From a virus, in IMG/VR virus record IMGVR_UViG_3300029705_000156: a stretch of DNA of 55,636 bases; one strand, 5' to 3'. A program made the translations under genes and the position numbers. Below the pieces are notes generated by a model that was given only the letters and a program-made list of their open reading frames with translations, made no database searches and was not told the origin of the DNA. This document shows positions 1 to 55,636 of the stretch, in pieces. Numbering within the stretch: position 1 is the stretch's first letter; the number at the start of each line of letters is the position of its first letter.

Positions 1-127
1 TTGCGTAGGCTAATTTCTATTTTTCTGTGTTTTCTTTGTGAATATATGCTATCGGATGAAAAATACAGTTTTCTATCATTTTTGCATCTTCAATAGCCTC
101 TTTTTCCGTATCCCACTCTTTTCTGTA
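1..127. repeat. Terminal overlap copy 1 (identical to 55510-55636)
   Basis: Base-by-base identity read from the sequence. The 127-nt length is typical of a k-mer overlap on a circular contig. Confidence 0.9.
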
Positions 128-166
128 ACCGCTTTCCGTATTTACCACCCATTTTTCTTTTTGCAT
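17..166 (-). CDS. Small hypothetical protein (49 aa)
   Basis: ORF below the track cutoff (MQKEKWVVNTESGYRKEW...). The ATG at 166 is preceded by AAAGGAG on the minus strand. Confidence 0.45.
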   Translation of the reverse strand: MQKEKWVVNTESGYRKEWDTEKEAIEDAKMIENCIFHPIAYIHKENTEK

Positions 167-201
167 AATATTACTCCTTTCTTGCGTAGGCTTAATTTTA
201 T

Positions 202-393
202 TTATCTGTTAAGTTCTTCAATATCCGAATCTGTCAGCAATCCTCTTTCTTTTAATTCGTGTGCAATATTATTCAAATCTTTATCAAGAGACTTGCAACC
301 TTGTCCTTCTCTTGAAACAATTACCGCATAATCGTTAACCAAAGTCATAATCAGTTGATTGTTTTCCATTGATTTAATTTCTTTTTTAGTCAT
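202..393 (-). CDS. Small hypothetical protein (63 aa)
   Basis: Track ORF 202-411. The internal ATG at 393 has a GAGGAG Shine-Dalgarno. Tightly packed in the leftward operon. Confidence 0.5.
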   Translation of the reverse strand: MTKKEIKSMENNQLIMTLVNDYAVIVSREGQGCKSLDKDLNNIAHELKERGLLTDSDIEELNR

Positions 394-397
394 AACT

Positions 398-562
398 TTA
401 CTCCTCATCATCTTCTCTGTTTAAAATTCTTTGAATTACTTTTTTCTGCTTATTACTCAATGTATCAAAATCTAATTCAAATTCTTTGCAATCTCTTTTT
501 CTGTTATATCCATCTTCGCAATACCAAGAGTTTCTGTATCTGCAATGGTCGCACGCGCTCAT
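398..562 (-). CDS. Small Cys-containing protein (54 aa)
   Basis: MSACDHCRYRNSWYCEDGYNRKRDC... The ATG at 562 is preceded by AAAGGAGTG. Below the track cutoff. Confidence 0.45.
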   Translation of the reverse strand: MSACDHCRYRNSWYCEDGYNRKRDCKEFELDFDTLSNKQKKVIQRILNREDDEE

Positions 563-566
563 AATC

Positions 567-716
567 TCACTCCTTTGCCATCTTTTCCAATTCTATAATC
601 ATCATATTCAAATAAAATACATCAAACTCCGTAGTAGCAGTTTCCAGTTTCTTCTTGTGGCGTTCGATAGCGTCTAATACTTCTTGCTTATCTTTGAATG
701 GGTAATACTTATTCAT
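567..716 (-). CDS. Small hypothetical protein (49 aa)
   Basis: MNKYYPFKDKQEVLDAIERHKKKLE... The ATG at 716 is preceded by AAAGGAG. Confidence 0.45.
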   Translation of the reverse strand: MNKYYPFKDKQEVLDAIERHKKKLETATTEFDVFYLNMMIIELEKMAKE

Positions 717-727
717 AATATACTCCT

Positions 728-1306
728 TTACGCTATACATAAATGACCGTTGATTGCATCTTCAATACGCTTTGTCTGAATACCAATATACTTTCTTGTA
801 ACTTCAATAGAAGAGTGTTGTAATAATATTCTAACCAATTCAATATCATAACCATTATTTATATATATCTGTGTAGCATAATATTTTCTAAAACTATGAC
901 TACTAATGTCCTGCCATCCCAAGTATGAAGATACAATATCAAGGTTCTTCTGTACCGCACGTTCAGTAATAGGGAACAATCTAGCGGTAGGGAAGATGTG
1001 GTTTTCTTTCGCATACTGTTTCATAAAATCATACAAGCCATTGGGAACAGTGAAGTTTCTATGCTTGCCGGTTTTCTGTTCGTAAATATCAAGATGCCAT
1101 CTGCCGCATTCCCATACGATGTCCGATAAGCGTAAATTCAATATATCCGAGATACGCAATCCAATGTTGCCCTGCACTACCAAGAGCGTAGCAAGTCTGT
1201 TATTCGGTTTAAATTCCTTGCCATTATCGTAGGTAAATCCATTGCGGATAGTAGCAATAATCAATTCGTACTGTTCTTTGTCTAATGCTTTTGTCTTAAT
1301 GTTCAT
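728..1306 (-). CDS. Minimal tyrosine recombinase (catalytic domain only, about 192 aa)
   Basis: Catalytic signature LRISD (Arg), KTGK, HSFRKYYAT (H-x-x-R), LQHSS (His), TRKY (Tyr). No N-terminal core-binding domain. RBS AAAAGGAG before the ATG at 1306. Confidence 0.8.
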   Translation of the reverse strand: MNIKTKALDKEQYELIIATIRNGFTYDNGKEFKPNNRLATLLVVQGNIGLRISDILNLRLSDIVWECGRWHLDIYEQKTGKHRNFTVPNGLYDFMKQYAKENHIFPTARLFPITERAVQKNLDIVSSYLGWQDISSHSFRKYYATQIYINNGYDIELVRILLQHSSIEVTRKYIGIQTKRIEDAINGHLCIA

Positions 1307-1388
1307 AATACACACTCCTTTTCGATTTAAAAATTTCAAGTCAACTTTTTTCATACCCCCTAGGGCAGTAGTAGCGCCCTAAATGCTT

Positions 1389-1637
1389 TTATCTAACCAT
1401 TAGTGTATGAAGGTCATTTGTTCCGATGTATTCGATATTTCCGAACATATACACAAAGCCGTATTTTTTGGCTTCGAACATCTCGACAAAAGACCAAAAA
1501 CGCATATTATTTTCAAATTTCGATGTATCAGCGTATGACTTCGGACATATAATCATATACAATGCGAAAAGGTCGCTTGCATCATATTCGCCCTTTGGTA
1601 ACTTGTTCATATATGATTTGAAAATGCGTTCAGTCAT
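1389..1637 (-). CDS. Hypothetical protein (82 aa)
   Basis: Track ORF 1389-1670. The ATG at 1637 has an AAAGGATGG RBS. First gene of the leftward operon. Confidence 0.5.
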   Translation of the reverse strand: MTERIFKSYMNKLPKGEYDASDLFALYMIICPKSYADTSKFENNMRFWSFVEMFEAKKYGFVYMFGNIEYIGTNDLHTLMVR

Positions 1638-1738
1638 AAATAACACCATCCTTTTATTATTTTTCTGCACTCTGCTTTTTTGATGCCGTCGGTCTCGTTG
1701 GTAGCGTTCCGGCGGCTTTTTGTTTTGTTGTTAAGGTT

Positions 1739-1767
1739 AGTATATATCATGATATATAACTTGTCAA
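1739..1767 (-). promoter_or_regulatory. Leftward sigma-70-type promoter
   Basis: The minus strand reads TTGACA-N17-TATACT, about 100 nt upstream of the 1637 gene. Confidence 0.5.
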
Positions 1768-1781
1768 TACATTTTTTAAAA

Positions 1782-1863
1782 ATATTTATATAAATTTTCA
1801 TATAACAATTTATAGATATATTTATATAGAAATTATATAACAAGATATGCATATATTTATATA
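1782..1863. repeat. Three direct ATATTTATATA iterons spaced 35-36 bp
   Basis: Exact 11-mers at 1782-1792, 1818-1828 and 1853-1863, between the divergent promoters. An 18-bp palindrome TATATATCATGATATATA lies at 1741-1758. Confidence 0.7.
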
Positions 1864-1893
1864 AGAAGTAATATATCAAGAACGTTTTATATA

Positions 1894-1922
1894 TTGACTT
1901 TTTATATATCATTTTATATAAT
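1894..1922 (+). promoter_or_regulatory. Rightward sigma-70-type promoter
   Basis: TTGACT-N17-TATAAT, 33 nt upstream of the ORF at 1955. Confidence 0.6.
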
Positions 1923-1954
1923 AAGTAAAAACATATTGAAAAGGGGGTGAGAAT

Positions 1955-2122
1955 ATGCCAAAAACTCCGGAATACACAAAGAAAGCAGTAGACAATTACC
2001 GCAGCAAGTTCGATTTTGTGCAGGTTAGGTTGCCAAAAGGGACAAAGGAAAAATTAAAGGACAAAGGAAATATAAACGATTATATAAATAATCTAATTAT
2101 GCAAGATTTAAACAATAATTAG
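1955..2122 (+). CDS. Small DNA-binding-like protein (55 aa), possible ribbon-helix-helix
   Basis: MPKTPEYTKKAVDNYRSKFDFVQVRLPKGTKEKLK... RBS AAGGGGGTGA. Below the track cutoff. The VQVRLPKG strand followed by a helix resembles the Arc/CopG class. Confidence 0.45.
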   Translation: MPKTPEYTKKAVDNYRSKFDFVQVRLPKGTKEKLKDKGNINDYINNLIMQDLNNN

Positions 2123-2147
2123 CATCGTTTCGGCGGTGCTTTTTTAT
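2121..2147 (+). terminator. Intrinsic terminator
   Basis: 7-bp stem agcatcg/cggtgct with a 6-nt loop, then TTTTTTATT. Confidence 0.6.
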
Positions 2148-2217
2148 TGCGTAAAACGCAGAATCAGGCATCAGAGCGCATGCGCAACATCTTGCATAAA
2201 ATCTTTAAAATTTCCGC

Positions 2218-2246
2218 TTGACAAACACAATATATTGCGATAAACT
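2218..2246 (+). promoter_or_regulatory. Strong sigma-70-type promoter ahead of the packaging region
   Basis: TTGACA-N17-TAAACT. Confidence 0.55.
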
Positions 2247-2285
2247 TATGCAAATTGATACACACGAACAAATGAAGGACAAAGG

Positions 2286-2330
2286 AAAGGACTATAAACA
2301 AATAGCCCTTTTATGTCCTTTTTTTATTTT
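2286..2330 (+). terminator. Leader hairpin plus T-run between promoter and first late-region gene
   Basis: AAAGGAC/GTCCTTT and ATAAA/TTTAT stems (one bulge, 11-nt loop), followed by TTTTATTTTTAT. Confidence 0.45.
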
Positions 2331-2359
2331 TATAAACCGAGAAAGGGGGGGGCGAGAAA

Positions 2360-3091
2360 GTGCAGAAAACGGAATATGATGTCCAGTCAATAGCAACCGT
2401 GGAAGATATGCCGGCAGTCGCTAAAAGTATTGTAGAAGACTATTGCATACACAACGAGATTGACGAAAAAGACATATACCCTAGCATCTGGAACGATATA
2501 ATCACAGAATTATACGTTTCTCTGTTCCGCCCTTGCCACAACCTCTTGCGGATCACAAACACACAATATAACGAATACGACCGCATAAAAGTATATTATG
2601 TGTATGAGAATATATATAAAAGGCTTTGTAATAGTCACTGCCAGGAAATCACGCAAAAGGGCTTTCTTGATATGACCGGCATCGACAAGCAGACACTGTA
2701 TAACTGGAAGAATGATAACAAGTATATATATAATAGCCGTACTAATTCAGTAGAACATAATAATATAAATAATAATACTAATAGCGGTATATATAATAAT
2801 ACTAATAATGGCATAGATAGTAGTATATATAATAATTATAGTGAGATATTAAGTTCTTCACGATTCGACTTACAGCAAAAAATTATGGACGATAACGAAG
2901 AAAGTCTATTTTCGCTGATGAAAGACCGCAGAAACAACCCTATGAAGTATCTTCCGAAGCTGAACAAGGTGCATAACTGGAATATGCCGGGCGTTAGCAG
3001 TAGGCAGACAGACAAGCAATCTTTAACTGCTGCCGAATTGCCACAACTAGGACAAAACAACCCTGTTTTGATTGATAAAAAGGCAGATTAG
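2360..3091 (+). CDS. HTH protein with Asn-rich insert; possible terminase small subunit
   Basis: GTG start after AAAGGGGGGG. HTH-like GFLDMTGIDKQTLYNWK. The C-terminal NPMKYLPKLNKVHNW resembles the TerS C-terminal motif. It is 4.5 kb from terL, so the call is uncertain. Confidence 0.3.
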   Translation: MQKTEYDVQSIATVEDMPAVAKSIVEDYCIHNEIDEKDIYPSIWNDIITELYVSLFRPCHNLLRITNTQYNEYDRIKVYYVYENIYKRLCNSHCQEITQKGFLDMTGIDKQTLYNWKNDNKYIYNSRTNSVEHNNINNNTNSGIYNNTNNGIDSSIYNNYSEILSSSRFDLQQKIMDDNEESLFSLMKDRRNNPMKYLPKLNKVHNWNMPGVSSRQTDKQSLTAAELPQLGQNNPVLIDKKAD

Positions 3092-3392
3092 CACAGTTTG
3101 TTGGTAATATTGCACAAAGGATTTTAAGGGCAACGGCTGAAAAGCAACGGAAATTGGGAAAAGTTCGTATAATGCTAGTTTTACGAACTCTAAAATAGCA
3201 ACACATCAGATTACCCACCCGGGGGTCTGTACGGAATACGAAAACGGCTATACTTAATACCCAAAATTTCTAAAATCACAAAAAGGCTATTATATAATAC
3301 AGCAATGTATATACTAATACCTTAAATAATTATTTATATACAATACGCTTTATATAGTATTTATATACGCTTAATACAGATTGGAGAAGTAT

Positions 3393-3743
3393 ATGGCAAA
3401 AGAATGGATAGAAATACTAGGAACTACATACAAGGTTGTTTACGAGAATGAAGAAGACAATCCGAAGTTGAAAGAATGTAACGGTCTATGCGAACAGTAT
3501 TCAAAGAAAATCGTTATAAGTGATTTGAAAGAAGCAAAAGAAGATGTTATGTGCGTTGAAAAGCCAGAGAAGTTTCAGAAAAAAATCTTGCGACACGAAA
3601 TCATACACGCATTTTTAGGAGAAAGTGGTTTGAGAAGTCAAAGTGATTGGGCTGAATGCGAAGAGATGATAGATTGGTTTGCTATTCAACACGAAAAGTT
3701 GCACCAAGCGTTTAAAGAAGCAGGAGCGTTAGAAAATGAGTAA
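3393..3743 (+). CDS. Small zincin metallopeptidase, ImmA/IrrE (M78)-like
   Basis: HExxH motif (LRHEIIHAF) after a beta-rich N-terminus. Paralogous in architecture to 55191-55517. Confidence 0.55.
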   Translation: MAKEWIEILGTTYKVVYENEEDNPKLKECNGLCEQYSKKIVISDLKEAKEDVMCVEKPEKFQKKILRHEIIHAFLGESGLRSQSDWAECEEMIDWFAIQHEKLHQAFKEAGALENE

Positions 3744-3975
3744 TTTGGAATTATCATACTGCGAAGATTGCGGAGATTTGGTTAAGTATAGAACCGAAGC
3801 AAGAAAAGTAAAAGAGATGTTTCACGGAAAAGAGATAGAGTACGAATTTGAGTTTGGAGTTTGTTGCAAATGCGGAGCAGAAGTTGCGACAACTATTGAT
3901 TACAACTCGAGGAAAGCAAGGGTTAAGTGCATATCATTTAATAATCTTGGCGGAAAACAATTAAGACTGGAATAA
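3736..3975 (+). CDS. Zinc-ribbon protein (YgiT/MqsA-type finger, no HTH)
   Basis: CEDCG...36 aa...CCKCG. Overlaps the upstream stop codon, suggesting translational coupling. Confidence 0.45.
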   Translation: MSNLELSYCEDCGDLVKYRTEARKVKEMFHGKEIEYEFEFGVCCKCGAEVATTIDYNSRKARVKCISFNNLGGKQLRLE

Positions 3976-4012
3976 TAATTTCCCAAAATTTTTCAAAAAA
4001 GGAAAAAGCGTT

Positions 4013-4315
4013 ATGGAGTATTTCAAAGAGGGAGTTAGGTTTAAAATTATTGAAAAATATCCGTATGTTTCTGTTAGCGTCACAAAGGAAGATGTGATTT
4101 TATACGCAAAAACAAATGGATTTACATACTGTGATTTTGAAAACAGTGTGGTCGCCCGGTCAGGTTTAATTCCGTTTATGAACCTTGTTGGTTTGAAATA
4201 CGGATGGTTAAATAATTTTAGAAAAATGCACGGATATAAAAAGATTAATAGAAATTTGCTAATTGAAAAAGCAAAAAATCCTAATTGTTGTTTCGTGTAT
4301 AGCAATGATAAATAA
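4013..4315 (+). CDS. Hypothetical protein
   Basis: 100-aa track ORF. The stop codon abuts the tRNA. Confidence 0.5.
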   Translation: MEYFKEGVRFKIIEKYPYVSVSVTKEDVILYAKTNGFTYCDFENSVVARSGLIPFMNLVGLKYGWLNNFRKMHGYKKINRNLLIEKAKNPNCCFVYSNDK

Positions 4316-4387
4316 AGCCCCTTCGTCAAGCGGTAAGACGCAAGATTTTGATTCTTGTATACATTGGTTCGAATCCAATAGGGGCTG
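4316..4387 (+). tRNA. tRNA-Gln (anticodon TTG)
   Basis: Hand-folded cloverleaf. 7-bp acceptor agcccct/aggggct, D arm with GG, perfect 5-bp anticodon stem caaga/tcttg with loop TT-TTG-AT, and T arm attgg-TTCGAAT-ccaat. Confidence 0.85.
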
Positions 4388-4857
4388 TTCGATTTTGTCT
4401 TAAGTTCATTTGGCAAAATCTCCTTTCAATGTAGCCCACTAGCGGAATGCTGATTAAAGAACCGTCAAAAGGTTCGGTGGGTTTATCCATTTGTGATTGC
4501 AAGCACAGAGAAAACGGTGAAACCTATTAGCGCAATAGGGGGTACAGGCGTTGAGCATACCGCTGGTTGGGAGCACCTGTATATTAAAACGCACAGTCCC
4601 TTGCGACAAATAAATGGGACATTTTAAAAAGTTGCAACGCCTAAATCAGTGTGACGGCGCATTCCGAGGGCAGTATTAGTGTAAATCAAGCACTCCATCG
4701 GGGGAACGGTTCAACTCCGTGTTTAGGCTTCAGTGGTGTTATTCCCACTTTAAAAACGATACGGCAGACAACGGCAACCGCGAGGAAATAGTTGTAAATT
4801 AGGGCGTTAAATCTTGCGAGTAGCACATTAACTGTGATTAGGCAAGTAGCCCATTTT
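4388..4857 (+). ncRNA. Candidate large structured noncoding RNA flanked by tRNAs (ROOL/GOLLD-class candidate)
   Basis: 470 nt with no credible ORF, and GC visibly above its surroundings. At least 9 local or long-range helices (listed in the finding), including an internal tRNA-like acceptor/T-arm mimic. Confidence 0.5.
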
Positions 4858-4932
4858 GGGGGTGTAGTTTAAATCCGGCGAGAACGCTAGATTGAAGGGC
4901 TAGTAATGCAAGTTCAAATCTTGCCGCCCCTC
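4858..4932 (+). tRNA. tRNA, tentatively Phe (GAA), atypical
   Basis: Acceptor gggggtg/cgcccct (two G-U pairs), D stem gttt/gaac with GG in the loop, T arm gcaag-TTCAAAT-cttgc. The anticodon loop TT-GAA-GG has G37 and an A31-G39 mismatch. Confidence 0.55.
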
Positions 4933-4954
4933 TTTATGAAACGGAGTTGATTTA

Positions 4955-5236
4955 GTGAAAGCAAAGACTTGTATAAACTGTGGTGCGCCATTGCATAGTA
5001 ATATTTGTGATTATTGCGGTACGGAGTATGAAATTGACGATAATTGCAACCATACGCAAAAGGGCAAGCAGATAAATGAGTTTATTTATGAGTTGGAAAT
5101 ACAAGGCAAACCATATCAGTTTTATGTTGGGGAAGTTGAAGTAAACAAACTTACTGATGTTGGCAGAGATAAAAACGGAAATGTAATATCTATTCATTTA
5201 GGCGCTAAAAGAAAATTGACTTTGATTGAGATTTAA
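4955..5236 (+). CDS. Zinc-ribbon protein
   Basis: GTG start. CINCG...CDYCG motif. Confidence 0.5.
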   Translation: MKAKTCINCGAPLHSNICDYCGTEYEIDDNCNHTQKGKQINEFIYELEIQGKPYQFYVGEVEVNKLTDVGRDKNGNVISIHLGAKRKLTLIEI

Positions 5237-5249
5237 GGAGTGAATAACC

Positions 5250-5393
5250 TTGGACGATTACTACGATGATTATTGCTACGAATGTGGCGGTTATGGTGAT
5301 GATTATTTCATAAATGACGATGGCGAGTTAGAGTGCTATTGTCCGAAATGCCCTTATAACAAAAGCGAAGATGATTATGATTATGACGATTGA
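5250..5393 (+). CDS. Small acidic zinc-ribbon protein (47 aa)
   Basis: TTG start after AAGGAG. CYECGG...CYCPKC. Below the track cutoff. Confidence 0.4.
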   Translation: MDDYYDDYCYECGGYGDDYFINDDGELECYCPKCPYNKSEDDYDYDD

Positions 5394-5409
5394 TTAAGGA
5401 GTGAAGATT

Positions 5410-5679
5410 ATGCAAAATCCCAAAGTAAGAATTGAAAGCGATGGAACAATAACAGAAGTATATGTGAACGGCGAAAAGGCGAGATTAGTTAAACAAGTTT
5501 TGTTTTTTGGAATGCCGGGCGAAATTAGATGTGAATTGGAACAATATGCGGTTGGCGAAGATGGAAATTACAAATTAAACGATTTAGGAACTGACCTTGT
5601 GATTGAATCAACAGTTTTATTAACTCCCGAAACTGCAAGAGTAGTGCCTTGGGGAACAACAAATTTAAGCGAGGTGTAG
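5410..5679 (+). CDS. Hypothetical protein
   Basis: ATG after AAGGAG. Track ORF 5401-5679. Confidence 0.5.
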   Translation: MQNPKVRIESDGTITEVYVNGEKARLVKQVLFFGMPGEIRCELEQYAVGEDGNYKLNDLGTDLVIESTVLLTPETARVVPWGTTNLSEV

Positions 5680-5681
5680 TT

Positions 5682-5981
5682 ATGGCAGAACAAGTAAACC
5701 ACCCGTCACATTACAGTAAAAACGGAAGAAAAGAATGTATTGTAGAGATGGAAGAATACTATGGTGTAAATGCGACAATAGTTTTTTGCCTTATGAATGC
5801 GTATAAGTATTTGTATCGCGCAGGGGATAAGGCAGATAATTCTTATGAACAAGACCGAAATAAAGCAAGATGGTACTTTGATTATGCAAATAAGTTGTTA
5901 GAAAAGACCAATAAAAAGGATTGTTTTAAGGAAAACAGCGATTTGTACTTGGATATTAAGGAGATGTTGGAGAATGAGTGA
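5682..5981 (+). CDS. DUF3310-family phage protein
   Basis: N-terminal NHPSHY motif and conserved Cys/Tyr pattern. RBS GAGGTG. Confidence 0.6.
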   Translation: MAEQVNHPSHYSKNGRKECIVEMEEYYGVNATIVFCLMNAYKYLYRAGDKADNSYEQDRNKARWYFDYANKLLEKTNKKDCFKENSDLYLDIKEMLENE

Positions 5982-6567
5982 AGATTCTTTATGCAAATTG
6001 ATTGATGAATTAAAAGAAAATGGTGTGAGTGCCGAAGTAAGTGAACTTAAAGGCGGCAAAAACGGAGAAATTCAAAAAGTTTTAGAAATATCGGTTAAAT
6101 TAGACTTCTCCGAACACGACAAGGTGTTTGAGGATAAGATTGCTGAATTGAAAAAAGATTTTAAGGCAGCATCAGGACTTCTTAGTGATTATCGGCAAGA
6201 AAACGAATCATTAAAGCAACGCATAGCCGAGTTGGAGAGTAAGGAGACGAAAAAACCGACAAAAATCAATCTCAATGACAGAATAAAAGTAAAACTTACT
6301 CCGCTGGGTGTTGAAATTTACTATCATCAGTACGATGAGTTAAACAAATGGATAAAGGAAAGAGGCGGAAAGCAACTTGAGCCGAGAATGCCGGAAATTG
6401 ATAAAGACGGCTATACAAAATTTACATTATGGAATTTTATGGAACTTTACGGAGAACACATCGGTATGTGCAAACCTAGTGTGATATCACCGTTGTATAT
6501 CGAATTATGCCAAGATGAATGGAAAATGCGCTATAACGAAGAGCCGATTGAGAAAGGCAAGGAATAA
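5974..6567 (+). CDS. Hypothetical coiled-coil protein
   Basis: 197-aa track ORF overlapping the upstream stop. Confidence 0.5.
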   Translation: MSEDSLCKLIDELKENGVSAEVSELKGGKNGEIQKVLEISVKLDFSEHDKVFEDKIAELKKDFKAASGLLSDYRQENESLKQRIAELESKETKKPTKINLNDRIKVKLTPLGVEIYYHQYDELNKWIKERGGKQLEPRMPEIDKDGYTKFTLWNFMELYGEHIGMCKPSVISPLYIELCQDEWKMRYNEEPIEKGKE

Positions 6568-6574
6568 ATAGTTT

Positions 6575-6772
6575 ATGCTAAAAACAAGAGAATTGGTCGG
6601 AATTATTGAAGACGCATTATTAGGCATAAATGGTTGCGTTGGTAAACCAGATGAAAATGGTAATATAGATGTAATAAGTGCTAATGTTAAAGTAAACGGA
6701 CACTGTATTATTCTAAATTATTCAGAAAATGGACAAATTGATAGATTTAGAATAAATGTTGAAATGTTGTAG
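6575..6772 (+). CDS. Hypothetical protein
   Basis: 65-aa track ORF. Confidence 0.45.
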   Translation: MLKTRELVGIIEDALLGINGCVGKPDENGNIDVISANVKVNGHCIILNYSENGQIDRFRINVEML

Positions 6773-6786
6773 CAGAAAGGTGTTGT

Positions 6787-7014
6787 GTGAGGATGGAAAA
6801 TAAACAATATTACAAGGCATCGAATATAAGGGAAAGAATAAGACAGATTGAAATTTTGTTAAGACGGATTGAAACAAACAGTTATGACAAATTAGGAATT
6901 TCTATTATAGGCATTTCGGCAGATTACTCGATAAACAAAGAAATGAAACCTGTCTTATCTGCTATGTTAAAAGCGGAAAAAGAACAGCTTGAAAAAGAAT
7001 TTGAAAGCTTGTAG
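6787..7014 (+). CDS. Hypothetical protein
   Basis: 75-aa track ORF with a GTG start after AAAGG. Confidence 0.45.
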   Translation: MRMENKQYYKASNIRERIRQIEILLRRIETNSYDKLGISIIGISADYSINKEMKPVLSAMLKAEKEQLEKEFESL

Positions 7015-7030
7015 TAAGGAGTGAAAATTT

Positions 7031-7171
7031 ATGACCGATAAGCAAATCGAAATGGAACTTTTTAAGAAACTTGATAAAATTTCAAAAGAAATCGCCAAAG
7101 GCAACGATGTTTACATCACGAAGTCAGCAAGCGAAATTAAAGTTAAGTCAATGAATGTTAGGAGTATGTGA
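7031..7171 (+). CDS. Small hypothetical protein (46 aa)
   Basis: ATG after AAGGAGTGA. Below the track cutoff. Confidence 0.4.
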   Translation: MTDKQIEMELFKKLDKISKEIAKGNDVYITKSASEIKVKSMNVRSM

Positions 7172-7175
7172 AATT

Positions 7176-7310
7176 ATGTTTAATTGGTTTGTAAGAATAC
7201 TGTTTGGCGTTATGCTATTTGTAAGTGGCGATATAACTTGGGGGATTATTATGATTTTGTGGGAAATTTGGGACGAGTTAATCAAAATCAGAAAAGAATT
7301 AAGAAAATGA
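7176..7310 (+). CDS. Small membrane protein (44 aa)
   Basis: MFNWFVRILFGVMLFVSGDITWGIIMILW... RBS AGGAG. Confidence 0.4.
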   Translation: MFNWFVRILFGVMLFVSGDITWGIIMILWEIWDELIKIRKELRK

Positions 7311-7331
7311 CGGTTGGGAAAGTGTGAGAGT

Positions 7332-7592
7332 ATGCTACATAAATTCAAAACAAATACACTTGATACATTGCGTGAAGAAGTTTTTATTGATGGAGAGAGA
7401 ATAAGATGTAGTGACTATGTTTTAAGTCATTCTGTTGGAGAAGTTGCAACACTTGATATTTCTTTGGCAGTAGAAACGGATATAGTATCAGAATGCGAAG
7501 TAAGAATAAAAAACAAAGAGCAATTTGCAAGACTTATGAATAAATCGGAGTTTGAAAAGTTTTGTGAAATTTGGAAAAAATTAAACGAATAA
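7332..7592 (+). CDS. Hypothetical protein
   Basis: Track ORF 7314-7592. ATG at 7332 after GAGAG. Confidence 0.45.
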   Translation: MLHKFKTNTLDTLREEVFIDGERIRCSDYVLSHSVGEVATLDISLAVETDIVSECEVRIKNKEQFARLMNKSEFEKFCEIWKKLNE

Positions 7593-7676
7593 ATAATAAG
7601 GCATACGCAAGTAGGTGTATGTATCAGTGAAGTAGCACTTTTATTTTTGTATTACAGAAATGAGGTGCTATTTTTT

Positions 7677-9446
7677 ATGGCTTCAATCGAGTTGCAAAAT
7701 GCGATAAATGGGTATGAGAACTATATAGAGCGACACGGAATTACGGAAGAAGTGGTAGAAGCGTATGTAGGTGCTTCAAAAGTTGCCTTGGTTACGGAAA
7801 AAGACGCAGAATTTGGCTTAAAAATATCAAAAAAAGCAAAAAATTTATTAAGTGATTATGTTTTAAAGGCAACAAACGGATATACGGTAGATGATTTGGA
7901 AATATTAGCGTTTGAAAATGACACGACATACAAACCATTGCTGTATTATTATGACATTTTAGAAGCGGAATCCGCTTATTTAGTAGATAGTTTTTTTAGT
8001 TACATCGAAATTGATGAAAAAGACCCTTACAAGCGGTTTTATTTCCCAAGAAAACAAGTTTTAAAGCCAGTAATGCAAGCCTATCAAGAAATTTATGATG
8101 GAGAATTGGACTTTTTATCAGTTTCTCAACCAAAAAGAACAGGAAAAACCACTGGTGGATTGCGATTAGCGCAAATGATGGGCGGAAGAGAGCCGGACGG
8201 AAGTATTTTTGCAGTCGGTAAGGGCGAAGGACTTGTTAAGCGTTTCTATGGTGGGTTACTACAATCATTTGAGACAAAAGTAATCTATGAAAGGTTTTTA
8301 AAAGTATTCCCGGAAGCGAAAAAAATAGGAGAAAAAGACTATAAGAGTGCAGAAAACCTATCTATTGATTTAAAAAGCAAAAATACATTTCCCACTTTTA
8401 CTTGCAGACCGATTGACGGTGCAATTGTAGGTTGTACGGAAGCAAATGTGCTTGTTTACATTGATGACTGCGTAAAAAACCACGAAGAAGCAAGAAATAG
8501 AGAAAGATTAGAGTTTCTTTGCGAAAAGGTTACGGACGATGTCCTTGGTAGAAGATTAGAGGGTACACCCATTATTATCCAAGGAACAAAATACAGTTTA
8601 TATGACCCAATTACCGCTTTACAACAAAAGGCTGATGAACTGGAATGGCGTTGGAAAGAAGTGGCAGTTCCTGCGTTGGATCCGATTACGGATGAAAGCA
8701 ATTGGGAGATTTACAGAAAAGACAACAAAGGCTTAAGAAAAATATTTACAACAGACTATTACCGCAAAGAAAGAAAACTTGTTTCTGAAGAAACTTGGGC
8801 GGCTGAATTTCAGCAAGAACCTTACGAAGCAAAAGGGCGAATGTTTTCCGAAAAAGAACTTAACTACTTTGAGGAGTTGCCTATTGACAGAGAGCCGGAC
8901 GCAATTATGGCTGCGTGCGATAGTGCTGACAAGGGAGAAGATAGTTGTTCAATGCCTATTGGATATGTTTACGGAAATGAAGTTTACATTGTCGATGTGG
9001 TATTTGACAATGCCGGAACACAGTTTACAAAGCCTGAATGCGCAAATATGTTGATTAAACACAATGTAAAGACCGTTACATTTGAAAGCAATAGTGCCGG
9101 AGAATATTTCGGAAGAGATGTTATGCAACTTGTATCGGAACAAGGCGGAAGATGTAGTGCTAGATACAAATATAACTGTTCAAACAAAATCACAAGAATG
9201 GAAAATGCAAGAGATAATATTATCCGTGATTATTATTTCAAAGACTTCCGCAAAATGGATAGAAGTAGTCAGTATTACAAGTTTATGAAAGAACTTACCA
9301 CAATGACACGAAGCGGAAAAGTGAAACATGATGACGCGCCCGATTCACTTGCTTTGTTTGAAAATGAAATGAGAAGCGGAACAGTAGCGAAAGTCGAAGC
9401 AATCGCAAATCCGTTCAGAGGGGGATATGGTGGATATGGTTTCTAA
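7677..9446 (+). CDS. terL: Terminase large subunit
   Basis: Walker A-like QPKRTGKT, Walker B-like VLVYIDD, and a C-terminal nuclease-like region. Position is upstream of portal. RBS GAGGTG. Confidence 0.8.
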   Translation: MASIELQNAINGYENYIERHGITEEVVEAYVGASKVALVTEKDAEFGLKISKKAKNLLSDYVLKATNGYTVDDLEILAFENDTTYKPLLYYYDILEAESAYLVDSFFSYIEIDEKDPYKRFYFPRKQVLKPVMQAYQEIYDGELDFLSVSQPKRTGKTTGGLRLAQMMGGREPDGSIFAVGKGEGLVKRFYGGLLQSFETKVIYERFLKVFPEAKKIGEKDYKSAENLSIDLKSKNTFPTFTCRPIDGAIVGCTEANVLVYIDDCVKNHEEARNRERLEFLCEKVTDDVLGRRLEGTPIIIQGTKYSLYDPITALQQKADELEWRWKEVAVPALDPITDESNWEIYRKDNKGLRKIFTTDYYRKERKLVSEETWAAEFQQEPYEAKGRMFSEKELNYFEELPIDREPDAIMAACDSADKGEDSCSMPIGYVYGNEVYIVDVVFDNAGTQFTKPECANMLIKHNVKTVTFESNSAGEYFGRDVMQLVSEQGGRCSARYKYNCSNKITRMENARDNIIRDYYFKDFRKMDRSSQYYKFMKELTTMTRSGKVKHDDAPDSLALFENEMRSGTVAKVEAIANPFRGGYGGYGF

Positions 9447-9867
9447 AGAAATTTTAATTCAATATGCAGATTTGCAACAAGAAGTAAAGGAAATACGGCA
9501 GAAAATAGAAAAACTGGAAAATCAAATTGCTAAAATTGAAGAGCAAGGGGCGGTAAAAGACAAGGTAAGGGGCGGAATTGGCGGTTTGCAATCATTTCAA
9601 ATCGAAGGCTTCCCATATCCCGAATATTCAAGAAAGAAAACGCTATTATACGCAAGGCAAGCGACTTTATCGGAGTTAGAAATGCAACTTTTAGAAACAC
9701 TTAACAAAGTTGAAGAGTTTATTAGCGGTATTTCCGATAGTCACACACGGAGAATTGTAAATTTAAGGGTTATCGAACAGCTATCTTGGAATAAAGTAGC
9801 GGATAAAATGGGCGGAAACAACACAGAAGATAGTGTGAGAAAGGCTTTTGACAGATTTTTAGAATAA
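9427..9867 (+). CDS. Sigma-70 region-4-like HTH protein with N-terminal coiled coil
   Basis: C-terminal RRIVNLRVIEQLSWNKVADKMG...SVRKAFDRF resembles region 4 / ArpU-RinA-type activators. Confidence 0.45.
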   Translation: MVDMVSKEILIQYADLQQEVKEIRQKIEKLENQIAKIEEQGAVKDKVRGGIGGLQSFQIEGFPYPEYSRKKTLLYARQATLSELEMQLLETLNKVEEFISGISDSHTRRIVNLRVIEQLSWNKVADKMGGNNTEDSVRKAFDRFLE

Positions 9868-10034
9868 TTTTTAAAAGTTGTCCGATATGTCACAAAAAAA
9901 TTTAGTAATATTAAGGTGGAAAACGAGCATACAAGAAAAGTTCAATCATTTTTCACATAATAATTCACTCCTTTAGCAGAAAGGCATTGTCAATACGGCG
10001 GTGCCTTTTTGTTTTGTGTAAAAGAGGTATCACA

Positions 10035-10232
10035 ATGGCGGAAAGAGAAGAAAAAACAATATATTGTCCAAAATGTAACCGCAAGGCATTCACAATTTAT
10101 GTTGGTGCAGGAATGGTTATGAAACATAAATGCGGTAAATGCAATCAGTTAGTGGTTTACAATCCACGATACGGAGTTCGGTTAAAACCGCTTGAAGAAA
10201 GAAACACAAGTAGCGGAATGATTTTTTATTAG
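10035..10232 (+). CDS. Zinc-ribbon protein (Mu Com-like architecture)
   Basis: CPKCN...HKCGKCN. The ATG at 10035 follows AAAGAGG. A terminator at about 9980-10015 excludes the longer track start. Confidence 0.4.
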   Translation: MAEREEKTIYCPKCNRKAFTIYVGAGMVMKHKCGKCNQLVVYNPRYGVRLKPLEERNTSSGMIFY

Positions 10233-10246
10233 ATTGAGGTGTAATT

Positions 10247-10513
10247 ATGGCAGTAGTATTTGACGGACAAACTTATGAAAACGAGAGTGAAATTCCTGAT
10301 ATGGGAAGCATTCAGTGTGTAGAAGTTCGTGGAAATCAGAGAGATTATCAAGGATTTGTGCAGGACAGTCAAAAACTGCCGAAGTATGATGACCTTGCAA
10401 CGGGAAGTAGTGCGATATTGATTGACCCGAATGGAGTAGAAAGTACGATTATCGGAAAATATGACGCACCTACAAAACAGTGGTTGAATATGAAAGGCGG
10501 TGTAATCGTATGA
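10247..10513 (+). CDS. Hypothetical protein
   Basis: 88-aa track ORF with RBS GAGGTG. Confidence 0.5.
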   Translation: MAVVFDGQTYENESEIPDMGSIQCVEVRGNQRDYQGFVQDSQKLPKYDDLATGSSAILIDPNGVESTIIGKYDAPTKQWLNMKGGVIV

Positions 10514-12936
10514 GTTTAAAAGGTGAAGAGGCTTTAATACTTGGGATGGACTACACCGAAGAATCATTGTTGGGTGCAGGAGCCTTAAAAGGTCAAGACG
10601 GACAAGATGGTGTATCGCCTATTATTTCCGTAAACACAAGTACAGCAGATACATACAAACTTGACATTACGGACAAAAACGGAACGATTACCACACCAAA
10701 TCTTGTTGGAAAACAAGGGGAGCGTGGAGAAGTTGGCGAAACCGGAGCAGACGGAGAAACACCGACAATTACCGAGAACGCAGATAATACCGAAGAAGTT
10801 TATAAATTAGACTTTACTACAAAGAATGGTACATTTACCACAAAGAATATTAAGGGAAAGCAAGGACTCGAAGGAGTTAGCCCGACAGTTACTACTAACC
10901 CCGATAACACAACGGAAGATTACCGACTTAACATTACAACCAAGGGCGGTAGTTTTACAACTCCTAATCTTAAAGGTCCGCAGGGTGAGCGCGGTCCTAT
11001 TGGTGAAAGTGCCGTAAGTGCAATTAACCCAAGAGGAGATTATGATGTAAACGCAGAACCTAGTTACACAAAGAGCGATTACATTACATATACAGACGGA
11101 AATACTTATGTTTGTAAACTTGATAACCCTACAAACGAGCCACCGATTGACGGAACAGTAACAGATACTTATTGGCAAGTAATAGCATTTAGGGGTGCAC
11201 AAGGTATCGCAGGTAGAGATGGCGAGAAAGGTGCAGACGGAGTAACCTTTACACCGAGTATTGATGCAAACGGAGTATTGTCGTTTACAAACAATGGTGG
11301 TTTGGAAAATCCCGAACCTATTGATATTAAGGGCGATAACGGTGTGACATTTACACCTAGCATAGATGCAGAAGGATATTTGAGTTTTACCAACAATGGC
11401 AATCTTGAAAATCCCGAACCGATTAAGGTATTAGGACAAGATGGTGCAGACGGTAAAGACGGAATAGATGGTACAACATACATACCTAGCATTGGCACAG
11501 TAACAACAGTTGAAAGTAATGCCGATGCAAGTGCAGGAGTAACAGTTGACGAAGAAACCAAAGAAGCGGTATTCCATTTTGAAATTCCAAAAGGAGAAGA
11601 TGGATTTAGCCCTATCGTTGAAACTGTTGAAAGTGAAAACGGACACACAGTAAACATTGCAGATGTTGAGGGTGTGAAATCGTTTGAAGTGCTTAACGGC
11701 AAAGACGGAGTACAGATTGATGATGAAACTGCAAGCACCGACACAGTTTGGAGCAGTCAGAAAACGAGTGACGAGTTAGCGAAGAAATTAACAAAAAATT
11801 ACGCATCACTTACGGATGCAAATATTGTTATGGATAGTGGAAATGGTTTCCATATATATCGTGTTGGGTATGGTTGTTTAAATACACCAGTAAATCGTAT
11901 TGGTATAATTATTAGTAACAACTATTATGATAATGCACAATATATACGAATTACACAAACTTATATGACCAATGATGATGACACAGCAAATGGTTTAACC
12001 TATATGCGTTACGGAATGTCTAATAATAATGGAAGTACTTATACATGGAGTGATTGGAGACAGATTGGTTGTTTAAACGACACCAAATCTTCAGCAACAA
12101 GCACGTACTCATCATCTAAGATTGATGAGAAATATGGTGCATACACATTCGGTACAGCAGGTGCTACACAGTGGCTTAAATTGACATTAGGTAATTCTTC
12201 AAAATTCCAACCTATTGTAATTTCAGACCAATATGGAGGAAAAGTTGAGATTACTGGTATGGCTGATGATGGAACATACAAATCTGTTAAATTGGTTAGA
12301 TATAGTTATGGTGATTGGACTACATATAGTGCGACAGATTATACTGTGCATGATGGAGTTGACCCTAATTATAAGATTCAACGCTTTTATTATTATCCTA
12401 CTGATGGTTATTATTATCTTGAAATTAGACAGTGGACAACTCTTAAAGTCGAGGGAAATAGTACTGCGGAACTGGTTACAAGTTTACCTGCTGAAAAAAG
12501 TGAAATGACTTTAATTCCTGAGAGTAATTGGGGAAGCATCAACGATTCTTCAACTTCCACAACTTCAACTTGGAGCAGTAATAAGATTGCTCAACAGGAC
12601 GGAGTTAAACAAGTATTCTATGCTTCTTCAACATCATATCCATCAATATTTTGGGTTTTATCAGATGCAACAACTGGCGTATTCTGGTTTAAGCATACAT
12701 TATCCGATAGTTCTGGTGTAAAATCAGTTGAAGGATATGCTGATTTAACACATAATGTAGCAAGATTGATAAGTGGAAGCGGAAGTGATATAAATGTATC
12801 TATTGGAACAGATACAATATCTGGTAAAAAGGGTGTAAGATTAATTGTGGCTTGGGGAGATAGCTCAACTACAAGTTGTAAGATTACAGAGGCAAGACCT
12901 GTTACAGCTATTCCTACAGAAATTGTAACAAGATAG
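10510..12936 (+). CDS. Collagen-like repeat fibre protein
   Basis: Several short G-X-Y runs (GKQGERGEVGETGADGET, GPQGERGPIGES, GAQGIAGRDGEKGADG, GQDGADGKDGIDG) interleaved with tandem beta-type repeats. ATGA overlap start. Confidence 0.7.
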   Translation: MSLKGEEALILGMDYTEESLLGAGALKGQDGQDGVSPIISVNTSTADTYKLDITDKNGTITTPNLVGKQGERGEVGETGADGETPTITENADNTEEVYKLDFTTKNGTFTTKNIKGKQGLEGVSPTVTTNPDNTTEDYRLNITTKGGSFTTPNLKGPQGERGPIGESAVSAINPRGDYDVNAEPSYTKSDYITYTDGNTYVCKLDNPTNEPPIDGTVTDTYWQVIAFRGAQGIAGRDGEKGADGVTFTPSIDANGVLSFTNNGGLENPEPIDIKGDNGVTFTPSIDAEGYLSFTNNGNLENPEPIKVLGQDGADGKDGIDGTTYIPSIGTVTTVESNADASAGVTVDEETKEAVFHFEIPKGEDGFSPIVETVESENGHTVNIADVEGVKSFEVLNGKDGVQIDDETASTDTVWSSQKTSDELAKKLTKNYASLTDANIVMDSGNGFHIYRVGYGCLNTPVNRIGIIISNNYYDNAQYIRITQTYMTNDDDTANGLTYMRYGMSNNNGSTYTWSDWRQIGCLNDTKSSATSTYSSSKIDEKYGAYTFGTAGATQWLKLTLGNSSKFQPIVISDQYGGKVEITGMADDGTYKSVKLVRYSYGDWTTYSATDYTVHDGVDPNYKIQRFYYYPTDGYYYLEIRQWTTLKVEGNSTAELVTSLPAEKSEMTLIPESNWGSINDSSTSTTSTWSSNKIAQQDGVKQVFYASSTSYPSIFWVLSDATTGVFWFKHTLSDSSGVKSVEGYADLTHNVARLISGSGSDINVSIGTDTISGKKGVRLIVAWGDSSTTSCKITEARPVTAIPTEIVTR

Positions 12937-13036
12937 CATAACCCTCGTCAGTAAAATGGCAATAAAATAATAACAACAAGCCCCTTGTAGAGAAATCTAT
13001 GAGGGGTTTTACTATGTAGAAAATTGAGGTGGAAAA

Positions 13037-14476
13037 ATGGCATACAGATATGTCGGTAAAAATACTAGACCGTTTTCCGCAATTACACATAACAATTACG
13101 GAAGGACTATTATTTACACTAATCAAAATCGAATAGATGAAAACAACATTGTGCAAGAACTCAACAACGCACTTGTTTATCATACCCAAAATGCCACCGA
13201 GATTGAATATCTTGATAGGTATTATCGGGGCGACCAACCGATTTTATATCGCAAGAAAGAAGTTAGACCAGAAGTGAATAACAAGGTGGTGGAAAATATT
13301 GCCTTGTTTATCGTGGAAACAAAGACTTCTGAAATGGTTGGAGAGCCTATTCAATTTGTTCTGCGAGGTACTGACGAAAACAAGTCAAGGCAGATTGCAG
13401 AATTAAACTCAATTATGGAAAGCGAAGATAAAGCATTTTACGATATTGAGTTGTGCCGTTGGAGAAGTATTTGCGGTACGGCATATCGCTTTATCGGAAC
13501 AAACGAAACAAGCAATGAGCCACTCTTAGATGAGAGTGACTTTTTTATTTCCGTAGAAGACCCTAGAAATACTTTTGTGGTTTATCACAATAACGGCAGA
13601 CCTGCTTTTAGTTGTCAGATTAGAAAAACAACCGAGGGCAACAACCTTTACTTCTGCTATACAAAGGGAGAATGGTTTGAAATCGTTGGTGGAGAAATCG
13701 CAAACAGAGGTGTGAATGGAAATTTTGCGATTCCGGTTATTGAGTACCCGAACAATGAAAGAAGATTATCTGACATTGAATTAAGCATAACCCTAACAGA
13801 CGAAATCAATAAAATGTCTTCTGATAGAGCAAATGGCATTGAACAGTTTGTTGCTAGTTGGGTTAAGTTTATTAATGTTGATGTGGACTTAGAAACATTC
13901 CGCTCCCTCAGAAGTGAAGGCGCCCTTGTGGTTAAGTCAAACAACGGCGCTGAAAATAAGGCTGATGTTGATATTATGTCGCAAGAGTTAAACCAAACAG
14001 AAAGCCAAGTTGCCGTAAATGATTTGTTTGAAAAACTGCTTATCATTCACGGACTTGCAGACCGACAAACCAACACGGGCGGTGACACAGGTTCGGCCGT
14101 AACATTGCGTAATGGTTTTTACTCAATGGAAAAGCGGTCAGAATTGGCAGAGCCGATTTTCAAAAGAGCAGAAAGAAACGCTTTGAGAATTATCTTAAAT
14201 CGTTTGAGAATAAACAAACAGTTTACACTTGTTCCGTCTGATGTGGAAATCAAAATCAGTAGAACAAAATCTGACAATATGCAGATGAAAGCACAAGTTC
14301 TTCAAATGCTTTTGCAGAGTGGTGTTAAGTATGAAAGAGCCATAAAAACAATCGGTCTTTTTGCAGACCCCGAACAAGTTGCTTTGGAAAGCCGTAAGAG
14401 AATGGAAATGCTTTATCCAGAAGAACAGAAAGAAGAAGTAATTGTTGATGACAATAAAAAAGCAGAGCCTTTATAA
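13037..14476 (+). CDS. Portal protein (SPP1 gp6-like)
   Basis: 479 aa. YYRGDQPIL motif, with size and position typical of this portal family. Confidence 0.8.
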   Translation: MAYRYVGKNTRPFSAITHNNYGRTIIYTNQNRIDENNIVQELNNALVYHTQNATEIEYLDRYYRGDQPILYRKKEVRPEVNNKVVENIALFIVETKTSEMVGEPIQFVLRGTDENKSRQIAELNSIMESEDKAFYDIELCRWRSICGTAYRFIGTNETSNEPLLDESDFFISVEDPRNTFVVYHNNGRPAFSCQIRKTTEGNNLYFCYTKGEWFEIVGGEIANRGVNGNFAIPVIEYPNNERRLSDIELSITLTDEINKMSSDRANGIEQFVASWVKFINVDVDLETFRSLRSEGALVVKSNNGAENKADVDIMSQELNQTESQVAVNDLFEKLLIIHGLADRQTNTGGDTGSAVTLRNGFYSMEKRSELAEPIFKRAERNALRIILNRLRINKQFTLVPSDVEIKISRTKSDNMQMKAQVLQMLLQSGVKYERAIKTIGLFADPEQVALESRKRMEMLYPEEQKEEVIVDDNKKAEPL

Positions 14477-14638
14477 CTCTGCTTTTCTTGTCTTAACATA
14501 TTCGGTCAAAACAGTAACCATTAGATTATTGAAAGACCTATTATCCTTTTTGGCTAACACTTCCAAATCGGCTTTGAGTTGTTTTTCCATAAGAATTGTT
14601 GTTTTTGTCTTATGTTCGGCAATAACACCTTGTGGCAT
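14471..14638 (-). CDS. Ribbon-helix-helix protein (55 aa), antisense to the structural operon
   Basis: Hand-translated: MPQGVIAEHKTKTTILMEKQLKADLEVLAKKDNRSFNNLMVTVLTEYVKTRKAEL, a strand-helix-helix pattern of the CopG/Arc class. No clear RBS. Confidence 0.35.
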   Translation of the reverse strand: MPQGVIAEHKTKTTILMEKQLKADLEVLAKKDNRSFNNLMVTVLTEYVKTRKAEL

Positions 14639-14658
14639 ACAAACTTATTGTTTTGGAA

Positions 14659-15237
14659 ATGCAAGAACACATTGTTGGCGAAGATGTTAAGTGGAAATGC
14701 AAATGCGACTGCGGAAATGAAATAGTGACAAAAGGTGCTTATCTGAGAAGTGGTAAAAAAACACATTGTGGTTGCGACAAGCCTTTTAGTTATAGACTTA
14801 CATATCCTAGATTACATTGTATATGGTCTGGAATGAAAAACAGATGCAATTCTTCAAATTACGATAGATATAAAGACTATGGCGGTAGAGGAATTACGGT
14901 ATGCCCCGAATGGCAAGAAAGTTTTGAAGTGTTTTGCAAATGGGCATTGGAAAATGGATATGCCGACAACTTAACACTTGACCGCATAGATGTAAATGGG
15001 AATTACGAGCCTTCAAATTGTCGTTGGATAACAATGTTTGACCAAATGGGCAATACGAGAAAGAATGTATATATTACCTACAAAGGAGAAACAAAGCACT
15101 TATCTGAATGGTGTAGGGTTTTGAATTTCAAACACGCAACTATTGATTATAGGTTAAAAAATGGATATAGCGTAGAAGAAGCATTTGAAACGCCGATAGG
15201 AAAATACGAAAGAACAAACAGATATTGTAAGAAGTAA
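14659..15237 (+). CDS. Homing-endonuclease-associated DNA-binding protein (AP2/HNH_3-like, no catalytic HNH seen)
   Basis: Motifs WSGMKNRC, YKDYGGRGITVCPEW, LTLDRIDVNGNYEPSNCRW. The track start at 14632 (GTG) is also possible. Confidence 0.5.
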   Translation: MQEHIVGEDVKWKCKCDCGNEIVTKGAYLRSGKKTHCGCDKPFSYRLTYPRLHCIWSGMKNRCNSSNYDRYKDYGGRGITVCPEWQESFEVFCKWALENGYADNLTLDRIDVNGNYEPSNCRWITMFDQMGNTRKNVYITYKGETKHLSEWCRVLNFKHATIDYRLKNGYSVEEAFETPIGKYERTNRYCKK

Positions 15238-15386
15238 CAAAACAACTTAATAACTTGGCAATAGAGAGATAGTCGAAAGGCTGTCTCTTTTTATTTGCAT
15301 AAATCAAATTTGCACCTATGCGTCAAATAGGAGAACACGGAGCAGATACGACCTGCGTAAACAAAGTGTGTGTATGGAGGAAAGAA

Positions 15387-15962
15387 ATGACAAGAAAAGA
15401 AGCAGAACAGAACCTTATCGGATTTGGTATCGCAGAACCTAATGATGAACAGATTACAAACTATCTTAATCAGATTGGTGCTGAAACAAAATCTTACAAG
15501 GATAAGTTAGCAAGTGTTGGTGGCAAAGATGACCGAATTGCTGAACTTGAAAAAGAGTTAGAGAAACTGAATAAGCAGAATATGACAGAGTTAGAACTTG
15601 AACGAGCAGAAAAAGATAAGGCTTTGTCCAGTGTCGCAAATCTTGAAAAACAGATTGAGCAGATGATTACAAAGACAGAACTTGCAAAACTCGGTATTAC
15701 TGGCGAAGTCGCAGACACTTTGGTTTCTGGCAATGGAAAGTTGGATTTTGCAACACTCGGTCAGATTATTTCCGACAGAGAGAAGAACGCAGTTTCAGAG
15801 TATGAGAAGAAAGCGTTGGAAAACACTCCTAACCCTAGCGGAAGTAAGGGCAAGGAAGAACCGCAGAAAACACAAGCTGAACAAATTGCTGAAAATCTTG
15901 GCAAGGTTGCATCGGCTACAAGTAAAACAAGTGAATCCATTATTGATTCTTATAAATCTTAA
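15387..15962 (+). CDS. Scaffolding protein
   Basis: Coiled-coil, acidic, and located between portal and capsid. RBS GGAGG. Confidence 0.5.
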   Translation: MTRKEAEQNLIGFGIAEPNDEQITNYLNQIGAETKSYKDKLASVGGKDDRIAELEKELEKLNKQNMTELELERAEKDKALSSVANLEKQIEQMITKTELAKLGITGEVADTLVSGNGKLDFATLGQIISDREKNAVSEYEKKALENTPNPSGSKGKEEPQKTQAEQIAENLGKVASATSKTSESIIDSYKS

Positions 15963-15992
15963 TAATTTTTAGAAAGAAATGAGGTAAAGAAA

Positions 15993-16313
15993 ATGAATGT
16001 AAAGAACACAAACATTAACTCTACACCGGAAATCTTAAAGAGAAAACTCGGTGGCGAACTTTTAGTACCTATTACAATTACTGAATTTGAAGACGGTGTT
16101 TGCAAGGCTGGTAGTCCTATTGATGAAGACGGCGCAGTAGCAAACAGCGCAGATGCAGTAGGTATTCTTCTTTACGATGTTTACGAAGAAAACCCTAACG
16201 GTTCAATCGTTAAGGCATACGCGACAATCAATCTCGCTAACGCAGAAGCAAACAGTGGCTTGACTATTGATGATGCAGTTAAGACCGCACTTGCGAATGT
16301 GACATTTGAATAA
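15993..16313 (+). CDS. Head decoration protein (lambda gpD-like)
   Basis: 106 aa immediately upstream of the gpE-like capsid gene. An ADAVGILLYDV segment resembles the gpD AAVGILA core. Confidence 0.45.
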   Translation: MNVKNTNINSTPEILKRKLGGELLVPITITEFEDGVCKAGSPIDEDGAVANSADAVGILLYDVYEENPNGSIVKAYATINLANAEANSGLTIDDAVKTALANVTFE

Positions 16314-16332
16314 GAAAGAGAGGTACTAGATA

Positions 16333-17409
16333 ATGAATATTAGAGATGCTTATAGTTCAAAAGCGATTGCAGTTAGACACAATGAAGTGGCAAGCAACAA
16401 GCAGCCGTATCTTGGTGTTGGTTTGTTCCCTGCAAAGAAGAAAACAGGTCTTGACCTTAAATGGATTAAGACTTCAAAAGGATTGCCTGTTTCCTTAATG
16501 CCTAGCGCATTTGATACAGTTTCTACAATCCGTAGCCGTGAAGGTTTCCAGATTACTGAAACAGAGATGGCGTTCTTCAAAGAGTCTATGCTTATCAAAG
16601 AAAATGACGAGCAGGAAATTATGCGTATTCAGGATTCTTCTGACCCATTCGCACAGGAAGTATTAGACAGAATCTATGATGATGCTGAAACACTTATCGA
16701 AGGTGCAGAAGTTGTACCCGAAAGAATGAGAATGCAGTTATTATCTTCCGCAACAGGAAATCCTAGTATTTCTATTTCGGCTGATGGTGCTACATACTCT
16801 TACAACTATGACCCCGACAACACATACAGGACAAACAACTTTACAGAGTTGCTTGGTACAGATATGTGGTCTGATACCGCAAATTCTGACCCTATCCAGG
16901 ATGTTATGGATGCACAGGATGCGGTTGAAGCAAAGACAGGTGTTAGACCTTCTATCTTAATTGTTTCAAAGCAGACAATGAACTACTTAAAGCAGAACAC
17001 AAAGGTTCGTTCTTATACACTTGCACAGAATGTAACTGCTAACATCATTATGACAGATAATCGTGTTAAGGAAACATTCTCTACTGAATTAGGCGTAACA
17101 ATCATTGTTTACTCTAAACAGTACAAGGACGAAAGCGGCGTTGTTAAGAAGTTCTATCCCGATGGTATGGCTACACTTATCCCGGATGGTGCATTAGGTA
17201 ATACTTGGTATGGTATGACACCCGAAGAAAGAACGCTTATTAGCAGACCCGAAGCAGATGTTACTATCGTTGATGGCGGTGTTGCAGTTTCCGTAACTGT
17301 TACAGAAGATCCCGTACACACAAAGACAACTGTTTCCGAAATCTGCTTACCTTCTTTCGAGCGCTTAAATGAAACTTATACACTCAAAGTCGGAACAGTA
17401 TCTTACTAA
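16333..17409 (+). CDS. Major capsid protein (lambda gpE-like family)
   Basis: 358 aa. The N-terminal pattern YLGVGLFPAKKKTGLDLKWIK...SLMPSAFD is typical of the Phage_cap_E family. Confidence 0.8.
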   Translation: MNIRDAYSSKAIAVRHNEVASNKQPYLGVGLFPAKKKTGLDLKWIKTSKGLPVSLMPSAFDTVSTIRSREGFQITETEMAFFKESMLIKENDEQEIMRIQDSSDPFAQEVLDRIYDDAETLIEGAEVVPERMRMQLLSSATGNPSISISADGATYSYNYDPDNTYRTNNFTELLGTDMWSDTANSDPIQDVMDAQDAVEAKTGVRPSILIVSKQTMNYLKQNTKVRSYTLAQNVTANIIMTDNRVKETFSTELGVTIIVYSKQYKDESGVVKKFYPDGMATLIPDGALGNTWYGMTPEERTLISRPEADVTIVDGGVAVSVTVTEDPVHTKTTVSEICLPSFERLNETYTLKVGTVSY

Positions 17410-17483
17410 AATTGAAAATATGTTGCAAATGGGGTGGGCGTTGGCTTGCCCCTAATTGCATTTATTAGAAAGAGAGGTAAGGT

Positions 17484-17804
17484 ATGAAATTCGACCATAG
17501 AGTTAAATTTAAGGGCATTTTGTATGAGATAGGTCAAGATGTTCCAATGGAAGAAAAGAAAGCCGTAGAAAAGGCAAATACAAAGCCACAAGATGTAGCA
17601 AAAGAAAAAGTTGCCGACGATTTTTCGCAGTATATGAATGCGCCGGAAATCGCAGAAGAAAGTACGGAAGTGAAATACACAAAAACCGAAATCAATCGTA
17701 TGCCTACTGCTGATTTGAAGAAGTTGGCAAAAGAAAACGGTATTGAAGATGGTTTGACGGGTGCAGAAATCAAAAAGGCTTTGATTGAGAAGTTTGAATT
17801 GTAG
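17484..17804 (+). CDS. Protein with C-terminal Rho-N/SAP-like HeH motif
   Basis: MPTADLKKLAKENGIEDGLTGAEIKKALIEKF. Confidence 0.45.
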   Translation: MKFDHRVKFKGILYEIGQDVPMEEKKAVEKANTKPQDVAKEKVADDFSQYMNAPEIAEESTEVKYTKTEINRMPTADLKKLAKENGIEDGLTGAEIKKALIEKFEL

Positions 17805-17815
17805 GAGTTGCGAAT

Positions 17816-18163
17816 ATGGAAACAATGCAAGAATTAACTGAATATGTGCGTGATAAGGCAAAAGATTATGTGACAGAAACAGGCGAAACAATGACAGAAT
17901 TTCCGTTGTCTATTGTGGATTTTGTTATTGAACATATTTCGCAGAATTGCCACTTTCCCAGCCATTTTGCAGAGAAGAACATTGTTTCCGATTTGTCAAA
18001 AGGTAAAAACACTTTGGCTATGGCTTGTGTAGATGTTTATGCAAAAGCCGGAGCAGAAGGACAGAAGTCACACTCCGAAAATGGCGTATCAAGAAGTTAT
18101 GAAAGCAGTTGGATAAGCCCTAGTATTTATAGTGCATTTCCAAACTATGTAACAATATTATAG
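17816..18163 (+). CDS. Head-tail connector (gp6-like)
   Basis: Size, position and a C-terminal EGQKSHSENGVSRSYE motif. Confidence 0.5.
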   Translation: METMQELTEYVRDKAKDYVTETGETMTEFPLSIVDFVIEHISQNCHFPSHFAEKNIVSDLSKGKNTLAMACVDVYAKAGAEGQKSHSENGVSRSYESSWISPSIYSAFPNYVTIL

Positions 18164-18267
18164 TAGTCAGTGCGTGGGGGCGGCTTGAAAGAGACTTGTC
18201 GTTTCCGCAGGGTAAAGTCTGTAATTGGTGGTGGGGAACAGACAAATGGAACTTGAGAGGTAATGTA

Positions 18268-18576
18268 ATGGATGGTGCATTAACAAGAGCAGAGCATAAC
18301 GAATTTGCTAGGCGAATGGAAGATGAACATACACGGCAAAACAAACGTATTGGGGAGTTGGAAAAGGTTGTAGAGCAAAACAACAAACTTCTTGTATCGG
18401 TTGAAAGATTAGCGTTAAGTATGGAAACAATGCAAAAAGAGCAGGCAGACCAAGGCGATAGACTTGCAAAACTCGAAGCTAGAGATGGCGAAATGTGGCG
18501 AAAGTTGATTGGTTATGCGGTTACTGCTGTTGTTGGCATTATTATCGGATTTTTGTTTAAGCAATTTGGTATGTAG
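18268..18576 (+). CDS. XhlA-like membrane protein (coiled coil plus C-terminal TM)
   Basis: RBS GAGAGG. Coiled-coil N-terminus with a single C-terminal TM (LIGYAVTAVVGIIIGFLF). Adjacent to the holin. Confidence 0.5.
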   Translation: MDGALTRAEHNEFARRMEDEHTRQNKRIGELEKVVEQNNKLLVSVERLALSMETMQKEQADQGDRLAKLEARDGEMWRKLIGYAVTAVVGIIIGFLFKQFGM

Positions 18577-18587
18577 TGAGGTGCAAT

Positions 18588-18794
18588 ATGAGTAATAAAG
18601 CATACGATATTATTAAATGGATTGTTGTTATTGTTCTTCCGTCAATTGGTACTCTTTACTTTGCATTAGCAGGTATTTGGGGATTGCCTTACGGAGAAGA
18701 AATTGTAGGTACTATTACCGCAATTGACACATTCCTTGGTGCGGTTATGATGATTAGCAACGCACAGTATAACAAAAGAGTTGGTTGCAAATGA
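18588..18794 (+). CDS. Holin (Dp-1/LL-H-type)
   Basis: Two TM segments. The motif LPSIGTLYFALAGIWGLPYGEEIVGTITAIDTFLG matches the Dp-1 holin pattern. Confidence 0.7.
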   Translation: MSNKAYDIIKWIVVIVLPSIGTLYFALAGIWGLPYGEEIVGTITAIDTFLGAVMMISNAQYNKRVGCK

Positions 18795-19186
18795 GAACCC
18801 TAAACAAGAATAAACAAAAGATGTATTACGCAACACTTGTCGATACTATTCAAGAAGAATATATTGACGAAGATGGAAACAGATACCCTACTGGCGAACC
18901 GAAAAACATTTATAGTGAACCTGTTGAATTTTACGGCAATATTGCTATGAGTGGTGGAGAAGCAGAAGCGGTTGAATTTGGCTTGAATTTAGCCGATTAT
19001 GAAGCGGTTTTGGTTGTAGGTAAGAATACCTTGCCTATAAAAGAAACAAGCCTTATTTGGCATACCGCAGAGCCTATAAAGGACATTGGTGGCAATGCAG
19101 ACGAATACAGTGCCGACTATCGAATTGTAAAAATTAGCCCTAGTCTTAATTTTGACAAGTATGTGCTGAAAAAGGTTGTGAAGTAA
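18791..19186 (+). CDS. Head-tail joining protein (position-based)
   Basis: ATGA overlap with the holin stop. 131 aa. Confidence 0.4.
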   Translation: MRTLNKNKQKMYYATLVDTIQEEYIDEDGNRYPTGEPKNIYSEPVEFYGNIAMSGGEAEAVEFGLNLADYEAVLVVGKNTLPIKETSLIWHTAEPIKDIGGNADEYSADYRIVKISPSLNFDKYVLKKVVK

Positions 19187-19713
19187 TGGCAAAGAGAGTA
19201 TTCAAAACCGATTTATCCGTAAAAGGCATTGAGAAACTAAAGAAAGAATTGTTGGAGTACAAAAGCAGTTTACAGTACAAAGTCGATTTATTGGCTAAAA
19301 CACTTGCAGAAGATGGAGTTGACATTGCTAGGGCAAATGTGGCGAGATTGGATGCAATATTTACAGGCGAATTGATAGCGAGTATTCATACGGAATATGG
19401 TGGCAGCACGAAAGGGACTGCCATTTTTTATATTGTAGCGGACAGTGAACATGCCGCCTACGTCGAGTTCGGAAGTGGGCAACTAGGGATGGAAGGTGGT
19501 TATCCTTATCCATTCCCGGAAGGTGTCGATTGGGAATATAACGTAGGAGAAAAGATATTTGAGATTTCGCCCGGACAATACGGTTGGTTTTATCAAGACG
19601 ATAAAGGAAACGTATATTTTACACAAGGTATGCCGTCAAGACCATTTATGTATGAAACATCTATGGAGTTGATGAACAGAGTAGTCAAGGTTGCAAGAGA
19701 GGTATTCAAATGA
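19186..19713 (+). CDS. HK97 gp10-like tail component
   Basis: The TGELIASIH segment resembles the gp10-family TGxLxxSI motif. Position supports the call. Confidence 0.5.
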   Translation: MAKRVFKTDLSVKGIEKLKKELLEYKSSLQYKVDLLAKTLAEDGVDIARANVARLDAIFTGELIASIHTEYGGSTKGTAIFYIVADSEHAAYVEFGSGQLGMEGGYPYPFPEGVDWEYNVGEKIFEISPGQYGWFYQDDKGNVYFTQGMPSRPFMYETSMELMNRVVKVAREVFK

Positions 19714-20120
19714 GCGATTGGTATATGATGATACCTCTTATGGTATTCACAAGGCTAAAGCAGAATTTTTCACAAACGATAAAAGACACATACAATATGA
19801 CAGACAGCAATTTTTCAACCGTGGGTAGCAGTAAAGCACCTGCGGTTTTTCCTTTTGTGTACTTCAATGCACTTCCGGCAAGCGAGCAAGGAAGAGATTT
19901 GCAAGGAACATCGGTCAATGGTGCGTTATTTACGTTCCAAGTAGATGTTTATAGTAACAAAACACAGAATGAAGCACGAAAAGTTATGTCCGAAGTTACA
20001 AAAGTGATGAAAACTATGGGATTTGAAATCAATTCAATGCCTAGTTTTGAAAGCACACAAGACGTACACCGAATGACGGCGAGATTTAGGCGGTCAATGG
20101 ATAAAGGCGATTATTTATAA
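19710..20120 (+). CDS. Tail completion protein (position-based)
   Basis: 136-aa track ORF overlapping the upstream stop. Confidence 0.4.
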   Translation: MSDWYMMIPLMVFTRLKQNFSQTIKDTYNMTDSNFSTVGSSKAPAVFPFVYFNALPASEQGRDLQGTSVNGALFTFQVDVYSNKTQNEARKVMSEVTKVMKTMGFEINSMPSFESTQDVHRMTARFRRSMDKGDYL

Positions 20121-20138
20121 AATTATGGAGGAAAGAAA

Positions 20139-20645
20139 ATGGCAACTGGTTTAAAAAGTAGAATCATTTACAGAGTTCAGACCAAAGAAGTAAGTGAAGC
20201 AAATTATTGGGAAGGTACTTACAAACTCTTAATTAGAGCAAAGTCAATCCCTAGTCCTTTTGGTTCAGCAAATATGGTTGATACTTCAACTCTTGAAGAT
20301 TTGGTTGAAACACAGGAAGAAGGAAGAAGAAGTGCGGCTTCAATGGAAGTACCCGGAGCATTTGAAAAGAAGTACAAAGATGCACTTGCAGAAGATGCAG
20401 GAAAGAAACTTGACTTCTGTATTCTTTATGGTACAGACGGCAGGGGTTCAGAAGGTATTTGTGCGTTTATCGGTACTGAAAGTTTTGCACCCGATGAAGC
20501 AACAGAAGACCACTTAACAGGAACGGCAACCGTAGCGATCGCAACAGTTCCCAAGTGGATTGAAGATGATTACGATGTAGAAGTAGTGGAAGATGAGTTG
20601 GGTTATCCCACTGAAATTACACTTACTGCAAAGGCTGGAGCATAA
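20139..20645 (+). CDS. Major tail protein
   Basis: 168 aa, immediately upstream of the chaperone pair, followed by a GAAA-tetraloop hairpin at 20666-20685. Confidence 0.5.
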   Translation: MATGLKSRIIYRVQTKEVSEANYWEGTYKLLIRAKSIPSPFGSANMVDTSTLEDLVETQEEGRRSAASMEVPGAFEKKYKDALAEDAGKKLDFCILYGTDGRGSEGICAFIGTESFAPDEATEDHLTGTATVAIATVPKWIEDDYDVEVVEDELGYPTEITLTAKAGA

Positions 20646-20720
20646 GAAGATTATTAGCAATAAGCGAGGGGGCGAAAGCCCTCTCCTTTCCGCTAATTAA
20701 GGCGGAGGAAAGGATAAAAT

Positions 20721-21176
20721 ATGAGAACATTAACAATTGGAAATAAAGACTACACTATCGAATTTAGCATTGAAGCATCTTTGCACAAGGATTGTACCGA
20801 AAAAATTACTGGCTTAATGACAAATGTGGCAATGGCGCAGAGCAATGCGGATATTAAAGAACTTATTTCTGCTATGGCAGATGTACCGCAGACCGCTTTA
20901 CATATGTTGCACGCAGGACTTCTTGAGCATCAAGAAAATTGGGATTTATCAAAAACAAAAGCGGTTGTTAAACAGTATTTGCTTGAAAGAAAAGGTCAAG
21001 AAGATGGAAATTATTATGCTTTAATGGAAATTTTGCTTGAAGATATGGGAAATGATGGTTTTTTCGAGCTGATTGGTTTGGACAAGATGTTCCAGACGGA
21101 AGAGACCAAAAAGAAACAGCCGAAGATGCCCCAAGACCACAAGAAGAAGTCAAGCACAAAAGTTATCGAGAATTAG
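20721..21176 (+). CDS. Tail assembly chaperone (gpG-like)
   Basis: Position upstream of the tape measure. Contains the slippery site. Confidence 0.6.
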   Translation: MRTLTIGNKDYTIEFSIEASLHKDCTEKITGLMTNVAMAQSNADIKELISAMADVPQTALHMLHAGLLEHQENWDLSKTKAVVKQYLLERKGQEDGNYYALMEILLEDMGNDGFFELIGLDKMFQTEETKKKQPKMPQDHKKKSSTKVIEN

Positions 21177-21547
21177 TCTATGAGGATATATTACCTTATG
21201 CCTTGACGATTGGTGTTCCTTATGAAACATTTTGGCATCTCACACCGAATAAATTAAGGGCATTTTATAAATCTTATAAGCAAAGGCAAAAAATAAAAGA
21301 TGAAGATATGTGGATAATGGGTCAATACATTATGTCTGCTTTGGATTCTACCGTTTGCAACAATTTCTTGTGGAAAGGCAAGCACGGAACTGCAAGCAAA
21401 TATTTTGAAAAACCTATGTTTTCGGATATTCAAGAAAATACAAAAGAAAACAAATACAAAGAATCAAAAGAAGAAATTGCGGTCTTTGAAATGAAACAAA
21501 GAATAAAATTGCTTGAGAAGCAAGGGCTTCCGCAAAGTCCTTCTTAA
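20721..21547 (+). CDS. Tail assembly chaperone frameshift product (gpGT-like), -1 shift at 21059-21065
   Basis: T-TTT-TTC heptamer in the zero frame (GGT TTT TTC). The -1 frame is open from 21056 to 21547. Confidence 0.6.
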
Positions 21548-21553
21548 TATTAG

Positions 21554-21585
21554 GACAGTAGTGTGTCATAGCCTACTGTCTTTTT
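21554..21585 (+). terminator. Intrinsic terminator between chaperone and tape measure
   Basis: Perfect 8-bp stem gacagtag/ctactgtc with an 11-nt loop, then TTTTT. Confidence 0.6.
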
Positions 21586-21649
21586 ACCGGCCATTCAGCA
21601 AAACGAGAATGGTCGCTAACTAAAAATAATTATTAGAGAGGTGGAAAGA

Positions 21650-24600
21650 ATGCCGACTGAAATTGATGCTTTATCCATAAGCATAGAAGCCAAAGCACAA
21701 AAAGCGAACAGTTCCATAGATAAATTAGTATCAAGGCTTGATGTTCTTTCTAATTCTCTTGGAAAGTCACAAAACGGAAGTAATAACCTTGTGGCACTTG
21801 GTAGGGGCGTAGAATCCTTGTCAAGAGGTATGCAGGGTTTTAAGGGCGTTGGCGAAGCAAAGTTTATTAGACTTGCAAACGGAATTAACCAACTTGCAAA
21901 TATCAATACGCAAGGTTTAAACAATGCGGCGAGTTCGTTGTCGCATATGACAAGAGCTTTTAATAACATTGGTGCGGTATCGCAAAATGCGGTTCAAGTA
22001 TCAGATTTAGCAAAAAACCTTGGAAAACTTGGTAATAAATCCGTAACAAATGCAATTACTAATATTCCGCAGTTAGCAACCGCAATGAACAACCTTATGA
22101 CTACGCTTTCAAAAGCACCAAAGGTTAGTGAGAATGTTATCAGAATGACTAACGCATTGGCGAATTTAAGCGCACAAGGTGCAAAGGTAGGTTCTGCATC
22201 GAATAGCATTTCAAAGGGGCTAAATAGGGCTTCTAACAGTGCTACAAGGGCAAGGGCAAGTTTTGGCGGATTGGCTAGTGCAATAGGTAAGTTTTACGCA
22301 ACTTATTTCTTGCTAATAAGGGCATTTAAAGGTCTTGGAAAAGCAATTGACAGTACCGCCGATTATCTGGAAGCATACAACTACTTTAATGTAGCACTTG
22401 GAAAAATCGGTAGCGATTGGTCGCACCAATTTGAGCAATACGGATATGAAAGTGCAGAAGCATACGCCGACAGTTTTTCGACAAGGTTGCAACAACGATT
22501 AAGCGGTCTTTCGGGTCTTTCAATACAAATGAACGCAGACGGAACAGGGTTGCTTACCGAAACAGGATTGCAAAATCTCGGTCTTAACTTGCAAGAAGTG
22601 ACACAGTACGCTTCGCAGTTAGCATCCGTCACAAACTCAGTAGGGCAGACCGGGGAAGTTTCCTTGGCAACGGCAAGTTCAATCACAAAATTAGGTTCGG
22701 ATTTGTCATCATTATTCAACTTAGATTATGCCGATGTAATGCAAAACTTACAAAGCGGTTTAATCGGTCAATCAAGAGCGTTATATAAGTATGGTATCGA
22801 CATTACGAATGCGACCTTGCAGACTTACGCTTATGAATTAGGTCTTGAAAAAGCCGTGTCGGAAATGACACAAGCCGAAAAGATGCAGTTGCGTATTTTG
22901 GCTATTTTAGACCAAAGTAAAGTGGCTTGGGGCGATTTGGCTAACACTATCAATTCTCCTAGCAATATGATGCGACAGTTTAGCAATAACGTAAAAGAAG
23001 TCGGAATGGTTTTAGGTCAGTTGTTTATCCCGGCTTTACAAAAAATTATGCCTGTTTTAAACGGTGCTACGATTGCGCTAAAGAGATTGCTTGTGAGTTT
23101 AGCAAACCTTTTGGGAATTAAACTTGATTTGGACAGTTTCGGTCAAGGTTTTAACTCTTTGGAAGATGATACAGACGAACTTGCAGACAGTTTGGATGGT
23201 GTATCAAAGTCGGCAAAGAAAGCCTATATGGGCTTACTTGGTTTTGATAAGTTAAACGTCATTAAAACACCTGACGATGCAAATAAATCAAAAGGCAGTG
23301 GGGTAAGCGGCGGTACTATTGATTTAACCGATGAAATTTTAGACGCTACCAAAGAATACGAAAAGGCTTGGCAAGATGCGTTTGACCAAATGGAAAACAA
23401 AGCGCAAGATTTTGCTGATATTATAGAAAAGATATTTAAGCCAATAGCGGATATTATTAAAGAAGATTTTGAGGATATTGAATGGGAAGCAATTTCTGAA
23501 AACATCGGAGATTTATCAGAAGCATTGCAACCTTACGCAGAAAACTTTGGAAAAGGTCTTTTGGACTTCTTTGAAGATTTGGGAGATATATCCGTAACAA
23601 CAATCAATAATTTGTTTGGCGAAGATGGTGCTGTAACAAAACTTACAGATTGGCTAAATAAAGGAGACCCCGAAAAAGCAGAAAAATGGGGTTATGCTTT
23701 TGGAGTTATTGCAACTGGTTTGTTAGCGTTTGCCGGATTGTCTGGTGTAGCAACAACAATTAGCCTTTTAGGTAAAGGTATTACACTGCTTGTTTCTCCT
23801 TTAACTAATTTGGTAAGCCTTGCAAAAGGTTCTACCGCTTTAGTTGGTTTGGCAACCGCATTAAAATCGCTTGGTGGCGTTGGCGGTTTGTTTACAATGG
23901 ATTTGGGGCTTATTTTCGGAGCGGGAACGGCAATGGAAATAGGACTTACAATAGGTGCAGGTTTAATTGCAGGAATTATAGCCGCTTGGGCAGGATTTGA
24001 TTTTGGAAAATGGTTGGGAGAAAAACTATTTCCAGAAGATGCGCAGTGGTATAAAGAGTTTAAATGGTTTGGAGAAGGCGGATTTTTTAAAGAATTAGAA
24101 AATGCCGGGTGGGCTAATGCCTTAATTGCTTTAAACAATATGGCTACCGATTTAGCATCTGTTATATTGCCGGACGAAGTTGCAAGCGAAATACAAATGG
24201 GGTTTGAAAAAGCAGTAAGGCTTTTAGAAAATTACGATTGGAGTAATCTAATAAACGACATAAAAGAAAACTTTTGGTTAGTTGCTTTTGATACATCTTT
24301 GATGCAACCTAACCCAATAGAGTTGGTGGTAGATTTCTTTAATCAAATATCAGAAAAAAGCAAGGTGTTTGCCGAGGGTATTAAAAAGATGTTTGAGTTA
24401 TTGATTGGTGGAATACACGATTTAATATCAAAAACAAAATTTGATTTTAACATCGGCGGTCTTAATTCTTTTGGAAATATAGGTACTGGAATTAAGGCTT
24501 ATGCAACTGGCGGATTCCCTAAAGAAGATGGATTGTTTTACGCAAACCATACGGAATTAGTAGGTAAATTCAGCAATGGAAAAACTGCGGTTGCTAACAA

Positions 24601-24784
24601 TCAGCAAATTACAGACGGAATTGAAGAAGCGGCATACCGAGGAATGATGCGAGCATTCTCAAATCAAGGTAATTATTCAAATGTAAACGTAACACTAGAG
24701 GGAGATGCAGGACGATTGTTTAGGGTGGTCAGAAAAGAAGCAGATAGCTTTAGCAGAACCACAGGCAGACCAGCATTTAGTTAA
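21650..24784 (+). CDS. Tail tape measure protein
   Basis: About 1044 aa, alpha-helical with central TM/Gly-rich segments. Canonical position. Confidence 0.8.
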   Translation: MPTEIDALSISIEAKAQKANSSIDKLVSRLDVLSNSLGKSQNGSNNLVALGRGVESLSRGMQGFKGVGEAKFIRLANGINQLANINTQGLNNAASSLSHMTRAFNNIGAVSQNAVQVSDLAKNLGKLGNKSVTNAITNIPQLATAMNNLMTTLSKAPKVSENVIRMTNALANLSAQGAKVGSASNSISKGLNRASNSATRARASFGGLASAIGKFYATYFLLIRAFKGLGKAIDSTADYLEAYNYFNVALGKIGSDWSHQFEQYGYESAEAYADSFSTRLQQRLSGLSGLSIQMNADGTGLLTETGLQNLGLNLQEVTQYASQLASVTNSVGQTGEVSLATASSITKLGSDLSSLFNLDYADVMQNLQSGLIGQSRALYKYGIDITNATLQTYAYELGLEKAVSEMTQAEKMQLRILAILDQSKVAWGDLANTINSPSNMMRQFSNNVKEVGMVLGQLFIPALQKIMPVLNGATIALKRLLVSLANLLGIKLDLDSFGQGFNSLEDDTDELADSLDGVSKSAKKAYMGLLGFDKLNVIKTPDDANKSKGSGVSGGTIDLTDEILDATKEYEKAWQDAFDQMENKAQDFADIIEKIFKPIADIIKEDFEDIEWEAISENIGDLSEALQPYAENFGKGLLDFFEDLGDISVTTINNLFGEDGAVTKLTDWLNKGDPEKAEKWGYAFGVIATGLLAFAGLSGVATTISLLGKGITLLVSPLTNLVSLAKGSTALVGLATALKSLGGVGGLFTMDLGLIFGAGTAMEIGLTIGAGLIAGIIAAWAGFDFGKWLGEKLFPEDAQWYKEFKWFGEGGFFKELENAGWANALIALNNMATDLASVILPDEVASEIQMGFEKAVRLLENYDWSNLINDIKENFWLVAFDTSLMQPNPIELVVDFFNQISEKSKVFAEGIKKMFELLIGGIHDLISKTKFDFNIGGLNSFGNIGTGIKAYATGGFPKEDGLFYANHTELVGKFSNGKTAVANNQQITDGIEEAAYRGMMRAFSNQGNYSNVNVTLEGDAGRLFRVVRKEADSFSRTTGRPAFS

Positions 24785-24791
24785 AAGAGAT

Positions 24792-24828
24792 AAGGGCAGT
24801 TGAGAAATCTTCTGTCCTTATTTTTTTT
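24792..24828 (+). terminator. Intrinsic terminator after tape measure
   Basis: Stem aagggcag/ctgtcctt (one G-T pair), followed by ATTTTTTTT. Confidence 0.5.
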
Positions 24829-24842
24829 ATATGGAGAAAACT

Positions 24843-25247
24843 ATGGCATATCAAGGATATTTAATAAAAGTTGGCAATTATGAAATTCCGTTGTCAATGA
24901 TGCGTGCTGAAACATACAAAGTAAGCAAGAAAATATTGGATTTAGACAGTTATCGTGATGCAAACGGCGAATTACATAGAGAAGCATTAGAGCATTTTTC
25001 GGCGGTTATTGCATTTAATATTCCGCCTTTAAAAACAAACAGGGAAATATCGGCATTTTTAAGCAATATTCAAGCAAATTACACAGTCCCACAAGAGCGC
25101 AAGGCGTTAGTCGAGTTTTATATGCCCGAAACCGACAACTATGTGACTATGAATATGTATATGCCCGACCCCGAATTTACTATATATATGGCAACAAAAG
25201 AACTTATAAAGTATAACGAAACACCGATTGAATTTATCGGATATTAA
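24843..25247 (+). CDS. Distal tail protein-like (position-based)
   Basis: First ORF after the tape measure. RBS GGAG. Confidence 0.4.
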   Translation: MAYQGYLIKVGNYEIPLSMMRAETYKVSKKILDLDSYRDANGELHREALEHFSAVIAFNIPPLKTNREISAFLSNIQANYTVPQERKALVEFYMPETDNYVTMNMYMPDPEFTIYMATKELIKYNETPIEFIGY

Positions 25248-25259
25248 GGTGGTGTTGTA

Positions 25260-26570
25260 ATGATTAACTATTCGTTGGAACATTTATTCAATGAAGATAG
25301 CGTAAAAAAAGACATTATTATTGATTATGGTATCGGTCAAATTACTAATAAAGATATTTACCAAGAAAGTTTTTCATTGTCAGAATCCCTAAATAGCGAC
25401 ACGCAGTTAAGATTTGGTAGTTGTGAAGCTAGTAAGGTTAGTTTTTCTATTAGAAACAACGGAATTGTAGCATTAAAAGACATGATGATTACAATATCTA
25501 TTGTTCTTGATAATAATTTTGAAAATCCTTTTGTATTGGGAAATTACACAGTTTATAGCGATACGTTATCAAAAGACAGAAGAAAAAGGGATATTGTTGC
25601 TTATGACGCAATGTACGAAATTATTAACGCAGATGTTATTGATTGGTGGAAATCGTTATCTTTTCCTATTACCATTAAAAACTTGCGTACATCACTTTTA
25701 AATTATTTTGGCATAGAACAACAAGAAATTGCATTAGTAAATGATGGTGCATATATTTACAATTCTCAATCCGAAGAAGACAGACTATCTGGCAGAACAG
25801 TTTTAAATGCTATTTGCGAAATAAATGGTGTGTTTGGACACATTAACAGAAGCGGAGTGTTTACTTATGTGTCGCTTGGTAATGCAAGCAGCGGTATTTA
25901 TCCTACGTTTGATTTGTTTCCGGGCGAAATGGTATTTCCGGGTACATATTCAGAAAATGTGGAAATACCAAGAAGTAGATATAAAGAATTGTTTTACGAA
26001 AACTACACGGCTAAAAAGATTGATACATTAGAAATTAGAAAAGAAAACGGAAGTATTGGCGCAAGTGCAGGAAGTAGTAATTACAATGCACGTTCAATGT
26101 CTATTCCAAACGTATATATTGTTCAAAATGACATAATAACTTACGGACAGAGTGAAAGTCAGCTACAAACAATGGCAACTAATATGTTAAATAAAGTTGA
26201 AAACGTAGCTTACGTTCCATCCGACGCAGAAGTAAAAGGAAATCCTTGTCACGAAGTTGGCGATTCTGTGGCGTTTTTGTCTGACGATGGAAGTTATGTG
26301 GACACATACATTTTGACAAGGAAATTAAGCGGAATACAAGCCTTAAAAGACACATATACGGCTGACGGAGTAGAAAGATATAGCCAAGAAGTAAACAAGG
26401 TTGATAAAAACATACAAAGCCTTAATTTTAAAACCGCTGATTTGAGCAGAAGATTATTTAATTTGGAACAAGGCGGACAAGCAATACCTATTGTTTCTGT
26501 GCCATCATTAACCGGCAATGAAGAATACGGAGTAGTGTATCTTGTGCAAGGAACGGTGGTGGTTGAGTAA
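25260..26570 (+). CDS. Tail/baseplate protein (Tal-like position)
   Basis: 436-aa track ORF, second after the tape measure. Confidence 0.45.
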   Translation: MINYSLEHLFNEDSVKKDIIIDYGIGQITNKDIYQESFSLSESLNSDTQLRFGSCEASKVSFSIRNNGIVALKDMMITISIVLDNNFENPFVLGNYTVYSDTLSKDRRKRDIVAYDAMYEIINADVIDWWKSLSFPITIKNLRTSLLNYFGIEQQEIALVNDGAYIYNSQSEEDRLSGRTVLNAICEINGVFGHINRSGVFTYVSLGNASSGIYPTFDLFPGEMVFPGTYSENVEIPRSRYKELFYENYTAKKIDTLEIRKENGSIGASAGSSNYNARSMSIPNVYIVQNDIITYGQSESQLQTMATNMLNKVENVAYVPSDAEVKGNPCHEVGDSVAFLSDDGSYVDTYILTRKLSGIQALKDTYTADGVERYSQEVNKVDKNIQSLNFKTADLSRRLFNLEQGGQAIPIVSVPSLTGNEEYGVVYLVQGTVVVE

Positions 26571-27883
26571 TGGGCAGACAATCGTCAAGAATATATTTTA
26601 ATGGCAAAGACCATAAAGACATATATTTTAACGGAAAATTTCATAATGCTATGTATTTTAAAGACCAAGGTGGTATTATTTGGCAAAAATTGGGTGGTGG
26701 CTTTGGCAGTAGTTACGGAAGTTTGATTAACACTAAGGCAGGTTCAACAACCATAGGAATAAATAAAATATACGAAAATCCGCCTAGTCTTGATGCGACA
26801 TATACCGCAGACCGCAGATATGGAAATGTTTTTGACACAATCATAAGTGGGGAAAACAAGGTTTTTGGAATAAAATTATACGATAAAAGCTATTTATCCT
26901 ATGTTTGGGTAACAAATGATGGTGGATATTGGAAAAAAGTAGGTGTTTCAAATAGCGTCAAATGGGTTTATCCGTGTTATGACGGATTTTTGTATGCGGA
27001 TAATAAAAATAATGTTTCAAAAGTGGTGCTTGATAGCAACAATGACTTTGTAAGCGAAAGACTGATTTACGAAGATTTGTATTTTTTGTTTAGGACTTAT
27101 GAACAAGAATATGGATACAAATATCAATCAAACGGCGGAATATGGACATACGGCGACGGACTTGCCGACGGACTTGTTATAAAGTTCTTAACGCATACTG
27201 GCTTAATCATTGAATATGCTTTTGATGAAAGAGGCGAATATGCCAGTATTGAATATTGCTTTACTAGAAATAACATAAATTATGCTTATGTAAGCGGTAG
27301 TTTTTACAATGAAGAAACTGGACGCAATTCTACAAGGGCATATGTTTTGTCTTGCGACGGAAGTAGCATAAATGTTGTTGTGGATTCTGGGGCTTATGTA
27401 TCAAATCCAAATAACTGGATAAGAGATGTAAAATACATTATTCCTTGGGGCGGTCAGTTTTACTTGTTTTACTCAACATCAACAACAGTTACCATTAAAT
27501 CAACAGACCTTGTTTCAACTCCGCAAACAGTGGAAGAGTGGAATACTGGCGATTATATAGAATTGCAACTTATAGGCGGAGAAAGCAATGGAATAGACAC
27601 AGTAAGGCTTAATCTAAGTATGTTTATTTCTGAAATTGATACAAGGACAGAGTACGTTAAAAATGGCAATGTTGCAAACTTTACTGTGCGTGATGCTAGG
27701 ATTCACAACAATTTTGCATCTATTTTTGAAAACAATCTGGTAGAAAATGGTGCTTTTTATGAGGGCGGTTATGGTAATGCGTCGGTACTGGCAATTTACT
27801 TAGATAGCCCTATTATTACAAAACAAACGACTGGTTTTGCATATTTTACAGACAATATAGGGGTGGGAGTTTCCTACCCTTAA
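26570..27883 (+). CDS. Tail-associated protein
   Basis: 437-aa track ORF with an ATGA overlap. Confidence 0.4.
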   Translation: MGRQSSRIYFNGKDHKDIYFNGKFHNAMYFKDQGGIIWQKLGGGFGSSYGSLINTKAGSTTIGINKIYENPPSLDATYTADRRYGNVFDTIISGENKVFGIKLYDKSYLSYVWVTNDGGYWKKVGVSNSVKWVYPCYDGFLYADNKNNVSKVVLDSNNDFVSERLIYEDLYFLFRTYEQEYGYKYQSNGGIWTYGDGLADGLVIKFLTHTGLIIEYAFDERGEYASIEYCFTRNNINYAYVSGSFYNEETGRNSTRAYVLSCDGSSINVVVDSGAYVSNPNNWIRDVKYIIPWGGQFYLFYSTSTTVTIKSTDLVSTPQTVEEWNTGDYIELQLIGGESNGIDTVRLNLSMFISEIDTRTEYVKNGNVANFTVRDARIHNNFASIFENNLVENGAFYEGGYGNASVLAIYLDSPIITKQTTGFAYFTDNIGVGVSYP

Positions 27884-27906
27884 TTTATTTTATAAAGGAG
27901 AAAACT

Positions 27907-29211
27907 ATGGCAACTTATAATTCAAGTTTTAACAATCCTTATCCTAGCGGGTGGAAGAATACGCCCGAACAAACAACTCCTATTACGGCAGAAGCATTAC
28001 AAGCACATACAGATGCTTTGCAGGCTATTGATGATTATTTAACAGCCAACCCTATTCCAGAAAGCGGTGGCGGCGGCACAGGAACTACAAATTATAATGA
28101 TTTGTCAAACAAACCCAGTATAAACGGAATTGAATTAAACGGAAATAAAACTAGCGAGCAGTTAGGCATTTCCGGCGGAACAGATGATTACGAAGAACTT
28201 GATAACAAACCCAAAATAAATGGAGTTGAGTTAAGTGGGGATTTATCTGCGGAAGATTTAGGTTTAAGTGGCGGTAGCGGAAGTGGCACTATGAACTACG
28301 AAGAATTAACTAATCTTCCAACAATCGAAAATGTCGAACTAAAAGGCAATGTAACTCTTGCTGAATTAGGCACGAAAAAGCAAATTCGCATTTCTTGGGT
28401 TGATTTTCAAGCATTGCCCACAGAAGAAAGAGAAGATTTAAGCGTTGTTTACTTTATTTATGATTATCCAAATACAGAATACACTGCAAGCAATATTGTT
28501 TACGATGACAGTTTATCCAATATCGGTGCTACAAACGTGCAAGACGCTATTCAAACAGTCGCTAACATTGCAAAAGGAAGAAACCAAGCACACGTTTTTC
28601 AAACTACCGCAGATATGCAAGCGTGGTTGTCAAATGCGGATAACAAGGGGCTTTGGAGCAAAGGCGATAATATTTACATTGTAGAGCTTGATGTACCCGA
28701 TTGGTGGGTAGCAGAAGTATTGGAAGAGGCAGATTCCGAAACTGGATATTATTACAAGATTGCACAGCTTGAAACACAGAAAGTTGATTTAACTAATTAT
28801 CTTCCCTTGTCGGGCGGTACTATGACTGGTACTTTGAATACACAAGACTTGGTACCATATCAAGCTAACGCTGTAAGACTTGGTACAAACGAAAAACCTT
28901 TTTCAAGTGTTAGAACAAACATTTTAAACATTATGAAAAACCTTGCAACTTACATTACGATGAATGTTGTACAAGAAGGAACTGAAACCCAAGAAGGTAT
29001 AACACAAATAATTATTGGTAACTCAACTCCAACTGGTACAAATGGAAACGCTAGGGGCTCACTTGTTTTGTATAACAAAAATGGAAAATATGGTCGTATT
29101 TCTCCCAATAGTGACGCTTCATCAAGCAACATTGAATATAACTTACCTTCTAAAGGCGGTACATTACCCACAGTCACAGTAAGTGGCACAGAAGTAACCA
29201 TTAACTTATAG
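27907..29211 (+). CDS. Tail fibre / receptor-binding protein with three tandem 36-aa repeats
   Basis: Repeats YNDLSNKPSINGIELNGNKTSEQLGISGG / YEELDNKPKINGVELSGDLSAEDLGLSGG / YEELTNLPTIENVELKGNVTLAELG. Confidence 0.6.
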   Translation: MATYNSSFNNPYPSGWKNTPEQTTPITAEALQAHTDALQAIDDYLTANPIPESGGGGTGTTNYNDLSNKPSINGIELNGNKTSEQLGISGGTDDYEELDNKPKINGVELSGDLSAEDLGLSGGSGSGTMNYEELTNLPTIENVELKGNVTLAELGTKKQIRISWVDFQALPTEEREDLSVVYFIYDYPNTEYTASNIVYDDSLSNIGATNVQDAIQTVANIAKGRNQAHVFQTTADMQAWLSNADNKGLWSKGDNIYIVELDVPDWWVAEVLEEADSETGYYYKIAQLETQKVDLTNYLPLSGGTMTGTLNTQDLVPYQANAVRLGTNEKPFSSVRTNILNIMKNLATYITMNVVQEGTETQEGITQIIIGNSTPTGTNGNARGSLVLYNKNGKYGRISPNSDASSSNIEYNLPSKGGTLPTVTVSGTEVTINL

Positions 29212-29223
29212 GGGGTATCTATT

Positions 29224-29412
29224 ATGAAAATAAGTGATGCAACCAAATTTATTGTAAGAAGAACTGATGGTACAAGTTTTGAAGCTACAAAAGTACATTT
29301 AAGACAAACTAACGGAACTGTAACAACAATATGGACTAAACCATCTGCTTTATCAGAAGCAAATTTTGTTTTAGATAACGATGAAAGTGAGGAAAATAAA
29401 TGGGTGCAATAG
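29224..29412 (+). CDS. Hypothetical protein
   Basis: 62-aa track ORF. Confidence 0.4.
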   Translation: MKISDATKFIVRRTDGTSFEATKVHLRQTNGTVTTIWTKPSALSEANFVLDNDESEENKWVQ

Positions 29413-29786
29413 TAAACGGAGGCACATTTTATATCGGTGGTGTCGGTGGTGCATCTGGTGGTGGCTCATCACTTAATTATAGTACGGAAGAACAAGTTGT
29501 CGGCACTTGGATTGATGGCAGACCAGTTTATCAGAAAACTTATGTTGTAAATGGAATAAATGCAGCAAGTGGACATTTTACAATAGACGAACAAGATTAT
29601 ATTTATTTTTTTGGAGTTGCAAAAGTTCAAACATCTATTATTCCTCTTGGAACTGATTGGGATAACTCTTACAAAGCTTCGTGTTATTACGGAGATGGAC
29701 AAATGAATTATCAATTTGGCAGTTGGGGAGATGTGGAAAATAAATCTATTATTTTAACGGCGCAATACACCAAAACAACAGATTAG
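29400..29786 (+). CDS. Hypothetical tail-region protein
   Basis: 128-aa track ORF. Confidence 0.45.
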   Translation: MGAIVNGGTFYIGGVGGASGGGSSLNYSTEEQVVGTWIDGRPVYQKTYVVNGINAASGHFTIDEQDYIYFFGVAKVQTSIIPLGTDWDNSYKASCYYGDGQMNYQFGSWGDVENKSIILTAQYTKTTD

Positions 29787-29797
29787 GAGAATAAATT

Positions 29798-30685
29798 ATG
29801 ATTACAATTAACACAGGCGCAGGACACGCAGCACAAGGCAATAAATACCACGGAGCAGTAGGATTAATTGACGAAAGCAAAGAAGCAAGAGAAGTATTAA
29901 GTAGGGTAAATAGAATTTTGCTTGAAAATGGCATCATAATTAACGATTGCACCATAGATAGCGGTGTAAGTAAGCGTGATATCATTGACAAATCAGTAAA
30001 GTTGCATATTGAGGGCGCAGAATATGATGTTTCTATTCATTTTAATTCTTTTTCTTTAAAGTCGGCAAATGGTACAGAGGTTCTTATTTATTCTGATAAG
30101 GCAAGAGTATTAGCGCAGAATATTGCAGATGAAATCGGAAAACTTGGCTATGTAAAGCGTGGTGGAGGTGTAAAAATCCGCAAAGACTTACGATATTTAA
30201 AAACTTCGCCCAATCCCGCCGTATTGATTGAATGTTGCTTTGTAACAAACGCAAACGATGTTAAGAGGTACAATGCTGATACTATGGCTAAAGCTATCGC
30301 AAACGGCATTTTAAAGACAGTTGCAAAGCAGATGGTAGAAATTAAGCCTACTGTTACAAACAACACTACAAAGCCGAATAACAGCGTTACAAAAAGCAAA
30401 TTTATTGACGGCGGACTTGATTATGCTTTGGTGTTCAATCCGACATATTACTTGAACAAGCACGCGGATCTAAAAAATTCCGTATTTGCAGAAAGCGACA
30501 AGAAATTGTTTGAGCATTTTATTAAGTATGGTATGATTGAGGGCAGACAAGCAAGTTCAAACTTTAATGTAAAAGCATATCGTGATAATTATGCTGATTT
30601 GCGTAAAGCATTCGGGGATAATTTGCCTAAGTATTACCGCCATTATATCGAATTTGGCTACACAGAAAAGCGAAAAGCATTATAA
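29798..30685 (+). CDS. Endolysin, N-acetylmuramoyl-L-alanine amidase (Amidase_3-like) with C-terminal repeat domain
   Basis: N-terminal INTGAGHAAQG...E...SIHFNS pattern. C-terminal duplicated Y..N..DL...F......HY...G..EGR-like motif. Confidence 0.7.
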   Translation: MITINTGAGHAAQGNKYHGAVGLIDESKEAREVLSRVNRILLENGIIINDCTIDSGVSKRDIIDKSVKLHIEGAEYDVSIHFNSFSLKSANGTEVLIYSDKARVLAQNIADEIGKLGYVKRGGGVKIRKDLRYLKTSPNPAVLIECCFVTNANDVKRYNADTMAKAIANGILKTVAKQMVEIKPTVTNNTTKPNNSVTKSKFIDGGLDYALVFNPTYYLNKHADLKNSVFAESDKKLFEHFIKYGMIEGRQASSNFNVKAYRDNYADLRKAFGDNLPKYYRHYIEFGYTEKRKAL

Positions 30686-30999
30686 GGCAATATGAAAAGG
30701 GGCTTGGATTGATTTCCTTGCCCCTTATTTTTTTGTCGATTTTTGCGAATTTATTTTATTGAAATTTGTATTGCAATGTATTATTTTTAAGGTGTCAGCA
30801 ATGGCACACACTCAAGTTCCGGCAAGAGGGGGTATTGCTTTGGTCGGCGGTACTCCCTTAAACCCCCTTTTATAGTAAGAGGATAAAACTATGCAATATC
30901 ATTTTAAAAAATTAGTAGAAATCATAAATGGTATAGACGGATTCAAAATAAACCGTAACAATATTATTCCACAATTAAATAGAAAAGGAGAATGTTGTT

Positions 31000-31128
31000 A
31001 TGGAAGAATTAAAAGAAAAAGAGTATTACAGACAGGCTATTGTTGATATTATTATGAAAATCGACAGATTAGATGTACTTATGTACTTAAACAGATTGAT
31101 TTCACGCATAGTAAAAGAGGGGCGATAA
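31000..31128 (+). CDS. Small hypothetical protein (42 aa)
   Basis: ATG after AAAAGGAG. Ends in the bidirectional terminator. Confidence 0.35.
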   Translation: MEELKEKEYYRQAIVDIIMKIDRLDVLMYLNRLISRIVKEGR

Positions 31129-31146
31129 AACCCCTCTTATTTTTAT
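31116..31146. terminator. Bidirectional intrinsic terminator
   Basis: 7-bp stem agagggg/cccctct with T-runs on both strands, between convergent genes. Confidence 0.65.
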
Positions 31147-31667
31147 TGAATTTCTATATACTCTGGAATAATAAATATACCATTCCAAGTTTGAACTACT
31201 TCTCCGTATATTATACAATGTTGCCCGGCTTCGTAATTGTCTATATTTAATTCGGAATTTTCGGGAAACATTAAATAAACAGATTCTCCAAAATAACTAG
31301 ACACTGCATCGTCTTTTGTTTCTTCGTGCATAACACAGGAACCCATATATTCTCTTCTAAAATTATATATTTCGTCTATATCATCTATAACCATAGCAAA
31401 AGTATCGCTATAATAATAAGTTGCTTTTCCTGATATAAAACCATTAAATTTCACATAATTTCCAACATCAACACTTGGAGTTTCGGCAAAAAAATCATCA
31501 TAATAAACTTCCTTGCACAATTCTTTGTATTCTTCTTTCGTATATTCTACTTCTATTGATTCTTCTTCTGATATTTCTTGCAATATTTCGGTGTTTTCTT
31601 CATTTTCTTGAAAATAACAACCACAAAGAAATAAGCAAATGAAAAATAAAACAAAAATTTTTCTCAT
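31143..31667 (-). CDS. Lipoprotein (superinfection-exclusion candidate)
   Basis: Signal peptide MRKIFVLFFICLFLCGC with a lipobox. Last gene of the repressor operon. Confidence 0.55.
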   Translation of the reverse strand: MRKIFVLFFICLFLCGCYFQENEENTEILQEISEEESIEVEYTKEEYKELCKEVYYDDFFAETPSVDVGNYVKFNGFISGKATYYYSDTFAMVIDDIDEIYNFRREYMGSCVMHEETKDDAVSSYFGESVYLMFPENSELNIDNYEAGQHCIIYGEVVQTWNGIFIIPEYIEIQ

Positions 31668-31708
31668 AAAACACCTACTTTCGGATTTTTTAATCATTTT
31701 ATTATATT

Positions 31709-32026
31709 TTAACCCCATATATTTCCGCATTCATCGCAAACAAACCTTGTAACTTCCCTTGAAATTTCTTCTCTTACCACTTTTTCTTTATGGTTCATAA
31801 CCGTAAATGGCTTTAGCGGATTTAGGTTTAATGAACTTTGCGTTTTTGTTTGCCCAGGTATTACTACTTCTCTTGTAACCATTGTGTGATAATGTGATTT
31901 TTTGCATCTGGGACATATTGGTTTTTGCCCTGTATATTTTGGCATCTTTGGTTTTTTTGCACTTTCTACCATAACAACAGAACCTATAATAACAATTCCT
32001 AAAATTAACATTGCTAAAATTTCCAT
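31709..32026 (-). CDS. Membrane-anchored zinc-ribbon protein
   Basis: N-terminal TM, then CPRCKK...CDECG. Confidence 0.5.
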   Translation of the reverse strand: MEILAMLILGIVIIGSVVMVESAKKPKMPKYTGQKPICPRCKKSHYHTMVTREVVIPGQTKTQSSLNLNPLKPFTVMNHKEKVVREEISREVTRFVCDECGNIWG

Positions 32027-32035
32027 AATTACACC

Positions 32036-32383
32036 TCACTTTCCTAATCTGTCAATCATTTTCATTATATCTTTTCTGTCATCTTCTGACAGTTTAGATA
32101 ACTTAATTGCGTATTCTTTGATTTCTTTGCTTAAAAAGATAACATCTGCATCTAAATCAGCACTTTCTATTATCTCTTTTGGTTCTTCCCATCCCATTAA
32201 ACTTCCGGGTGTTACCCCAAAGCATTTTGCTAAAGATAAAATTCTATCGTAAGGAATTGTAGATATTTCGCCACTTTCATATCTCTTAATAGTCTGCTTT
32301 GTTGTTCCTGTTCTCTTACCTACTTCTTCTAAAGTAAGATTCTGTTCTTCTCTTAATCTTCTTATATTTTCGTGAATACCCAT
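32036..32383 (-). CDS. CI-like repressor (XRE-family HTH)
   Basis: IRRLREEQNLTLEEVGKRTGTTKQTIKRYESG. RBS AAGGAG. Divergent from a Cro-like gene. Confidence 0.8.
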   Translation of the reverse strand: MGIHENIRRLREEQNLTLEEVGKRTGTTKQTIKRYESGEISTIPYDRILSLAKCFGVTPGSLMGWEEPKEIIESADLDADVIFLSKEIKEYAIKLSKLSEDDRKDIMKMIDRLGK

Positions 32384-32422
32384 ATTTTCAACTCCTTTCC
32401 TATATTTTAGTGCCGTGAAACC

Positions 32423-32450
32423 ATTATAACACAAATAACGCAAAATGCAA
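32423..32450 (-). promoter_or_regulatory. Repressor-maintenance-type promoter
   Basis: The minus strand reads TTGCAT-N16-TATAAT with TGT immediately upstream of the -10 (near extended -10). Confidence 0.5.
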
Positions 32451-32472
32451 CAAAAAAAGTTTTAAAAGTTAC

Positions 32473-32501
32473 TTGACACGTTACAAATGGTGTGCTATAT
32501 T
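32473..32501 (+). promoter_or_regulatory. Early rightward promoter
   Basis: TTGACA-N17-TATATT with an extended -10 TG. Confidence 0.6.
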
Positions 32502-32504
32502 AAA

Positions 32505-32521
32505 GTCACACGATACGTGAC
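32505..32521. promoter_or_regulatory. Operator-like inverted repeat GTCAC-N7-GTGAC
   Basis: Immediately downstream of the -10. Related CACGTGAC/GACACG copies lie at 32474-32480 and 32751-32758. Confidence 0.45.
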
Positions 32522-32544
32522 CAAACAGAAAGGGGGTAAGAAAA

Positions 32545-32742
32545 GTGGTAGATACAAACAAACTCAAAGGCTTAATTGTTGAGCGCGGACTTACGCAAAC
32601 AGAAGTGTACAGTAGGATGGGATTATCTAAAAGACAGTGGCAAGGTCGCATTGAAAAGAAGAAATTTGATTCTGATGATATGATGCAACTTATTTCTATT
32701 TTAGATATTGATAACCCTAGTCCTATTTTTTTTGTTCAGTAA
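32545..32742 (+). CDS. Cro-like HTH regulator
   Basis: GTG start after AAGGGGGTAAG. GLTQTEVYSRMGLSKRQWQGRI is HTH-like. Confidence 0.55.
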   Translation: MVDTNKLKGLIVERGLTQTEVYSRMGLSKRQWQGRIEKKKFDSDDMMQLISILDIDNPSPIFFVQ

Positions 32743-32772
32743 GTAACGCAACACGTGACGAAAGGAGATTAT

Positions 32773-32952
32773 ATGGCATTTTACAAATTATTCTGCATAG
32801 TGCATAGGTGGACAGATTGGTCAAGATTGTATGAATGGCAAAGGGAATGTATTTATCCCGAATATTATCGCCAAAGAAGAGAGATTGCGAGAAAAGAGTT
32901 GTCACGTCTTATGGCTTTGAAAAGTTATGTAGATGCCCTTTACGAGTATTGA
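32773..32952 (+). CDS. Hypothetical protein
   Basis: ATG after GAAAGGAGATTAT. The same 16-nt RBS context recurs at 32948. Confidence 0.45.
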   Translation: MAFYKLFCIVHRWTDWSRLYEWQRECIYPEYYRQRREIARKELSRLMALKSYVDALYEY

Positions 32953-32963
32953 AAGGAGATTAT

Positions 32964-33200
32964 ATGTCAAAAGAAACATTAGAACATCGTCCTACGCAAT
33001 GTGAAAAAATTCTTGAATACATACGCAGATTTGGAAGTATTACAAGTTGGCAAGCGTATGCGGATTTAGGAATTACGCAGTTGGGCGCAAGAATTTGGAA
33101 CTTAAAAGAAAAAGGATATGTTTTTACAACAGAGCGTGTTTATTGCAAAAACAGGCTTGGCGAGAAAACACATTACGATGTTTACAGATTAGTGGAGTAA
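32964..33200 (+). CDS. Winged-helix DNA-binding protein
   Basis: CEKILEYIRRFGSITSWQAYADLGITQLGARIWNLKEKGY. Confidence 0.5.
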   Translation: MSKETLEHRPTQCEKILEYIRRFGSITSWQAYADLGITQLGARIWNLKEKGYVFTTERVYCKNRLGEKTHYDVYRLVE

Positions 33201-33211
33201 GGAGAAAACAA

Positions 33212-33466
33212 ATGAAGAAATTTAAAGTAAATGTAGCACAGATTATATGCGGAATTGGATTTGGCATAGTTATGATTGGCGGTTGCGGTTTGGACAGTAT
33301 GGATATGACTAAGCCTGTTGTTCTTTGTTTAATCGGACTATGTTTAATGATTATTTCCGCACCATTTATGGCAAAGGAGAGTAATAGTGAAAAAAATGAT
33401 TTTACTTATAACGGTAGCGATTATTCTAGCAATTATCCCTACGATAAGACTTTCCGCCGGAGATAG
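33212..33466 (+). CDS. Membrane protein
   Basis: Two TM segments. Its last 80 nt overlap the next gene. Confidence 0.4.
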   Translation: MKKFKVNVAQIICGIGFGIVMIGGCGLDSMDMTKPVVLCLIGLCLMIISAPFMAKESNSEKNDFTYNGSDYSSNYPYDKTFRRR

Positions 33467-33872
33467 AGAATGTATTTTGTCAGAAGAAGTTCAAGGCTAT
33501 TGTGAAGAAATTGGCGAGATGTATGGTATATGCCCGGAATTGCTTATGGCGATTATCGAAGCAGAATCCAGCGGCAATCAGTATGCGGAAAACGGAAGTT
33601 GCAAAGGTTTAATGCAAGTATCTGTAAAATGGCACGCTGACAGAATGGAAAAGTTGGGAGTTGTAGATATATACGACGAATATAGCAATATTTTAGTTGC
33701 CACAGATTATTTAGCAGAGTTGCGAGATGATTACGGAGAAGTAAGTTATGTTTTGGACATTTACAACGGAAACTCCAAGGCATACTACAACTACGAAAAC
33801 GGAATTTTATCCAAATATGCCGGAAGTGTCCTCGAAAGAAGTGCAGAGCTAGAAAGAATAAGGGGGAAGTAA
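33387..33872 (+). CDS. Secreted lytic transglycosylase (SLT domain)
   Basis: Signal/TM MKKMILLITVAIILAII, followed by AIIEAESSGNQYAENGSCKGLMQV. Confidence 0.7.
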   Translation: MKKMILLITVAIILAIIPTIRLSAGDRECILSEEVQGYCEEIGEMYGICPELLMAIIEAESSGNQYAENGSCKGLMQVSVKWHADRMEKLGVVDIYDEYSNILVATDYLAELRDDYGEVSYVLDIYNGNSKAYYNYENGILSKYAGSVLERSAELERIRGK

Positions 33873-33874
33873 AT

Positions 33875-33994
33875 ATGTTTTGGTTAGGGTTTTTAAGTGG
33901 TGTGTTTGCGGTTTTAGTTGTTATAGCTATTATTGTTACGATAACGATGATTATTGCATATAAGGGCGCACCGTTGGCAGAAGAAGAAGAGTAA
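33875..33994 (+). CDS. Small single-pass membrane peptide (39 aa)
   Basis: MFWLGFLSGVFAVLVVIAIIVTITMIIAY... Below the track cutoff. Confidence 0.35.
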   Translation: MFWLGFLSGVFAVLVVIAIIVTITMIIAYKGAPLAEEEE

Positions 33995-34015
33995 TTAGAA
34001 AAGGAGTGATTATTA

Positions 34016-34354
34016 GTGAGAAGGCGAATTAGACAAGCGTTGTTTGATTTAGGAATACCTTTTAATTTAAGAGGTTTTGCATATTTAGAAGAAGCGTTGT
34101 TGCGCATTATTGAAGTTGATGAAAAGTCGCTTACCCAGGTTTGTATAGATATCGAAGAAAAAATCTTTGTGTCTTATCAATGCGTTCATAGTGCGATTGG
34201 CACAGCTGTCAAGAAAATGAACAGAAATAGCGATGCATGGAAGCGATATGTCAATGTAGACACAAAAAGCACTGCGGAAATTGTATATGCAATAGCTTTT
34301 AACATTATGAAGGAGATTGAAGATGAACAAGATATATCTGCAAGGGATAGTTAG
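34016..34354 (+). CDS. Spo0A C-terminal (DNA-binding) domain-like protein, no receiver domain
   Basis: IRQALFDLGIPFNLRGFAYLEEALLRII aligns with the Spo0A segment [21 protein letters not shown]. GTG start after AAGGAG. Confidence 0.6.
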   Translation: MRRRIRQALFDLGIPFNLRGFAYLEEALLRIIEVDEKSLTQVCIDIEEKIFVSYQCVHSAIGTAVKKMNRNSDAWKRYVNVDTKSTAEIVYAIAFNIMKEIEDEQDISARDS

Positions 34355-34913
34355 CGAGTTAGAGTTTAGCCACGAATATAAGGGCGAGAAGTTTTATTCA
34401 TTCTTATTATCCACAAACAGATTAAGCGGATATACGGACAAGTTACCTTGCATCGTGCCAGAAGTCAATCTGTCTTATATATACGAAGACCAAATAGTTG
34501 GCATATGTGGCGAAGTACGGACAAGAAATGTAGAAGTAGACGGCAAACGGCATTTAGAAATCTATGTTTTTGTCAAGGACACTGGCAGCTGCGGAGAAGA
34601 TGATGAGAACTTTGTACTTTTGAATGGTTCTATCTGCAAACAGCCGATTTTGCGAGAAACACCGCTTGGCAGAACGATTTGTGACGTGTTTTTAGCCGTA
34701 AACAGACCGACAGGGCAAAGCGACTACATACCTTGTATTTTTTGGGGCAGAAACGCTTTACGAGTGGCAGAAATGGAAGTAGGAAAGGAAATTAGTATTA
34801 CTGGCAGATTGCAGAGTAGGGAATATGTTAAGCAAAACCTTTTCGGCGAGTGCGAAACAAAGACCGCTTATGAATTGTCGGTAGTGGAATTGAAAGGGGT
34901 GGAAGAGTCTTGA
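34323..34913 (+). CDS. Tandem OB-fold SSB-like protein (no acidic tail)
   Basis: Two SSB-like halves (MNKIYLQGIVSE... and NFVLLNGSICKQPILRETPLG...ITGRLQSREY). Confidence 0.5.
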   Translation: MNKIYLQGIVSELEFSHEYKGEKFYSFLLSTNRLSGYTDKLPCIVPEVNLSYIYEDQIVGICGEVRTRNVEVDGKRHLEIYVFVKDTGSCGEDDENFVLLNGSICKQPILRETPLGRTICDVFLAVNRPTGQSDYIPCIFWGRNALRVAEMEVGKEISITGRLQSREYVKQNLFGECETKTAYELSVVELKGVEES

Positions 34914-35077
34914 TATATGTGATTTGGTTTTTTCTTTTGGGATTTTGGATTGCATCGCTTGTTATGTGGTTTTTGACTAGAAAAAAGGAAGGTAACTTTC
35001 ATTTTTTAAGCATCTTTTTGATGAATTTGCTCGCCCTTTTAATAAATGTGGTTTCTCTTCTAATTATTATTTTATGA
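34910..35077 (+). CDS. Small two-TM membrane protein (55 aa)
   Basis: TTG/GTG start overlapping the upstream stop. Below the track cutoff. Confidence 0.3.
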   Translation: MIYVIWFFLLGFWIASLVMWFLTRKKEGNFHFLSIFLMNLLALLINVVSLLIIIL

Positions 35078-35088
35078 AAGGAGCAAAT

Positions 35089-35289
35089 ATGTTAAAAGTC
35101 TACGATTTAATTCAAGAATTATCAAAATATGCACCCGATGATGAAGTTGTTTTTCAAACAGAATTAGGATTGCTGATTACAACCGATAACGGCAAGGAAA
35201 TTGAGACAGATGTTAGAGGTGCTATGGACTACTATGATATAACGCAAAATCCAAAAACAGGAACAGTAACGATTGGGTTGAGGTATTGA
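35089..35289 (+). CDS. Hypothetical protein
   Basis: ATG after AAAGGAG. Confidence 0.5.
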   Translation: MLKVYDLIQELSKYAPDDEVVFQTELGLLITTDNGKEIETDVRGAMDYYDITQNPKTGTVTIGLRY

Positions 35290-35290
35290 T

Positions 35291-35494
35291 ATGGTTAGAT
35301 ACGAAAACGATTGTTGTATGTGCGCAGTGCCAGGTTATCCGTGTACAGGCGAGCATAAACGAGTTCCGCATTATTATTGTGACGGATGCAAGGAAGAGTA
35401 TGAACCCGACTATTTATGCGACTTCTACGGCGAGCATTTATGCGTTGATTGTTTGGTTAAGAGATTTAGAAAAGTGAGCGAAAGGAGTGATTAG
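35291..35494 (+). CDS. Cys-rich zinc-binding protein
   Basis: The 67-aa sequence contains 9 Cys, including CCMC, CDGC and CVDC. Confidence 0.5.
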   Translation: MVRYENDCCMCAVPGYPCTGEHKRVPHYYCDGCKEEYEPDYLCDFYGEHLCVDCLVKRFRKVSERSD

Positions 35495-35695
35495 TTGATT
35501 AAGGTAAGAAAAGGCAAGGTTGATATAAAAGGAAACGAATGCGAGTTGATTGCGGAATTTATGTGCTTAATGTGCAGTATCGCAGTTTCCGTAATTATAC
35601 CAACTCACGGAAAAGAAAATTTGAAAACAGAGTTATACAAAATTGTAGATGAAGTTTGCGATGCAGTTTTAGAAAGCGAGGAAGAAAATGAGTAA
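35495..35695 (+). CDS. Hypothetical protein
   Basis: 66-aa track ORF with a TTG start. Confidence 0.4.
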   Translation: MIKVRKGKVDIKGNECELIAEFMCLMCSIAVSVIIPTHGKENLKTELYKIVDEVCDAVLESEEENE

Positions 35696-36284
35696 AGAAA
35701 TTGAGTTATTAAAAGAAGCAATTAAGATTCTTGAGGAAAGAGAAAAATCAAGCAAGGTTCAGTTATCAACATTGAATCCGGGCGAAACATTTAAGGTTGG
35801 AGAACACGATTTTATTATATTGAAGCAGGATGAAGAGGTAACACACGTTATTTCCAAAGATTTTATGGCAGAAAGTATCAAGTTTGATGAAGATACAAGA
35901 GATTACAAAAAATCAAATCTCAAAAAGGTAATTGAGCGTGACATTCAGCCTTTAATCGAAAAAGAAGTTGGAGCAGACAACATTATTGAACACGAAGTTG
36001 ATTTAACTTCTGTCGATATGCAGAATGAATTTGGAAAATGTAAATGCAAGGTGCGGCCCATTACTTTTGATGAAGCAAGAGAATTTAACAATTTAATTGT
36101 AGATGAAAATTTGGATGATTGGTGGTGGACTTGCACTCCTTGGTCGACAGAAAAACGAGGTTATAAATATTCAATAGCCGTTGTTCGCCCTTCAGGCGGC
36201 ATCGGCCGCGATAGCTGCTACTATGGTGTTCGCCCTTTCTGTATCTTAAAATCTAATATCTTTGTATCGAAAGGAGAAAAATAA
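35688..36284 (+). CDS. DGR variable protein 1 (coiled coil plus C-type-lectin/DUF6273-like domain)
   Basis: The C-terminal AVVRPSGGIGRDSCYYGVRPFC is encoded by VR1. Confidence 0.8.
   Translation: MSKEIELLKEAIKILEEREKSSKVQLSTLNPGETFKVGEHDFIILKQDEEVTHVISKDFMAESIKFDEDTRDYKKSNLKKVIERDIQPLIEKEVGADNIIEHEVDLTSVDMQNEFGKCKCKVRPITFDEAREFNNLIVDENLDDWWWTCTPWSTEKRGYKYSIAVVRPSGGIGRDSCYYGVRPFCILKSNIFVSKGEK
36178..36236 (+). repeat. DGR variable repeat VR1 (6 nt shorter than TR)
   Basis: Colinear with TR 37296-37360 apart from one 6-nt gap. Confidence 0.8.
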
Positions 36285-36285
36285 T

Positions 36286-36894
36286 ATGTCAAAACCATTA
36301 ACTATGAAAGATTTGCAGAATCAGATTAACGAATTGAAAGCGGAGTTATCAGAGATTAAAAAAGAAAAAATTCCCACTATTAAAAAGAAGTTTGAAATTG
36401 GAGATACTTTTGAACTTGCCGGACTTAACTGGAAAATCCTTGATGTTACAGAAAAAGGATATGTGTGTTTGGCTGATAAGTTAGAAGATGAATCAAAATT
36501 TGACAGCGATTCCAACGATTGGAAAGAGAGTTCTTTGAGAAGTTATCTCAACGGAGAGTTTTTGGAAACCTTATGCGAAGAAATAGGAAAAGAAAACATC
36601 TTATCTTTTGAAAGAGATTTACTATCTCTTGACGGTTTGGACGAATATGGAAAATGCGAAGATTACGTATCGGTACTTAATGTTGATGAATACAGAAAGT
36701 ACCGCAAGCACATTTTGAAAACTGATTATTATTGGTGGTTATTGACTGCCGATAGTGTTAAAAGCAATGTCGATAATCGTTGGGTTTCCGTTGTTCACCC
36801 TTCGGGCCTCATCGGCCGCAATGTTTGCTACGACTACGATGGTGTTCGCCCGGTTTGTATCTTTTCTTCTTCAATCTTTGAATTAGAGGGATAG
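36286..36894 (+). CDS. DGR variable protein 2 (paralogue of target 1)
   Basis: WKESSLRSYLNGEF and YWWLLT motifs. The C-terminal SVVHPSGLIGRNVCYDYDGVRPVC is encoded by VR2. Confidence 0.85.
   Translation: MSKPLTMKDLQNQINELKAELSEIKKEKIPTIKKKFEIGDTFELAGLNWKILDVTEKGYVCLADKLEDESKFDSDSNDWKESSLRSYLNGEFLETLCEEIGKENILSFERDLLSLDGLDEYGKCEDYVSVLNVDEYRKYRKHILKTDYYWWLLTADSVKSNVDNRWVSVVHPSGLIGRNVCYDYDGVRPVCIFSSSIFELEG
36788..36852 (+). repeat. DGR variable repeat VR2
   Basis: 65 nt, ungapped against TR, with 14 mismatches all at TR adenines. Confidence 0.9.
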
Positions 36895-36898
36895 ATAA

Positions 36899-37270
36899 AT
36901 GGCAGAAACGGAACTGAAAGTAATTTTAAAAGCCAAAGAATTAGCCAAACACACATTGATTTTAACGTCAAATTGTAACAGATACCCTAAAAAGTGGAGA
37001 TTCTCACTTGTTGATAAGATGCAGAATAAAGCATTGGAAATATATGAGTATTTGCACGAAGCAAACAGAACGGATTTGAAAGATTATGCAAGAGAGCGTT
37101 TTGAGTTGCAGACCAAAGCAATAACGATGTGCGACCAACTTTTGTACTACATAGAACTGTCTTATCAGTTGAATATTATAAATATTAAAAGCACAGAGTA
37201 TTGGTCGAAAATGGTATCTGATGTAAAGCATATGGCTATTGCTTGGAGAAGTACGGATAAGAAAAGATAG
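36899..37270 (+). CDS. avd: DGR accessory variability determinant (Avd, four-helix bundle)
   Basis: 123 aa, basic and helical. YPKKWRFSLVDKMQNKALEIYEYLHEAN pattern. Sits between target and TR. Confidence 0.75.
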   Translation: MAETELKVILKAKELAKHTLILTSNCNRYPKKWRFSLVDKMQNKALEIYEYLHEANRTDLKDYARERFELQTKAITMCDQLLYYIELSYQLNIINIKSTEYWSKMVSDVKHMAIAWRSTDKKR

Positions 37271-37295
37271 CTTTATTAGGTTTTGCGTTGTTAAA

Positions 37296-37360
37296 CCGTT
37301 GTTCACCCTTCAGGCAACATCAACAACAATAATTGCAACAACAACAATGGTGTTCGCCCA
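37296..37360 (+). repeat. DGR template repeat (TR)
   Basis: Noncoding and AAC/AAT-rich. In the VR frame it reads VVHPSGNINNNNCNNNNGVRP. Confidence 0.9.
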
Positions 37361-37470
37361 TTCTGGATTATTCAGACAGCAAGAGTAGGCATTAAGCCGA
37401 AATCAGAAAACAAAGATACAGAAAAACGCAAGACCTTCCGCAATGCGGTAAACATAAAGGAACGCAAGTT

Positions 37471-38502
37471 ATGGATGTCAAGAATATTGTTACTGATTAT
37501 GAAAATTTGTATAGGGCTTATAAAAAAGCAAAGCGCAATAAACCATTTAATGGAAGTTGTGCGAGATTTCAAAATATGAGCCTTGAAGGACTGCATCTAT
37601 TAAAAGAACAACTTGAAAATCAAACATACAAAATGAGTAATTATAACGAGTTCAAAATTTACGAGCCAAAAGAAAGAGTGATTAAATCGTGTTCTTTTAA
37701 AGATAAGGTTGTACAACACGTATTTAGTGACAATATTCTGCATCCGCAACTTGAAAACGAATTTATTAAATGCAATTATGCCGGACAAGTCGATAAAGGA
37801 ACGCATTTTGGAATGGATTGCTTGAAAGAGCATATGTTGAATTTTTATGAAATGCACGGCACCGACGGTTGGATATTAAAGTGTGATATTACGAAGTTTT
37901 TCTATCAGATAGACCATGACATTTTGAAAGATATTGTGGATTACCATTTCAATGATGAATACATAACGTGGCTTAATCATCTATTTATTGACAGCACGGA
38001 TGGTTTAGGGCTTCCATTAGGGAATCAGGTAGCACAGATATACGCATTACTTATGTTGAATGGGCTAGATCACTTCATAACCGGCGAACTTGGAATACAG
38101 TTTTACGGAAGATATATGGATGATTTTTATTTGATACACCACGATAAGAAGTATTTGCAATGGTGCCTTGAATGTATAACGGAATTTGTGAATAGCACTG
38201 GTTTAGCACTTAATGGAAAAACGCAGATATGTCCTTTTAAGAACGGTATTAAATTTCTTGGATTTCATCATTATGTGACGAAAGACGGAAAGTACATACG
38301 GAAAATAAGTGGAGATAACAAGCGTAAAATCCGCAAAAAACTGAAACGGTGGTCTGTGTTGGTTAAAAACGGAACTATGACCGAGAATAAGTTTTACGAG
38401 AAATACAATGCTTGGAAAAATCACGCATCACACGGTAATTGCATTAAATTATGTCACAGTATGGATTTATATGTAAAAGAATTATTGGAGAGTGAAAATT
38501 GA
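37471..38502 (+). CDS. DGR reverse transcriptase
   Basis: RT motifs ILKCDITKFFYQIDH, GLPLGNQVAQ (DGR-type motif 4), YGRYMDDFYLI, IKFLGF. Confidence 0.9.
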   Translation: MDVKNIVTDYENLYRAYKKAKRNKPFNGSCARFQNMSLEGLHLLKEQLENQTYKMSNYNEFKIYEPKERVIKSCSFKDKVVQHVFSDNILHPQLENEFIKCNYAGQVDKGTHFGMDCLKEHMLNFYEMHGTDGWILKCDITKFFYQIDHDILKDIVDYHFNDEYITWLNHLFIDSTDGLGLPLGNQVAQIYALLMLNGLDHFITGELGIQFYGRYMDDFYLIHHDKKYLQWCLECITEFVNSTGLALNGKTQICPFKNGIKFLGFHHYVTKDGKYIRKISGDNKRKIRKKLKRWSVLVKNGTMTENKFYEKYNAWKNHASHGNCIKLCHSMDLYVKELLESEN

Positions 38503-39311
38503 ATAAAGGAATAAAAATAAGTAACAAGGAATACCGGGAACGAGATGGTGTTAGCAGTACAGACTTAAAGCATATGGTTAAATCCCCTGCACATTTCCGC
38601 TATTGGAAAGATAATCCGCAAGAAGATACACCGGCATTGCTTTTTGGCAGAGCAGTACATAAGTATGTATTAGAAAAAGATGATTTCTTTACAGAATTTG
38701 CAGTAGCACCGAATGTTGACCGAAGAACCAAGGCAGGCAAGGAAGAATGGGCTTTATTTGAGGTTGATAATCAAGGCAAGGACATTATAACTGCTGATGA
38801 TTTTGAGAAGATTAAGGCTATGTATGATGCGTTATACAGTACACCCTATGTTGCTAAGTTGCTGAGCGGAAAAAGGGAATTGTCGTTCTTCATGGAAGAT
38901 GAAAGCACAGGCGTGACAATGAAGTGTAGACCAGACTGTTTAACAGACATAGGAGATACGCATATTCTGATTGATTACAAATCGTGTGCAGATGCTACAA
39001 GCGAACAGTTTATGAAAGATGCTATTAAGCTGATGTATGATATGCAACTTGCATACTACAAAAACATTTTAGATAAGCGTCGTGGTTGTGAACATACAGT
39101 TATCTTTATAGCACAAGAGAAAGCTGCACCATATTTGGCAAATGTACTTGAAGCGAATGAGTATTTTATCAAAAGTGGCAGGGATATGTACCGAACTTAC
39201 CTTGATATGTACGCAGAATGTGAGAAGTCGGGTAATTGGTACGGATTAGTAAATGGTGTTATTAACACATTAGGGTTGCCGAATTGGTTACAGAAACAGT
39301 ATGAAGTTTAA
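38499..39311 (+). CDS. PD-(D/E)XK exonuclease (RecE-C/DUF3799-like)
   Basis: FGRAVHKYVLE, ILIDYKS and QLAYYKN motifs. Upstream of the annealase gene. Confidence 0.65.
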   Translation: MNKGIKISNKEYRERDGVSSTDLKHMVKSPAHFRYWKDNPQEDTPALLFGRAVHKYVLEKDDFFTEFAVAPNVDRRTKAGKEEWALFEVDNQGKDIITADDFEKIKAMYDALYSTPYVAKLLSGKRELSFFMEDESTGVTMKCRPDCLTDIGDTHILIDYKSCADATSEQFMKDAIKLMYDMQLAYYKNILDKRRGCEHTVIFIAQEKAAPYLANVLEANEYFIKSGRDMYRTYLDMYAECEKSGNWYGLVNGVINTLGLPNWLQKQYEV

Positions 39312-39329
39312 GAAAGCGAGGAATAAAAA

Positions 39330-40184
39330 ATGGCAGAAAATGAAGTAATGGAATATCAAGGAAGTGTACCGAGTTATGCAGGTAATTTTGACAAAATCAA
39401 TCAAGGAACAGTAGCGGTAGAAAGTAGTAGAGCTATTGCAGAAGCACAAGGAAAACTCATTATGGCTAAGAGATTTCCGAGAAGTTATACCGAAGCATAC
39501 GCAAAGGCTATCGAAGCGTGTCAGCGTAAGAGTTTTGCGGAAAAAGCATTTTTTGCATATCCAAGAGCCGGACAGACTGTAACTGGTGTGACTATCAGAT
39601 TCGCTGAAGAAATGGCACGCTGCTATGGAAACCTCGACTATGGAATTAAGGAAATGAGCCACGAAGAGGGAAAATCCGAGATGCAGGCTTATTGTTGGGA
39701 TTTGGAAACTAACACTATTTCAAGTCAGAATTTTACAGTTGAACACGTTATGGAAACAAAGCAGGGCAACCGTAAATTAACAAGTCAGCGTGATATTTAT
39801 GAGCGTACTGCTAATGACGGATCAAGAAGATTGAGAAGTCGTATTTTGGCAATTTTGCCTCCGGATTTAGTTGAAGATTGCATAAATGAATGCAAGAAAA
39901 CACTTGCCGGAAAGAATGACATTCCTTTGATTGACAAGGTTAAAAATATGGTAACTGGGTTTGCAAAGTTAGGTGTTACCAAAGAAATGTTGGAAACGAG
40001 ATTAAAGCACACCATTGAAACCGTAAATGCTGATGAATTAACAGAGTATATCGGTATCTACAACGGATTAAAACAGAAAGAAACCACTATTTCGGATTGG
40101 TTTGAGCAACCTAAAACTGCATCACAGTTGACGGAGTTGTTAGAGCAGGAAGAAAAGGGCAAGAAGAAAGGTGCTGATAAGTAA
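39330..40184 (+). CDS. Single-strand annealing recombinase (RecT/Red-beta-type)
   Basis: Paired with the exonuclease. IRFAEEMARCYGNLDYG and WDLETN motifs. The exact family was not resolved. Confidence 0.55.
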   Translation: MAENEVMEYQGSVPSYAGNFDKINQGTVAVESSRAIAEAQGKLIMAKRFPRSYTEAYAKAIEACQRKSFAEKAFFAYPRAGQTVTGVTIRFAEEMARCYGNLDYGIKEMSHEEGKSEMQAYCWDLETNTISSQNFTVEHVMETKQGNRKLTSQRDIYERTANDGSRRLRSRILAILPPDLVEDCINECKKTLAGKNDIPLIDKVKNMVTGFAKLGVTKEMLETRLKHTIETVNADELTEYIGIYNGLKQKETTISDWFEQPKTASQLTELLEQEEKGKKKGADK

Positions 40185-40642
40185 TGAAATATAAAGTGGT
40201 TATTAGCAACTCAAAACATACATTTCCACTCAAGGGGTTAAATGAACTCCTTGGGGGGAGAGTATACAACTTCCGTACAAAGAAGTATCACAATTCCGTA
40301 AAGTCAGAGAATGACAAGGTATGCAGACTTGCAATTCAGAAGTATATGCGTGGTGTGAAGATTGATAAGCCGATTAGGTGTACTTATATGATTTATGCAG
40401 GAGATAAACGGCACGACAGAGGAAACCTTGCTTGTGCGGTTGAGAAGTCCTTTTTAGATGCTTTGCAGGAAATGAAAGTTATTAAAAATGACGGATTTGA
40501 CGATGTTTTAGATTCGGTATTTCACACAGAACTATGCAGAGAGAACCCAAGAATAGAAGTAATTATAGAAGAAGTTTCCCAAAAGGCATTAGAGAAATTC
40601 AACGGACTTTTGGAGATTGAGGAAGGAGATGAATATAAATGA
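40184..40642 (+). CDS. RusA-like Holliday junction resolvase
   Basis: RHDRGNLACAVEKSFLDALQEMKVIKNDGFDDV resembles the RusA D-x-D-N...K...D-A-L...D-D pattern. Confidence 0.45.
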   Translation: MKYKVVISNSKHTFPLKGLNELLGGRVYNFRTKKYHNSVKSENDKVCRLAIQKYMRGVKIDKPIRCTYMIYAGDKRHDRGNLACAVEKSFLDALQEMKVIKNDGFDDVLDSVFHTELCRENPRIEVIIEEVSQKALEKFNGLLEIEEGDEYK

Positions 40643-40818
40643 CATTAACAAGAGAAGAATTTGAAAACGCACACAGAAACATTATGACGGTTATGGAAAA
40701 CCATATTATGATGCTTGCTCATTGTGATAGAACTACTGCAAATCTTGTAGCAAATGAAGTTTTGGACTTGGATAGAGACGCGGATAGGTTAATCATTGAA
40801 GAAGTGGAAGGAGAGTAG
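40639..40818 (+). CDS. Small hypothetical protein (59 aa)
   Basis: ATGA overlap with the upstream stop. Below the track cutoff. Confidence 0.4.
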   Translation: MTLTREEFENAHRNIMTVMENHIMMLAHCDRTTANLVANEVLDLDRDADRLIIEEVEGE

Positions 40819-40821
40819 GTT

Positions 40822-41100
40822 ATGGATAAAAATAAGTTAGAAGAATTGCTTGAAAGTGTTGGAATAAAAGGCGAATGGATAAAGCCTGATGAATATGGTT
40901 TTAGCAGAACATTTCAATTTGAATTATACGGACAAGCGATACAGATTGAATGGTTTTGCAATTATTCCACATTGATTATTGGAAACGCACATTTTTGGTT
41001 TGACAGAATTAGTACATACAGTGGTTATCCTCATAGTGGAGAATGGATTGAGTTTTCTTTCAGAAACGAACACCCTATTCACTTGAAAGTAAAAGAGTAG
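40822..41100 (+). CDS. Hypothetical protein
   Basis: 92-aa track ORF with RBS GGAGAG. Confidence 0.5.
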   Translation: MDKNKLEELLESVGIKGEWIKPDEYGFSRTFQFELYGQAIQIEWFCNYSTLIIGNAHFWFDRISTYSGYPHSGEWIEFSFRNEHPIHLKVKE

Positions 41101-41157
41101 AAAGAGTTGCAAGATGAATAATGAAGTTAAACAGGCAGTTGGAAAGGATTGGGAAAA

Positions 41158-41502
41158 ATGAAACTAATAATTGATATACCAAAAGAGTTTGAAACCGACT
41201 ATAAAGGCGATAAATTCAATGATTTCTTTTCAAGAGTGTTGTGTGACATTGACAAAGGTGTTTTGTGTGGCAACTACGAAAAGGAAACCGCCGAAATGTT
41301 TTTGAAAGCATTTGATGAAAGCGTACCTATGGCTAATATCGTGGGGAAGTTGGAAGAATATGCAAAAAGTAAAATATGTAACAACCATAAAAAAGGGTGT
41401 CCGTATGGCGATAATGACGATATTTATTGCGAAAATTGTGGGGCTTTAGGAGCCATCAACATAGTAAAGCAGGAGATTAACAATGGAGAAAACAATACTT
41501 GA
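41158..41502 (+). CDS. Hypothetical protein
   Basis: Track ORF 41149-41502. ATG at 41158. Confidence 0.45.
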   Translation: MKLIIDIPKEFETDYKGDKFNDFFSRVLCDIDKGVLCGNYEKETAEMFLKAFDESVPMANIVGKLEEYAKSKICNNHKKGCPYGDNDDIYCENCGALGAINIVKQEINNGENNT

Positions 41503-41965
41503 TGTTTGTTGTGGTCCAAGAATGTTTTGGTTTGATAAGAAAAATGAAAAGGTTGTTTTTATGGATAAAAGGATTTTACACGATACCTTGTGTGATGGCC
41601 GTAAGTTAGATATTGAGCCTGACATTGTAGGAGATTTCAGAAACATTCCTTTTGATGATAACACTTTTTCAATGGTTGTATTTGACCCACCGCATTTACT
41701 GAAAGTTGGCGAAAATTCGTGGTTGGGCAAGAAGTACGGAAAGTTATCAGAAAGTTGGCCAACAGATATAAAACAAGGATTTTCAGAATGTATGAGGGTT
41801 CTTAAACCAAACGGAACACTGATTTTTAAGTGGAACGAACAACAAATTAAATTATCAGAAATCTTGAAAGTAATAGACTACGAGCCTTTATTTGGTAACA
41901 AAAGGTCAGATACTCATTGGCTTGTGTTTATGAAAGAAACGGAGATTAACAATGGATTGGAGTGA
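41483..41965 (+). CDS. Small SAM-dependent DNA methyltransferase (amino-MTase type)
   Basis: Motif I LDVCCGP, then motif IV VFDPPH. Confidence 0.55.
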   Translation: MEKTILDVCCGPRMFWFDKKNEKVVFMDKRILHDTLCDGRKLDIEPDIVGDFRNIPFDDNTFSMVVFDPPHLLKVGENSWLGKKYGKLSESWPTDIKQGFSECMRVLKPNGTLIFKWNEQQIKLSEILKVIDYEPLFGNKRSDTHWLVFMKETEINNGLE

Positions 41966-43686
41966 TTACGAAAGTGATAAATGGAGAATTGATAGTAGAT
42001 AACTTTGCCGGTGGCGGTGGTGCATCTACTGGAATTGAAATGGCGACTGGAATAAGTGTTGATATTGCTATCAATCACGACCCCGAAGCCATAAAAATGC
42101 ACAAGGCAAATCATCCAAGTACGAAGCATTATTGTGAAAGCGTTTGGGATGTAGACCCGATTGAAGCGTGTAAGGGAAAGCCAGTTGCATTAGCGTGGTT
42201 TAGTCCGGATTGCAAGCATTTCAGCAAAGCCAAAGGTGGAAAGCCAAAAGATAAGAACATTAGAGGGCTTGCTTGGGTTGCTTTGCGTTGGGCTGGTAAG
42301 GTAAGACCAAGGGTAATAATGCTTGAAAATGTAGAAGAGTTTAAAACTTGGGGACCGTTGAACAGAAGCCACAGACCGATTAAATCAAAACAAGGTCAGA
42401 CATACAGAAAATTTATAAGTCAGTTGGGAGATTTGGGGTATGAAGTTCAGACAAAAGAATTAGTAGCAGCTGATTATGGGGCACCTACAATGCGAAAGAG
42501 GTTTTTCTTGATTGCAAGATGCGATAATAAGCCTATTGTTTGGGCTGAACCAACACACGCACCGGCTGATAGCGAAGAGGTTAAGCAAGGTCTTTTAAAA
42601 CCATATTTAGGAGCATACACGCAGTTGGATTTTTCTCTTCCATGTCCGTCAATTTTTGATACATCGGAAGAAATTAAGGAAAAGTACGGTATAAGAGCAG
42701 TTAGACCATTAGCACCTAAAACAATGGAAAGAATTGCAAGAGGAATTAAGAAATTTGTGATTGATAATGCAGAACCGTTTATTATTCAATGCAAATTTGA
42801 TAATGAGCCGCAAGATGTTAATAAACCGTTATCGACAGTTACAACGGTTGGAAGCCATATTTTGGTAGAACCTAAAATTGCGCCTATTATCGATAAGGCT
42901 TATGGCGGTAATTATAGTGGAAATGGAAGCAAAGTAAGCGAACCATTAGATACAATAACAACAATAGACCACAACAGGCTTGTTGAAGCGAGATTGGCGC
43001 CATACATCGAAGTGAATCGTAGCGATAGACCGGGCAACAGTATACAAGAGCCAATAACCACAGTAACAAGCGTAAATCAGCATTGTTTGGTAAGTCCTAC
43101 TCTTATACAGTATCATTCCGAAACTAGCAAAAACGAAGTAAGGGGTCAAACATTAGAAGACCCTATTATGACAGTTGACGGTTCAAACAGATACGGTCTT
43201 GTTACATCATTTTTAAGCAAGTTTTACAAAACTGGTGTAGGTCAAGATTGCAGAGAACCTTTGCATACCGTTACGACTTCCGCCGGACATTTTGGGGAAG
43301 TAAGAGCGTTCTTGATTAAATACTACGGAAATCAGACAGTACATAGTGTCGAAGAACCGCTTGACACAATAACCACAAAAGACAGATTCGGTCTTGTAAC
43401 AATACAAGGTCAAGATTATCAGATTGTAGATATTGGATTGAGGATGTTGGAACCAAAGGAATTGTATGGGTGCCAGGGATTCCCCGAAGATTACATTATT
43501 GATAGAGATTATGAGGGAAAAGAATATCCAAGAACAGAACAAGTAAGAAGATGTGGAAATGCGGTTTGTCCGCCAATACCGGCTGCGTTGGTAAGAGCAA
43601 ATCTTCCTGAATGTTGCGTAGCTGAAAGAACAAAGAATATGAAAATTCAATCAGAAGAAAGCGGACAGTTGGCATTTGCAATATAA
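41962..43686 (+). CDS. DNA (cytosine-5)-methyltransferase
   Basis: DNFAGGGGAS (motif I), SPDCKHFS (IV), MLENVEEF (VI), QGFP, GNAVCPP (X). Confidence 0.85.
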   Translation: MITKVINGELIVDNFAGGGGASTGIEMATGISVDIAINHDPEAIKMHKANHPSTKHYCESVWDVDPIEACKGKPVALAWFSPDCKHFSKAKGGKPKDKNIRGLAWVALRWAGKVRPRVIMLENVEEFKTWGPLNRSHRPIKSKQGQTYRKFISQLGDLGYEVQTKELVAADYGAPTMRKRFFLIARCDNKPIVWAEPTHAPADSEEVKQGLLKPYLGAYTQLDFSLPCPSIFDTSEEIKEKYGIRAVRPLAPKTMERIARGIKKFVIDNAEPFIIQCKFDNEPQDVNKPLSTVTTVGSHILVEPKIAPIIDKAYGGNYSGNGSKVSEPLDTITTIDHNRLVEARLAPYIEVNRSDRPGNSIQEPITTVTSVNQHCLVSPTLIQYHSETSKNEVRGQTLEDPIMTVDGSNRYGLVTSFLSKFYKTGVGQDCREPLHTVTTSAGHFGEVRAFLIKYYGNQTVHSVEEPLDTITTKDRFGLVTIQGQDYQIVDIGLRMLEPKELYGCQGFPEDYIIDRDYEGKEYPRTEQVRRCGNAVCPPIPAALVRANLPECCVAERTKNMKIQSEESGQLAFAI

Positions 43687-43710
43687 AAAATTAGAAACGA
43701 GGTAGAAAGA

Positions 43711-44256
43711 ATGAACAAAGTAGATAAGGAAACTCTTTATGAGTTGTATGTGATAAGAGGAAAACCGATGCATTTGATTGCTAAAGAATTAGGTATAGCA
43801 ATAGGAACTGTATACAACTATTTGAGGAAATATGAAATTCCGACAAGAGACCAAAAATCCACTTTTACAATGAAAGGGAGAAAATTAACAAAAGAGCAAT
43901 GTGAACGAATTTCAAAAAGAAACAGAGGAAGAATTGTTTCGGATGAAACAAGAAAAAGAATGTCGGAATCAACTAAAAAGGGTGGAATAGGGCATAAGAA
44001 AAATAGAACAGATGGATATGTTTATATTTATTTTCCAGACCACCCAAAAAGCAATAGTGATGGTTACATAATGGAGCATGATTTAATTATGGAATGCTTT
44101 ATTGGTAGACATTTGAAAGAAAACGAAATCGTTCATCATAAAAACAAAATAAGAAATGATAACAGAATAGAAAACTTAGAAATTATGGATTTTAGAGAAC
44201 ATGCAAGAATGCATAGTAAAGAAAGGTGGAATGACTTATTAACAAAACAACTTTAA
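43711..44256 (+). CDS. HNH homing endonuclease with N-terminal HTH and NUMOD-like motifs
   Basis: GYIMEHDLIME...EIVHHKNKIRNDNRIENLEIM...H. Confidence 0.75.
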   Translation: MNKVDKETLYELYVIRGKPMHLIAKELGIAIGTVYNYLRKYEIPTRDQKSTFTMKGRKLTKEQCERISKRNRGRIVSDETRKRMSESTKKGGIGHKKNRTDGYVYIYFPDHPKSNSDGYIMEHDLIMECFIGRHLKENEIVHHKNKIRNDNRIENLEIMDFREHARMHSKERWNDLLTKQL

Positions 44257-44654
44257 TCGGACGCAGTACAAAAGACGCAGATGTGCGTTATTCACAAGGA
44301 GAAAAGACAATGACGATTGCGAGAATCAGCCTTGCAGTTGATAGAAAGTTTAAGCAGGAAGGACAACCTACCGCAGATTTCATTAACTGTATCGCATTTG
44401 GGAAAACCGCAGAAGTCATTGAAAAGTATGTCGTAAAGGGTACAAAAATCGCAGTTGTAGGACATATTCAGACTGGCAGTTATACCAACAAAGACGGACA
44501 GAAAGTTTACACAACAGATGTTGTGATTGATGAACTGGAATTTTGCGAAAGCAGAAGTAGTCAGCAGAGCAATAGTCAGCCTGCACCTGCACCGAATGGA
44601 GATGACTTTATGTCGATACCCGAGGGCATTATAGAAGAGTTGCCTTTCACCTGA
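44238..44654 (+). CDS. ssb: Single-stranded DNA-binding protein (start codon anomalous)
   Basis: OB-fold core and acidic tail EELPFT. The conserved N-terminus NKTTLIGRSTKDADVRY is encoded upstream of the first GTG (44283). ATT at 44238 lies 8 nt after AGGTGG. Confidence 0.7.
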   Translation: MNKTTLIGRSTKDADVRYSQGEKTMTIARISLAVDRKFKQEGQPTADFINCIAFGKTAEVIEKYVVKGTKIAVVGHIQTGSYTNKDGQKVYTTDVVIDELEFCESRSSQQSNSQPAPAPNGDDFMSIPEGIIEELPFT

Positions 44655-44773
44655 TATTAGCCGATTTTAGCCCCATAAAACAGTTTACCCTACCAATTCT
44701 GCAAGGCAAGGTTTAAAAGCCGAATTTGAGCCTTGTGGAATGCGTGGGGAGTATGGAAAGGAGTGATTACTAT

Positions 44774-45115
44774 ATGGATATAGATAAGATGTATAGTGCT
44801 TGTATAAAGTTCCCACAAGTAGCAGGAGATATTGAGTTTAGGTATTCCGAAATGGAAATTGTAAAAAAATATCCTGATATGGTTGAGTTAAAATACCCAT
44901 ATTTTACAAGCCATAATTGTTCAACAAGATATTTTGAAAACAATATGCTTAACAAGGAATACAAGATTACAGATAGTCTTACTTGCTACTATTCGGAAAG
45001 CAAAGAAAAATGTATTGAATGGCTGAAAAACAAGAGAAATGATTTGATTAAATGCTATGAATATGATTACAAGAGATTGGTTAAGTCGGAAGTAAAGGAA
45101 GTGATTGAAGAATGA
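44774..45115 (+). CDS. Hypothetical protein
   Basis: ATG at 44774 after AAGGAG. Track ORF 44726-45115. Confidence 0.45.
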   Translation: MDIDKMYSACIKFPQVAGDIEFRYSEMEIVKKYPDMVELKYPYFTSHNCSTRYFENNMLNKEYKITDSLTCYYSESKEKCIEWLKNKRNDLIKCYEYDYKRLVKSEVKEVIEE

Positions 45116-45672
45116 ACACAGAAGTAATGTTTAGCAGTAAAACAGACCAGTGGGCTACACCGCAGGATTTTTTCGATAAATTGAATGAGGAATTTCATTT
45201 TACATTAGATCCTTGTGCTGATGAATTTAATTATAAGTGCGAGAAGTATTACACAGAAGAAGATGACGGACTGAAACAATCTTGGCAGAATGAAAGAGTT
45301 TTTTGCAATCCACCTTACGGAAGAGAAATAGGAAAATGGGTTGAAAAAGCATACGCAGAAAATATGATCGGCGGTGCTTATGTAGTAATGCTTATTCCTG
45401 CGAGAACTGATACAAAATGGTTTCATGATTACATATACAACAAGCCGAATGTTGAAATCAGATTTATCAAAGGTAGATTGAAGTTTGGAAATTCTGAAAA
45501 CTCTGCACCATTTCCGAGTATGTTGGTAATTTTCAAAAGAGAGCCATTGATGATAAATGTGTATGATCTTATTGATTATTTAGCAAAACCAAGAGGAGAT
45601 TTACTGAAAACTATAAGCAAAGGTTGTTCAGTTTATGATATTAGGAAATTTATTGAAGAGATAAAGGAGTGA
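45112..45672 (+). CDS. Phage-type DNA N6-adenine methyltransferase (Dam, PF05869-like)
   Basis: SSKTDQWATPQDFF, LDPCA, FCNPPYG and PARTDTKWFH motifs. Confidence 0.8.
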   Translation: MNTEVMFSSKTDQWATPQDFFDKLNEEFHFTLDPCADEFNYKCEKYYTEEDDGLKQSWQNERVFCNPPYGREIGKWVEKAYAENMIGGAYVVMLIPARTDTKWFHDYIYNKPNVEIRFIKGRLKFGNSENSAPFPSMLVIFKREPLMINVYDLIDYLAKPRGDLLKTISKGCSVYDIRKFIEEIKE

Positions 45673-45676
45673 TACC

Positions 45677-45937
45677 GTGAAAGCGATTTTGGTTTTAGAA
45701 ATGCCAAGTAGTTGTATGGGTTGCAACTTTCTGCATTGTGAGATTGAAGAAAATAAAGAATACTGCGAAGCGAGAGAAATTAGAAAGCAAGTGGATTTGG
45801 CAAAGGAAGAGAAACCAGATTGGTGTCCGTTAAAGCCGATGCCAGAGAAGAAAGACAGTGCAATAGGAACGAATTATCAAAGGTTTGTAAAGGGCTACAA
45901 CGCTTGCATTGATGAAATTGTAGGAGATAAGGAGTGA
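45677..45937 (+). CDS. Cys-containing hypothetical protein
   Basis: 86-aa track ORF with a GTG start after AAGGAG. Confidence 0.45.
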   Translation: MKAILVLEMPSSCMGCNFLHCEIEENKEYCEAREIRKQVDLAKEEKPDWCPLKPMPEKKDSAIGTNYQRFVKGYNACIDEIVGDKE

Positions 45938-45941
45938 GAAG

Positions 45942-46157
45942 ATGAAGATAGAAAAAGGAAATATGATAATTGAAGATACTATGGATAGACTTGTCGAAAC
46001 AAAAGATGGGATTACCTGCGGTTGTGAAAAACCAAGTTTGAAAATGGTATGCCACATAGACGGAACAGACTTTTATAGTTATTCATACAGTTGTGATTGC
46101 GGAAATTCAATAGTTATGAACTGTAAAAGAAGTCAGGAAGATTTGATGAGATATTAA
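45942..46157 (+). CDS. Hypothetical protein
   Basis: 71-aa track ORF. Confidence 0.45.
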   Translation: MKIEKGNMIIEDTMDRLVETKDGITCGCEKPSLKMVCHIDGTDFYSYSYSCDCGNSIVMNCKRSQEDLMRY

Positions 46158-46170
46158 GGAGCGAAGCAGT

Positions 46171-46476
46171 ATGAGCGGTGGTAGTTTTAATTATTTATGT
46201 TACAAGGAAACAGAAGATTTGTTTTATCGGATAAGAGATTTAGAAAATATGCGAGAATCACTTATCGAGTACGGATATGAAGATATTGCAGAAGACACGC
46301 AAAGACTTATTGAGTATGTAAAGTCAGCAAAATGCACAATTGGTACTTTGAATGATATGTTAAAGCCGGTATTTCACGCAGTTGAATGGAAAGAAAGCGG
46401 AGATTGGGGCAAAGAAGATATGATTAAAGTTCTTGAAAAGTATCGCAAAAAAGAATTGGAGCGTGATGATGAGTGA
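46171..46476 (+). CDS. Hypothetical protein
   Basis: 101-aa track ORF with RBS AAGGAG. Confidence 0.5.
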   Translation: MSGGSFNYLCYKETEDLFYRIRDLENMRESLIEYGYEDIAEDTQRLIEYVKSAKCTIGTLNDMLKPVFHAVEWKESGDWGKEDMIKVLEKYRKKELERDDE

Positions 46477-46775
46477 AAATTTACATCAGCGGTAGCATTA
46501 GTAATAATCCCAACTTCAAGGAAGATTTTGAGCGAGCAGAAGATTACTTGCGGAGAGAATATCCGAATGCCGATGTTATCAATCCTGCATTAGTGAATAG
46601 CCACTTGCCGAAGTCTACAACGCACGAAGAGTATATGCGAATGAGTTTTTGTATGTTGGATATGTGCGACAGTATCTATATGTTAAGCAATTATGAGCAG
46701 TCAAAAGGTGCCTGTATGGAATATGGCTACGCATTGGCAAAAAATAAGGCTATTTTATTTGAAGAGGAGCAGTAA
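46473..46775 (+). CDS. DUF4406 / nucleoside deoxyribosyltransferase-like protein
   Basis: KIYISGSISNNPN...CMLDMCDSIYMLSNYEQSKGACMEYGYA pattern. Confidence 0.55.
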   Translation: MKIYISGSISNNPNFKEDFERAEDYLRREYPNADVINPALVNSHLPKSTTHEEYMRMSFCMLDMCDSIYMLSNYEQSKGACMEYGYALAKNKAILFEEEQ

Positions 46776-46906
46776 TGGATAAAGAAACCAAATTAGTAAA
46801 AGACCGTGAATGTATCAAATGCGAGAAGTTCTTCGATTGCAAGGGTAAACCACCGGGAATACAGTGTGTTGCGATTGTGCCGAGAAAGGATATCAAGAAG
46901 AAGTAG
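46775..46906 (+). CDS. Small Cys-rich protein (43 aa)
   Basis: TAATG overlap. CIKCEKFFDC...C. Below the track cutoff. Confidence 0.35.
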   Translation: MDKETKLVKDRECIKCEKFFDCKGKPPGIQCVAIVPRKDIKKK

Positions 46907-46938
46907 ATAAAACGAAACTTGAAGGGAAGTGAGAAAAT

Positions 46939-47709
46939 TTGGCAAGCAAAAGAATGTTTACTATGAAAATTGTAGATAGTGATTCGTTTTTGGATATGCC
47001 GTTATCTAGCCAGTGTTTGTATTTTCACTTAAACATGAGAGCAGATGATGACGGGTTTATAGACAATCCAAAGCGCGTTATGAAGATTGTTGGCGCGTCT
47101 CAGGACGATTTAAAGTTATTAGTTGCAAAGAGATTTATTCTTGCATTTGAAAGTGGCGTAATGGTTATAAAACATTGGAGAATGCACAATACATTATCGC
47201 AAAGTCGTTATCATGCAACGCAATATATTGATGAAAAATCAATGCTAAAACTCAAAGAAAATGGTTCGTACTCTTTAGAAAATGGCACAGAAATTGACGA
47301 TGAAAAGTTGATTGAAATGTCAAAAAGGCAGTGTAGACGAACAAAAGACGAACAAAAGACGAACGCAGATATAGATATAGGTTTAGATATAGATAAAGAG
47401 TTAGATATAGATTTAGATTTAATAAAAGATATTGTCGAGTATCTAAACATGGTTTGCGGAACAAAATACAAGCACTCGACCACAAATACTAAAAAACATA
47501 TTCGGGCAAGATTGAAAGATGGATATGTGTTTGAGGATTTTAAGACAGTAGTTGATAAAAAGGCTAAAGAGTGGTTAGGGACGAACATGGAGAGGTATTT
47601 AAGACCAGATACATTGTTTGGCACAAAGTTTGAAAGTTATTTGAATCAAAACATAGTTGATAACCAGCCGAAACAAAAAACAGGCACTATTGATTGGGAT
47701 AATGTGTAA
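46939..47709 (+). CDS. Replisome organizer (Phage_rep_org_N plus conserved phage C-terminus)
   Basis: FTMKIVDSDSFLDMPLSSQCLYFHLNMRADDDGF at the N-terminus. The C-terminal YLNMVCGTKYK...RPDTLFG motif. Internal iterons. Confidence 0.7.
   Translation: MASKRMFTMKIVDSDSFLDMPLSSQCLYFHLNMRADDDGFIDNPKRVMKIVGASQDDLKLLVAKRFILAFESGVMVIKHWRMHNTLSQSRYHATQYIDEKSMLKLKENGSYSLENGTEIDDEKLIEMSKRQCRRTKDEQKTNADIDIGLDIDKELDIDLDLIKDIVEYLNMVCGTKYKHSTTNTKKHIRARLKDGYVFEDFKTVVDKKAKEWLGTNMERYLRPDTLFGTKFESYLNQNIVDNQPKQKTGTIDWDNV
47336..47422. repeat. Candidate replication origin iterons inside the organizer gene
   Basis: GACGAAC x3 at 11-nt spacing (47336, 47347, 47358). TTAGATATAGAT x2 (47383, 47401) plus partial copies. 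Confidence 0.55.
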
Positions 47710-47720
47710 GGAGTGATTGA

Positions 47721-48257
47721 ATGGATAGAGAAGAAACCAAAAAGATAATCAGAATCATGTGTGCTAGTTATCCGAATTACAAGCCTGCGGATATTTCCGA
47801 AACGATAGATGTGTGGGCGAATATGTTAAGCGAATACAGTTATGAGCATATAGCCGTAGCGTTAAAGTCTTACATAGCAACCGATACAAGCGGATTTGCA
47901 CCGAGTGTTGGGAAACTGATACAAAAGGCTAATTCGTTAGTTGGAAATGGCGAGTTAAACGAAATCGAAGCGTGGACGTTGGTAAGCAAGGCTATACGGA
48001 ACGGATATTACGGTGCAGAGAAAGAGTTTGAAAAGTTACCGCCGATAATTCAAAAGTCAGTAGGAAGTCCCGAACAGTTAAGAATGTGGGCTACAACGGA
48101 TAGCAAGAGCATTGAAACGGTGGTTGCGTCAAACTTTATGAAAACATACAAAACCGAAGTACAGCGCGCGGAAGAATATGCTAGGTTGCCGGAAGATGTA
48201 AAAGCAATTATGCAGAAGATGTCGCCGTTGAATAGGATTGAGCAGATGGGAGAGTGA
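47721..48257 (+). CDS. Helicase loader (SPP1 G39P-like)
   Basis: IIRIMCASYPNYKP...IDVWANMLSEYSYEHIAVALKSYI pattern. Follows the organizer. Confidence 0.55.
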   Translation: MDREETKKIIRIMCASYPNYKPADISETIDVWANMLSEYSYEHIAVALKSYIATDTSGFAPSVGKLIQKANSLVGNGELNEIEAWTLVSKAIRNGYYGAEKEFEKLPPIIQKSVGSPEQLRMWATTDSKSIETVVASNFMKTYKTEVQRAEEYARLPEDVKAIMQKMSPLNRIEQMGE

Positions 48258-48261
48258 GAGG

Positions 48262-48558
48262 ATGAAAAAAGAAAACACGCACATTGTAATTAAAAGAGAA
48301 GATGCACTAAAGTATCTTACAGAAGTTGAGTATCAGACTTTAGAAGAATTTATGAACACTATTATTAGAGGTAGGGCAAAAGACCACAAGAAACCTATTA
48401 ACAATTATTATATTTGCAACACGGATGAGCCTTATGCGGAAGTAGTGCATGGTGTAATTATTGGTGGTGAAGCAACTAAGGCTAATAATAGCAATCCAAC
48501 CTGTTGCCCTGATGCTTGTGGAAATGGCTGTGTTTTATGTTTTAGCAAAGGAGAATGA
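48262..48558 (+). CDS. Hypothetical protein
   Basis: ATG after GAGAGG. Track ORF 48238-48558. Confidence 0.45.
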   Translation: MKKENTHIVIKREDALKYLTEVEYQTLEEFMNTIIRGRAKDHKKPINNYYICNTDEPYAEVVHGVIIGGEATKANNSNPTCCPDACGNGCVLCFSKGE

Positions 48559-49016
48559 GTATGACAGAGAATGAAGCAATTAAAGAATTGAAATCAGATA
48601 TAGAGATTTGTTCAAGCGACTGTGATGGTGCTTGCAAATATTTTGTTAAGAAAGAATATTCTTATGAGTGTACCTGCTTAAAGGCTGTTTCACTTAATGC
48701 CCTTGAAGAAATCCAACAGTACAGAGCAATCGGAACAGTAAAGGAAATAAAAATCAAAGAAGCGCAGTTTGCGAGATTGTCAGAAGGATATTTGAATGAT
48801 TTATCTTTATTGCGTGAGTATCAAGCAATCGGCACTATTGAAGAATTGAAGGCTTTGACAGAGAAGAGCGTGGCGAAGAAACCATTAAATGACGGAATGC
48901 AAAGACCATTTTCATATTATTGCCCGAATTGCAAAGAGGAATTATCGGATGATGGCTACGAACCGGATGAAGAATATTGTTGTAATTGCGGACAGCATAT
49001 TTTGATTGAAAATTAG
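48555..49016 (+). CDS. Cys-rich hypothetical protein
   Basis: 153-aa track ORF. YCPNCKEE...CCNCG zinc ribbon at the C-terminus. Confidence 0.5.
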   Translation: MSMTENEAIKELKSDIEICSSDCDGACKYFVKKEYSYECTCLKAVSLNALEEIQQYRAIGTVKEIKIKEAQFARLSEGYLNDLSLLREYQAIGTIEELKALTEKSVAKKPLNDGMQRPFSYYCPNCKEELSDDGYEPDEEYCCNCGQHILIEN

Positions 49017-49113
49017 CAAATTACCGGCAAATTAAAAACTCACGGAAACACAAGGAATTTTACAGATTTGATGTGTTTCGTGCAAGTTATCAGCAAGTTA
49101 GAAAGGAGAAGAT

Positions 49114-49458
49114 ATGGGATATTTAACACATAAAGAGAAAAGTTTATTATTTTCAGCATTAACAAGAGAAGAAATAGTTTGTAAAGAAAACGGATTTGAA
49201 GAACTTGTACCAGTAGTCAAAAGCCTTGAAGGGAAATTCTACTATGATAGATTTGAAAAGGACATCAGAAACAAGGCTATTGATGAATTTGTAGAAGCGT
49301 TCAAGAAATCAAATATTACAAGCAAAGTGTTTGAAAGAATATTTCACATGATACAGTTTGCAGAAAATAATTTCCACGGTGTCACAAGTGATATTGATAA
49401 TATGTATTGTGAATTAGCTGATGAAATCGCAGAGCAGATGAAAGGCGGTGCGGAATGA
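49114..49458 (+). CDS. Hypothetical protein
   Basis: 114-aa track ORF with RBS AAAGGAGAAG. Confidence 0.5.
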   Translation: MGYLTHKEKSLLFSALTREEIVCKENGFEELVPVVKSLEGKFYYDRFEKDIRNKAIDEFVEAFKKSNITSKVFERIFHMIQFAENNFHGVTSDIDNMYCELADEIAEQMKGGAE

Positions 49459-49661
49459 GTAGAAGAATAGTAATATTTTTTATACTTGTCAAACATTGCA
49501 TAAATCCTTTTAAACCTATGGGAAAGATATTGCATGTTATGAATGAACGATTGACTGACAACGAAAAAGATTATTTTATAAAGTGTGCGAAAAGCAAATT
49601 GGTAAAAGAGATATTGTATAGGAATTTGAAAAGGGGCGGTAAAGATAGTGGCAAGAATTAA
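49455..49661 (+). CDS. Questionable small ORF
   Basis: ATGA overlap coupling is possible, but there is no clear RBS and the composition is odd. Confidence 0.25.
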   Translation: MSRRIVIFFILVKHCINPFKPMGKILHVMNERLTDNEKDYFIKCAKSKLVKEILYRNLKRGGKDSGKN

Positions 49662-49851
49662 ATGTTGTAAAGGTTGCGAAAAAAGGCACGAATCCTGTCA
49701 TGTAAACTGCGAAACATACATAAGAGAAAAGGAAGCTTACGACTTAGAAAAAGCTAAAGAGCGAGAGAAGCAGAGAATTGAGCAGGGCGTTACATTTGAG
49801 AGTATTACGAATATGATGAAAGTTAGGCAGAAAAAGAGAAAGCAGGTGTGA
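49648..49851 (+). CDS. Cys-rich small protein
   Basis: CCKGCEKRHESCHVNCE. GTG start. Confidence 0.45.
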   Translation: MARIKCCKGCEKRHESCHVNCETYIREKEAYDLEKAKEREKQRIEQGVTFESITNMMKVRQKKRKQV

Positions 49852-49852
49852 T

Positions 49853-50095
49853 ATGGCGAAAAACAATGACCTTATAAACCAAGCAAAAATCCTTTATGCG
49901 AAAGTACATAACATTGTTCCGGAAGTTTATGCAGCAGTGGCGTTGGTTTTAAGCCGAGAATATGAATGGACTTATGAGCAGATAAATGATTTCTTTGCCG
50001 AAACACAGGCGGTATGGCAAGAGTATTCAGATAGAAAAATGGATATGATACAGGCGTGTTTGGAAGAAACTGGAATTGAGTTAAGGAGTAAGTGA
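49853..50095 (+). CDS. Hypothetical protein
   Basis: 80-aa track ORF. Confidence 0.5.
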   Translation: MAKNNDLINQAKILYAKVHNIVPEVYAAVALVLSREYEWTYEQINDFFAETQAVWQEYSDRKMDMIQACLEETGIELRSK

Positions 50096-50097
50096 TT

Positions 50098-50343
50098 ATG
50101 AAAGTGGAATATGATGTTAAATTGCCTAGAAACCAATATGGCAAAGGCAAGTGGGCTACAATATTTTGGGAATTTTATGACAGTCAGCACCAAACAGCAA
50201 AATTTTCATTCAAAACAACGGAAGAAGCAAAGAAACTTTATAAATCAGCACAGAATATAATATCTAAAAATTGTATGATAGGCATTAGGGCTATGATGAT
50301 TGAAAGCGAAGTATACTTTGAGAAATATAGCGTAGAAGAGTAG
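50098..50343 (+). CDS. Hypothetical protein
   Basis: ATG after AAGGAG. Track ORF 50092-50343. Confidence 0.5.
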   Translation: MKVEYDVKLPRNQYGKGKWATIFWEFYDSQHQTAKFSFKTTEEAKKLYKSAQNIISKNCMIGIRAMMIESEVYFEKYSVEE

Positions 50344-50358
50344 AAAGGAATAACGGCA

Positions 50359-50583
50359 ATGTGGAGATTGGGTAAGTATTTATCATCTTTGACAAAGCCG
50401 GAACTTGAGGAATTAAAAGACCAACTTAATTTAACAGACGATGAAATGATGGTATTTGAGCAGTTATCTAGGGGCAGAAGTAATATTCTTGTCGCTGATA
50501 ATTGCCAAATATCAATCAGGACAGTTGATAACAAAATCAAATCAATAAACATAAAATTAGGGCGGTTAAAAAATAATGGATAG
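50359..50583 (+). CDS. Small sigma-region-4/LuxR-type HTH protein
   Basis: LTDDEMMVFEQLSRGRSNILVADNCQISIRTVDNKIKSI. Confidence 0.5.
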   Translation: MWRLGKYLSSLTKPELEELKDQLNLTDDEMMVFEQLSRGRSNILVADNCQISIRTVDNKIKSINIKLGRLKNNG

Positions 50584-51799
50584 TTTATCTAACAAAGAAT
50601 TATTGAATTTTGCGATTGAAAATGGTATTATCGACATTAACACCATTCAAAAGCAAATTGAGATGAACGAACGAAAGAAATATCTTGATATGCACATTTA
50701 TTCAGTGTTTAAGGGTGCAGACGGAAATTATCATACATCTGTGCCTGATGACACAAAGAAAAACAACAGGAGGGCTATTAAGCGAAAAACAAAAGAATCT
50801 ATTGAGGATGCAATTATTGAATATTACAAAAGTGTTGAAAATGAGCCTAGATTAAAAGATTTGTTCAGACTGTGGATTGATAAGAAGTTGAAGTATTGCG
50901 AAATTGAAAAGCAGACCGCTGACCGATACGAAACTGATTTTATAAGATTTTTCTCAAATAACAATCTGTATAACAGGAAGGTAAGGTATATTACAGAAAA
51001 CGATCTTGAGGATTTTATAAAAACAACCATAGCCGAAAAACAGTTGACAGCTAAAGGTTGGGGTAATTTGCGGACTTTGATAAACGGTATGTTTAAGTTT
51101 GCAAAGAAACAAGGTTACACGCAAATAAGCATAACTCACTTTATGGGCGATTTGGATTTGTCAAAAAAGGCTTTTAAGAGAAGAGTTTTTGCGAGTGAAG
51201 AATCTGTATTTACTGACCGAGAGATAAATCTTATTATGGGATTCATTGATAATGCAGAGCCGTCTCTTATAAATCTTGGTGTTGTATTGGCTTTTCAAGC
51301 AGGATTAAGAGTTGGTGAATTATCAGCATTAAAGTATAGCGACCTTAACGGAAATGTTCTTACGGTAAACAAAACAGAAATTAGATACAAGGGCGAAGAC
51401 AACAGTTATGTTTTTGAAGTAAGAGATTACACAAAGGGAGATATAGGACACAGAAAAGTCATTCTCACAGATTTGGGAGTACAGTCAATTAAAAAAGCAA
51501 AGATGTTAAACCCTTGGGGCGAATATCTGTTTATGGAAAACGGAAACAGAATTAAAGCCAAGGCATTTACAGTAAAAATTGAAAAAATTTGCAAATATGT
51601 TGGTATAGAACCACGCTCGCTCCATAAAGTCAGAAAAACTTACGGCACCAAACTTCTTAATGCCGGGTTAAGCGAAAAAGTAATTGAAAGCCAAATGGGT
51701 CATACCGACATAAATACCACAAAAGGATTCTATTGGTTTAACAATTTGGAAGAAGAAGAGGTTAAAAAAATGGTTTCCAATGCTTTAAATTATCGTTAA
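50576..51799 (+). CDS. int: Tyrosine integrase
   Basis: 407 aa with an N-terminal SAM-like domain. Catalytic GLRVGE, HKVRKTYGT, MGHTDINTTKGFY. The attP lies immediately downstream. Confidence 0.85.
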   Translation: MDSLSNKELLNFAIENGIIDINTIQKQIEMNERKKYLDMHIYSVFKGADGNYHTSVPDDTKKNNRRAIKRKTKESIEDAIIEYYKSVENEPRLKDLFRLWIDKKLKYCEIEKQTADRYETDFIRFFSNNNLYNRKVRYITENDLEDFIKTTIAEKQLTAKGWGNLRTLINGMFKFAKKQGYTQISITHFMGDLDLSKKAFKRRVFASEESVFTDREINLIMGFIDNAEPSLINLGVVLAFQAGLRVGELSALKYSDLNGNVLTVNKTEIRYKGEDNSYVFEVRDYTKGDIGHRKVILTDLGVQSIKKAKMLNPWGEYLFMENGNRIKAKAFTVKIEKICKYVGIEPRSLHKVRKTYGTKLLNAGLSEKVIESQMGHTDINTTKGFYWFNNLEEEEVKKMVSNALNYR

Positions 51800-51810
51800 A
51801 TGATAAAAAG

Positions 51811-51983
51811 GTTAGCAAAAAAGTTAGCAAGGTTAGCAAAGCCAAAATCCGCAAACCCTTATAAATCAAGGCTTTCGGGGTTTTGCCACGGGGTTCGAAT
51901 CCCCCTCTCGCTACTCTTTTTGTGCCGAAAATCAAGGGTTTTTGGCATTTTTTATTTTCAAAAGTTAGCAACGTGGTTAGCAA
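51811..51983. promoter_or_regulatory. attP: tRNA 3'-end-like core flanked by GTTAGCAA arm-type repeats
   Basis: GTTAGCAA at 51811, 51823, 51832, 51964 and 51976. The core GGGGTTCGAATCCCCCTCTCGCTA at 51890-51913 looks like a T arm plus acceptor 3' strand. Confidence 0.7.
51924..51957 (+). terminator. Intrinsic terminator just after the tRNA-like core
   Basis: Stem gcc(g)aaaa/ttttggc, followed by ATTTTTTATTTT. Confidence 0.5.
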
Positions 51984-52049
51984 ATTGTCAGAATATTCAA
52001 AAAAATCACGAAAGGAGAAGCTTTTGAATGGTGTTGTTTGTATAAAATA

Positions 52050-52101
52050 TGCGTAAATTCTGCGTGAAATATATGGTAAATTATGTGTGAACTCTGCGTG
52101 A
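52050..52101. promoter_or_regulatory. TGCGTRA operator-like repeats upstream of the cargo operon
   Basis: TGCGTAAA at 52050, TGCGTGAAA at 52061, TGCGTGA at 52095. A related inverted repeat TGCGTAAAACGCA lies at 2148-2160. Confidence 0.4.
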
Positions 52102-52144
52102 TAGGGTTCTTTTTTTATGCCAAAATTAAGGCAAGAAAGGAGAA

Positions 52145-52300
52145 ATGCTGATGTTCACAGATGAAATCTTGGAAAGATTATTTGCAATAAAGGAAATGCA
52201 GAAGCTGACATTAGCAGACCAATCAATGCTGATAGATGCTTTTGAAGAGATTATGGAAGAAGAGGAGAAAAAACATTATGCAACCTTACCCGAACCCTAA
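52145..52300 (+). CDS. Small acidic protein (51 aa)
   Basis: ATG after AAAGGAG. Below the track cutoff. Confidence 0.4.
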   Translation: MLMFTDEILERLFAIKEMQKLTLADQSMLIDAFEEIMEEEEKKHYATLPEP

Positions 52301-52730
52301 TTATTTCACACAGTATCAGCAACCGCAGTTTAATCCGTACTTACAGAGAATGGAAAATCTGCAACAGTTTCAGCAGACATTACAGCCTACTAATCAAATT
52401 CCGGCAATCGGTAAAGTAGTAGAAAGTATGGATATTGTAAAGGTAACGGACATTCCTATGGACGGAAATGTGTACTATTTCCCGAAAGCAGACGGAGAAG
52501 AGATTTACACAAAGCAGTTTATGCCGAACGGACAAACTCGTATTTTGACTTTTAAGCCCATTACAGATGATAACCCTAACAATTTACCATTGGACGAAGA
52601 AAAATCGAAATTTGATACCTTTAACGCGTTTTTAGAGGGTATTCAAGCAGACATTAAGACCTTATCTGACAAGGTGGATAAGATTTCAAAGCCGAATAGG
52701 GCTAAAAAAGAGGTAGATGCAGATGAATAA
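52278..52730 (+). CDS. Protein with Q/P/N/Y-rich N-terminus and a beta-rich core
   Basis: MQPYPNPNYFTQYQQPQFNPYLQRMENLQQFQQTLQPTNQ... RBS GAGGAG. No family recognised. Confidence 0.5.
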   Translation: MQPYPNPNYFTQYQQPQFNPYLQRMENLQQFQQTLQPTNQIPAIGKVVESMDIVKVTDIPMDGNVYYFPKADGEEIYTKQFMPNGQTRILTFKPITDDNPNNLPLDEEKSKFDTFNAFLEGIQADIKTLSDKVDKISKPNRAKKEVDADE

Positions 52731-52941
52731 TATTATAACAAATCAAATAATAAACCAACTCATGCAAAGTCCCAGATTAAAAAATAATGAAATTGCATTA
52801 AATGCAGTTCAAATGTATAGAAGCGGAAACTCTAAAGAGGTTTTTGCAATTAGAGACAATTTGTTTAGTGGAAACAATGCTTTAAAAAATAATTTATCAC
52901 AATTAGAAGATGAAGCTAAAAAAATATTAGGCATGAATTAG
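52717..52941 (+). CDS. Hypothetical protein
   Basis: 74-aa track ORF. Confidence 0.45.
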   Translation: MQMNNIITNQIINQLMQSPRLKNNEIALNAVQMYRSGNSKEVFAIRDNLFSGNNALKNNLSQLEDEAKKILGMN

Positions 52942-53018
52942 TACATATCAGAGTTTGTGCGCACATTAAAACTGGTTTTCTCTGTTTGTAAATAAAAATT
53001 TTAAAGGAGAAAAAAGAT

Positions 53019-53750
53019 ATGTTCAATTCAAACACAGGTTTTTCAATGCCGGTTATGCCTGCTTATGGCAACAACGGCGGTTTTGGTGGCGGTTTTGGCG
53101 AAGATTTAATCGCACTTATCGTTATCTTAGCAGTATTAAATGGCGGTTTTGGTGGTTTTGGCTTTGGTGGTAACGGTGGTTATTCCGAAGTTCAAAGAGG
53201 ATTTGATCACAACGCAGTTATTAACAAGTTAGATGGTCTTACTTATGGACTTTCCGACAGCACTTATGCACTTACAGGAGCATTAAACAGCGGATTTAAT
53301 AGTGTTCAGCAGACATTGTGTCAGGGCTTTAATGGTCTTAGCAGAGAAGTAGCTGACTGTTGCTGTGCAACACAGGGCGCAATTAAAGATGTTCGCTATG
53401 ACCTTGCAACACAGGCTTGCGATACAAGAAATCTGATTCAATCTACCACAAGAGATATTATTGATGGTCAGAATGCTTCTACGAGAGCCATTCTCGATTT
53501 TCTTACCACTGATAAAATCGCTTCATTACAGGCTGAAAACCAGTCTCTTAAACTTGCGGCTTCACAGTCAAATCAGAACGCAGTTTTGATGGCAGCTATG
53601 GATGCTAATAAGGCAGAGATTTTAAGACGCACTGGAAACGAATGTCCTATCCCGGCATACGTTGTTCCAAATCCTAACTGTTGCTACAATCCTTTTGGGG
53701 TTGGCTATGGTAGCGGATATGGAAATTCTTGCGGTTGCGGATGTGCTTAA
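53019..53750 (+). CDS. Gly-rich membrane protein with Cys-rich C-terminus
   Basis: GGFGGGFGEDLIALIVILAVLNGGFGGFGFGGNGG (YjcZ-like segment), then CCCATQG and NPNCCYNPFGVGYGSGYGNSCGCGCA. RBS AAAGGAG. A terminator follows. Confidence 0.55.
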   Translation: MFNSNTGFSMPVMPAYGNNGGFGGGFGEDLIALIVILAVLNGGFGGFGFGGNGGYSEVQRGFDHNAVINKLDGLTYGLSDSTYALTGALNSGFNSVQQTLCQGFNGLSREVADCCCATQGAIKDVRYDLATQACDTRNLIQSTTRDIIDGQNASTRAILDFLTTDKIASLQAENQSLKLAASQSNQNAVLMAAMDANKAEILRRTGNECPIPAYVVPNPNCCYNPFGVGYGSGYGNSCGCGCA

Positions 53751-53856
53751 TTACAAATGAAAACTGAATAAACTCGCCCTTATGGGTTGATATTTCAAAG
53801 GGGTAGAAGTGGTAATTCTATCCCTTTTTGATTAAAGAAAGAGAGGTAAAAGCAAT

Positions 53857-54252
53857 ATGGCTTGTAAAAATGTATGTCGCTTATGCGATAGATTGATTAT
53901 TAGTTCCGCAGTAACCTTTACCGCCGGAACAGGACTTATTATTAACATCCCCGAAGGTAGTTACCAAGACGGATGTAAATATTGCATCGTAGTAGCACAG
54001 ACTATTCCCGATGCAACAACAATTACTGCCCCGGTATTTATTACTATCGGAGATGGAGATGTTTTATATCCGCTTAACAAATGCGATTGCACACAGGCAA
54101 CTGCTTGTAGTATTCGCACAAGAACAAAATATGCAACTAGGGTTGAAACAAGTGCTACAACAGGCGTTTTCAAACTTCTTGGAAGAGTGGCTTGCGCACC
54201 CAACAACAACTTAACAGCGATTGACGGTACGGCACCGACAACAGGGGCATAG
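53857..54252 (+). CDS. Cys-containing beta-rich protein
   Basis: MACKNVCRLCDRL... 131 aa. RBS AGAGAGG. No family recognised. Confidence 0.5.
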   Translation: MACKNVCRLCDRLIISSAVTFTAGTGLIINIPEGSYQDGCKYCIVVAQTIPDATTITAPVFITIGDGDVLYPLNKCDCTQATACSIRTRTKYATRVETSATTGVFKLLGRVACAPNNNLTAIDGTAPTTGA

Positions 54253-54269
54253 AAAGGTAGGTAGATATA

Positions 54270-55070
54270 ATGGCAGAAGAAACAAAAGTAGGAATGAAAC
54301 TTGATATGGAGTTAGAACCTATCAAGGATATGTGCAAGAAATTAGAAGAAGCAGTAAAGCACGAATTAAGTAAAGGCATTGAAAATGTTGACGCAAAAGA
54401 GCTTGGCGAAGTAGTTGATATGATTAAAGACCTTTACGAAGCAAAAGAGAAAATTGTTAAGGCTTGCTATTACAAAGGCGTGCTTGAAGCAATGGAAGAA
54501 CACGATTTTGAAGATGAGGACGAAATCGAAGAAGAAGGACGCAGAGGTTACAGAGGACAGCCGAGAAGTCAAAGCGGTAGATTTATGAGCCGTGGAGATG
54601 GCAGACGCTCAAATCGTGGTCGTAGTAGCCGTAGAGGTTATGAAGATATGATGATGTATGACGATATGGACTATGACGAAATGGAAAGAATGCGTGATAT
54701 GGACAGACCTTATGGAAGAATGGGTTACAGTGGTAGTGGTTCAAGTGGCGGTTCTTCAAGCGGAATGTCAAGCGGCGGTTCATCATCTAGCGGTATGAAT
54801 AGCGGTTCTATGGGTTCACAAGGCGGTTCAAATAGCGGTAGCCGTGGATATTCTGAAAGCAGATACGACAGAGCAAGAAGAGGTTATGAAGAAACCAAAG
54901 CAATGCACAATAGCGATTCAGCAGAAGATAAACAGTTGACTATGCGTGAAGCGGAAAAAATGGTAAATGTTATTTTTGATGAATTAGAAGAATCATTATC
55001 AGATGCCCCGAAAGAGGTTAAAGATATGATTAAAAACAAAGGAATGGCTAAATTGCAGAAGATTCAATAA
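54270..55070 (+). CDS. Intrinsically disordered RG/SG/DM-rich protein with helical termini
   Basis: Central GRRGYRGQPRSQSGRFMSRGDGRRSNRGRSSRRGYEDMMMYDDMDYDEMERMRDMDRPYGRMGYSGSGSSGGSSSGMSSGG... Confidence 0.55.
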   Translation: MAEETKVGMKLDMELEPIKDMCKKLEEAVKHELSKGIENVDAKELGEVVDMIKDLYEAKEKIVKACYYKGVLEAMEEHDFEDEDEIEEEGRRGYRGQPRSQSGRFMSRGDGRRSNRGRSSRRGYEDMMMYDDMDYDEMERMRDMDRPYGRMGYSGSGSSGGSSSGMSSGGSSSSGMNSGSMGSQGGSNSGSRGYSESRYDRARRGYEETKAMHNSDSAEDKQLTMREAEKMVNVIFDELEESLSDAPKEVKDMIKNKGMAKLQKIQ

Positions 55071-55137
55071 ACGCACGAAAAACGCACGATAAACACACGC
55101 GTGCGATTAAATTAAGGGGTGGAGAAATCTGCCCCTT

Positions 55138-55179
55138 TTAGTCGAGAATAGTTTTAATTTAGTCGAGGATTTAGTCGAG
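55138..55179. repeat. Three direct TTAGTCGAG repeats upstream of the second M78-like gene
   Basis: Copies at 55138-55146, 55159-55167 and 55171-55179. Confidence 0.6.
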
Positions 55180-55190
55180 GTGGTAGTAAT

Positions 55191-55517
55191 ATGACATTTA
55201 CAGTAAATAACCAAGAATGGGAATTAGTGTTAGTAAATCCGAATAGTAAAGAACTTATGAGAAGTAATGGCAGTATAACAATCGGAATGACAGATAATAA
55301 CCAAAAGAAAGTGTTTATAAATAATAGGCTAAATGATTATCTTTTTGATAAATGTTTGGCTCACGAACTATGCCACGTTTACGCTTTTTCTTTTGATTAT
55401 TTTATGGATATTGAAACCGAAGAGATTGTTGCGGACTTCTTCAGTTTGTTTGGTAGAAGTATGGTTTATATGCTTGATGATTTGGTTGGCATATTGAAAA
55501 AAGCCTACATTGCGTAG
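55191..55517 (+). CDS. Small zincin metallopeptidase, ImmA/IrrE (M78)-like, paralogue of 3393-3743
   Basis: ITIGMTDNNQKKVFINNRL...CLAHELCHVYAF (HExxH). The stop lies inside a GCCTAC/GTAGGC hairpin. Confidence 0.55.
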   Translation: MTFTVNNQEWELVLVNPNSKELMRSNGSITIGMTDNNQKKVFINNRLNDYLFDKCLAHELCHVYAFSFDYFMDIETEEIVADFFSLFGRSMVYMLDDLVGILKKAYIA

Positions 55518-55636
55518 GCTAATTTCTATTTTTCTGTGTTTTCTTTGTGAATATATGCTATCGGATGAAAAATACAGTTTTCTATCATTTTTGCATCTTC
55601 AATAGCCTCTTTTTCCGTATCCCACTCTTTTCTGTA
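55510..55636. repeat. Terminal overlap copy 2 (identical to 1-127)
   Basis: Same as copy 1. Confidence 0.9.

Follow-up and report, generated by a model that had tools for sequence, protein, structure and literature searches.

A non-coding spacer in a phage tRNA island built from small recombining RNA modules, including an apparently undescribed tRNA-like three-way junction

ROOL (RF03087) and GOLLD (RF01998) are found in phage and prophage tRNA islands (PMC5737381; PMC12286853), where they are abundant and assemble into nanocages, their function and biogenesis being unknown (PMC12286853). The 55,636-nt viral DNA analyzed here (IMG/VR record IMGVR_UViG_3300029705_000156; hereafter the window) has a gap of 470 nts between two tRNA genes, positions 4388-4857, that looks like a site where such an RNA might reside. 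The original prediction was that this spacer encodes one large, heavily base-paired RNA, possibly of the ROOL or GOLLD class. We therefore asked whether the spacer is a single large RNA or something else.

The setting is the one expected for these RNAs. Both flanking tRNAs are genuine and on the + strand according to ARAGORN and Rfam, with an integrase gene upstream of the spacer and terminase and portal genes downstream. As had been claimed, the spacer has no credible ORF: the longest on the + strand encode 44 and 46 amino acids and begin with GTG, and the sole long ORF is antisense and overlaps the tRNA (151 aa, TTG start, 3961-4416). No conserved ORF was detected on either strand, and the region containing the + strand ORFs (≤46 aa) is missing from a related locus, L142. 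The GC content is indeed raised, to 0.45-0.465 across 4400-4900 vs. 0.30-0.385 in the flanks (about 45% vs. 33%). Since the neighbouring genes are all co-oriented with the spacer, and no promoter or terminator signal was found within it, the spacer is likely co-transcribed with its neighbours. We take positions 4388-4857 to be a portion of a co-transcribed tRNA/ncRNA island, with the early genes on one side and the terminase module on the other, in a temperate phage of siphovirus type whose hosts are gut Clostridia (Lachnospiraceae-like).

The spacer is not a ROOL or GOLLD RNA. Neither RF03087 nor RF01998 gave a match at E≤10 over 4200-5050 with permissive filters, whereas true ROOLs in related loci, which served as positive controls, score 354-372 bits (the threshold of the ROOL covariance model is 99.1 bits). 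Indeed, the two tRNAs were the only Rfam matches in the whole window at the gathering threshold and in 4200-5050 at E≤10; no Rfam 15 family, the tmRNA, Y-RNA and TLS families included, matched the spacer at the latter cut-off. The size is also wrong, with 374 nts remaining after the first conserved module (M1, described below) vs. about 558 nts for ROOL, and an nhmmer search with 4484-4857 found no similarity to any of the fetched loci (1.08 Mb). A diverged or truncated member of either class would have only the context in its favor, i.e. a phage, adjacent tRNAs, and a slot after M1, occupied here by 4482-4857, that holds ROOL in nine other loci; we consider this explanation effectively refuted. 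What fills the slot in the window is 374 nts of unrelated, non-conserved sequence that is modular and recombining and has no conserved global architecture. Two further candidates were discarded: a tmRNA, for which the only ARAGORN call was a spurious one at relaxed settings in another locus (L016), and a hammerhead, other ribozyme or riboswitch, for which there was no Rfam match, the junction layout of M1 also being unlike that of a hammerhead.

Folding of the region gave a similar picture. As a whole, the spacer is not heavily base-paired: its minimum free energy (MFE) is -130.2 kcal/mol vs. -122.95 ± 5.68 kcal/mol for shuffled sequences (z -1.28), 13 of 100 shuffles fold equally well, and the MFE structure consists of local hairpins only. 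The minus strand has a z-score of +0.23. Three sub-modules alone stand out above shuffles: 4388-4430 (z -4.1), 4431-4486 (z -2.9) and 4796-4857 (z -2.7). Elsewhere in the spacer, z-scores lie between -0.04 and -1.3. The complementary segments and direct repeats listed in the original prediction are all present in the sequence, and the helices of M1 and the internal tRNA-like module had been picked out correctly. Comparative data back the helices 4391-4397/4414-4420 (M0), 4433-4439/4477-4483 and 4459-4463/4471-4475 (both M1) and 4596-4600/4616-4620 (stem 2 of M2), as well as the pairing 4639-4645/4722-4728 with its T arm (M3). Helix 4543-4548/4576-4581 draws support by analogy, from stems at the same place in relatives. 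Helices 4523-4528/4534-4539 and 4732-4736/4745-4749, to which no homologues could be matched, stay as unsupported candidates. The long-range pairing proposed between 4497-4503 and 4813-4819 is not supported either, L142 having kept the 3′ partner without the 5′ one, and the direct repeats, though real, are at chance level for 7-8 nt repeats in 470 nts (by our own estimate, about 1.7 8-mer repeats are expected). The features that emerged are collected in Table 1.

Table 1. Features of the spacer and its borders (positions in the window).
Feature	Position	Strand	Description
tRNA-Gln(UUG)	4316-4387	+	ARAGORN; Rfam RF00005, 61.9 bits; no encoded CCA; 5′ border of spacer
M0 hairpin, 9 bp	4391-4420 (4391-4399/4412-4420)	+	directly after tRNA-Gln; MFE -9.1 kcal/mol, z -4.09
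Pyrimidine tract UCUCCUUUC, unpaired	4419-4427	+	resembles anti-Shine-Dalgarno; reverse complement reads SD-like
M1, three-way junction with tRNA top-half shape	4435-4481	+	covariation, MFE, covariance model R1
M1 P1	4435-4440/4476-4481	+	6 bp; seventh pair in some sequences
M1 P2	4441-4443/4449-4451	+	loop GGAAU
M1 J2/3	4452-4458	+	GAUUAAA
M1 P3	4459-4463/4471-4475	+	5 bp; loop GUCAAAA
Variable body	4482-4589	+	local hairpins including 4542-4548/4576-4582, then A-rich linker; z -0.24 to -0.92
M2, H-type pseudoknot	4590-4620	+	S1 4590-4593/4602-4605; S2 4596-4600/4616-4620; A-rich L3 4606-4615
M3, tRNA-like element	4639-4729	+	acceptor 8 bp, 4639-4646/4721-4728; T arm 4706-4709/4717-4720, loop UUCAACU
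Linker, uncharacterised	4730-4795	+	holds hairpin 4732-4736/4745-4749; z -0.04
Tail, nested hairpin	4796-4857	+	4802-4805/4849-4852, 4813-4817/4842-4846, 4824-4827/4833-4836; z -2.71
tRNA-Phe(GAA)	4858-4932	+	ARAGORN; Rfam 49.3 bits; 3′ border of spacer

The best conserved of these features is M1. The MFE structure of 4431-4486 is the same three-way junction, and the M1 covariance model, R1, matches 4433-4488 with 75.4 bits (E 5.5e-20). Among 31 distinct sequences, 99.8% of the cells are paired and 7 of the 14 pairs show compensatory changes; none of 500 shuffles attained the observed covariation score, and sliding the register reduces pairing to 22-46%. One U.G pair is invariant and about 20 further cells are G.U, indicating that the M1 RNA is read from the + strand. 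A minus-strand reading, in which M1 would present a Shine-Dalgarno (SD) and ATG look-alike, was rejected: these G.U cells would turn into A.C mismatches, and the ORFs that follow are inconsistent, ranging from 1 aa to >58 aa (several extend past the 200 nts examined). The M1 pattern was found in >117 IMG/VR contigs and five Clostridia/Lachnospiraceae genomes, with exactly one copy per locus (100/100 loci), and tRNA-Gln(UUG) lies 44-99 nts 5′ of it in 30 of 55 distinct M1 loci. A diverged M1 (61 bits) follows tRNA-Ser in Dulem virus 39 in GenBank, where the annotation across M1 reads 'hypothetical proteins'. The prediction of a non-coding spacer with a real, conserved structured RNA is thus borne out, on a smaller scale than had been envisaged.

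M1 appears to be a tRNA-like element without an anticodon arm. P1 and P3 add up to 11-12 bp, with a continuous 3′ strand and zero nucleotides between them, and stacking of P1 on P3 would give a helix resembling the acceptor/T minihelix of tRNA. The consensus of the P2 loop is GGAAW, with a GG as in D loops, and that of the P3 loop, GUCAMAA, is T-loop-like; its U-N-N-N-A pentad could form a candidate T-loop. Neither M1 nor the downstream tRNA-like element M3 matched the tRNA or mascRNA covariance models at E≤10. Several tRNA-like structures are known to lack an anticodon arm, including the tRNA-like domain of tmRNA, the tRNA-like module of the bacterial Y-RNA YrlA and the plant-virus TLS with its upstream pseudoknot domain. 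M1 shares with them the acceptor/T-like coaxial helix, the D-like and T-like loops and the missing arm, and differs in having no tag ORF or encoded CCA and in being internal to the transcript rather than terminal. Two other small, highly conserved RNAs of unknown function, skipping-rope (RF02924) and int-alpA (RF02996), occur in the same islands (L032, L055, L069, L025, L096, L136 and L149); their structures and sequences are different, and M1 and M2 are small motifs that are not in Rfam 15. M1 is a widespread and apparently undescribed tRNA-like three-way junction.

In other phages, M1 is found next to ROOL. In nine loci, a true ROOL begins immediately after M1; in L071, for example, P1 of M1 ends at 1583 and the closing helix of ROOL begins at 1584. 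In L085 and L045, a tRNA abuts the 3′ end of ROOL or overlaps it by 1-2 nts, and the order tRNA-Gln, M1, ROOL is also seen in L029, L067, L082, L112, L132 and L147. The last of these is a prophage of Lachnospira intestinalis CLA-AA-H89B (contig NZ_JBBMFS010000001.1), in which the three elements occupy L147:3958-4676. The M1 bracket and a downstream tRNA frame ROOL to the nucleotide in these phages. No account of a tRNA-like element preceding ROOL turned up in a full-text literature search. A scan of IMG/VR for a ROOL-core pattern gave 41 candidate loci, probably chance matches in part, none of which has M1, and a metagenome search with the profile of a 93-aa family gave 63 distant loci, with no M1 in the 37 searched. 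A gap of 544 nts after M1 in L057/L136 was considered as a second large RNA and rejected, as it contains further tRNAs and tRNA-like elements.

Upstream of M1, hairpins of differing sequence occupy the place of M0 in 54 distinct M1 loci, with a mean z-score of -2.4, and some M0 pairs are G.U on the + strand. The 14 nts preceding M1 in these 54 loci are on average 72% pyrimidine, with consensus CCUCCUUUC. The A/U variation of the GGAAW loop of M1 has no counterpart in this tract, and we therefore reject a pairing between the two. The tract is, on the other hand, the exact complement of strong Firmicute SD sequences and, in L016 and L017, matches the ribosome-binding site (RBS) of the downstream gene, GAAAGGAG. 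One could thus imagine that M1 and the tract control transcription or translation of the late (terminase) operon in cis, for example through processive antitermination of the put/EAR kind or by sequestering an RBS, rather than serving as a processing handle. The extreme conservation of the unpaired nucleotides of M1, and its position about 2.7 kb 5′ of the gene for the terminase large subunit, always in the orientation of the late genes, would fit this idea. Three observations make it very improbable in our view: the next gene is separated from M1 by tRNAs, ROOL and other RNAs, no terminator that could be read through occurs consistently, and the downstream RBS in the window (ACGGAG) matches the tract only weakly.

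To see how the rest of the spacer has evolved, we turn to its relatives. Contigs with the same flanks (L002-L015; n=15) match the window over the portion of 4300-4960 that they cover; twelve span it at 100% identity, and L007 (100%) and L012 (one mismatch) cover it in part. Since their spacers match the window, these contigs are useless for covariation tests. The informative relative is L142, in which M0 and M1 are ~98% identical to those of the window, 4485-4795 is replaced by unrelated sequence, and identity resumes at ~99% from ~4796 through tRNA-Phe and beyond. L142 thus keeps both ends of the spacer and replaces the middle, showing that the spacer is a recombining mosaic and not a single large RNA with a conserved global fold. 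Searches of GenBank phages by blastn and megablast, with the region or with 20 kb of the window, revealed no relatives (only tRNA-Gln was similar, to an E. coli phage), and an IMG/VR search anchored on both flanking proteins yielded essentially nothing.

More distant loci contain the same elements in the same order. A cassette consisting of tRNA-Gln, M0 and the tract, M1, a body, M2 and a tRNA-like element is present in the window and in L016, L017, L019, L048, L145 and L149, the last element being confirmed as tRNA-like in all but L048. The spacing between M1 and M2 varies from 52 to 333 nts across phages, and the modules also occur independently of each other. The variable body of the window (4482-4589) has no homologue beyond the identical contigs by nhmmer, and that of the relatives is unrelated, usually ending in a stem and an A-rich linker just before M2. 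The modules thus exist, and recombine as cassettes between phages.

M2 is an H-type pseudoknot in which both stems are supported across homologues. The comparison is a small one (6-8 sequences), with 100% pairing in six diverged homologues. Three of the five pairs of S1 are fully compensatory (CUGCA/UGCAG vs. CUAUG/CAUAG) and S2 is conserved with G.U variants; in the M2 of the window, C-G replaces U-A in S1, and S2 is longer by one pair through a coordinated C/G insertion. With the M2 model, R2, the best match in the whole window is 4584-4624 (17.4 bits, E 0.059), and 5 of 100 searched loci match, M1 being present only in the three homologue loci behind R2. A pattern search for M2 gave no match in IMG/VR, and none in a collection of metagenome contigs that evidently lacks this contig. 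The 3′ end of M2 in relatives is followed by a tRNA-like element after 1 nt or by a real tRNA after 4 nts (six lineages). Selection acts on the RNA structure of both M1 and M2, read from the + strand.

In the window, the tRNA-like element is M3, which has a 12-bp acceptor and T stack (8 + 4 bp) with a UUCRANY T loop. Its middle arm is not a canonical anticodon arm, being elongated with a 7-nt loop, AAAUCAA, that has A in place of U33; the counterpart of this loop in L143 is 11 nts long. The MFE structure of M3 is a cloverleaf, with a z-score of only -1.33. M3 was not called by ARAGORN at default settings, nor matched by RF00005 at E≤10, and a search of IMG/VR with a 22-mer from its T arm found nothing. 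Equivalents of M3 follow M2 in L016, L017, L019, L145 and L149. L142 has no M2 but does have such an element where one would be expected from the order in the others. Their sequences are very different and their acceptor and T helices intact, with stacks of 13-14 bp rather than the canonical 12. Elsewhere, L016:2184-2313 matches the tRNA model with 39 bits and a large insertion, and L020:738-783 is mascRNA-like (29.5 bits).

The recurrent order of M1, M2 and M3 is also compatible with one composite RNA. On this account, M0, M1, body, M2 and M3 (4388-4729, ~340 nts) would make up a new class of mid-sized phage RNA rather than several processing products. Its two ends would be tRNA-like and its middle variable, with the pseudoknot stacking on the 3′ of the two tRNA-like domains, much as an upstream pseudoknot domain joins a TLS in viruses. 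The ordered set is found in seven lineages, some of them identified through M1 alone (L048, L145 and L149), and the spacing of M2 and the tRNA-like element is fixed at 1 nt in five lineages, which suggests coaxial stacking and not a cleavage site. Set against this, the bodies, of 52-333 nts, have no detectable similarity, most of the >117 M1 contigs have neither M2 nor M3, L142 has M1 without M2, and in L115 M2 precedes an ordinary tRNA about 620 nts from M1. No long-range covariation was seen. We consider a composite RNA rather unlikely.

The remaining parts of the spacer are less well defined. The linker is missing from L142 and has no homologues by nhmmer. The tail travels with tRNA-Phe. 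Its positions 4806-4847 align colinearly with tRNA-Phe from the D arm to the T stem (z 3.3, p about 0.009), so that the tail probably arose as a duplicate of this tRNA that was then truncated. M3 also aligns colinearly with tRNA-Phe, more weakly (z 2.3, p about 0.04), and ARAGORN at relaxed settings (-ps80) sees it as a pseudogene-grade 'tRNA-Thr(agu)' with a 19-nt 'intron'. These data raise the question of whether the spacer apart from M1 is evolutionary debris, i.e. scars of recombination and the remains of decayed or truncated tRNA genes between two working tRNAs, all without function, the more so as its middle is dispensable in L142 and most sub-segments fold no better than shuffles. Debris would not account for the compensatory changes in M2 across lineages, for the perfect acceptor and T helices of M3-type elements despite complete sequence turnover and their fixed position after M2, for the maintenance of M0 hairpins with differing sequences, or for the raised GC content over the entire spacer. 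Decayed tRNA pseudogenes, which had been named as an outcome that would undo the original prediction, thus describe M3 and the tail in part, but not M1 and M2, which covary. As an explanation of the spacer, we find debris decidedly unlikely.

The reading that we favor, with somewhat better than even confidence, is that the spacer is a row of independently conserved modules in which tRNA punctuation frees small, end-protected RNAs. The order is tRNA-Gln, M0, a CCUCCUUUC-like tract, M1, body, M2, M3, linker, a tRNA-Phe-derived hairpin and tRNA-Phe. Host RNase P (on the 5′ side) and RNase Z (on the 3′ side) would cut the precursor at the tRNAs and tRNA-like modules, cleavage at M1 or M3 being predicted purely from their shape. 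The short RNAs released would have their 5′ ends shielded by M0 or M1 and their 3′ ends locked in the M2 pseudoknot, which lies just upstream of the proposed RNase P site. We speculate that an RNA bearing the anti-SD-like tract would then act on ribosome-binding sites.

Some of our data sit less easily with punctuation. Neither M1 nor M3 is recognized by the tRNA and mascRNA covariance models, and the M3-type elements of relatives have stacks longer than the canonical 12 bp. With only 1 nt between pseudoknot and cleavage site, RNase P might be impeded rather than helped. The near-invariant loops and junction of M1 hint at a specific partner or another activity rather than a processing signal, and M1 is not strictly needed as punctuation, a real tRNA-Gln already being present about 50 nts upstream.

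Several known systems resemble parts of the punctuation model. At the 3′ end of MALAT1 and MEN-beta, an ENE triple helix lies directly 5′ of the tRNA-like mascRNA (RF01684), a substrate of RNase P and RNase Z. M2 is likewise a compact element with an A-rich strand directly 5′ of the tRNA-like M3, a sister element (L020:738-783) is recognized by the mascRNA model, and, by analogy, the 3′ end created by RNase P would lie hidden within the structure. The two systems are not homologous: one belongs to vertebrate lncRNAs and has a U-rich ENE, the other to a bacterial phage and has a small H-type pseudoknot. The order of a pseudoknot domain and then a TLS in plant viruses also recalls M2 and M3. Phage T4 species 1 and 2 (rnaC and rnaD) are small stable RNAs of unknown function, single units of 120-140 nts, that share a transcript with the phage tRNAs and depend on the tRNA-processing machinery for their maturation, as we propose for the spacer. 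They have no sequence or structural relationship to it, and what we find in Clostridia phages is several distinct modules.

Taken jointly, the data allow a broader reading that we put forward tentatively and consider less likely than not: M1, the hairpin upstream of it and the anti-SD-like CCUCCUUUC tract may together represent a phage RNA class that is both new and widespread, a mimic of a tRNA without its anticodon arm that sets the mature 5′ ends of ROOL and other island RNAs, either as a tRNA-processing handle or by capping and protecting these ends. Once released, the RNA made up of hairpin, anti-SD tract and M1 might in addition target ribosome-binding sites, and M2 with its tRNA-like element would be the bacterial-virus counterpart of the MALAT1 triple-helix/mascRNA 3′-end system. 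A GC-rich, ORF-free gap beside phage tRNAs can be a recombining row of small modules, and need not be one large RNA. Addition of M1 and M2 to Rfam would improve the annotation of gut-phage genomes, and the placement of ROOL between M1 on its 5′ side and a tRNA on its 3′ side provides a concrete, testable model for how ROOL is excised from tRNA-island precursors.

The spacer between the two flanking tRNA genes, both of which are real, proved to be non-coding: the longest + strand ORF in its 470 nt is 46 aa, and the sole long ORF nearby is antisense (151 aa, TTG start) and overlaps the tRNA. Its raised GC content was also confirmed (0.45-0.465 vs. 0.30-0.385 in the flanks). The claim that the entire region is heavily base-paired did not survive a shuffle test (z -1.28 on the + strand, z +0.23 on the - strand); only 4388-4430 (z -4.1), 4431-4486 (z -2.9) and 4796-4857 (z -2.7) fold better than shuffles. 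No promoter-like or + strand terminator-like sites were found within the spacer. Rfam 15 scans of the whole window at the gathering threshold, and of 4200-5050 at E<=10 with permissive filters, returned the two tRNAs and nothing else, while genuine ROOLs in related loci reach 354-372 bits. The proposed assignment to ROOL (RF03087) or GOLLD (RF01998) was therefore rejected; the spacer is neither.

Coordinates and main characteristics of the features (L-numbers denote related phage or prophage loci)
Feature	Position	Strand	Description
tRNA-Gln(UUG)	4316-4387	+	ARAGORN and Rfam
M1	4435-4481	+	Conserved core, covariation and model R1; P1 6 bp; P2 AGC/GCU, loop GGAAW; 7-nt junction; P3 5 bp, 7-nt loop
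M2	4590-4620		CGCA-CAGUCCCU-UGCG-ACAAAUAAAU-GGGAC; H-type pseudoknot
M3	4639-4729		Acceptor 8 bp; T stem 4 bp, loop UUCAACU; elongated middle arm, non-canonical loop
tRNA-Phe(GAA)	4858-4932	+	ARAGORN and Rfam
M4	L016:2313-2500, L017:1270-1453, L143:1343-1500, L144:66-230, L020:905-1056, L021:1436-1545		Conserved non-coding element; absent from the window

No relative of the window was found among GenBank phages. The same flanking genes occur in 15 other assemblies, which match the window (JGI contig Ga0224413_10008271) over the part of the spacer they cover; 12 cover all of it at 100% identity, and one partial copy differs at a single position. Searching for relatives of the 93-aa zinc-ribbon protein encoded downstream uncovered diverged phage contigs (L016-L021 and L142-L144); six contain tRNA-Gln, and several have a long non-coding stretch before the 93-aa gene. 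The architecture of the spacer was settled by aligning it with L142, which encodes a 93-aa protein 80% identical to that of the window. Identity is ~98% from the tRNA 3′ end to 4484, the two are unrelated across 4485-4795, where L142 has another tRNA-like element, and identity is ~99% from 4796 through tRNA-Phe and further. The spacer is therefore a mosaic, built of exchangeable cassettes. The tRNA-Gln(UUG) genes themselves (4316-4387 vs. L142:996-1067) are clearly different alleles lying a few bases upstream of near-identical copies of a hairpin (M0, 4391-4420) and M1, which places a recombination breakpoint right at the tRNA 3′ end. In L142 the 5′ side of the proposed long-range pairing (4497-4503 with 4813-4819) is missing. 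One composite RNA, running from M0 and M1 through a variable body to M2 and M3, is a rival reading.

M1 is a three-way junction whose core is conserved in relatives as CCCAC-UAGCGGAAWGCUGAUUAAAG-stem-GUCAMAA-stem-G-GUGGG. A degenerate search pattern of the unpaired core, leaving free the outer stem, the inner-stem 3′ strand and most of the inner-stem 5′ strand, matched at least 117 IMG/VR contigs and five Clostridia genomes or MAGs (Lachnospira intestinalis, Faecalimonas, Eubacterium, a Lachnospiraceae MAG and a Clostridia MAG); 55 distinct contexts were counted. Among 31 distinct sequences, the junction is 99.8% paired, with compensatory changes at 7/14 pairs and as many as five pair types at a single position; the covariation score was reached by 0/500 shuffles and register slides reduced pairing to 22-46%. 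The MFE structure of 4431-4486 is the proposed junction. Under R1, the covariance model built for M1, the window copy reaches 75.4 bits (E 5.5e-20), and each of 100 loci yields exactly one copy. The invariant U.G pair closing P1, together with ~20 other G.U cells, fixes the RNA strand as +. The only GenBank record with M1, Dulem virus 39, has a diverged copy (R1 61 bits) after tRNA-Ser, with 'hypothetical protein' annotated across the area; several small CDSs of this name, likely over-calls, cover M1 and four unannotated tRNAs there (L254, PP511791.1: 55113-58171).

P1 and P3 are contiguous along the 3′ strand (11-12 bp in total), and the P2 and P3 loops carry a GG and a U-N-N-N-A pentad, respectively. 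As modelled, M1 is in architecture a tRNA minus its anticodon arm; tRNA and mascRNA models do not match it. The window P3 loop GUCAAAA (4464-4470) is complementary at 7/7 nt, with one G.U, to the tRNA-Gln anticodon loop UUUUGAU (4346-4352). In other phages GUCACAA and CUUUGAU form only 3-4 pairs, and this single case could be coincidence. The usual P3 loop includes the Gln codon CAA.

tRNA-Gln(UUG) lies 44-99 nt upstream of M1 in 30 of the 55 distinct loci, and occasionally the upstream tRNA is tRNA-Leu, tRNA-Lys, tRNA-Ser or a suppressor tRNA; the most abundant M1 lineage has none. The 5′ flank is always a variable-sequence hairpin (mean z -2.4, 54 loci) followed by an unpaired pyrimidine tract (consensus CCUCCUUUC, 54 loci). 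This tract (window 4419-4427; in L025-L141, the 14 nt that precede M1) equals the anti-SD 3′ tail of Firmicute 16S rRNA, and in L016 and L017 it is a perfect complement of the GAAAGGAG RBS belonging to the 93-aa gene downstream. Its reverse complement resembles an SD followed by ATG. The minus-strand ORFs after this look-alike are inconsistent (1 aa to >58 aa) and often antisense across the tRNA; on these grounds and the G.U evidence, M1 as a minus-strand gene or leader was rejected. Genes around M1 are all co-oriented: MazG and DUF3310 genes precede it, the terminase large subunit follows at a distance of ~2.7 kb, and no RNA-processing enzyme linked to M1 was found among them. A late-operon control element is a rival reading. 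A type II hammerhead ribozyme (L145:2005-2073, - strand, 59.1 bits) lies ~3.4 kb from the M1/M2 island of a Clostridia MAG prophage.

Bona fide ROOL directly follows M1 in L071, L085, L029, L045, L067, L082, L112, L132 and L147; in L071, P1 of M1 ends at 1583 and the ROOL closing helix starts at 1584. The ROOL 3′ end is abutted, or overlapped by 1-2 nt, by the next tRNA (L085: ROOL 2239-2797, tRNA 2156-2240; L045: ROOL 1604-2161, tRNA 1521-1605). M1 and a tRNA thus frame ROOL with single-nucleotide precision. Elsewhere, M1 is followed by 95-300 nt and then a tRNA, or by more tRNAs or tRNA-like elements (L057). M1 is a small, widespread motif that Rfam lacks, and it is physically coupled to ROOL; the paper reporting the discovery of ROOL, the cryo-EM study and full-text literature searches yielded no description of such an element.

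M2 is a pseudoknot coupled to tRNA-like elements, with homologues in L016, L017, L019, L048, L115, L145 and L149. In six of these both stems are 100% paired, and three of five stem 1 pairs are fully compensatory (CUGCA/UGCAG vs. CUAUG/CAUAG). In the window, stem 1 shows a further swap, C-G for U-A, and stem 2 is longer by one pair through a coordinated insertion. The M2 model, R2, gave 4584-4624 as its top match across the window (17.4 bits, E 0.059), so this copy is divergent within its family. M2 is far less common than M1: among 100 searched loci R2 recovers only the homologues used to build it. In every relative its end lies 1 nt upstream of a tRNA-like element or, in L115, 4 nt upstream of a real tRNA; in the window, 18 nt separate it from M3. 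Covariation among homologues shows that M1 and M2 are RNA structures under selection.

Of the predicted internal tRNA-like module, M3, the acceptor and T arm are present, while the middle arm departs from a tRNA; tRNA searches with normal thresholds did not report M3, which emerged only at relaxed settings, as a 'tRNA with intron'. Equivalents follow M2 in five relatives and one occupies the corresponding place in L142, so that tRNA-like elements recur in these islands. Their sequences are unrelated, with acceptor and T helices intact (often 8+6 bp), and in several the D arm is class-II-like, UG-GCG-GAAUGUGUAGA-CGC. Colinear alignment with tRNA-Phe is weak for M3 (z 2.3, p ~0.04) and clearer for the tail at 4806-4847 (z 3.3, p ~0.009), so both are probably tRNA-derived. 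Plain tRNA debris is a plausible explanation for 4482-4589 and 4730-4857; no homologues or folding signal were found for 4482-4589 and 4730-4795. In related islands we observed a 46-nt tRNA-like mini-element (L020:738-783, 29.5 bits vs. the vertebrate mascRNA model) and a 130-nt 'tRNA' with a ~55-nt insertion (L016:2184-2313, 39 bits).

Related islands also carry M4 (~110-190 nt), which in four phages ends exactly at the 93-aa gene RBS with the 3′ motif AAACUGCACAG-AUAGGAG. Visual inspection shows three or more covarying stems, including UCGGG/CCCGA vs. UCUAGG/CCUAGA vs. UUGGG/CCCAA and CUGAUAGUGG/CCACUAUCAG vs. CUGACAUAGG/CCUAUGUCGG, and its loop CGUAGCGGAAAUC is similar to UAGCGGAAAGC of M1. 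M4 has no Rfam match at E<=5; possible identities are a leader or riboswitch-like element and a further RNA of the island. The otherwise diverged islands L020 (1238-1310) and L143 (1103-1180) share a conserved non-coding block, CUUUAUCCGYGGAGAUAAGACUACACCGUGAU...GGUGGGUAACGGAUAG.

We infer a precursor-processing model, in which the island would be transcribed as a precursor that RNase P and RNase Z would cut wherever a tRNA or tRNA-like module lies, with M0 and M1 protecting 5′ ends and M2 protecting 3′ ends. Its best support is the exact framing of ROOL between M1 and a tRNA. Against it, M1 and M3 fail tRNA models, M3-type elements depart from canonical helix lengths, a pseudoknot 1 nt away could prevent RNase P from cutting at its putative site, and the near-invariant M1 loops suggest a specific partner. 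Overall, the original prediction was partly confirmed in its observations and partly supported in its interpretation, and the large ornate RNA was not borne out. The outcome of interest is instead two small motifs, M1 coupled to ROOL and M2 coupled to tRNA-like elements, which we group with the tRNA-like and small structured RNAs known from phage tRNA islands.

Follow-up and report, generated by a model that had tools for sequence, protein, structure and literature searches.

Diversity-generating retroelements (DGRs) are, to our knowledge, the only natural system of targeted protein hypermutation known in bacteria and phages, and almost all functional knowledge of them comes from a single tail-fibre target. 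The window analysed here, a stretch of 55,636 nucleotides from a virus, represents a complete, circular, 55.5-kb temperate phage genome with related prophages in Lachnospiraceae genomes. At 35688-38502, among early and recombination genes, a first-pass annotation had placed a complete DGR with two tandem target genes. Is this a genuine DGR, and where would its two targets act? We consider it highly probable (roughly 85%) that the locus is a canonical target-target-avd-TR-RT DGR of a temperate phage of gut Lachnospiraceae, with the mechanism and expression proposed below.

Components of the cassette

The cassette consists of the following elements.

35688..36284, + strand: T1 target gene (198 aa; short N-terminal helix and putatively lectin-like DUF6273 domain)
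36178..36236, + strand: VR1, variable repeat at the 3' end of T1 (59 nt)
36225-36248, + strand: VR1 equivalent of the VR2 3' boundary, IMH-like
36286..36894, + strand: T2 target gene (202 aa; N-terminal helix 7-26 and DUF6273 domain)
36788..36852, + strand: VR2, variable repeat at the 3' end of T2, gapless against the TR
36841..36864, + strand: VR2 3' boundary, an IMH-like marker (shared G+C-rich GGTGTTCGCCC, then VR-specific GGTTTGTATCTTT)
36899..37270, + strand: Avd accessory protein (123 aa)
37296..37360, + strand: TR, template repeat, non-coding and AAY-rich; its start may be 37293
37361..37470, + strand: spacer between TR and RT, a conserved non-coding RNA segment (3' part of the DGR RNA)
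37471..38502, + strand: DGR reverse transcriptase (343 aa)

All coordinates and open reading frames of the first-pass annotation were recovered, as were its three RT motifs (ILKCDITKFF, GLPLGNQVAQ and RYMDDFYL). The RT matches RVT_1 (8.5e-16) and phrog_1423 (8.9e-104), and tblastn returned many matches in known DGR phages. Its best relative in the PDB is by far the bRT of Bordetella phage (8ub7; 3.9e-34, 121.9 bits vs 54), followed by group II (1.8e-13) and retron (1.7e-12) enzymes; this ranking led us to reject a retron or group II identity. The best NCBIfam match is a group II intron RT model (3.9e-32, far below its cut-off), and no DGR-named RT model was found among the NCBIfam matches. Motif 4 reads LGNQVAQ, with Ala for the Ser of [LIV]GxxxSQ, which counts against the canonical reading; the same form occurs in all strains showing repeat turnover, and a relative, L005, has LGNQTSQ. 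By these matches the RT is assigned to the DGR clade despite the Ala-for-Ser substitution.

Avd is recognised by PHROG 3206 ('Avd protein of DGR', 4.6e-21). Its matches to NCBIfam DivGenRetAVD (2e-10) and Pfam bAvd (0.0026) both lie below curated cut-offs, suggesting a divergent member of the family, and the identical protein occurs on at least 21 contigs. The spacer shares long identical blocks with phages at only 47-80% protein identity; compensatory changes (3 pairs) maintain a hairpin at CCGCAATGCGG, and the 3' end of the TR is predicted to pair with AGAGTAGGC. Rfam detected two tRNAs only in the whole window, so that the TR-spacer RNA is without a family.

T1 and T2 are tandem paralogues, both DUF6273/phrog_9958 proteins of about 200 aa. 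T2, whose ORF has a good RBS, matches Pfam DUF6273 at 7e-13 (49.2 bits, cut-off 23.5) and phrog_9958 at 3.8e-45, and T1 matches phrog_9958 at 3.1e-36 and DUF6273 at 23.4 bits, just under the cut-off. The variable repeat maps to the C-terminal end of the DUF6273 (PF19789) profile, up to positions 169-172 of 172. The AF2 model of T2 (pLDDT 79) has one helix and one globular domain, and its best Foldseek matches are a DUF6273-containing IgA peptidase, 9qa6, and phage DUF6273 proteins. Among solved structures, only 9qa6 matches the model significantly (E 3.3e-6, TM 0.56 on query). No Ig-like domain was found in T1 or T2, their phrog_10993 matches being weak and confined to the VR end. The conserved cysteines are C61, C124, C181 and C191. 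With its RT nearest bRT, its Avd in PHROG 3206 and both targets in one DUF6273 family, the complete two-target DGR described at first pass is borne out.

Transfer from the template repeat to both targets

Read in the VR frame, the TR encodes VVHPSGNINNNNCNNNNGVRP, with nine AAY codons, ATC and CAC. Direct alignment with VR2 required no gaps and gave 14 mismatches (A>G 8, A>T 4, A>C 2) at exactly the positions reported earlier, all of them TR adenines; with 22 A among the 65 positions of the TR, the hypergeometric chance of this outcome is P ~5.2e-9. The three A's at 37293-37295, just 5' of the TR start, are also changed in VR2 (3/3), so the 5' edge is fuzzy. VR1 is additional to the repeats described in the first-pass annotation. 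It is 6 nt shorter in this genome and aligns to the TR with a 6-nt gap, the placement of which yields mismatches at A in either 14/14 or 12/13 cases (one T>C). An assembly error was rejected as the source of the deletion, the allele being present on 17 contigs from several assemblers and sources. Searching both strands of the whole window revealed no third TR-like copy.

Just 3' of the shared GGTGTTCGCCC, the TR continues as ATTCTGGATT (..TGGATT) and the VRs as ..TGTATC, a difference fixed in five genotypes and in L005. These fixed TR-vs-VR differences mark the direction of homing. The hairpin or cruciform that immediately follows the VR in BPP-1 is not universal among DGRs; here, DNA 3' of the VRs folds no better than shuffles (z = -0.19 and -0.47), and no G+C-rich inverted repeat was found in these flanks, a second point against the canonical reading.

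Five genotypes of one phage species were compared, the four sisters being ~92-95% identical to the window at the nucleotide level in the cassette genes. In each genotype, VR1 and VR2 each show 11-19 core differences from the TR of the same genome, all at adenines, the window's VR1 again carrying its 6-nt gap. The sisters have a full-length VR1, with a core that differs from the TR at adenines only, and a T1 of 200 aa. TR/VR differences are likewise confined to TR adenines in L005. Moreover, five non-A polymorphisms of the TR (C[A/T/G]CCC, TTC[A/T/G]GG, GG[C/T], AA[T/C] and GT[T/G]CGC) reappear in both VR1 and VR2 of the genome that carries them. Across 16 close homologues of T2, the variation seen within the VR stretch (residues 168-190) is almost entirely at codons with a TR adenine; C181, G174 and VRP are invariant. 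The adenine-restricted heterogeneity of the VRs, expected at first pass, is thus seen between strains. At the level of sequence comparison, these data show repeated TR-to-VR transfer into both targets within the phage species, on an evolutionary scale.

Could the RT instead belong to a retron, a group II intron or a defence system, with repeats that reflect nothing but paralogy of T1 and T2 and a pseudogene fragment? The group II model that heads the NCBIfam matches would fit, but bRT is by far the best solved relative, an Avd is present, and paralogy cannot produce adenine-restricted divergence and the concerted evolution of TR and VR in five genotypes. The adenine-only pattern and the strain comparison also led us to reject chance as the source of the repeat similarity, and we regard a non-DGR origin as having a negligible probability. 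From its sequence, then, the DGR is judged genuine and evolutionarily active.

A subtler question is whether homing has ceased in this genome, leaving recognisable parts and a decaying VR1. In the window's clone the VRs do look frozen at the consensus level: identical copies of T1, T2 and RT were found on 17, 18 and 18 contigs, respectively, which come from at least three sample accessions and have the same VRs, and two loci (L006 and L009) match the window at 100% identity along 6.4 kb. The 6-nt VR1 deletion is unique to this genotype, relatives without TR and RT still keep T1-T2-Avd, and reads of the related phage Lelie showed no DGR activity. However, no ORF is disrupted, the TR, spacer and YMDD motif are intact, and each VR retains 5' and 3' homology to the TR. 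The contigs may stem from related samples, consensus assemblies hide minority variants, and VR length variants elsewhere in the family mean that an indel does not imply decay. We consider a frozen relic improbable, at about one chance in four.

These observations led us to propose a model drawn from the BPP-1 paradigm, whereby an RT-Avd complex would reverse-transcribe an RNA that covers the TR and conserved spacer, with misincorporation opposite template adenines during cDNA synthesis. The cDNA would then take the place of VR2, the 3'-terminal ~65 nt of T2, and of VR1 in the tandem paralogue T1, placing variation on one face of the DUF6273 (putatively C-type-lectin-like) domain; the TR codons allow a computed ~6e11 protein variants without stop codons for each target. 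The shortening of VR1 would most likely be due to a slip within the AAY repeats in one homing event. BPP-1 (mtd-avd-TR-brt) shares the gene order target-avd-TR-RT, Avd, adenine-only mismatches, the closest solved RT, a VR at the C-terminus of a domain that is lectin-like, putatively so in T1 and T2, and an IMH/IMH*-like TR/VR difference at the 3' ends. It differs in having one target, a 381-aa trimeric tail-fibre tip protein with beta-prism and beta-sandwich domains that T1 and T2 lack, rather than two small tandem targets; in the hairpin 3' of its VR, none being detectable here; in its location beside tail genes instead of in an early/recombination operon; and in RT motif 4, which is LGxxxAQ here.

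The early operon and its relatives

The cassette is flanked by the following elements of the early region.

32473..32501, + strand: strongest sigma-70-like promoter, at the head of the rightward early operon (consensus match only)
34317..34913, + strand: SSB gene upstream of the cassette (Pfam SSB 1.3e-16)
38499..40642, + strand: recombination genes directly downstream of the cassette (exonuclease VIII-like, phrog_3657, RusA)
38499-39311, + strand: exonuclease VIII-like PD-(D/E)XK gene
39330-40184, + strand: phrog_3657 protein gene, candidate annealase by position only
40184-40642, + strand: RusA gene

The putative promoter has 11/12 hexamer matches and an extended TG, and faces a repressor gene (32036-32443, - strand). 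No terminator-like site was found on the + strand from 32.5 to 44.5 kb, and the RT stop codon and the exonuclease start overlap by 4 nt; the cassette is probably co-transcribed with the early replication and recombination genes. Methyltransferase genes also lie downstream. The early/recombination location claimed at first pass therefore holds, as does the distance of ~6 kb to the nearest virion gene: the tail module's final ORF stops at 29211 and the endolysin gene at 30685, and the cassette starts 6.5 kb past the last tail gene. Of the exonuclease and annealase neighbours named there, the exonuclease VIII-like gene stands. The annealase assignment of 39330-40184 is only positional, the product having no Pfam, NCBIfam or PDB match; its AF2 model has a pLDDT of 54 and its homologues are all at least 80% identical.

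The T1-T2-Avd-TR-RT block recurs in the early regions of L005, L015 and L017 and at ~14/30 genome loci, and is found widely in Lachnospiraceae prophages, for example those of Lachnospira, Roseburia, Agathobacter and Dorea. All examined loci with recognisable flanking genes have the target genes in an early operon, and at no locus did we find, within 6 kb of the target genes, a homologue of any structural gene of the window. One locus, L019, has lost TR and RT and kept T1-T2-Avd. Megablast of the cassette against GenBank phages gave no match. Scans of IMG/VR and the JGI metagenome collection for exact or IUPAC TR/VR patterns gave 0 matches, reflecting collection coverage, since an exact-protein index found identical contigs.

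Small DUF6273 proteins are already a published class of DGR target (PMC10743442; PMC11792537; bioRxiv 10.1101/2024.10.15.618418). T2 is homologous to nd4_tgt2 and nd12_tgt2 of the gut phages nd4 and nd12 (34% identity; Baykov et al. 2023, PMC10743442), which are likewise DUF6273-only with a C-terminal VR; nd4_tgt2, like T2, lies among replication genes, and the nd12 RT is the closest among annotated phages (48%). In nd12, however, the RT is at the end of the structural module beside a 579-aa tentaclin, and in both phages the small target is >10 kb away, whereas here the whole cassette adjoins two small targets and the window has neither a tentaclin nor a third VR. Lelie/CP11 and Toutatisvirus (PMC11792537; bioRxiv 10.1101/2024.10.15.618418) also have a small DUF6273 target whose VR occupies the C-terminus of the domain; its gene lies in the early region with methyltransferase and replication genes around it, and some genomes retain the targets without a DGR, as in L019. 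They differ in a second, large Hoc-like target, in an RT and TR ~15-17 kb from the small target, and in their hosts (Oscillospiraceae/Faecalibacterium rather than Lachnospiraceae). In Quimbyvirus (Benler et al. 2021, PMC8008677), a DGR target outside the structural module was proposed to be non-structural. It lies in a defence-related island, has another target family and other neighbours, and is accompanied by a structural target and a frameshifted RT in phages of Bacteroidetes; the window has its RT and both targets in the early operon. The placement called unusual at first pass is indeed early, and is less unusual than supposed given the nd4, Lelie and Toutatis small targets and the non-structural target of Benler et al. 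It is the only unusual feature of the cassette, and already has partial precedents.

Where the targets would act

The odds are about even that T1 and T2 are hypervariable lectin-like ligand binders acting extracellularly, analogous to Mtd and tentaclins, either attached to the virion by their short N-terminal coiled-coil helices or set free upon lysis. Other proteins with DUF6273 include virion adhesins and an IgA protease that is secreted and wall-anchored. The latter, the Thomasclavelia ramosa IgA peptidase (9qa6; PMC12402451), shares the same Pfam domain at its N-terminus, but is a 137-kDa protease with no VR and is not a DGR target. Neither the Mtd nor the tentaclin architecture fits T1 and T2: a helix plus a globular domain encoded outside the tail module departs from an Mtd-type tail-fibre tip protein, and at 198 and 202 aa they lack the plan of the Hoc-like tentaclins (N-terminal DUF6273 followed by Ig-like/Fn3 domains, ~570 aa). 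Against an extracellular role, the target genes lie in early operons at all examined loci with recognisable flanks, no homologue of a structural gene of the window having been found within 6 kb, the possible anchor is only a ~20-aa helix per protein, and Mtd is missing from the top 50 PDB structural matches of the T2 model. The earlier argument that proteins without a signal peptide or transmembrane segment may not be receptor-binding is weak, since virion proteins, including Mtd, have neither.

It is possible, though clearly less probable than extracellular action, that T1 and T2 are instead non-virion, early-expressed hypervariable binders inside or on the infected cell and not adhesins, serving for example to inhibit variable defence proteins or in superinfection exclusion during phage-host or phage-phage conflict. 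The early-operon location is conserved across diverse phages, cassette genes abut or overlap those for SSB, exonuclease, RecT and RusA, and neighbours in relatives include Tad4 and weak Apyc1-like metallo-beta-lactamase matches. Targets also persist where the RT is lost, and the Quimbyvirus proposal (PMC8008677) is a precedent. Yet every DUF6273 protein with a functional context is extracellular (tentaclins/Hoc-like, RBP-like, secreted IgA protease), and gene position alone fixes neither timing nor site of action. A single TR in each of nd4, Toutatis and Lelie supplies a tentaclin on the virion surface as well as the small target, suggesting that the two draw on a common ligand space. The literature yielded no experimentally assigned function or virion proteomics for small DUF6273 targets.

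A bolder and rather unlikely idea is that this DGR clade of Lachnospiraceae phages diversifies non-virion proteins only, with T1 and T2 as a heteromeric pair of early antibody-like binders for conflict with host defences or with rival phages, within the cell or at its surface, and that the conserved position directly upstream of RecT/exonuclease is functional, the phage single-strand annealing machinery helping with one step of retrohoming, the installation of mutagenised cDNA into the VRs. The finding leaves knowledge of the DGR mechanism itself unchanged. A DGR serving only two small, putatively lectin-like early-region proteins nevertheless provides a compact, recurrent test case for the role of DGR targets in non-structural modules and for whether cDNA integration is linked to phage recombination.

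Genome layout and the early gene run

The window ends in an exact 127-bp terminal overlap (1-127 = 55510-55636) and is thus a circularly closed assembly of a genome of 55,509 bp. The presence of both an integrase and a repressor gene points to a temperate phage. The features that define its layout and the DGR (diversity-generating retroelement) cassette are as follows:

7.6-30.7 kb: structural and lysis module
31115-31138: terminator-like site
32036-32443 (−): divergent repressor gene
32473-32501 (+): strong promoter-like site
35688-36284 (+): target gene T1, 198 aa, ending in variable repeat VR1
36286-36894 (+): target gene T2, 202 aa, ending in variable repeat VR2
36899-37270 (+): Avd ORF
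37296-37360 (+): template repeat (TR)
37361-37470 (+): spacer
37471-38502 (+): reverse transcriptase (RT) ORF
50576-51799: integrase

Genes that abut or overlap follow rightward from the promoter-like site: cro-like, wHTH, SLT, Spo0A_C-like and SSB genes, four small ORFs, T1, T2, Avd, the TR and RT, and then exonuclease VIII-like, phrog_3657, RusA, methyltransferase, HNH and second SSB genes. No + strand terminator-like site was found in 32.5-44.5 kb. Because the cassette lies within this contiguous early run, uninterrupted by a + strand terminator-like site, the first-pass annotation was correct in placing it in the early/recombination region.

Several other genes were noted. The product of an early gene (34016-34354, +), 112 aa long, is homologous to the C-terminal DNA-binding domain of Spo0A (Pfam Spo0A_C, 1.3e-6, above cut-off) and might allow the phage to disturb sporulation control in its host. 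An SLT-like lytic-transglycosylase protein with a hydrophobic N-terminus, identified by PHROG matches and by PF01464 in sister loci, is encoded at 33387-33872 (+), among the early genes and at a distance from the lysis module. Two separate SSB genes (34317-34913 and 44283-44654, both +) are present in the early region, a duplication shared by the related loci L015 and L017. Two tRNA genes, tRNA-Gln(TTG) and tRNA-Phe(GAA), are located on the + strand at 4316-4387 and 4858-4932. An 818-aa ORF with collagen-like Gly-rich repeats (10480-12936, +) is located between the genes for the large terminase and the portal protein, an odd place for a fibre-like gene; it shows a weak NCBIfam SclB-like match and a PHROG 'tail fiber' match over residues 75-254, and contains no DUF6273 domain or VR.

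Template and variable repeats within the window and across strains

All ORFs and motifs reported in the initial annotation were recovered. The TR and VR2 (36788-36852) align without gaps, and their 14 mismatches fall at exactly the TR positions originally reported, 14/14 of them adenines (A>G 8, A>T 4, A>C 2). As adenine occupies 22 of the 65 TR positions, the chance of this outcome is 5.2e-9. Translated in the VR frame, the TR reads VVHPSGNINNNNCNNNNGVRP. When the whole window was scanned on both strands, ignoring TR-adenine positions, only three copies emerged: the TR, VR2 and VR1, the last at 36178-36236 at the end of T1, the upstream paralogue of T2. Neither VR1 nor VR2 is followed on its 3' side by a hairpin resembling the BPP-1 cruciform.

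Compared with the TR, VR1 lacks 6 nt (two codons). With the gap placed over TR 37331-37336, its mismatches are 14/14 at adenines; moving the gap into the AAC run gives 13, one of which is T>C. T1 is 200 aa long in all sister strains, and the loss is therefore derived. Because the deletion maps within or next to the AAY repeats of the TR, whereas the mutated VR itself is no longer repetitive, the loss is more probably the result of slippage while the cDNA was synthesised or integrated than of later decay. Similar small indels recur in the T2-homologue family: in columns about 185-197 of an alignment of these proteins (A1; P0016, P0040, P0076, P0088), several VRs are one or two residues longer or shorter than usual.

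Contigs encoding an identical Avd protein provided four sister genotypes besides that of the window, at ~92-95% nucleotide identity. Within every genotype, the differences between either VR and the TR of its own genome comprise 11-19 adenines and no other core base. Five TR positions are polymorphic among strains and non-adenine in some (C[A/T/G]CCC, TTC[A/T/G]GG, GG[C/T], AA[T/C] and GT[T/G]CGC); at each, both VRs carry the base found in the TR of the same genome. Immediately 3' of the shared GGTGTTCGCCC, every TR continues with ..TGGATT and every VR with ..TGTATC. Such concerted evolution of TR and VRs is what repeated, directional TR-to-VR copying would predict, and ordinary paralogy as the source of their similarity cannot explain it. 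In 16 proteins closely homologous to T2, the VR stretch (residues 168-190) varies almost exclusively at adenine-bearing codons, and both VRs of the more distant relative L005 show the same adenine pattern. The exact T1, T2 and RT proteins of the window occur on 17, 18 and 18 contigs, respectively, from at least three sample accessions (samples carrying this genotype include ENA ERZ27248351, JGI 3300018493 and 3300023371), with two loci matching the window at 100% identity over 6.4 kb; either the VRs of the window clone are not turning over at the consensus level or the samples are related.

The RT contains an RVT_1 domain and matches phrog_1423 (8.9e-104). Among solved structures, its closest relative is the RT of the Bordetella phage DGR (8ub7, 3.9e-34, 121.9 bits), whereas group II intron and retron RTs match at 1.8e-13 and 1.7e-12. 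Known DGR phages with tblastn matches to the RT include nd12 (48%), nd4, FP_Brigit, FP_Toutatis, Lelie and Bordetella phages. No DGR-named model was among the NCBIfam matches of the RT, and the NCBIfam group II model fell far below cut-off. Motif 4 reads LGNQVAQ in every strain of this phage species, with Ala at the usual DGR-RT Ser position. The 123-aa Avd ORF matches PHROG 3206, 'Avd protein of DGR' (4.6e-21), with matches to NCBIfam and Pfam Avd models below cut-offs. The 110-nt spacer between the TR and RT is strikingly conserved among phages whose cassette proteins are just 47-80% identical. It contains a hairpin maintained through compensatory changes at three pairs, and the 3' end of the TR is predicted to pair with a conserved AGAGTAGGC; these properties fit a structured DGR RNA. 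We place the probability that this is a DGR acting by the proposed mechanism at about 95%.

The cassette in related loci

Placement of the cassette in the early region is not peculiar to this phage. In L005, T1-T2-Avd-TR-RT occupies the early region after RecT, metallo-beta-lactamase (MBL) and replisome organiser genes; in L015 and L017 it has SSB, AAA_23 and Tad4 upstream and RecT and MBL downstream; and in L004 the tandem T1-T2 pair follows the repressor, antirepressor and exonuclease. Among the genes around the cassette in L017 (5248-5598 and 10232-10924) and L015 (10878-11609) are those for a Tad4-family (anti-Thoeris) protein and a metallo-beta-lactamase; the latter matches the anti-Pycsar Apyc1 family weakly or faintly.

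Of 30 genome loci, mostly from Lachnospiraceae, ~22 have T1 and T2 in tandem, with Avd and RT immediately downstream in ~14 of these ~22. The targets outlive the retroelement: a prophage of the isolate Lachnospira intestinalis CLA-AA-H89B (L019, 5383-7924) has intact T1, T2 and Avd, lacks the TR and RT, and carries RecT directly after Avd, while in L022, L028 and L029 the pair persists although Avd and RT are absent. Among the isolates covered, no lysogen with a complete cassette was found. Different recombination modules directly follow the RT among strains with identical Avd protein, namely RecT and then a DUF3799 exonuclease in L010 and L011 (4604-6294), and a DUF3799 exonuclease and then a 284-aa phrog_3657 protein in the window (38499-40184), so that modules have been swapped at the RT 3' border.

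DGRs, this architecture and the target family are all already known, and phage DGR targets that are non-structural had been proposed by 2021 (PMC8008677). The small target of nd4, Lelie and Toutatis is found among replication genes, as T1 and T2 lie in the early region here. However, in these phages and in nd12 the RT is >10 kb from the small target (in nd12 at the end of the structural module, adjoining the large tentaclin target), whereas the window RT shares a block with T1-T2. In the literature searched, we found no description of a whole cassette that lies within the early/recombination operon, serves just two small targets in tandem and turns up repeatedly in Lachnospiraceae prophages.

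Target proteins and their possible role

T2 matches Pfam DUF6273 (7e-13), T1 falls 0.1 bit under the cut-off, and phrog_9958 matches both (1e-36 to 1e-45). More than 3,300 protein clusters match T2, those listed being ~200 aa long. The AF2 model of T2 (pLDDT 79) consists of an N-terminal helix (residues 7-26), which has a conserved heptad-like pattern, and a single globular alpha/beta domain. Its sole significant match among solved folds is 9qa6, an IgA peptidase of Thomasclavelia ramosa whose N-terminal domain is DUF6273; matches to classical C-type lectins are weak (E about 1). In the viral structure library, phage DUF6273 proteins rank highest, and some of these carry a receptor-binding or fibre annotation. 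Published DGR targets that are likewise small, consist of DUF6273 alone and bear a VR at the C-terminus include tgt2 of nd4 and nd12 (PMC10743442), and further cases are the small target proteins in Lelie and CP11 and a Toutatisvirus core gene (PMC11792537; bioRxiv 10.1101/2024.10.15.618418); no established function for them was found in the literature.

The conserved early-operon position and minimal architecture of T1 and T2 are points in favor of early-expressed, non-virion conflict proteins, a role we consider the less likely of two. The missing signal peptides, raised earlier as an argument against receptor binding, carry no weight, because virion proteins also lack them. Every DUF6273 protein with context is extracellular, and a single TR in related phages is used for the small target as well as for a virion-surface protein. 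These two points favor extracellular ligand binding by T1 and T2, either docked on the virion or released, a role to which we give about even odds.

Follow-up and report, generated by a model that had tools for sequence, protein, structure and literature searches.

A conserved, seemingly self-contained phage gene cassette beside attP, with a possible membrane-tethered product

Introduction

What does a phage gain from a block of genes that lies beside its attachment site and whose products resemble nothing familiar? We addressed this question in the IMG/VR virus record IMGVR_UViG_3300029705_000156, a circular genome analyzed as one stretch of 55,636 nt with a 127-bp terminal repeat (the window). 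The original prediction, made by reading the letters, described six co-directional genes of odd composition following attP and guessed at a lysogenic-conversion module acting on the host spore or envelope.

Results

Seven genes in one co-directional unit

All six predicted open reading frames are present, each preceded by a purine-rich ribosome-binding site (RBS) read from the sequence. The genes are real, but the unit does not stop at the sixth; it runs on to p7.

52145-52300, plus strand: p1, acidic peptide of 49-51 residues, lineage-specific accessory
52278-52730 (longest reading frame from 52236), plus strand: p2, core gene
52717-52941, plus strand: p3, 74 residues, N/Q/M-rich, helical, core gene
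53019-53750, plus strand: p4, core gene, Gly/Phe-rich N-terminus, one transmembrane (TM) helix
53857-54252, plus strand: p5 (type A), 131 residues, beta-rich, N-terminal Cys cluster
54270-55070, plus strand: p6, core gene, helical ends, low-complexity centre
55191-55517, plus strand: p7, 108-residue minimal zinc metallopeptidase (HExxH plus downstream EE), accessory

The p1 frame is likewise real, but the second ATG at 52151 (MFTDEIL...) is more likely its start than the one giving 51 residues, because RBS spacing is better there and homologues begin MFTDEFL. Homologues of p1 occur in six further loci, and p1 is accompanied by p7 in 12 of 12 loci.

The unusual compositions that had been noted are borne out by the figures. 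Low-entropy windows cover 27% of residues in p2, 42% in p4 and 47% in p6, against a background in which 4 of 52 other proteins of the same phage exceed 10%. Cysteine makes up 4.5% of p4 and 6.9% of p5 (background median, 1.5%), and glycine accounts for 14% of p4. By hydropathy, p4 alone among the cassette products carries a TM-grade hydrophobic segment (residues 30-44); no signal-peptide-like N-termini were seen by eye in any of them.

A genuine attachment site and a linked regulator

Three features precede the block:

50359-50583, plus strand: small LuxR/GerE (sigma region-4-like) HTH protein, overlapping the integrase start
50576-51799, plus strand: tyrosine integrase (Pfam Phage_integrase, E = 1.3e-17; phrog_1, E = 1.9e-37)
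51807-51983, plus strand: attP, with arm repeats, tRNA-Met core and terminator hairpin

The attP claimed to adjoin the block is genuine, as indicated by the tyrosine integrase, the arm repeats and a core derived from a tRNA-Met 3' end. Arm repeats of GTTAGCAA flank this core, three at 51807-51836 and two at 51960-51983. The core itself (51892-51913) is an exact copy of the tRNA-Met(CAT) 3' end found on other contigs, with five matching gene ends, and is followed within attP by a terminator hairpin at 51922-51948 (-13.1 kcal/mol, z -3.9).

The HTH frame matches Pfam GerE (E = 6e-7; 29.4 bits, above the 23.5-bit cut-off). Most loci have an equivalent small HTH gene ahead of the cassette, including seven numbered ones and many from IMG/VR; the version in locus L006 aligns with the region-4 part of a sigma-factor PHROG. 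These cassette-linked regulators are located at the end of lytic operons. The Spo0A-C-like regulator that had been noted elsewhere in this phage is also real (Spo0A_C-like, 34016-34354).

Putative expression signals

Around and within the block we found the following signals:

52050-52101, plus strand: four TGYGTRA heptamers, candidate regulator-binding sites
52089-52126, plus strand: hairpin (52089-52109), T-run and box TTTTTATGCCAAAAT (52112-52126), proposed insulator and promoter
53797-53827, plus strand: intrinsic-terminator-like hairpin and T-run in the p4/p5 gap (-15.4 kcal/mol, z -3.6)
55114-55137, plus strand: terminator-like hairpin 3' of p6 (-15.2 kcal/mol, z -3.6)
55502-55520: bidirectional terminator after p7

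The TGCGTRA repeats reported upstream of the block were confirmed: three exact copies and one TGTGTGA form two 25-nt direct repeats with an 11-bp spacing inside each. Heptamers of similar sequence, again spaced by 11 bp, are present in L009 (three copies of TGTGTAG) and L019, and a regulator may bind at these sites. The upstream hairpin (-7.8 kcal/mol, z -2.1), the T-run and a TGnnAAAAT box are conserved ahead of the cassette. The exact box TTTTTATGCCAAAAT occurs once in the whole window; the form TTTTTNTGNNAAAAT stands directly upstream of the cassette in nine curated loci, and in eight loci the box lies 13-30 nt ahead of the first gene's RBS. Of 72 IMG/VR loci, 23 have it, compared with 18 occurrences elsewhere in 2.3 Mb. 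Its resemblance to an extended -10 element suggests that it could serve as the cassette promoter; such a promoter could equally be constitutive, and the cassette would then be active in lysogens. With the terminator hairpins after p4 and after p6 also confirmed, the picture of a co-directional, att-proximal unit with its own signals is supported.

A fixed gene order on unrelated phage backbones

The core genes p2-p3-p4-p5-p6 keep a fixed order on one strand, forming units of five to seven genes with accessories, and more than 100 loci show no departure from this order. Carriers number at least 558 IMG/VR contigs and 31 GenBank phage records; hundreds of gut phages share the cassette, and its protein clusters run into the thousands. 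Of 39 fully covered loci, 38 contain the series p2-p3-p4-p5; the complete cassette is present in all 28 integrase-selected relatives of this phage with enough sequence, whose integrases are only 45-52% identical. Loci are counted here and below over contigs irrespective of relatedness. Conserved synteny in other phages, a check named beforehand, was therefore found. As far as its sequence can tell, the cassette is a conserved, self-contained phage gene unit.

Its hosts are mostly Clostridia. The cassette is also present in the Butyrivibrio phage Ceridwen, for which only lytic growth was seen and which its authors judged virulent (PMC7372960), and in a plaque-isolated Bacteroides uniformis phage (C3_41T2LP), where it sits among recombination and replication genes with an annotated recombinase about 14 kb away. 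Together with p4-like genes in Parabacteroides records, these cases show that it is not restricted to spore-forming hosts.

The cassette is found on unrelated phage backbones, in nearly all loci outside the structural operon and behind a terminator. In most temperate carriers, it either adjoins int/att or is flanked by the lysis genes on one side and an integrase on the reverse strand on the other. It marks the prophage end or att in the window, in L009 (where it abuts host genes), in L023, in a group of 'short' loci and in the 28 relatives. In Dulem virus 35, it lies inside the head-gene region and not at att. HNH endonucleases occur near the cassette. Our search of the literature and databases yielded no account of it, in keeping with the earlier impression of an undescribed system.

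Core proteins and an exchangeable p5 slot

The core proteins had no match in Pfam, NCBIfam or PDB sequences and map to PHROGs of unknown function only (21718, 22984, 16490, 20016 and 28802). In p2, the N-terminus is rich in Q/P/N/Y, a small globular domain is conserved (...IYxK...G...) and the C-terminus forms a helix (alignment A8); the protein matches phrog_21718 (E = 8e-8; the L006 homologue, 8.5e-38) and nothing in Pfam or PDB. The p3 gene, always placed between p2 and p4, has its homologue in phrog_22984 (alignment A12). The p6 centre is a low-complexity stretch of R/G/S/D/M/Y with a GR[YF]xx[RK]-type motif (alignment A11) and a minimum entropy of 1.51 bits. Its homologues belong to phrog_28802; in the 'short' loci, the gene after p5 is a divergent version of it.

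Homologues of p4 fill more than 7,900 database clusters, and the protein matches phrog_16490 at E = 5.6e-48. Its TM helix spans about residues 28-44, with flanks nearly devoid of charge, and the secondary structure of a low-confidence AF2 model indicates helices at 64-103 and 110-204. In alignments A1 and A6, CCC at 114-116 is invariant and the Cys/Gly/Tyr tail shows CP.P...CGC; this tail ends in CGCGCA. We propose that p4 acts as a membrane anchor or stalk. The 'YjcZ-like' label once attached to it turned out to be purely compositional, as no NCBIfam or Pfam model matches.

The most conserved cassette gene is p5 type A, with about 4,800 or more clusters (the best 120 listed share 85-96% identity) and 365 representatives at 50% clustering. 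Most relatives carry a type B in the same slot, which resembles the BclA C-terminal (C1q-like) domain; its match to BclA_C (E = 7.9e-8) reaches 32.7 bits, below the 38-bit gathering score, in two of eight members. No similarity between the two types was detected, and 77 of 77 loci have one or the other, never both. Type A gave no Pfam or PDB match even with a deep profile of 71 diverse members (A7), and the window p5 did not match BclA_C. By these sequence comparisons, p5 represents a swappable slot, filled by either the orphan type A or the BclA-C/C1q-like type B. The prevalence of type B among relatives recalls the exosporium proposal, if only faintly.

An alternating peptidase

Across 14 p7 sequences, H58, E59, H62, E77 and E78 are invariant (alignment A10). 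Pfam scores stay below their cut-offs (Peptidase_M78, 18.1 bits against 22; SprT-like, 15.7 against 25.6), and weak PDB matches (E = 0.018-2) point to minigluzincins (MJ1213/selecase, projannalysin), Wss1 and IrrE. Of 39 fully covered loci, 21 have this gene after p6, as do all 28 integrase-selected relatives. In other lineages, a papain-like peptidase upstream of the cassette takes its place, so that one peptidase or the other usually accompanies the core genes. The papain-like and zinc enzymes never occur together (7 loci versus 21, none with both), these loci being counted over contigs irrespective of relatedness. Catalytic residues are invariant in the cassette peptidases (alignments A9 and A10). 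The p7 analogue of the Bacteroides phage is annotated as 'PolyVal metallopeptidase'.

Searches against virion, defence and spore-coat families

Structural and lysis PHROGs returned no significant match, the labelled p6 hits being low-complexity noise (E = 0.018-0.06). Similarly, PADLOC-DB v2 gave no match for p1-p5 or p7 and noise only for p6 (E = 0.016-0.08). The view that the products are unlike structural, replication or lysis proteins thus stands, and extends to defence families.

The proposed kinship to spore coat or exosporium proteins fared differently. Using coat, exosporium and ENA family definitions from PMC12357932, we found no Pfam or NCBIfam match of p1-p6 to CotY/Z-ExsY, BclA, DUF3992, DUF4183 or YjcZ at E <= 1, and the cassette profiles, including the 71-sequence p5 profile, found nothing among PDB sequences, where ENA and BclA entries are to be expected. 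Collagen-like GXY repeats are absent from the cassette products; the Gly runs of p4 read as GGF/GGFG instead. Together with the presence in Ceridwen and the B. uniformis phage, these results speak against the spore-coat reading.

Discussion

A possible membrane-tethered assembly

We tentatively favour, at somewhat less than an even chance, a reading in which the phage uses the cassette in its own cycle, to make a protein assembly that forms in the cytoplasm of infected or induced cells and is tethered to the membrane. In this assembly, p4 would provide the anchor, extended by a rod of about 140 helical residues and ending in a Cys/Gly/Tyr tail; p5 would be a globular head or polymerizing subunit, and p2, p3 and p6 low-complexity adaptor or matrix proteins, while the peptidase would mature one component. 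Since both AlphaFold models are unusable (pLDDT 46.5 and 47.2), the suggested rod, head and anchor roles of p4 and p5 are drawn from secondary structure, composition and analogy. The linked HTH protein, made from the preceding lytic operon, would switch on the cassette promoter, a connection that we infer from sequence. Because such a membrane assembly would be switched on by a lytic-operon regulator, we favour a role in phage development, which might be the organization of replication or assembly, exclusion, or egress at the membrane. We do not think that the cassette remodels host spores.

A function for the phage itself is also suggested by the retention of the cassette in all relatives despite their divergent integrases, by its presence in Ceridwen, by its placement in C3_41T2LP and by the head-region copy of Dulem virus 35. 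Against this, most temperate carriers have the cassette beside int/att, where lysogenic-conversion genes are classically found.

Alternative explanations

The idea of lysogenic conversion casts the cassette as a moron that is expressed from the prophage and serves to decorate or cross-link the envelope, spore coat or exosporium of the host; several features favour it. Besides its position in most temperate carriers and the L009 copy abutting host genes, these are the promoter-like box and terminators, the BclA_C-like type-B p5, the GerE family membership of the HTH protein, the Spo0A_C gene, the mostly clostridial hosts and the lack of signal-peptide-like N-termini, as in exosporium proteins. 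We nevertheless consider lysogenic conversion doubtful and unlikely: no window protein fits CotY/Z, ExsY, DUF3992, DUF4183, BclA_C or YjcZ, deep profiles included, collagen repeats are missing, and the cassette occurs in a virulent-judged Butyrivibrio phage and in Bacteroides and Parabacteroides elements. It is fixed in its lineage (28 of 28), unlike sporadic morons, and its HTH gene sits at the ends of lytic operons.

The cassette could instead encode a virion accessory, with p4 as a trimeric coiled-coil fibre or whisker, p5 as its exchangeable head, p2, p3 and p6 as chaperones or connectors and the peptidase maturing the fibre. Rod-like p4 helices, a swappable head slot with one version C1q/TNF-like as in fibre knobs, fixation in the lineage, the location amid head genes in Dulem virus 35 and a Bacteroides phage homologue annotated by its depositor as 'outer capsid protein/viral fiber' would all suit this proposal. 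It is rendered rather improbable by the TM-grade segment of p4, by the location of nearly all cassettes outside the structural operon and behind a terminator, by travel between unrelated backbones and by the lack of significant matches to structural PHROGs. Moreover, a receptor-binding tip would be expected to vary far more than p5 type A does.

We attach a similarly small probability to a conflict system, that is, a membrane-acting module for superinfection exclusion, defence or anti-defence. An att-proximal hotspot, a single-pass membrane protein paired with a protease, the 'PolyVal metallopeptidase' annotation and the nearby HNH endonucleases are compatible with such a module, but PADLOC gave no match, no nuclease, NTPase, other sensor or effector domain was found, three low-complexity proteins would be atypical, and the cassette is fixed in its lineage and resides in a probably virulent phage.

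Finally, although low-complexity sequence can produce spurious frames, chance or decayed genes without function have practically no likelihood and are refuted by homologues in their thousands, residues invariant among them, synteny kept across phyla and in all 28 relatives, and the RBSs and terminators.

Returning to the membrane-tethered assembly, its boldest form would be a new type of phage-built protein structure, with a membrane-anchored, Cys-rich p4 stalk, a self-assembling or C1q-like p5 head, a low-complexity matrix and maturation by the peptidase; we regard this as improbable. If true, it would be a viral counterpart of cross-linked exosporium/ENA-type assemblies, made in the infected cell and common to phages of Bacillota and Bacteroidota. 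Its task at the membrane might be to organize or shield phage replication and assembly; alternatively, it might enclose the progeny. Its p2/p3/p6 matrix may phase-separate.

Comparison with known systems

The p7 peptidase is similar to minigluzincins, M78 (ImmA/IrrE) and SprT/Wss1 enzymes in its roughly 110 residues and its HExxH with a downstream Glu, but differs in that all scores remain below curated cut-offs. ImmA normally adjoins an XRE repressor, whereas p7 does not (the repressor lies at 32036-32443).

Membrane-anchored coiled-coil proteins are familiar in phages, examples being phi29 p16.7, a replication organizer, and the i-spanin Rz. By analogy only, p4 is comparable to them in having a single N-terminal TM helix, then an extended helical or coiled-coil stretch, and conserved Cys, but it showed no sequence similarity to anything in Pfam or PDB. 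The cassette comes without a lipoprotein partner, is not adjacent to the endolysin in the window and occurs mostly in Gram-positive hosts.

Morons and lysogenic-conversion genes, such as those that staphylococcal and streptococcal phages carry between lysis and att, resemble the cassette in int/att adjacency, in their own promoter-like element and terminators, insofar as these can be predicted, and in mobility between unrelated backbones. The cassette differs from them in its five to seven co-inherited genes without a known effector domain, in its non-sporadic distribution and in its presence in a probably virulent phage.

From exosporium and ENA assemblies (ExsY/CotY, BclA, the ENA fibres of DUF3992, DUF4183), the cassette is set apart by its sequences, which belong to none of these families and lack collagen-like repeats, by its p4 membrane anchor and by being phage-borne, also in phages of non-sporulating Butyrivibrio and Bacteroides. 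It resembles them in Cys- and Gly/Tyr-rich, cross-linkable products, in a small beta-rich p5A subunit with an N-terminal Cys cluster, in the BclA_C-like protein that fills the p5 slot of relatives and in a nearby GerE-type regulator. Exosporium proteins are assembled in the mother-cell cytoplasm; as the cassette products lack signal-peptide-like N-termini, their assembly would likewise be cytoplasmic.

Gene content and putative regulatory elements of the cassette

All six open reading frames (ORFs) of the original prediction, p1 to p6, were recovered at their coordinates, each preceded by a ribosome-binding site, with p1 probably starting at 52151. Together with p7 (55191-55517), a gene that had not been listed, they form a plus-strand cassette. 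The predicted odd composition was borne out as well: 27-47% of the residues of p2, p4 and p6 fall in low-entropy windows, a share above 10% being reached by just four out of 52 other proteins of the phage, and cysteine accounts for 4.5% of p4 and 6.9% of p5, against a background median of 1.5%. Hydropathy placed a transmembrane (TM)-grade segment in p4 only among p1 to p6. Strong hairpins (z about -3.6 each) lie 3' of p4 and of p6, in agreement with the proposed terminators, and the TGCGTRA repeats upstream comprise three exact copies and one variant within 52 nt, making up two 25-nt direct repeats.

Directly 5' of the first cassette gene lie a hairpin, a T-run and the box TTTTTNTGNNAAAAT, which occurs once in the window (52112-52126), at an equal relative position in eight curated loci, and in 23 of 72 IMG/VR loci as compared with 18 occurrences in 2.3 Mb elsewhere. 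Judged from sequence, hairpin and box may represent an insulating terminator and, after it, a promoter of the extended -10 type without a -35 element. The upstream heptamers, which recur with 11-bp spacing in two cassette-bearing contigs (L009 and L019), are candidate regulator sites, the linked helix-turn-helix (HTH) protein possibly being the regulator. ACGCACG repeats 3' of p6 were considered as a mirror of these heptamers, an arrangement that would point to transposon-like ends; the idea was dropped, as the hairpin was not significant (z -1.3) and the repeats were not seen 3' of p6 in L009 and L019, the two relatives examined. Searching Rfam returned no RNA family in the cassette region.

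Genome layout and attachment site

The window is a circularly closed genome: its first and last 127 bp are identical (an exact direct repeat, 1-127 = 55510-55636), which puts the true length at ~55.5 kb. The ORF at 38-331 is in part a copy of sequence at the end of the window.

Landmarks of the phage genome
7647-9446, large terminase
13037-14476, portal
16333-17409, major head protein
29798-30685, endolysin
32036-32443, reverse strand, repressor
about 32.8-50.3 kb, early genes
50359-50583, GerE/LuxR-type HTH
50576-51799, tyrosine integrase

The attP call proved sound, with GTTAGCAA repeats flanking the core on both sides and a hairpin terminator after it; other contigs have tRNA-Met(CAT) genes whose 3' end is identical to the core itself (51892-51913). 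In a Lachnospiraceae metagenome-assembled genome (MAG; L009, 4243-5554), the cassette directly adjoins host genes, and so defines the end of a prophage at a site other than a tRNA gene; by inspection, these genes appear to encode ribulose-phosphate 3-epimerase and thiamine pyrophosphokinase.

A second tyrosine-recombinase-like gene, short (208 aa), lies on the minus strand at 728-1354 (phrog_216, 6e-36), in a small block of reverse-strand genes located between p7 and the packaging genes. Upstream of the terminase lie phage-borne tRNA-Gln(TTG) (4316-4387) and tRNA-Phe(GAA) (4858-4932) genes, and between the large terminase and the portal lies an 818-aa ORF (10480-12936, plus strand) that weakly matches a 'tail fiber' PHROG (5.7e-15), an unusual position for a gene of this kind. 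The predicted Spo0A-C-like gene is real (34016-34354, plus strand, 112 aa; Pfam score 28.8 bits at a cut-off of 25). Its product has the C-terminal DNA-binding domain of Spo0A but no receiver domain and is encoded in the early region, 18 kb from the cassette; the phage might use it to read or mimic the host's sporulation master regulator.

Conservation and distribution of the cassette

PHROG searches linked p4 to phrog_16490 (E 5.6e-48) and p2 to phrog_21718, two functionally unannotated families; likewise, each of the core genes p2 to p6 belongs to a PHROG without assigned function. Relatives of p4 are present in 31 deposited phage records, including the C. perfringens phages CPD1 and XP41-N3, Butyrivibrio virus Ceridwen, several 'Dulem' and 'bajarodcaudo' viruses and a Bacteroides uniformis phage. 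The series p2-p3-p4-p5-p6 recurs in the neighbourhood of each p4 homologue.

Core proteins in the relatives
p2, Q/P/Y-rich N-terminus and small globular domain
p3, 66-80 aa, Q/N/M-rich
p4, Gly-rich TM protein with invariant CCC, a CP.P motif and terminal CGC
p5, beta-rich, about 130 aa
p6, helical ends and R/G/S/D/Y-rich centre

Clustered at 90% identity, the p4 family numbers more than 7,900 clusters; the p5 family has 4,800, and searching exhaustively for p5 gave 365 representatives at the 50% identity level. IMG/VR contains at least 558 cassette loci. When 80 of the IMG/VR loci were scored with HMMs derived from the curated loci, the genes were arranged as p2-p3-p4-p5 on a single strand in 38 out of 39 fully flanked loci, confirming that these genes co-occur as a block. 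The p5 slot was filled in 77 out of 77 loci by either the window's orphan version (type A, p5A) or a BclA_C-like version (type B), never by both or neither. Loci missed by the p6 HMM encode, 3' of p5, a divergent R/D/Y/G-rich protein that shares the GR[YF]xx[RK]-type motif of p6. Where a host is named, it belongs to the Clostridia (Lachnospiraceae, Oscillospiraceae, Ruminococcus, Acutalibacteraceae and others) or is one of two Bacilli MAGs; a second phylum comes in with the Bacteroides phage and with two records from Parabacteroides. From plasmids, the cassette is essentially absent.

Relatives selected by integrase similarity, independently of the cassette, carried it complete in 28 out of 28 cases, at 45-52% identity for the integrase and 30-46% for the cassette proteins. 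The window's p5A is 87% identical to that of L105, the best integrase-matched relative (integrase about 52%), whereas no such relative exceeds 53% for p2 or 48% for p4; the high p5A identity reflects either extreme constraint or recent exchange between phages.

Endonuclease-like ORFs lie within or beside the cassette in CPD1 (L003, 5125-5748), Ceridwen (L004, 7109-7903) and the Bacteroides phage (L022, 3814-4434), the first two apparently HNH-type and the third annotated 'DNA endonuclease I-HmuI', which suggests that homing elements find a conserved target in the cassette. Some loci have an extra 66-76-aa ORF between p4 and p5 (L005, 1763-1963; L019, 7723-7929; L023, 6690-6920), with a hydrophobic N-terminus, a coiled-coil C-terminus and no Pfam family; in the window, a terminator fills this gap instead.

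Accessory genes vary around the core. The small HExxH protein p7 lies 3' of p6 in the window and many other loci. In its family alignment, the HExxH motif and an EE downstream of it do not vary; its nearest solved relatives, all weak, are minigluzincins (roughly 110 aa), Wss1 and IrrE. A second mini HExxH protein in the window (3381-3743, plus strand) aligns with this family, and L028, L034 and L103 each have a second p7 copy, detected by the p7 HMM, a few kb downstream of the cassette. Lineages without p7 encode an upstream 125-aa papain-like protein with conserved Cys, His and Asp (phrog_3754, function unannotated). The two peptidases occur in seven (papain-like) and 21 (p7) loci and never together (Fisher p = 0.002, a value that ignores kinship). 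Most loci also have a small sigma-region-4/LuxR-type HTH gene upstream of the cassette, integrase and attP intervening between the two in the window's lineage.

Identity of the cassette proteins

Searches of Pfam, NCBIfam, PADLOC and PDB sequences returned no match for p1 to p6. Neither a p5A profile (71 sequences, down to 25% identity) run against Pfam and PDB sequences nor profiles of p2, p3, the p6 N-terminal domain and the papain-like protein run against PDB sequences gave a real match; the p3 hit to 7bqq 'Gogy', presumably a designed helical protein, was not taken as real. A weak DUF6744 match of p2, seen in one of 14 members, was discarded. Pfam and PDB sequence searches did not bear out a supposed resemblance of p5A to ENA subunits (DUF3992). 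Similarly, the likeness we assumed between small TM/coiled-coil ORFs beside the cassette and XhlA-/BhlA-type holins was dropped, as Pfam did not confirm it.

Type-B p5 resembles the BclA C-terminal (C1q/TNF-like) domain in two out of eight members (E 7.9e-8, 32.7 bits, gathering score 38). Two hhalign tests revealed no similarity between p5A and type B (probability <1%). The window's p1-p7 layout is found with type B in Dulem virus 39 and 27 out of 28 lineage relatives, and the two types therefore fill one functional slot. AlphaFold2 models were unusable for both p5 (pLDDT 46.5; 60 sequences, 68-95% identical) and p4 (pLDDT 47.2; 62 sequences). Even so, the p4 model points to a TM helix at residues 28-40, two further helices (64-103 and 110-204) and a tail that is disordered.

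Possible roles

Lysogenic conversion has in its favour the position of the cassette next to integrase and att site in most temperate carriers and its apparent transcriptional autonomy. Against it speaks the fixation of the full cassette in 28 out of 28 integrase-chosen phages despite 45-52% integrase identity, which is not usual for dispensable cargo. Moreover, the cassette lies inside the head-gene region of Dulem virus 35 and among recombination genes in the Bacteroides phage, which has its own DNA polymerase and an annotated recombinase about 14 kb from the cassette. The linked HTH gene, in turn, sits at the 3' end of lytic operons. On this evidence lysogenic conversion is the less likely reading, and we therefore lean, tentatively, towards a function in the phage's own cycle, served by a membrane-tethered assembly that would be made in the cytoplasm. 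An accessory role in the virion appears more doubtful than lysogenic conversion, and equally so a conflict system, PADLOC having found no defence system.

Significance and comparison with known systems

Gut phage genomes consist mostly of genes without assigned function, and lone orphan genes are hard to prioritise. The cassette stands out as a five- to seven-gene unit of invariant order with its own putative regulator, a conserved cis element, an exchangeable slot for a proposed head module and an exchangeable peptidase slot. Viral contigs bearing it number in the hundreds and its protein clusters in the thousands; it is carried by phages from two bacterial phyla, and in one abundant lineage of temperate phages of the human gut it is fixed. 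Together, these properties suggest a specific, undescribed piece of phage cell biology, open to experiment because three cultured phage-host pairs bear the cassette (C. perfringens CPD1, Butyrivibrio Ceridwen and B. uniformis C3_41T2LP). Ceridwen can be grown on B. fibrisolvens, and a prophage of Vescimonas fastidiosa (AP023416) is a further cultured carrier.

The appealing idea of a spore-coat or exosporium module did not hold up in the tests applied, and our result corrects it: the proteins showed no family membership and no collagen repeats, and the cassette also occurs in Butyrivibrio and Bacteroides phages. For Ceridwen, lytic growth only was seen and its authors judged the phage virulent (PMC7372960). 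The defining features of ENA fibres, namely DUF3992, DUF4183 or the A-ENA fold (PMC12357932, PMC13111695), did not turn up in the cassette. The full-text literature on the families and related terms yielded no account of such a system, in line with the original prediction, and nothing relevant emerged for DUF6744, the cassette PHROG identifiers, phage BclA/C1q or the B. uniformis isolate. No known system of matching architecture was found, and we would class the cassette as a type of phage module not yet described.
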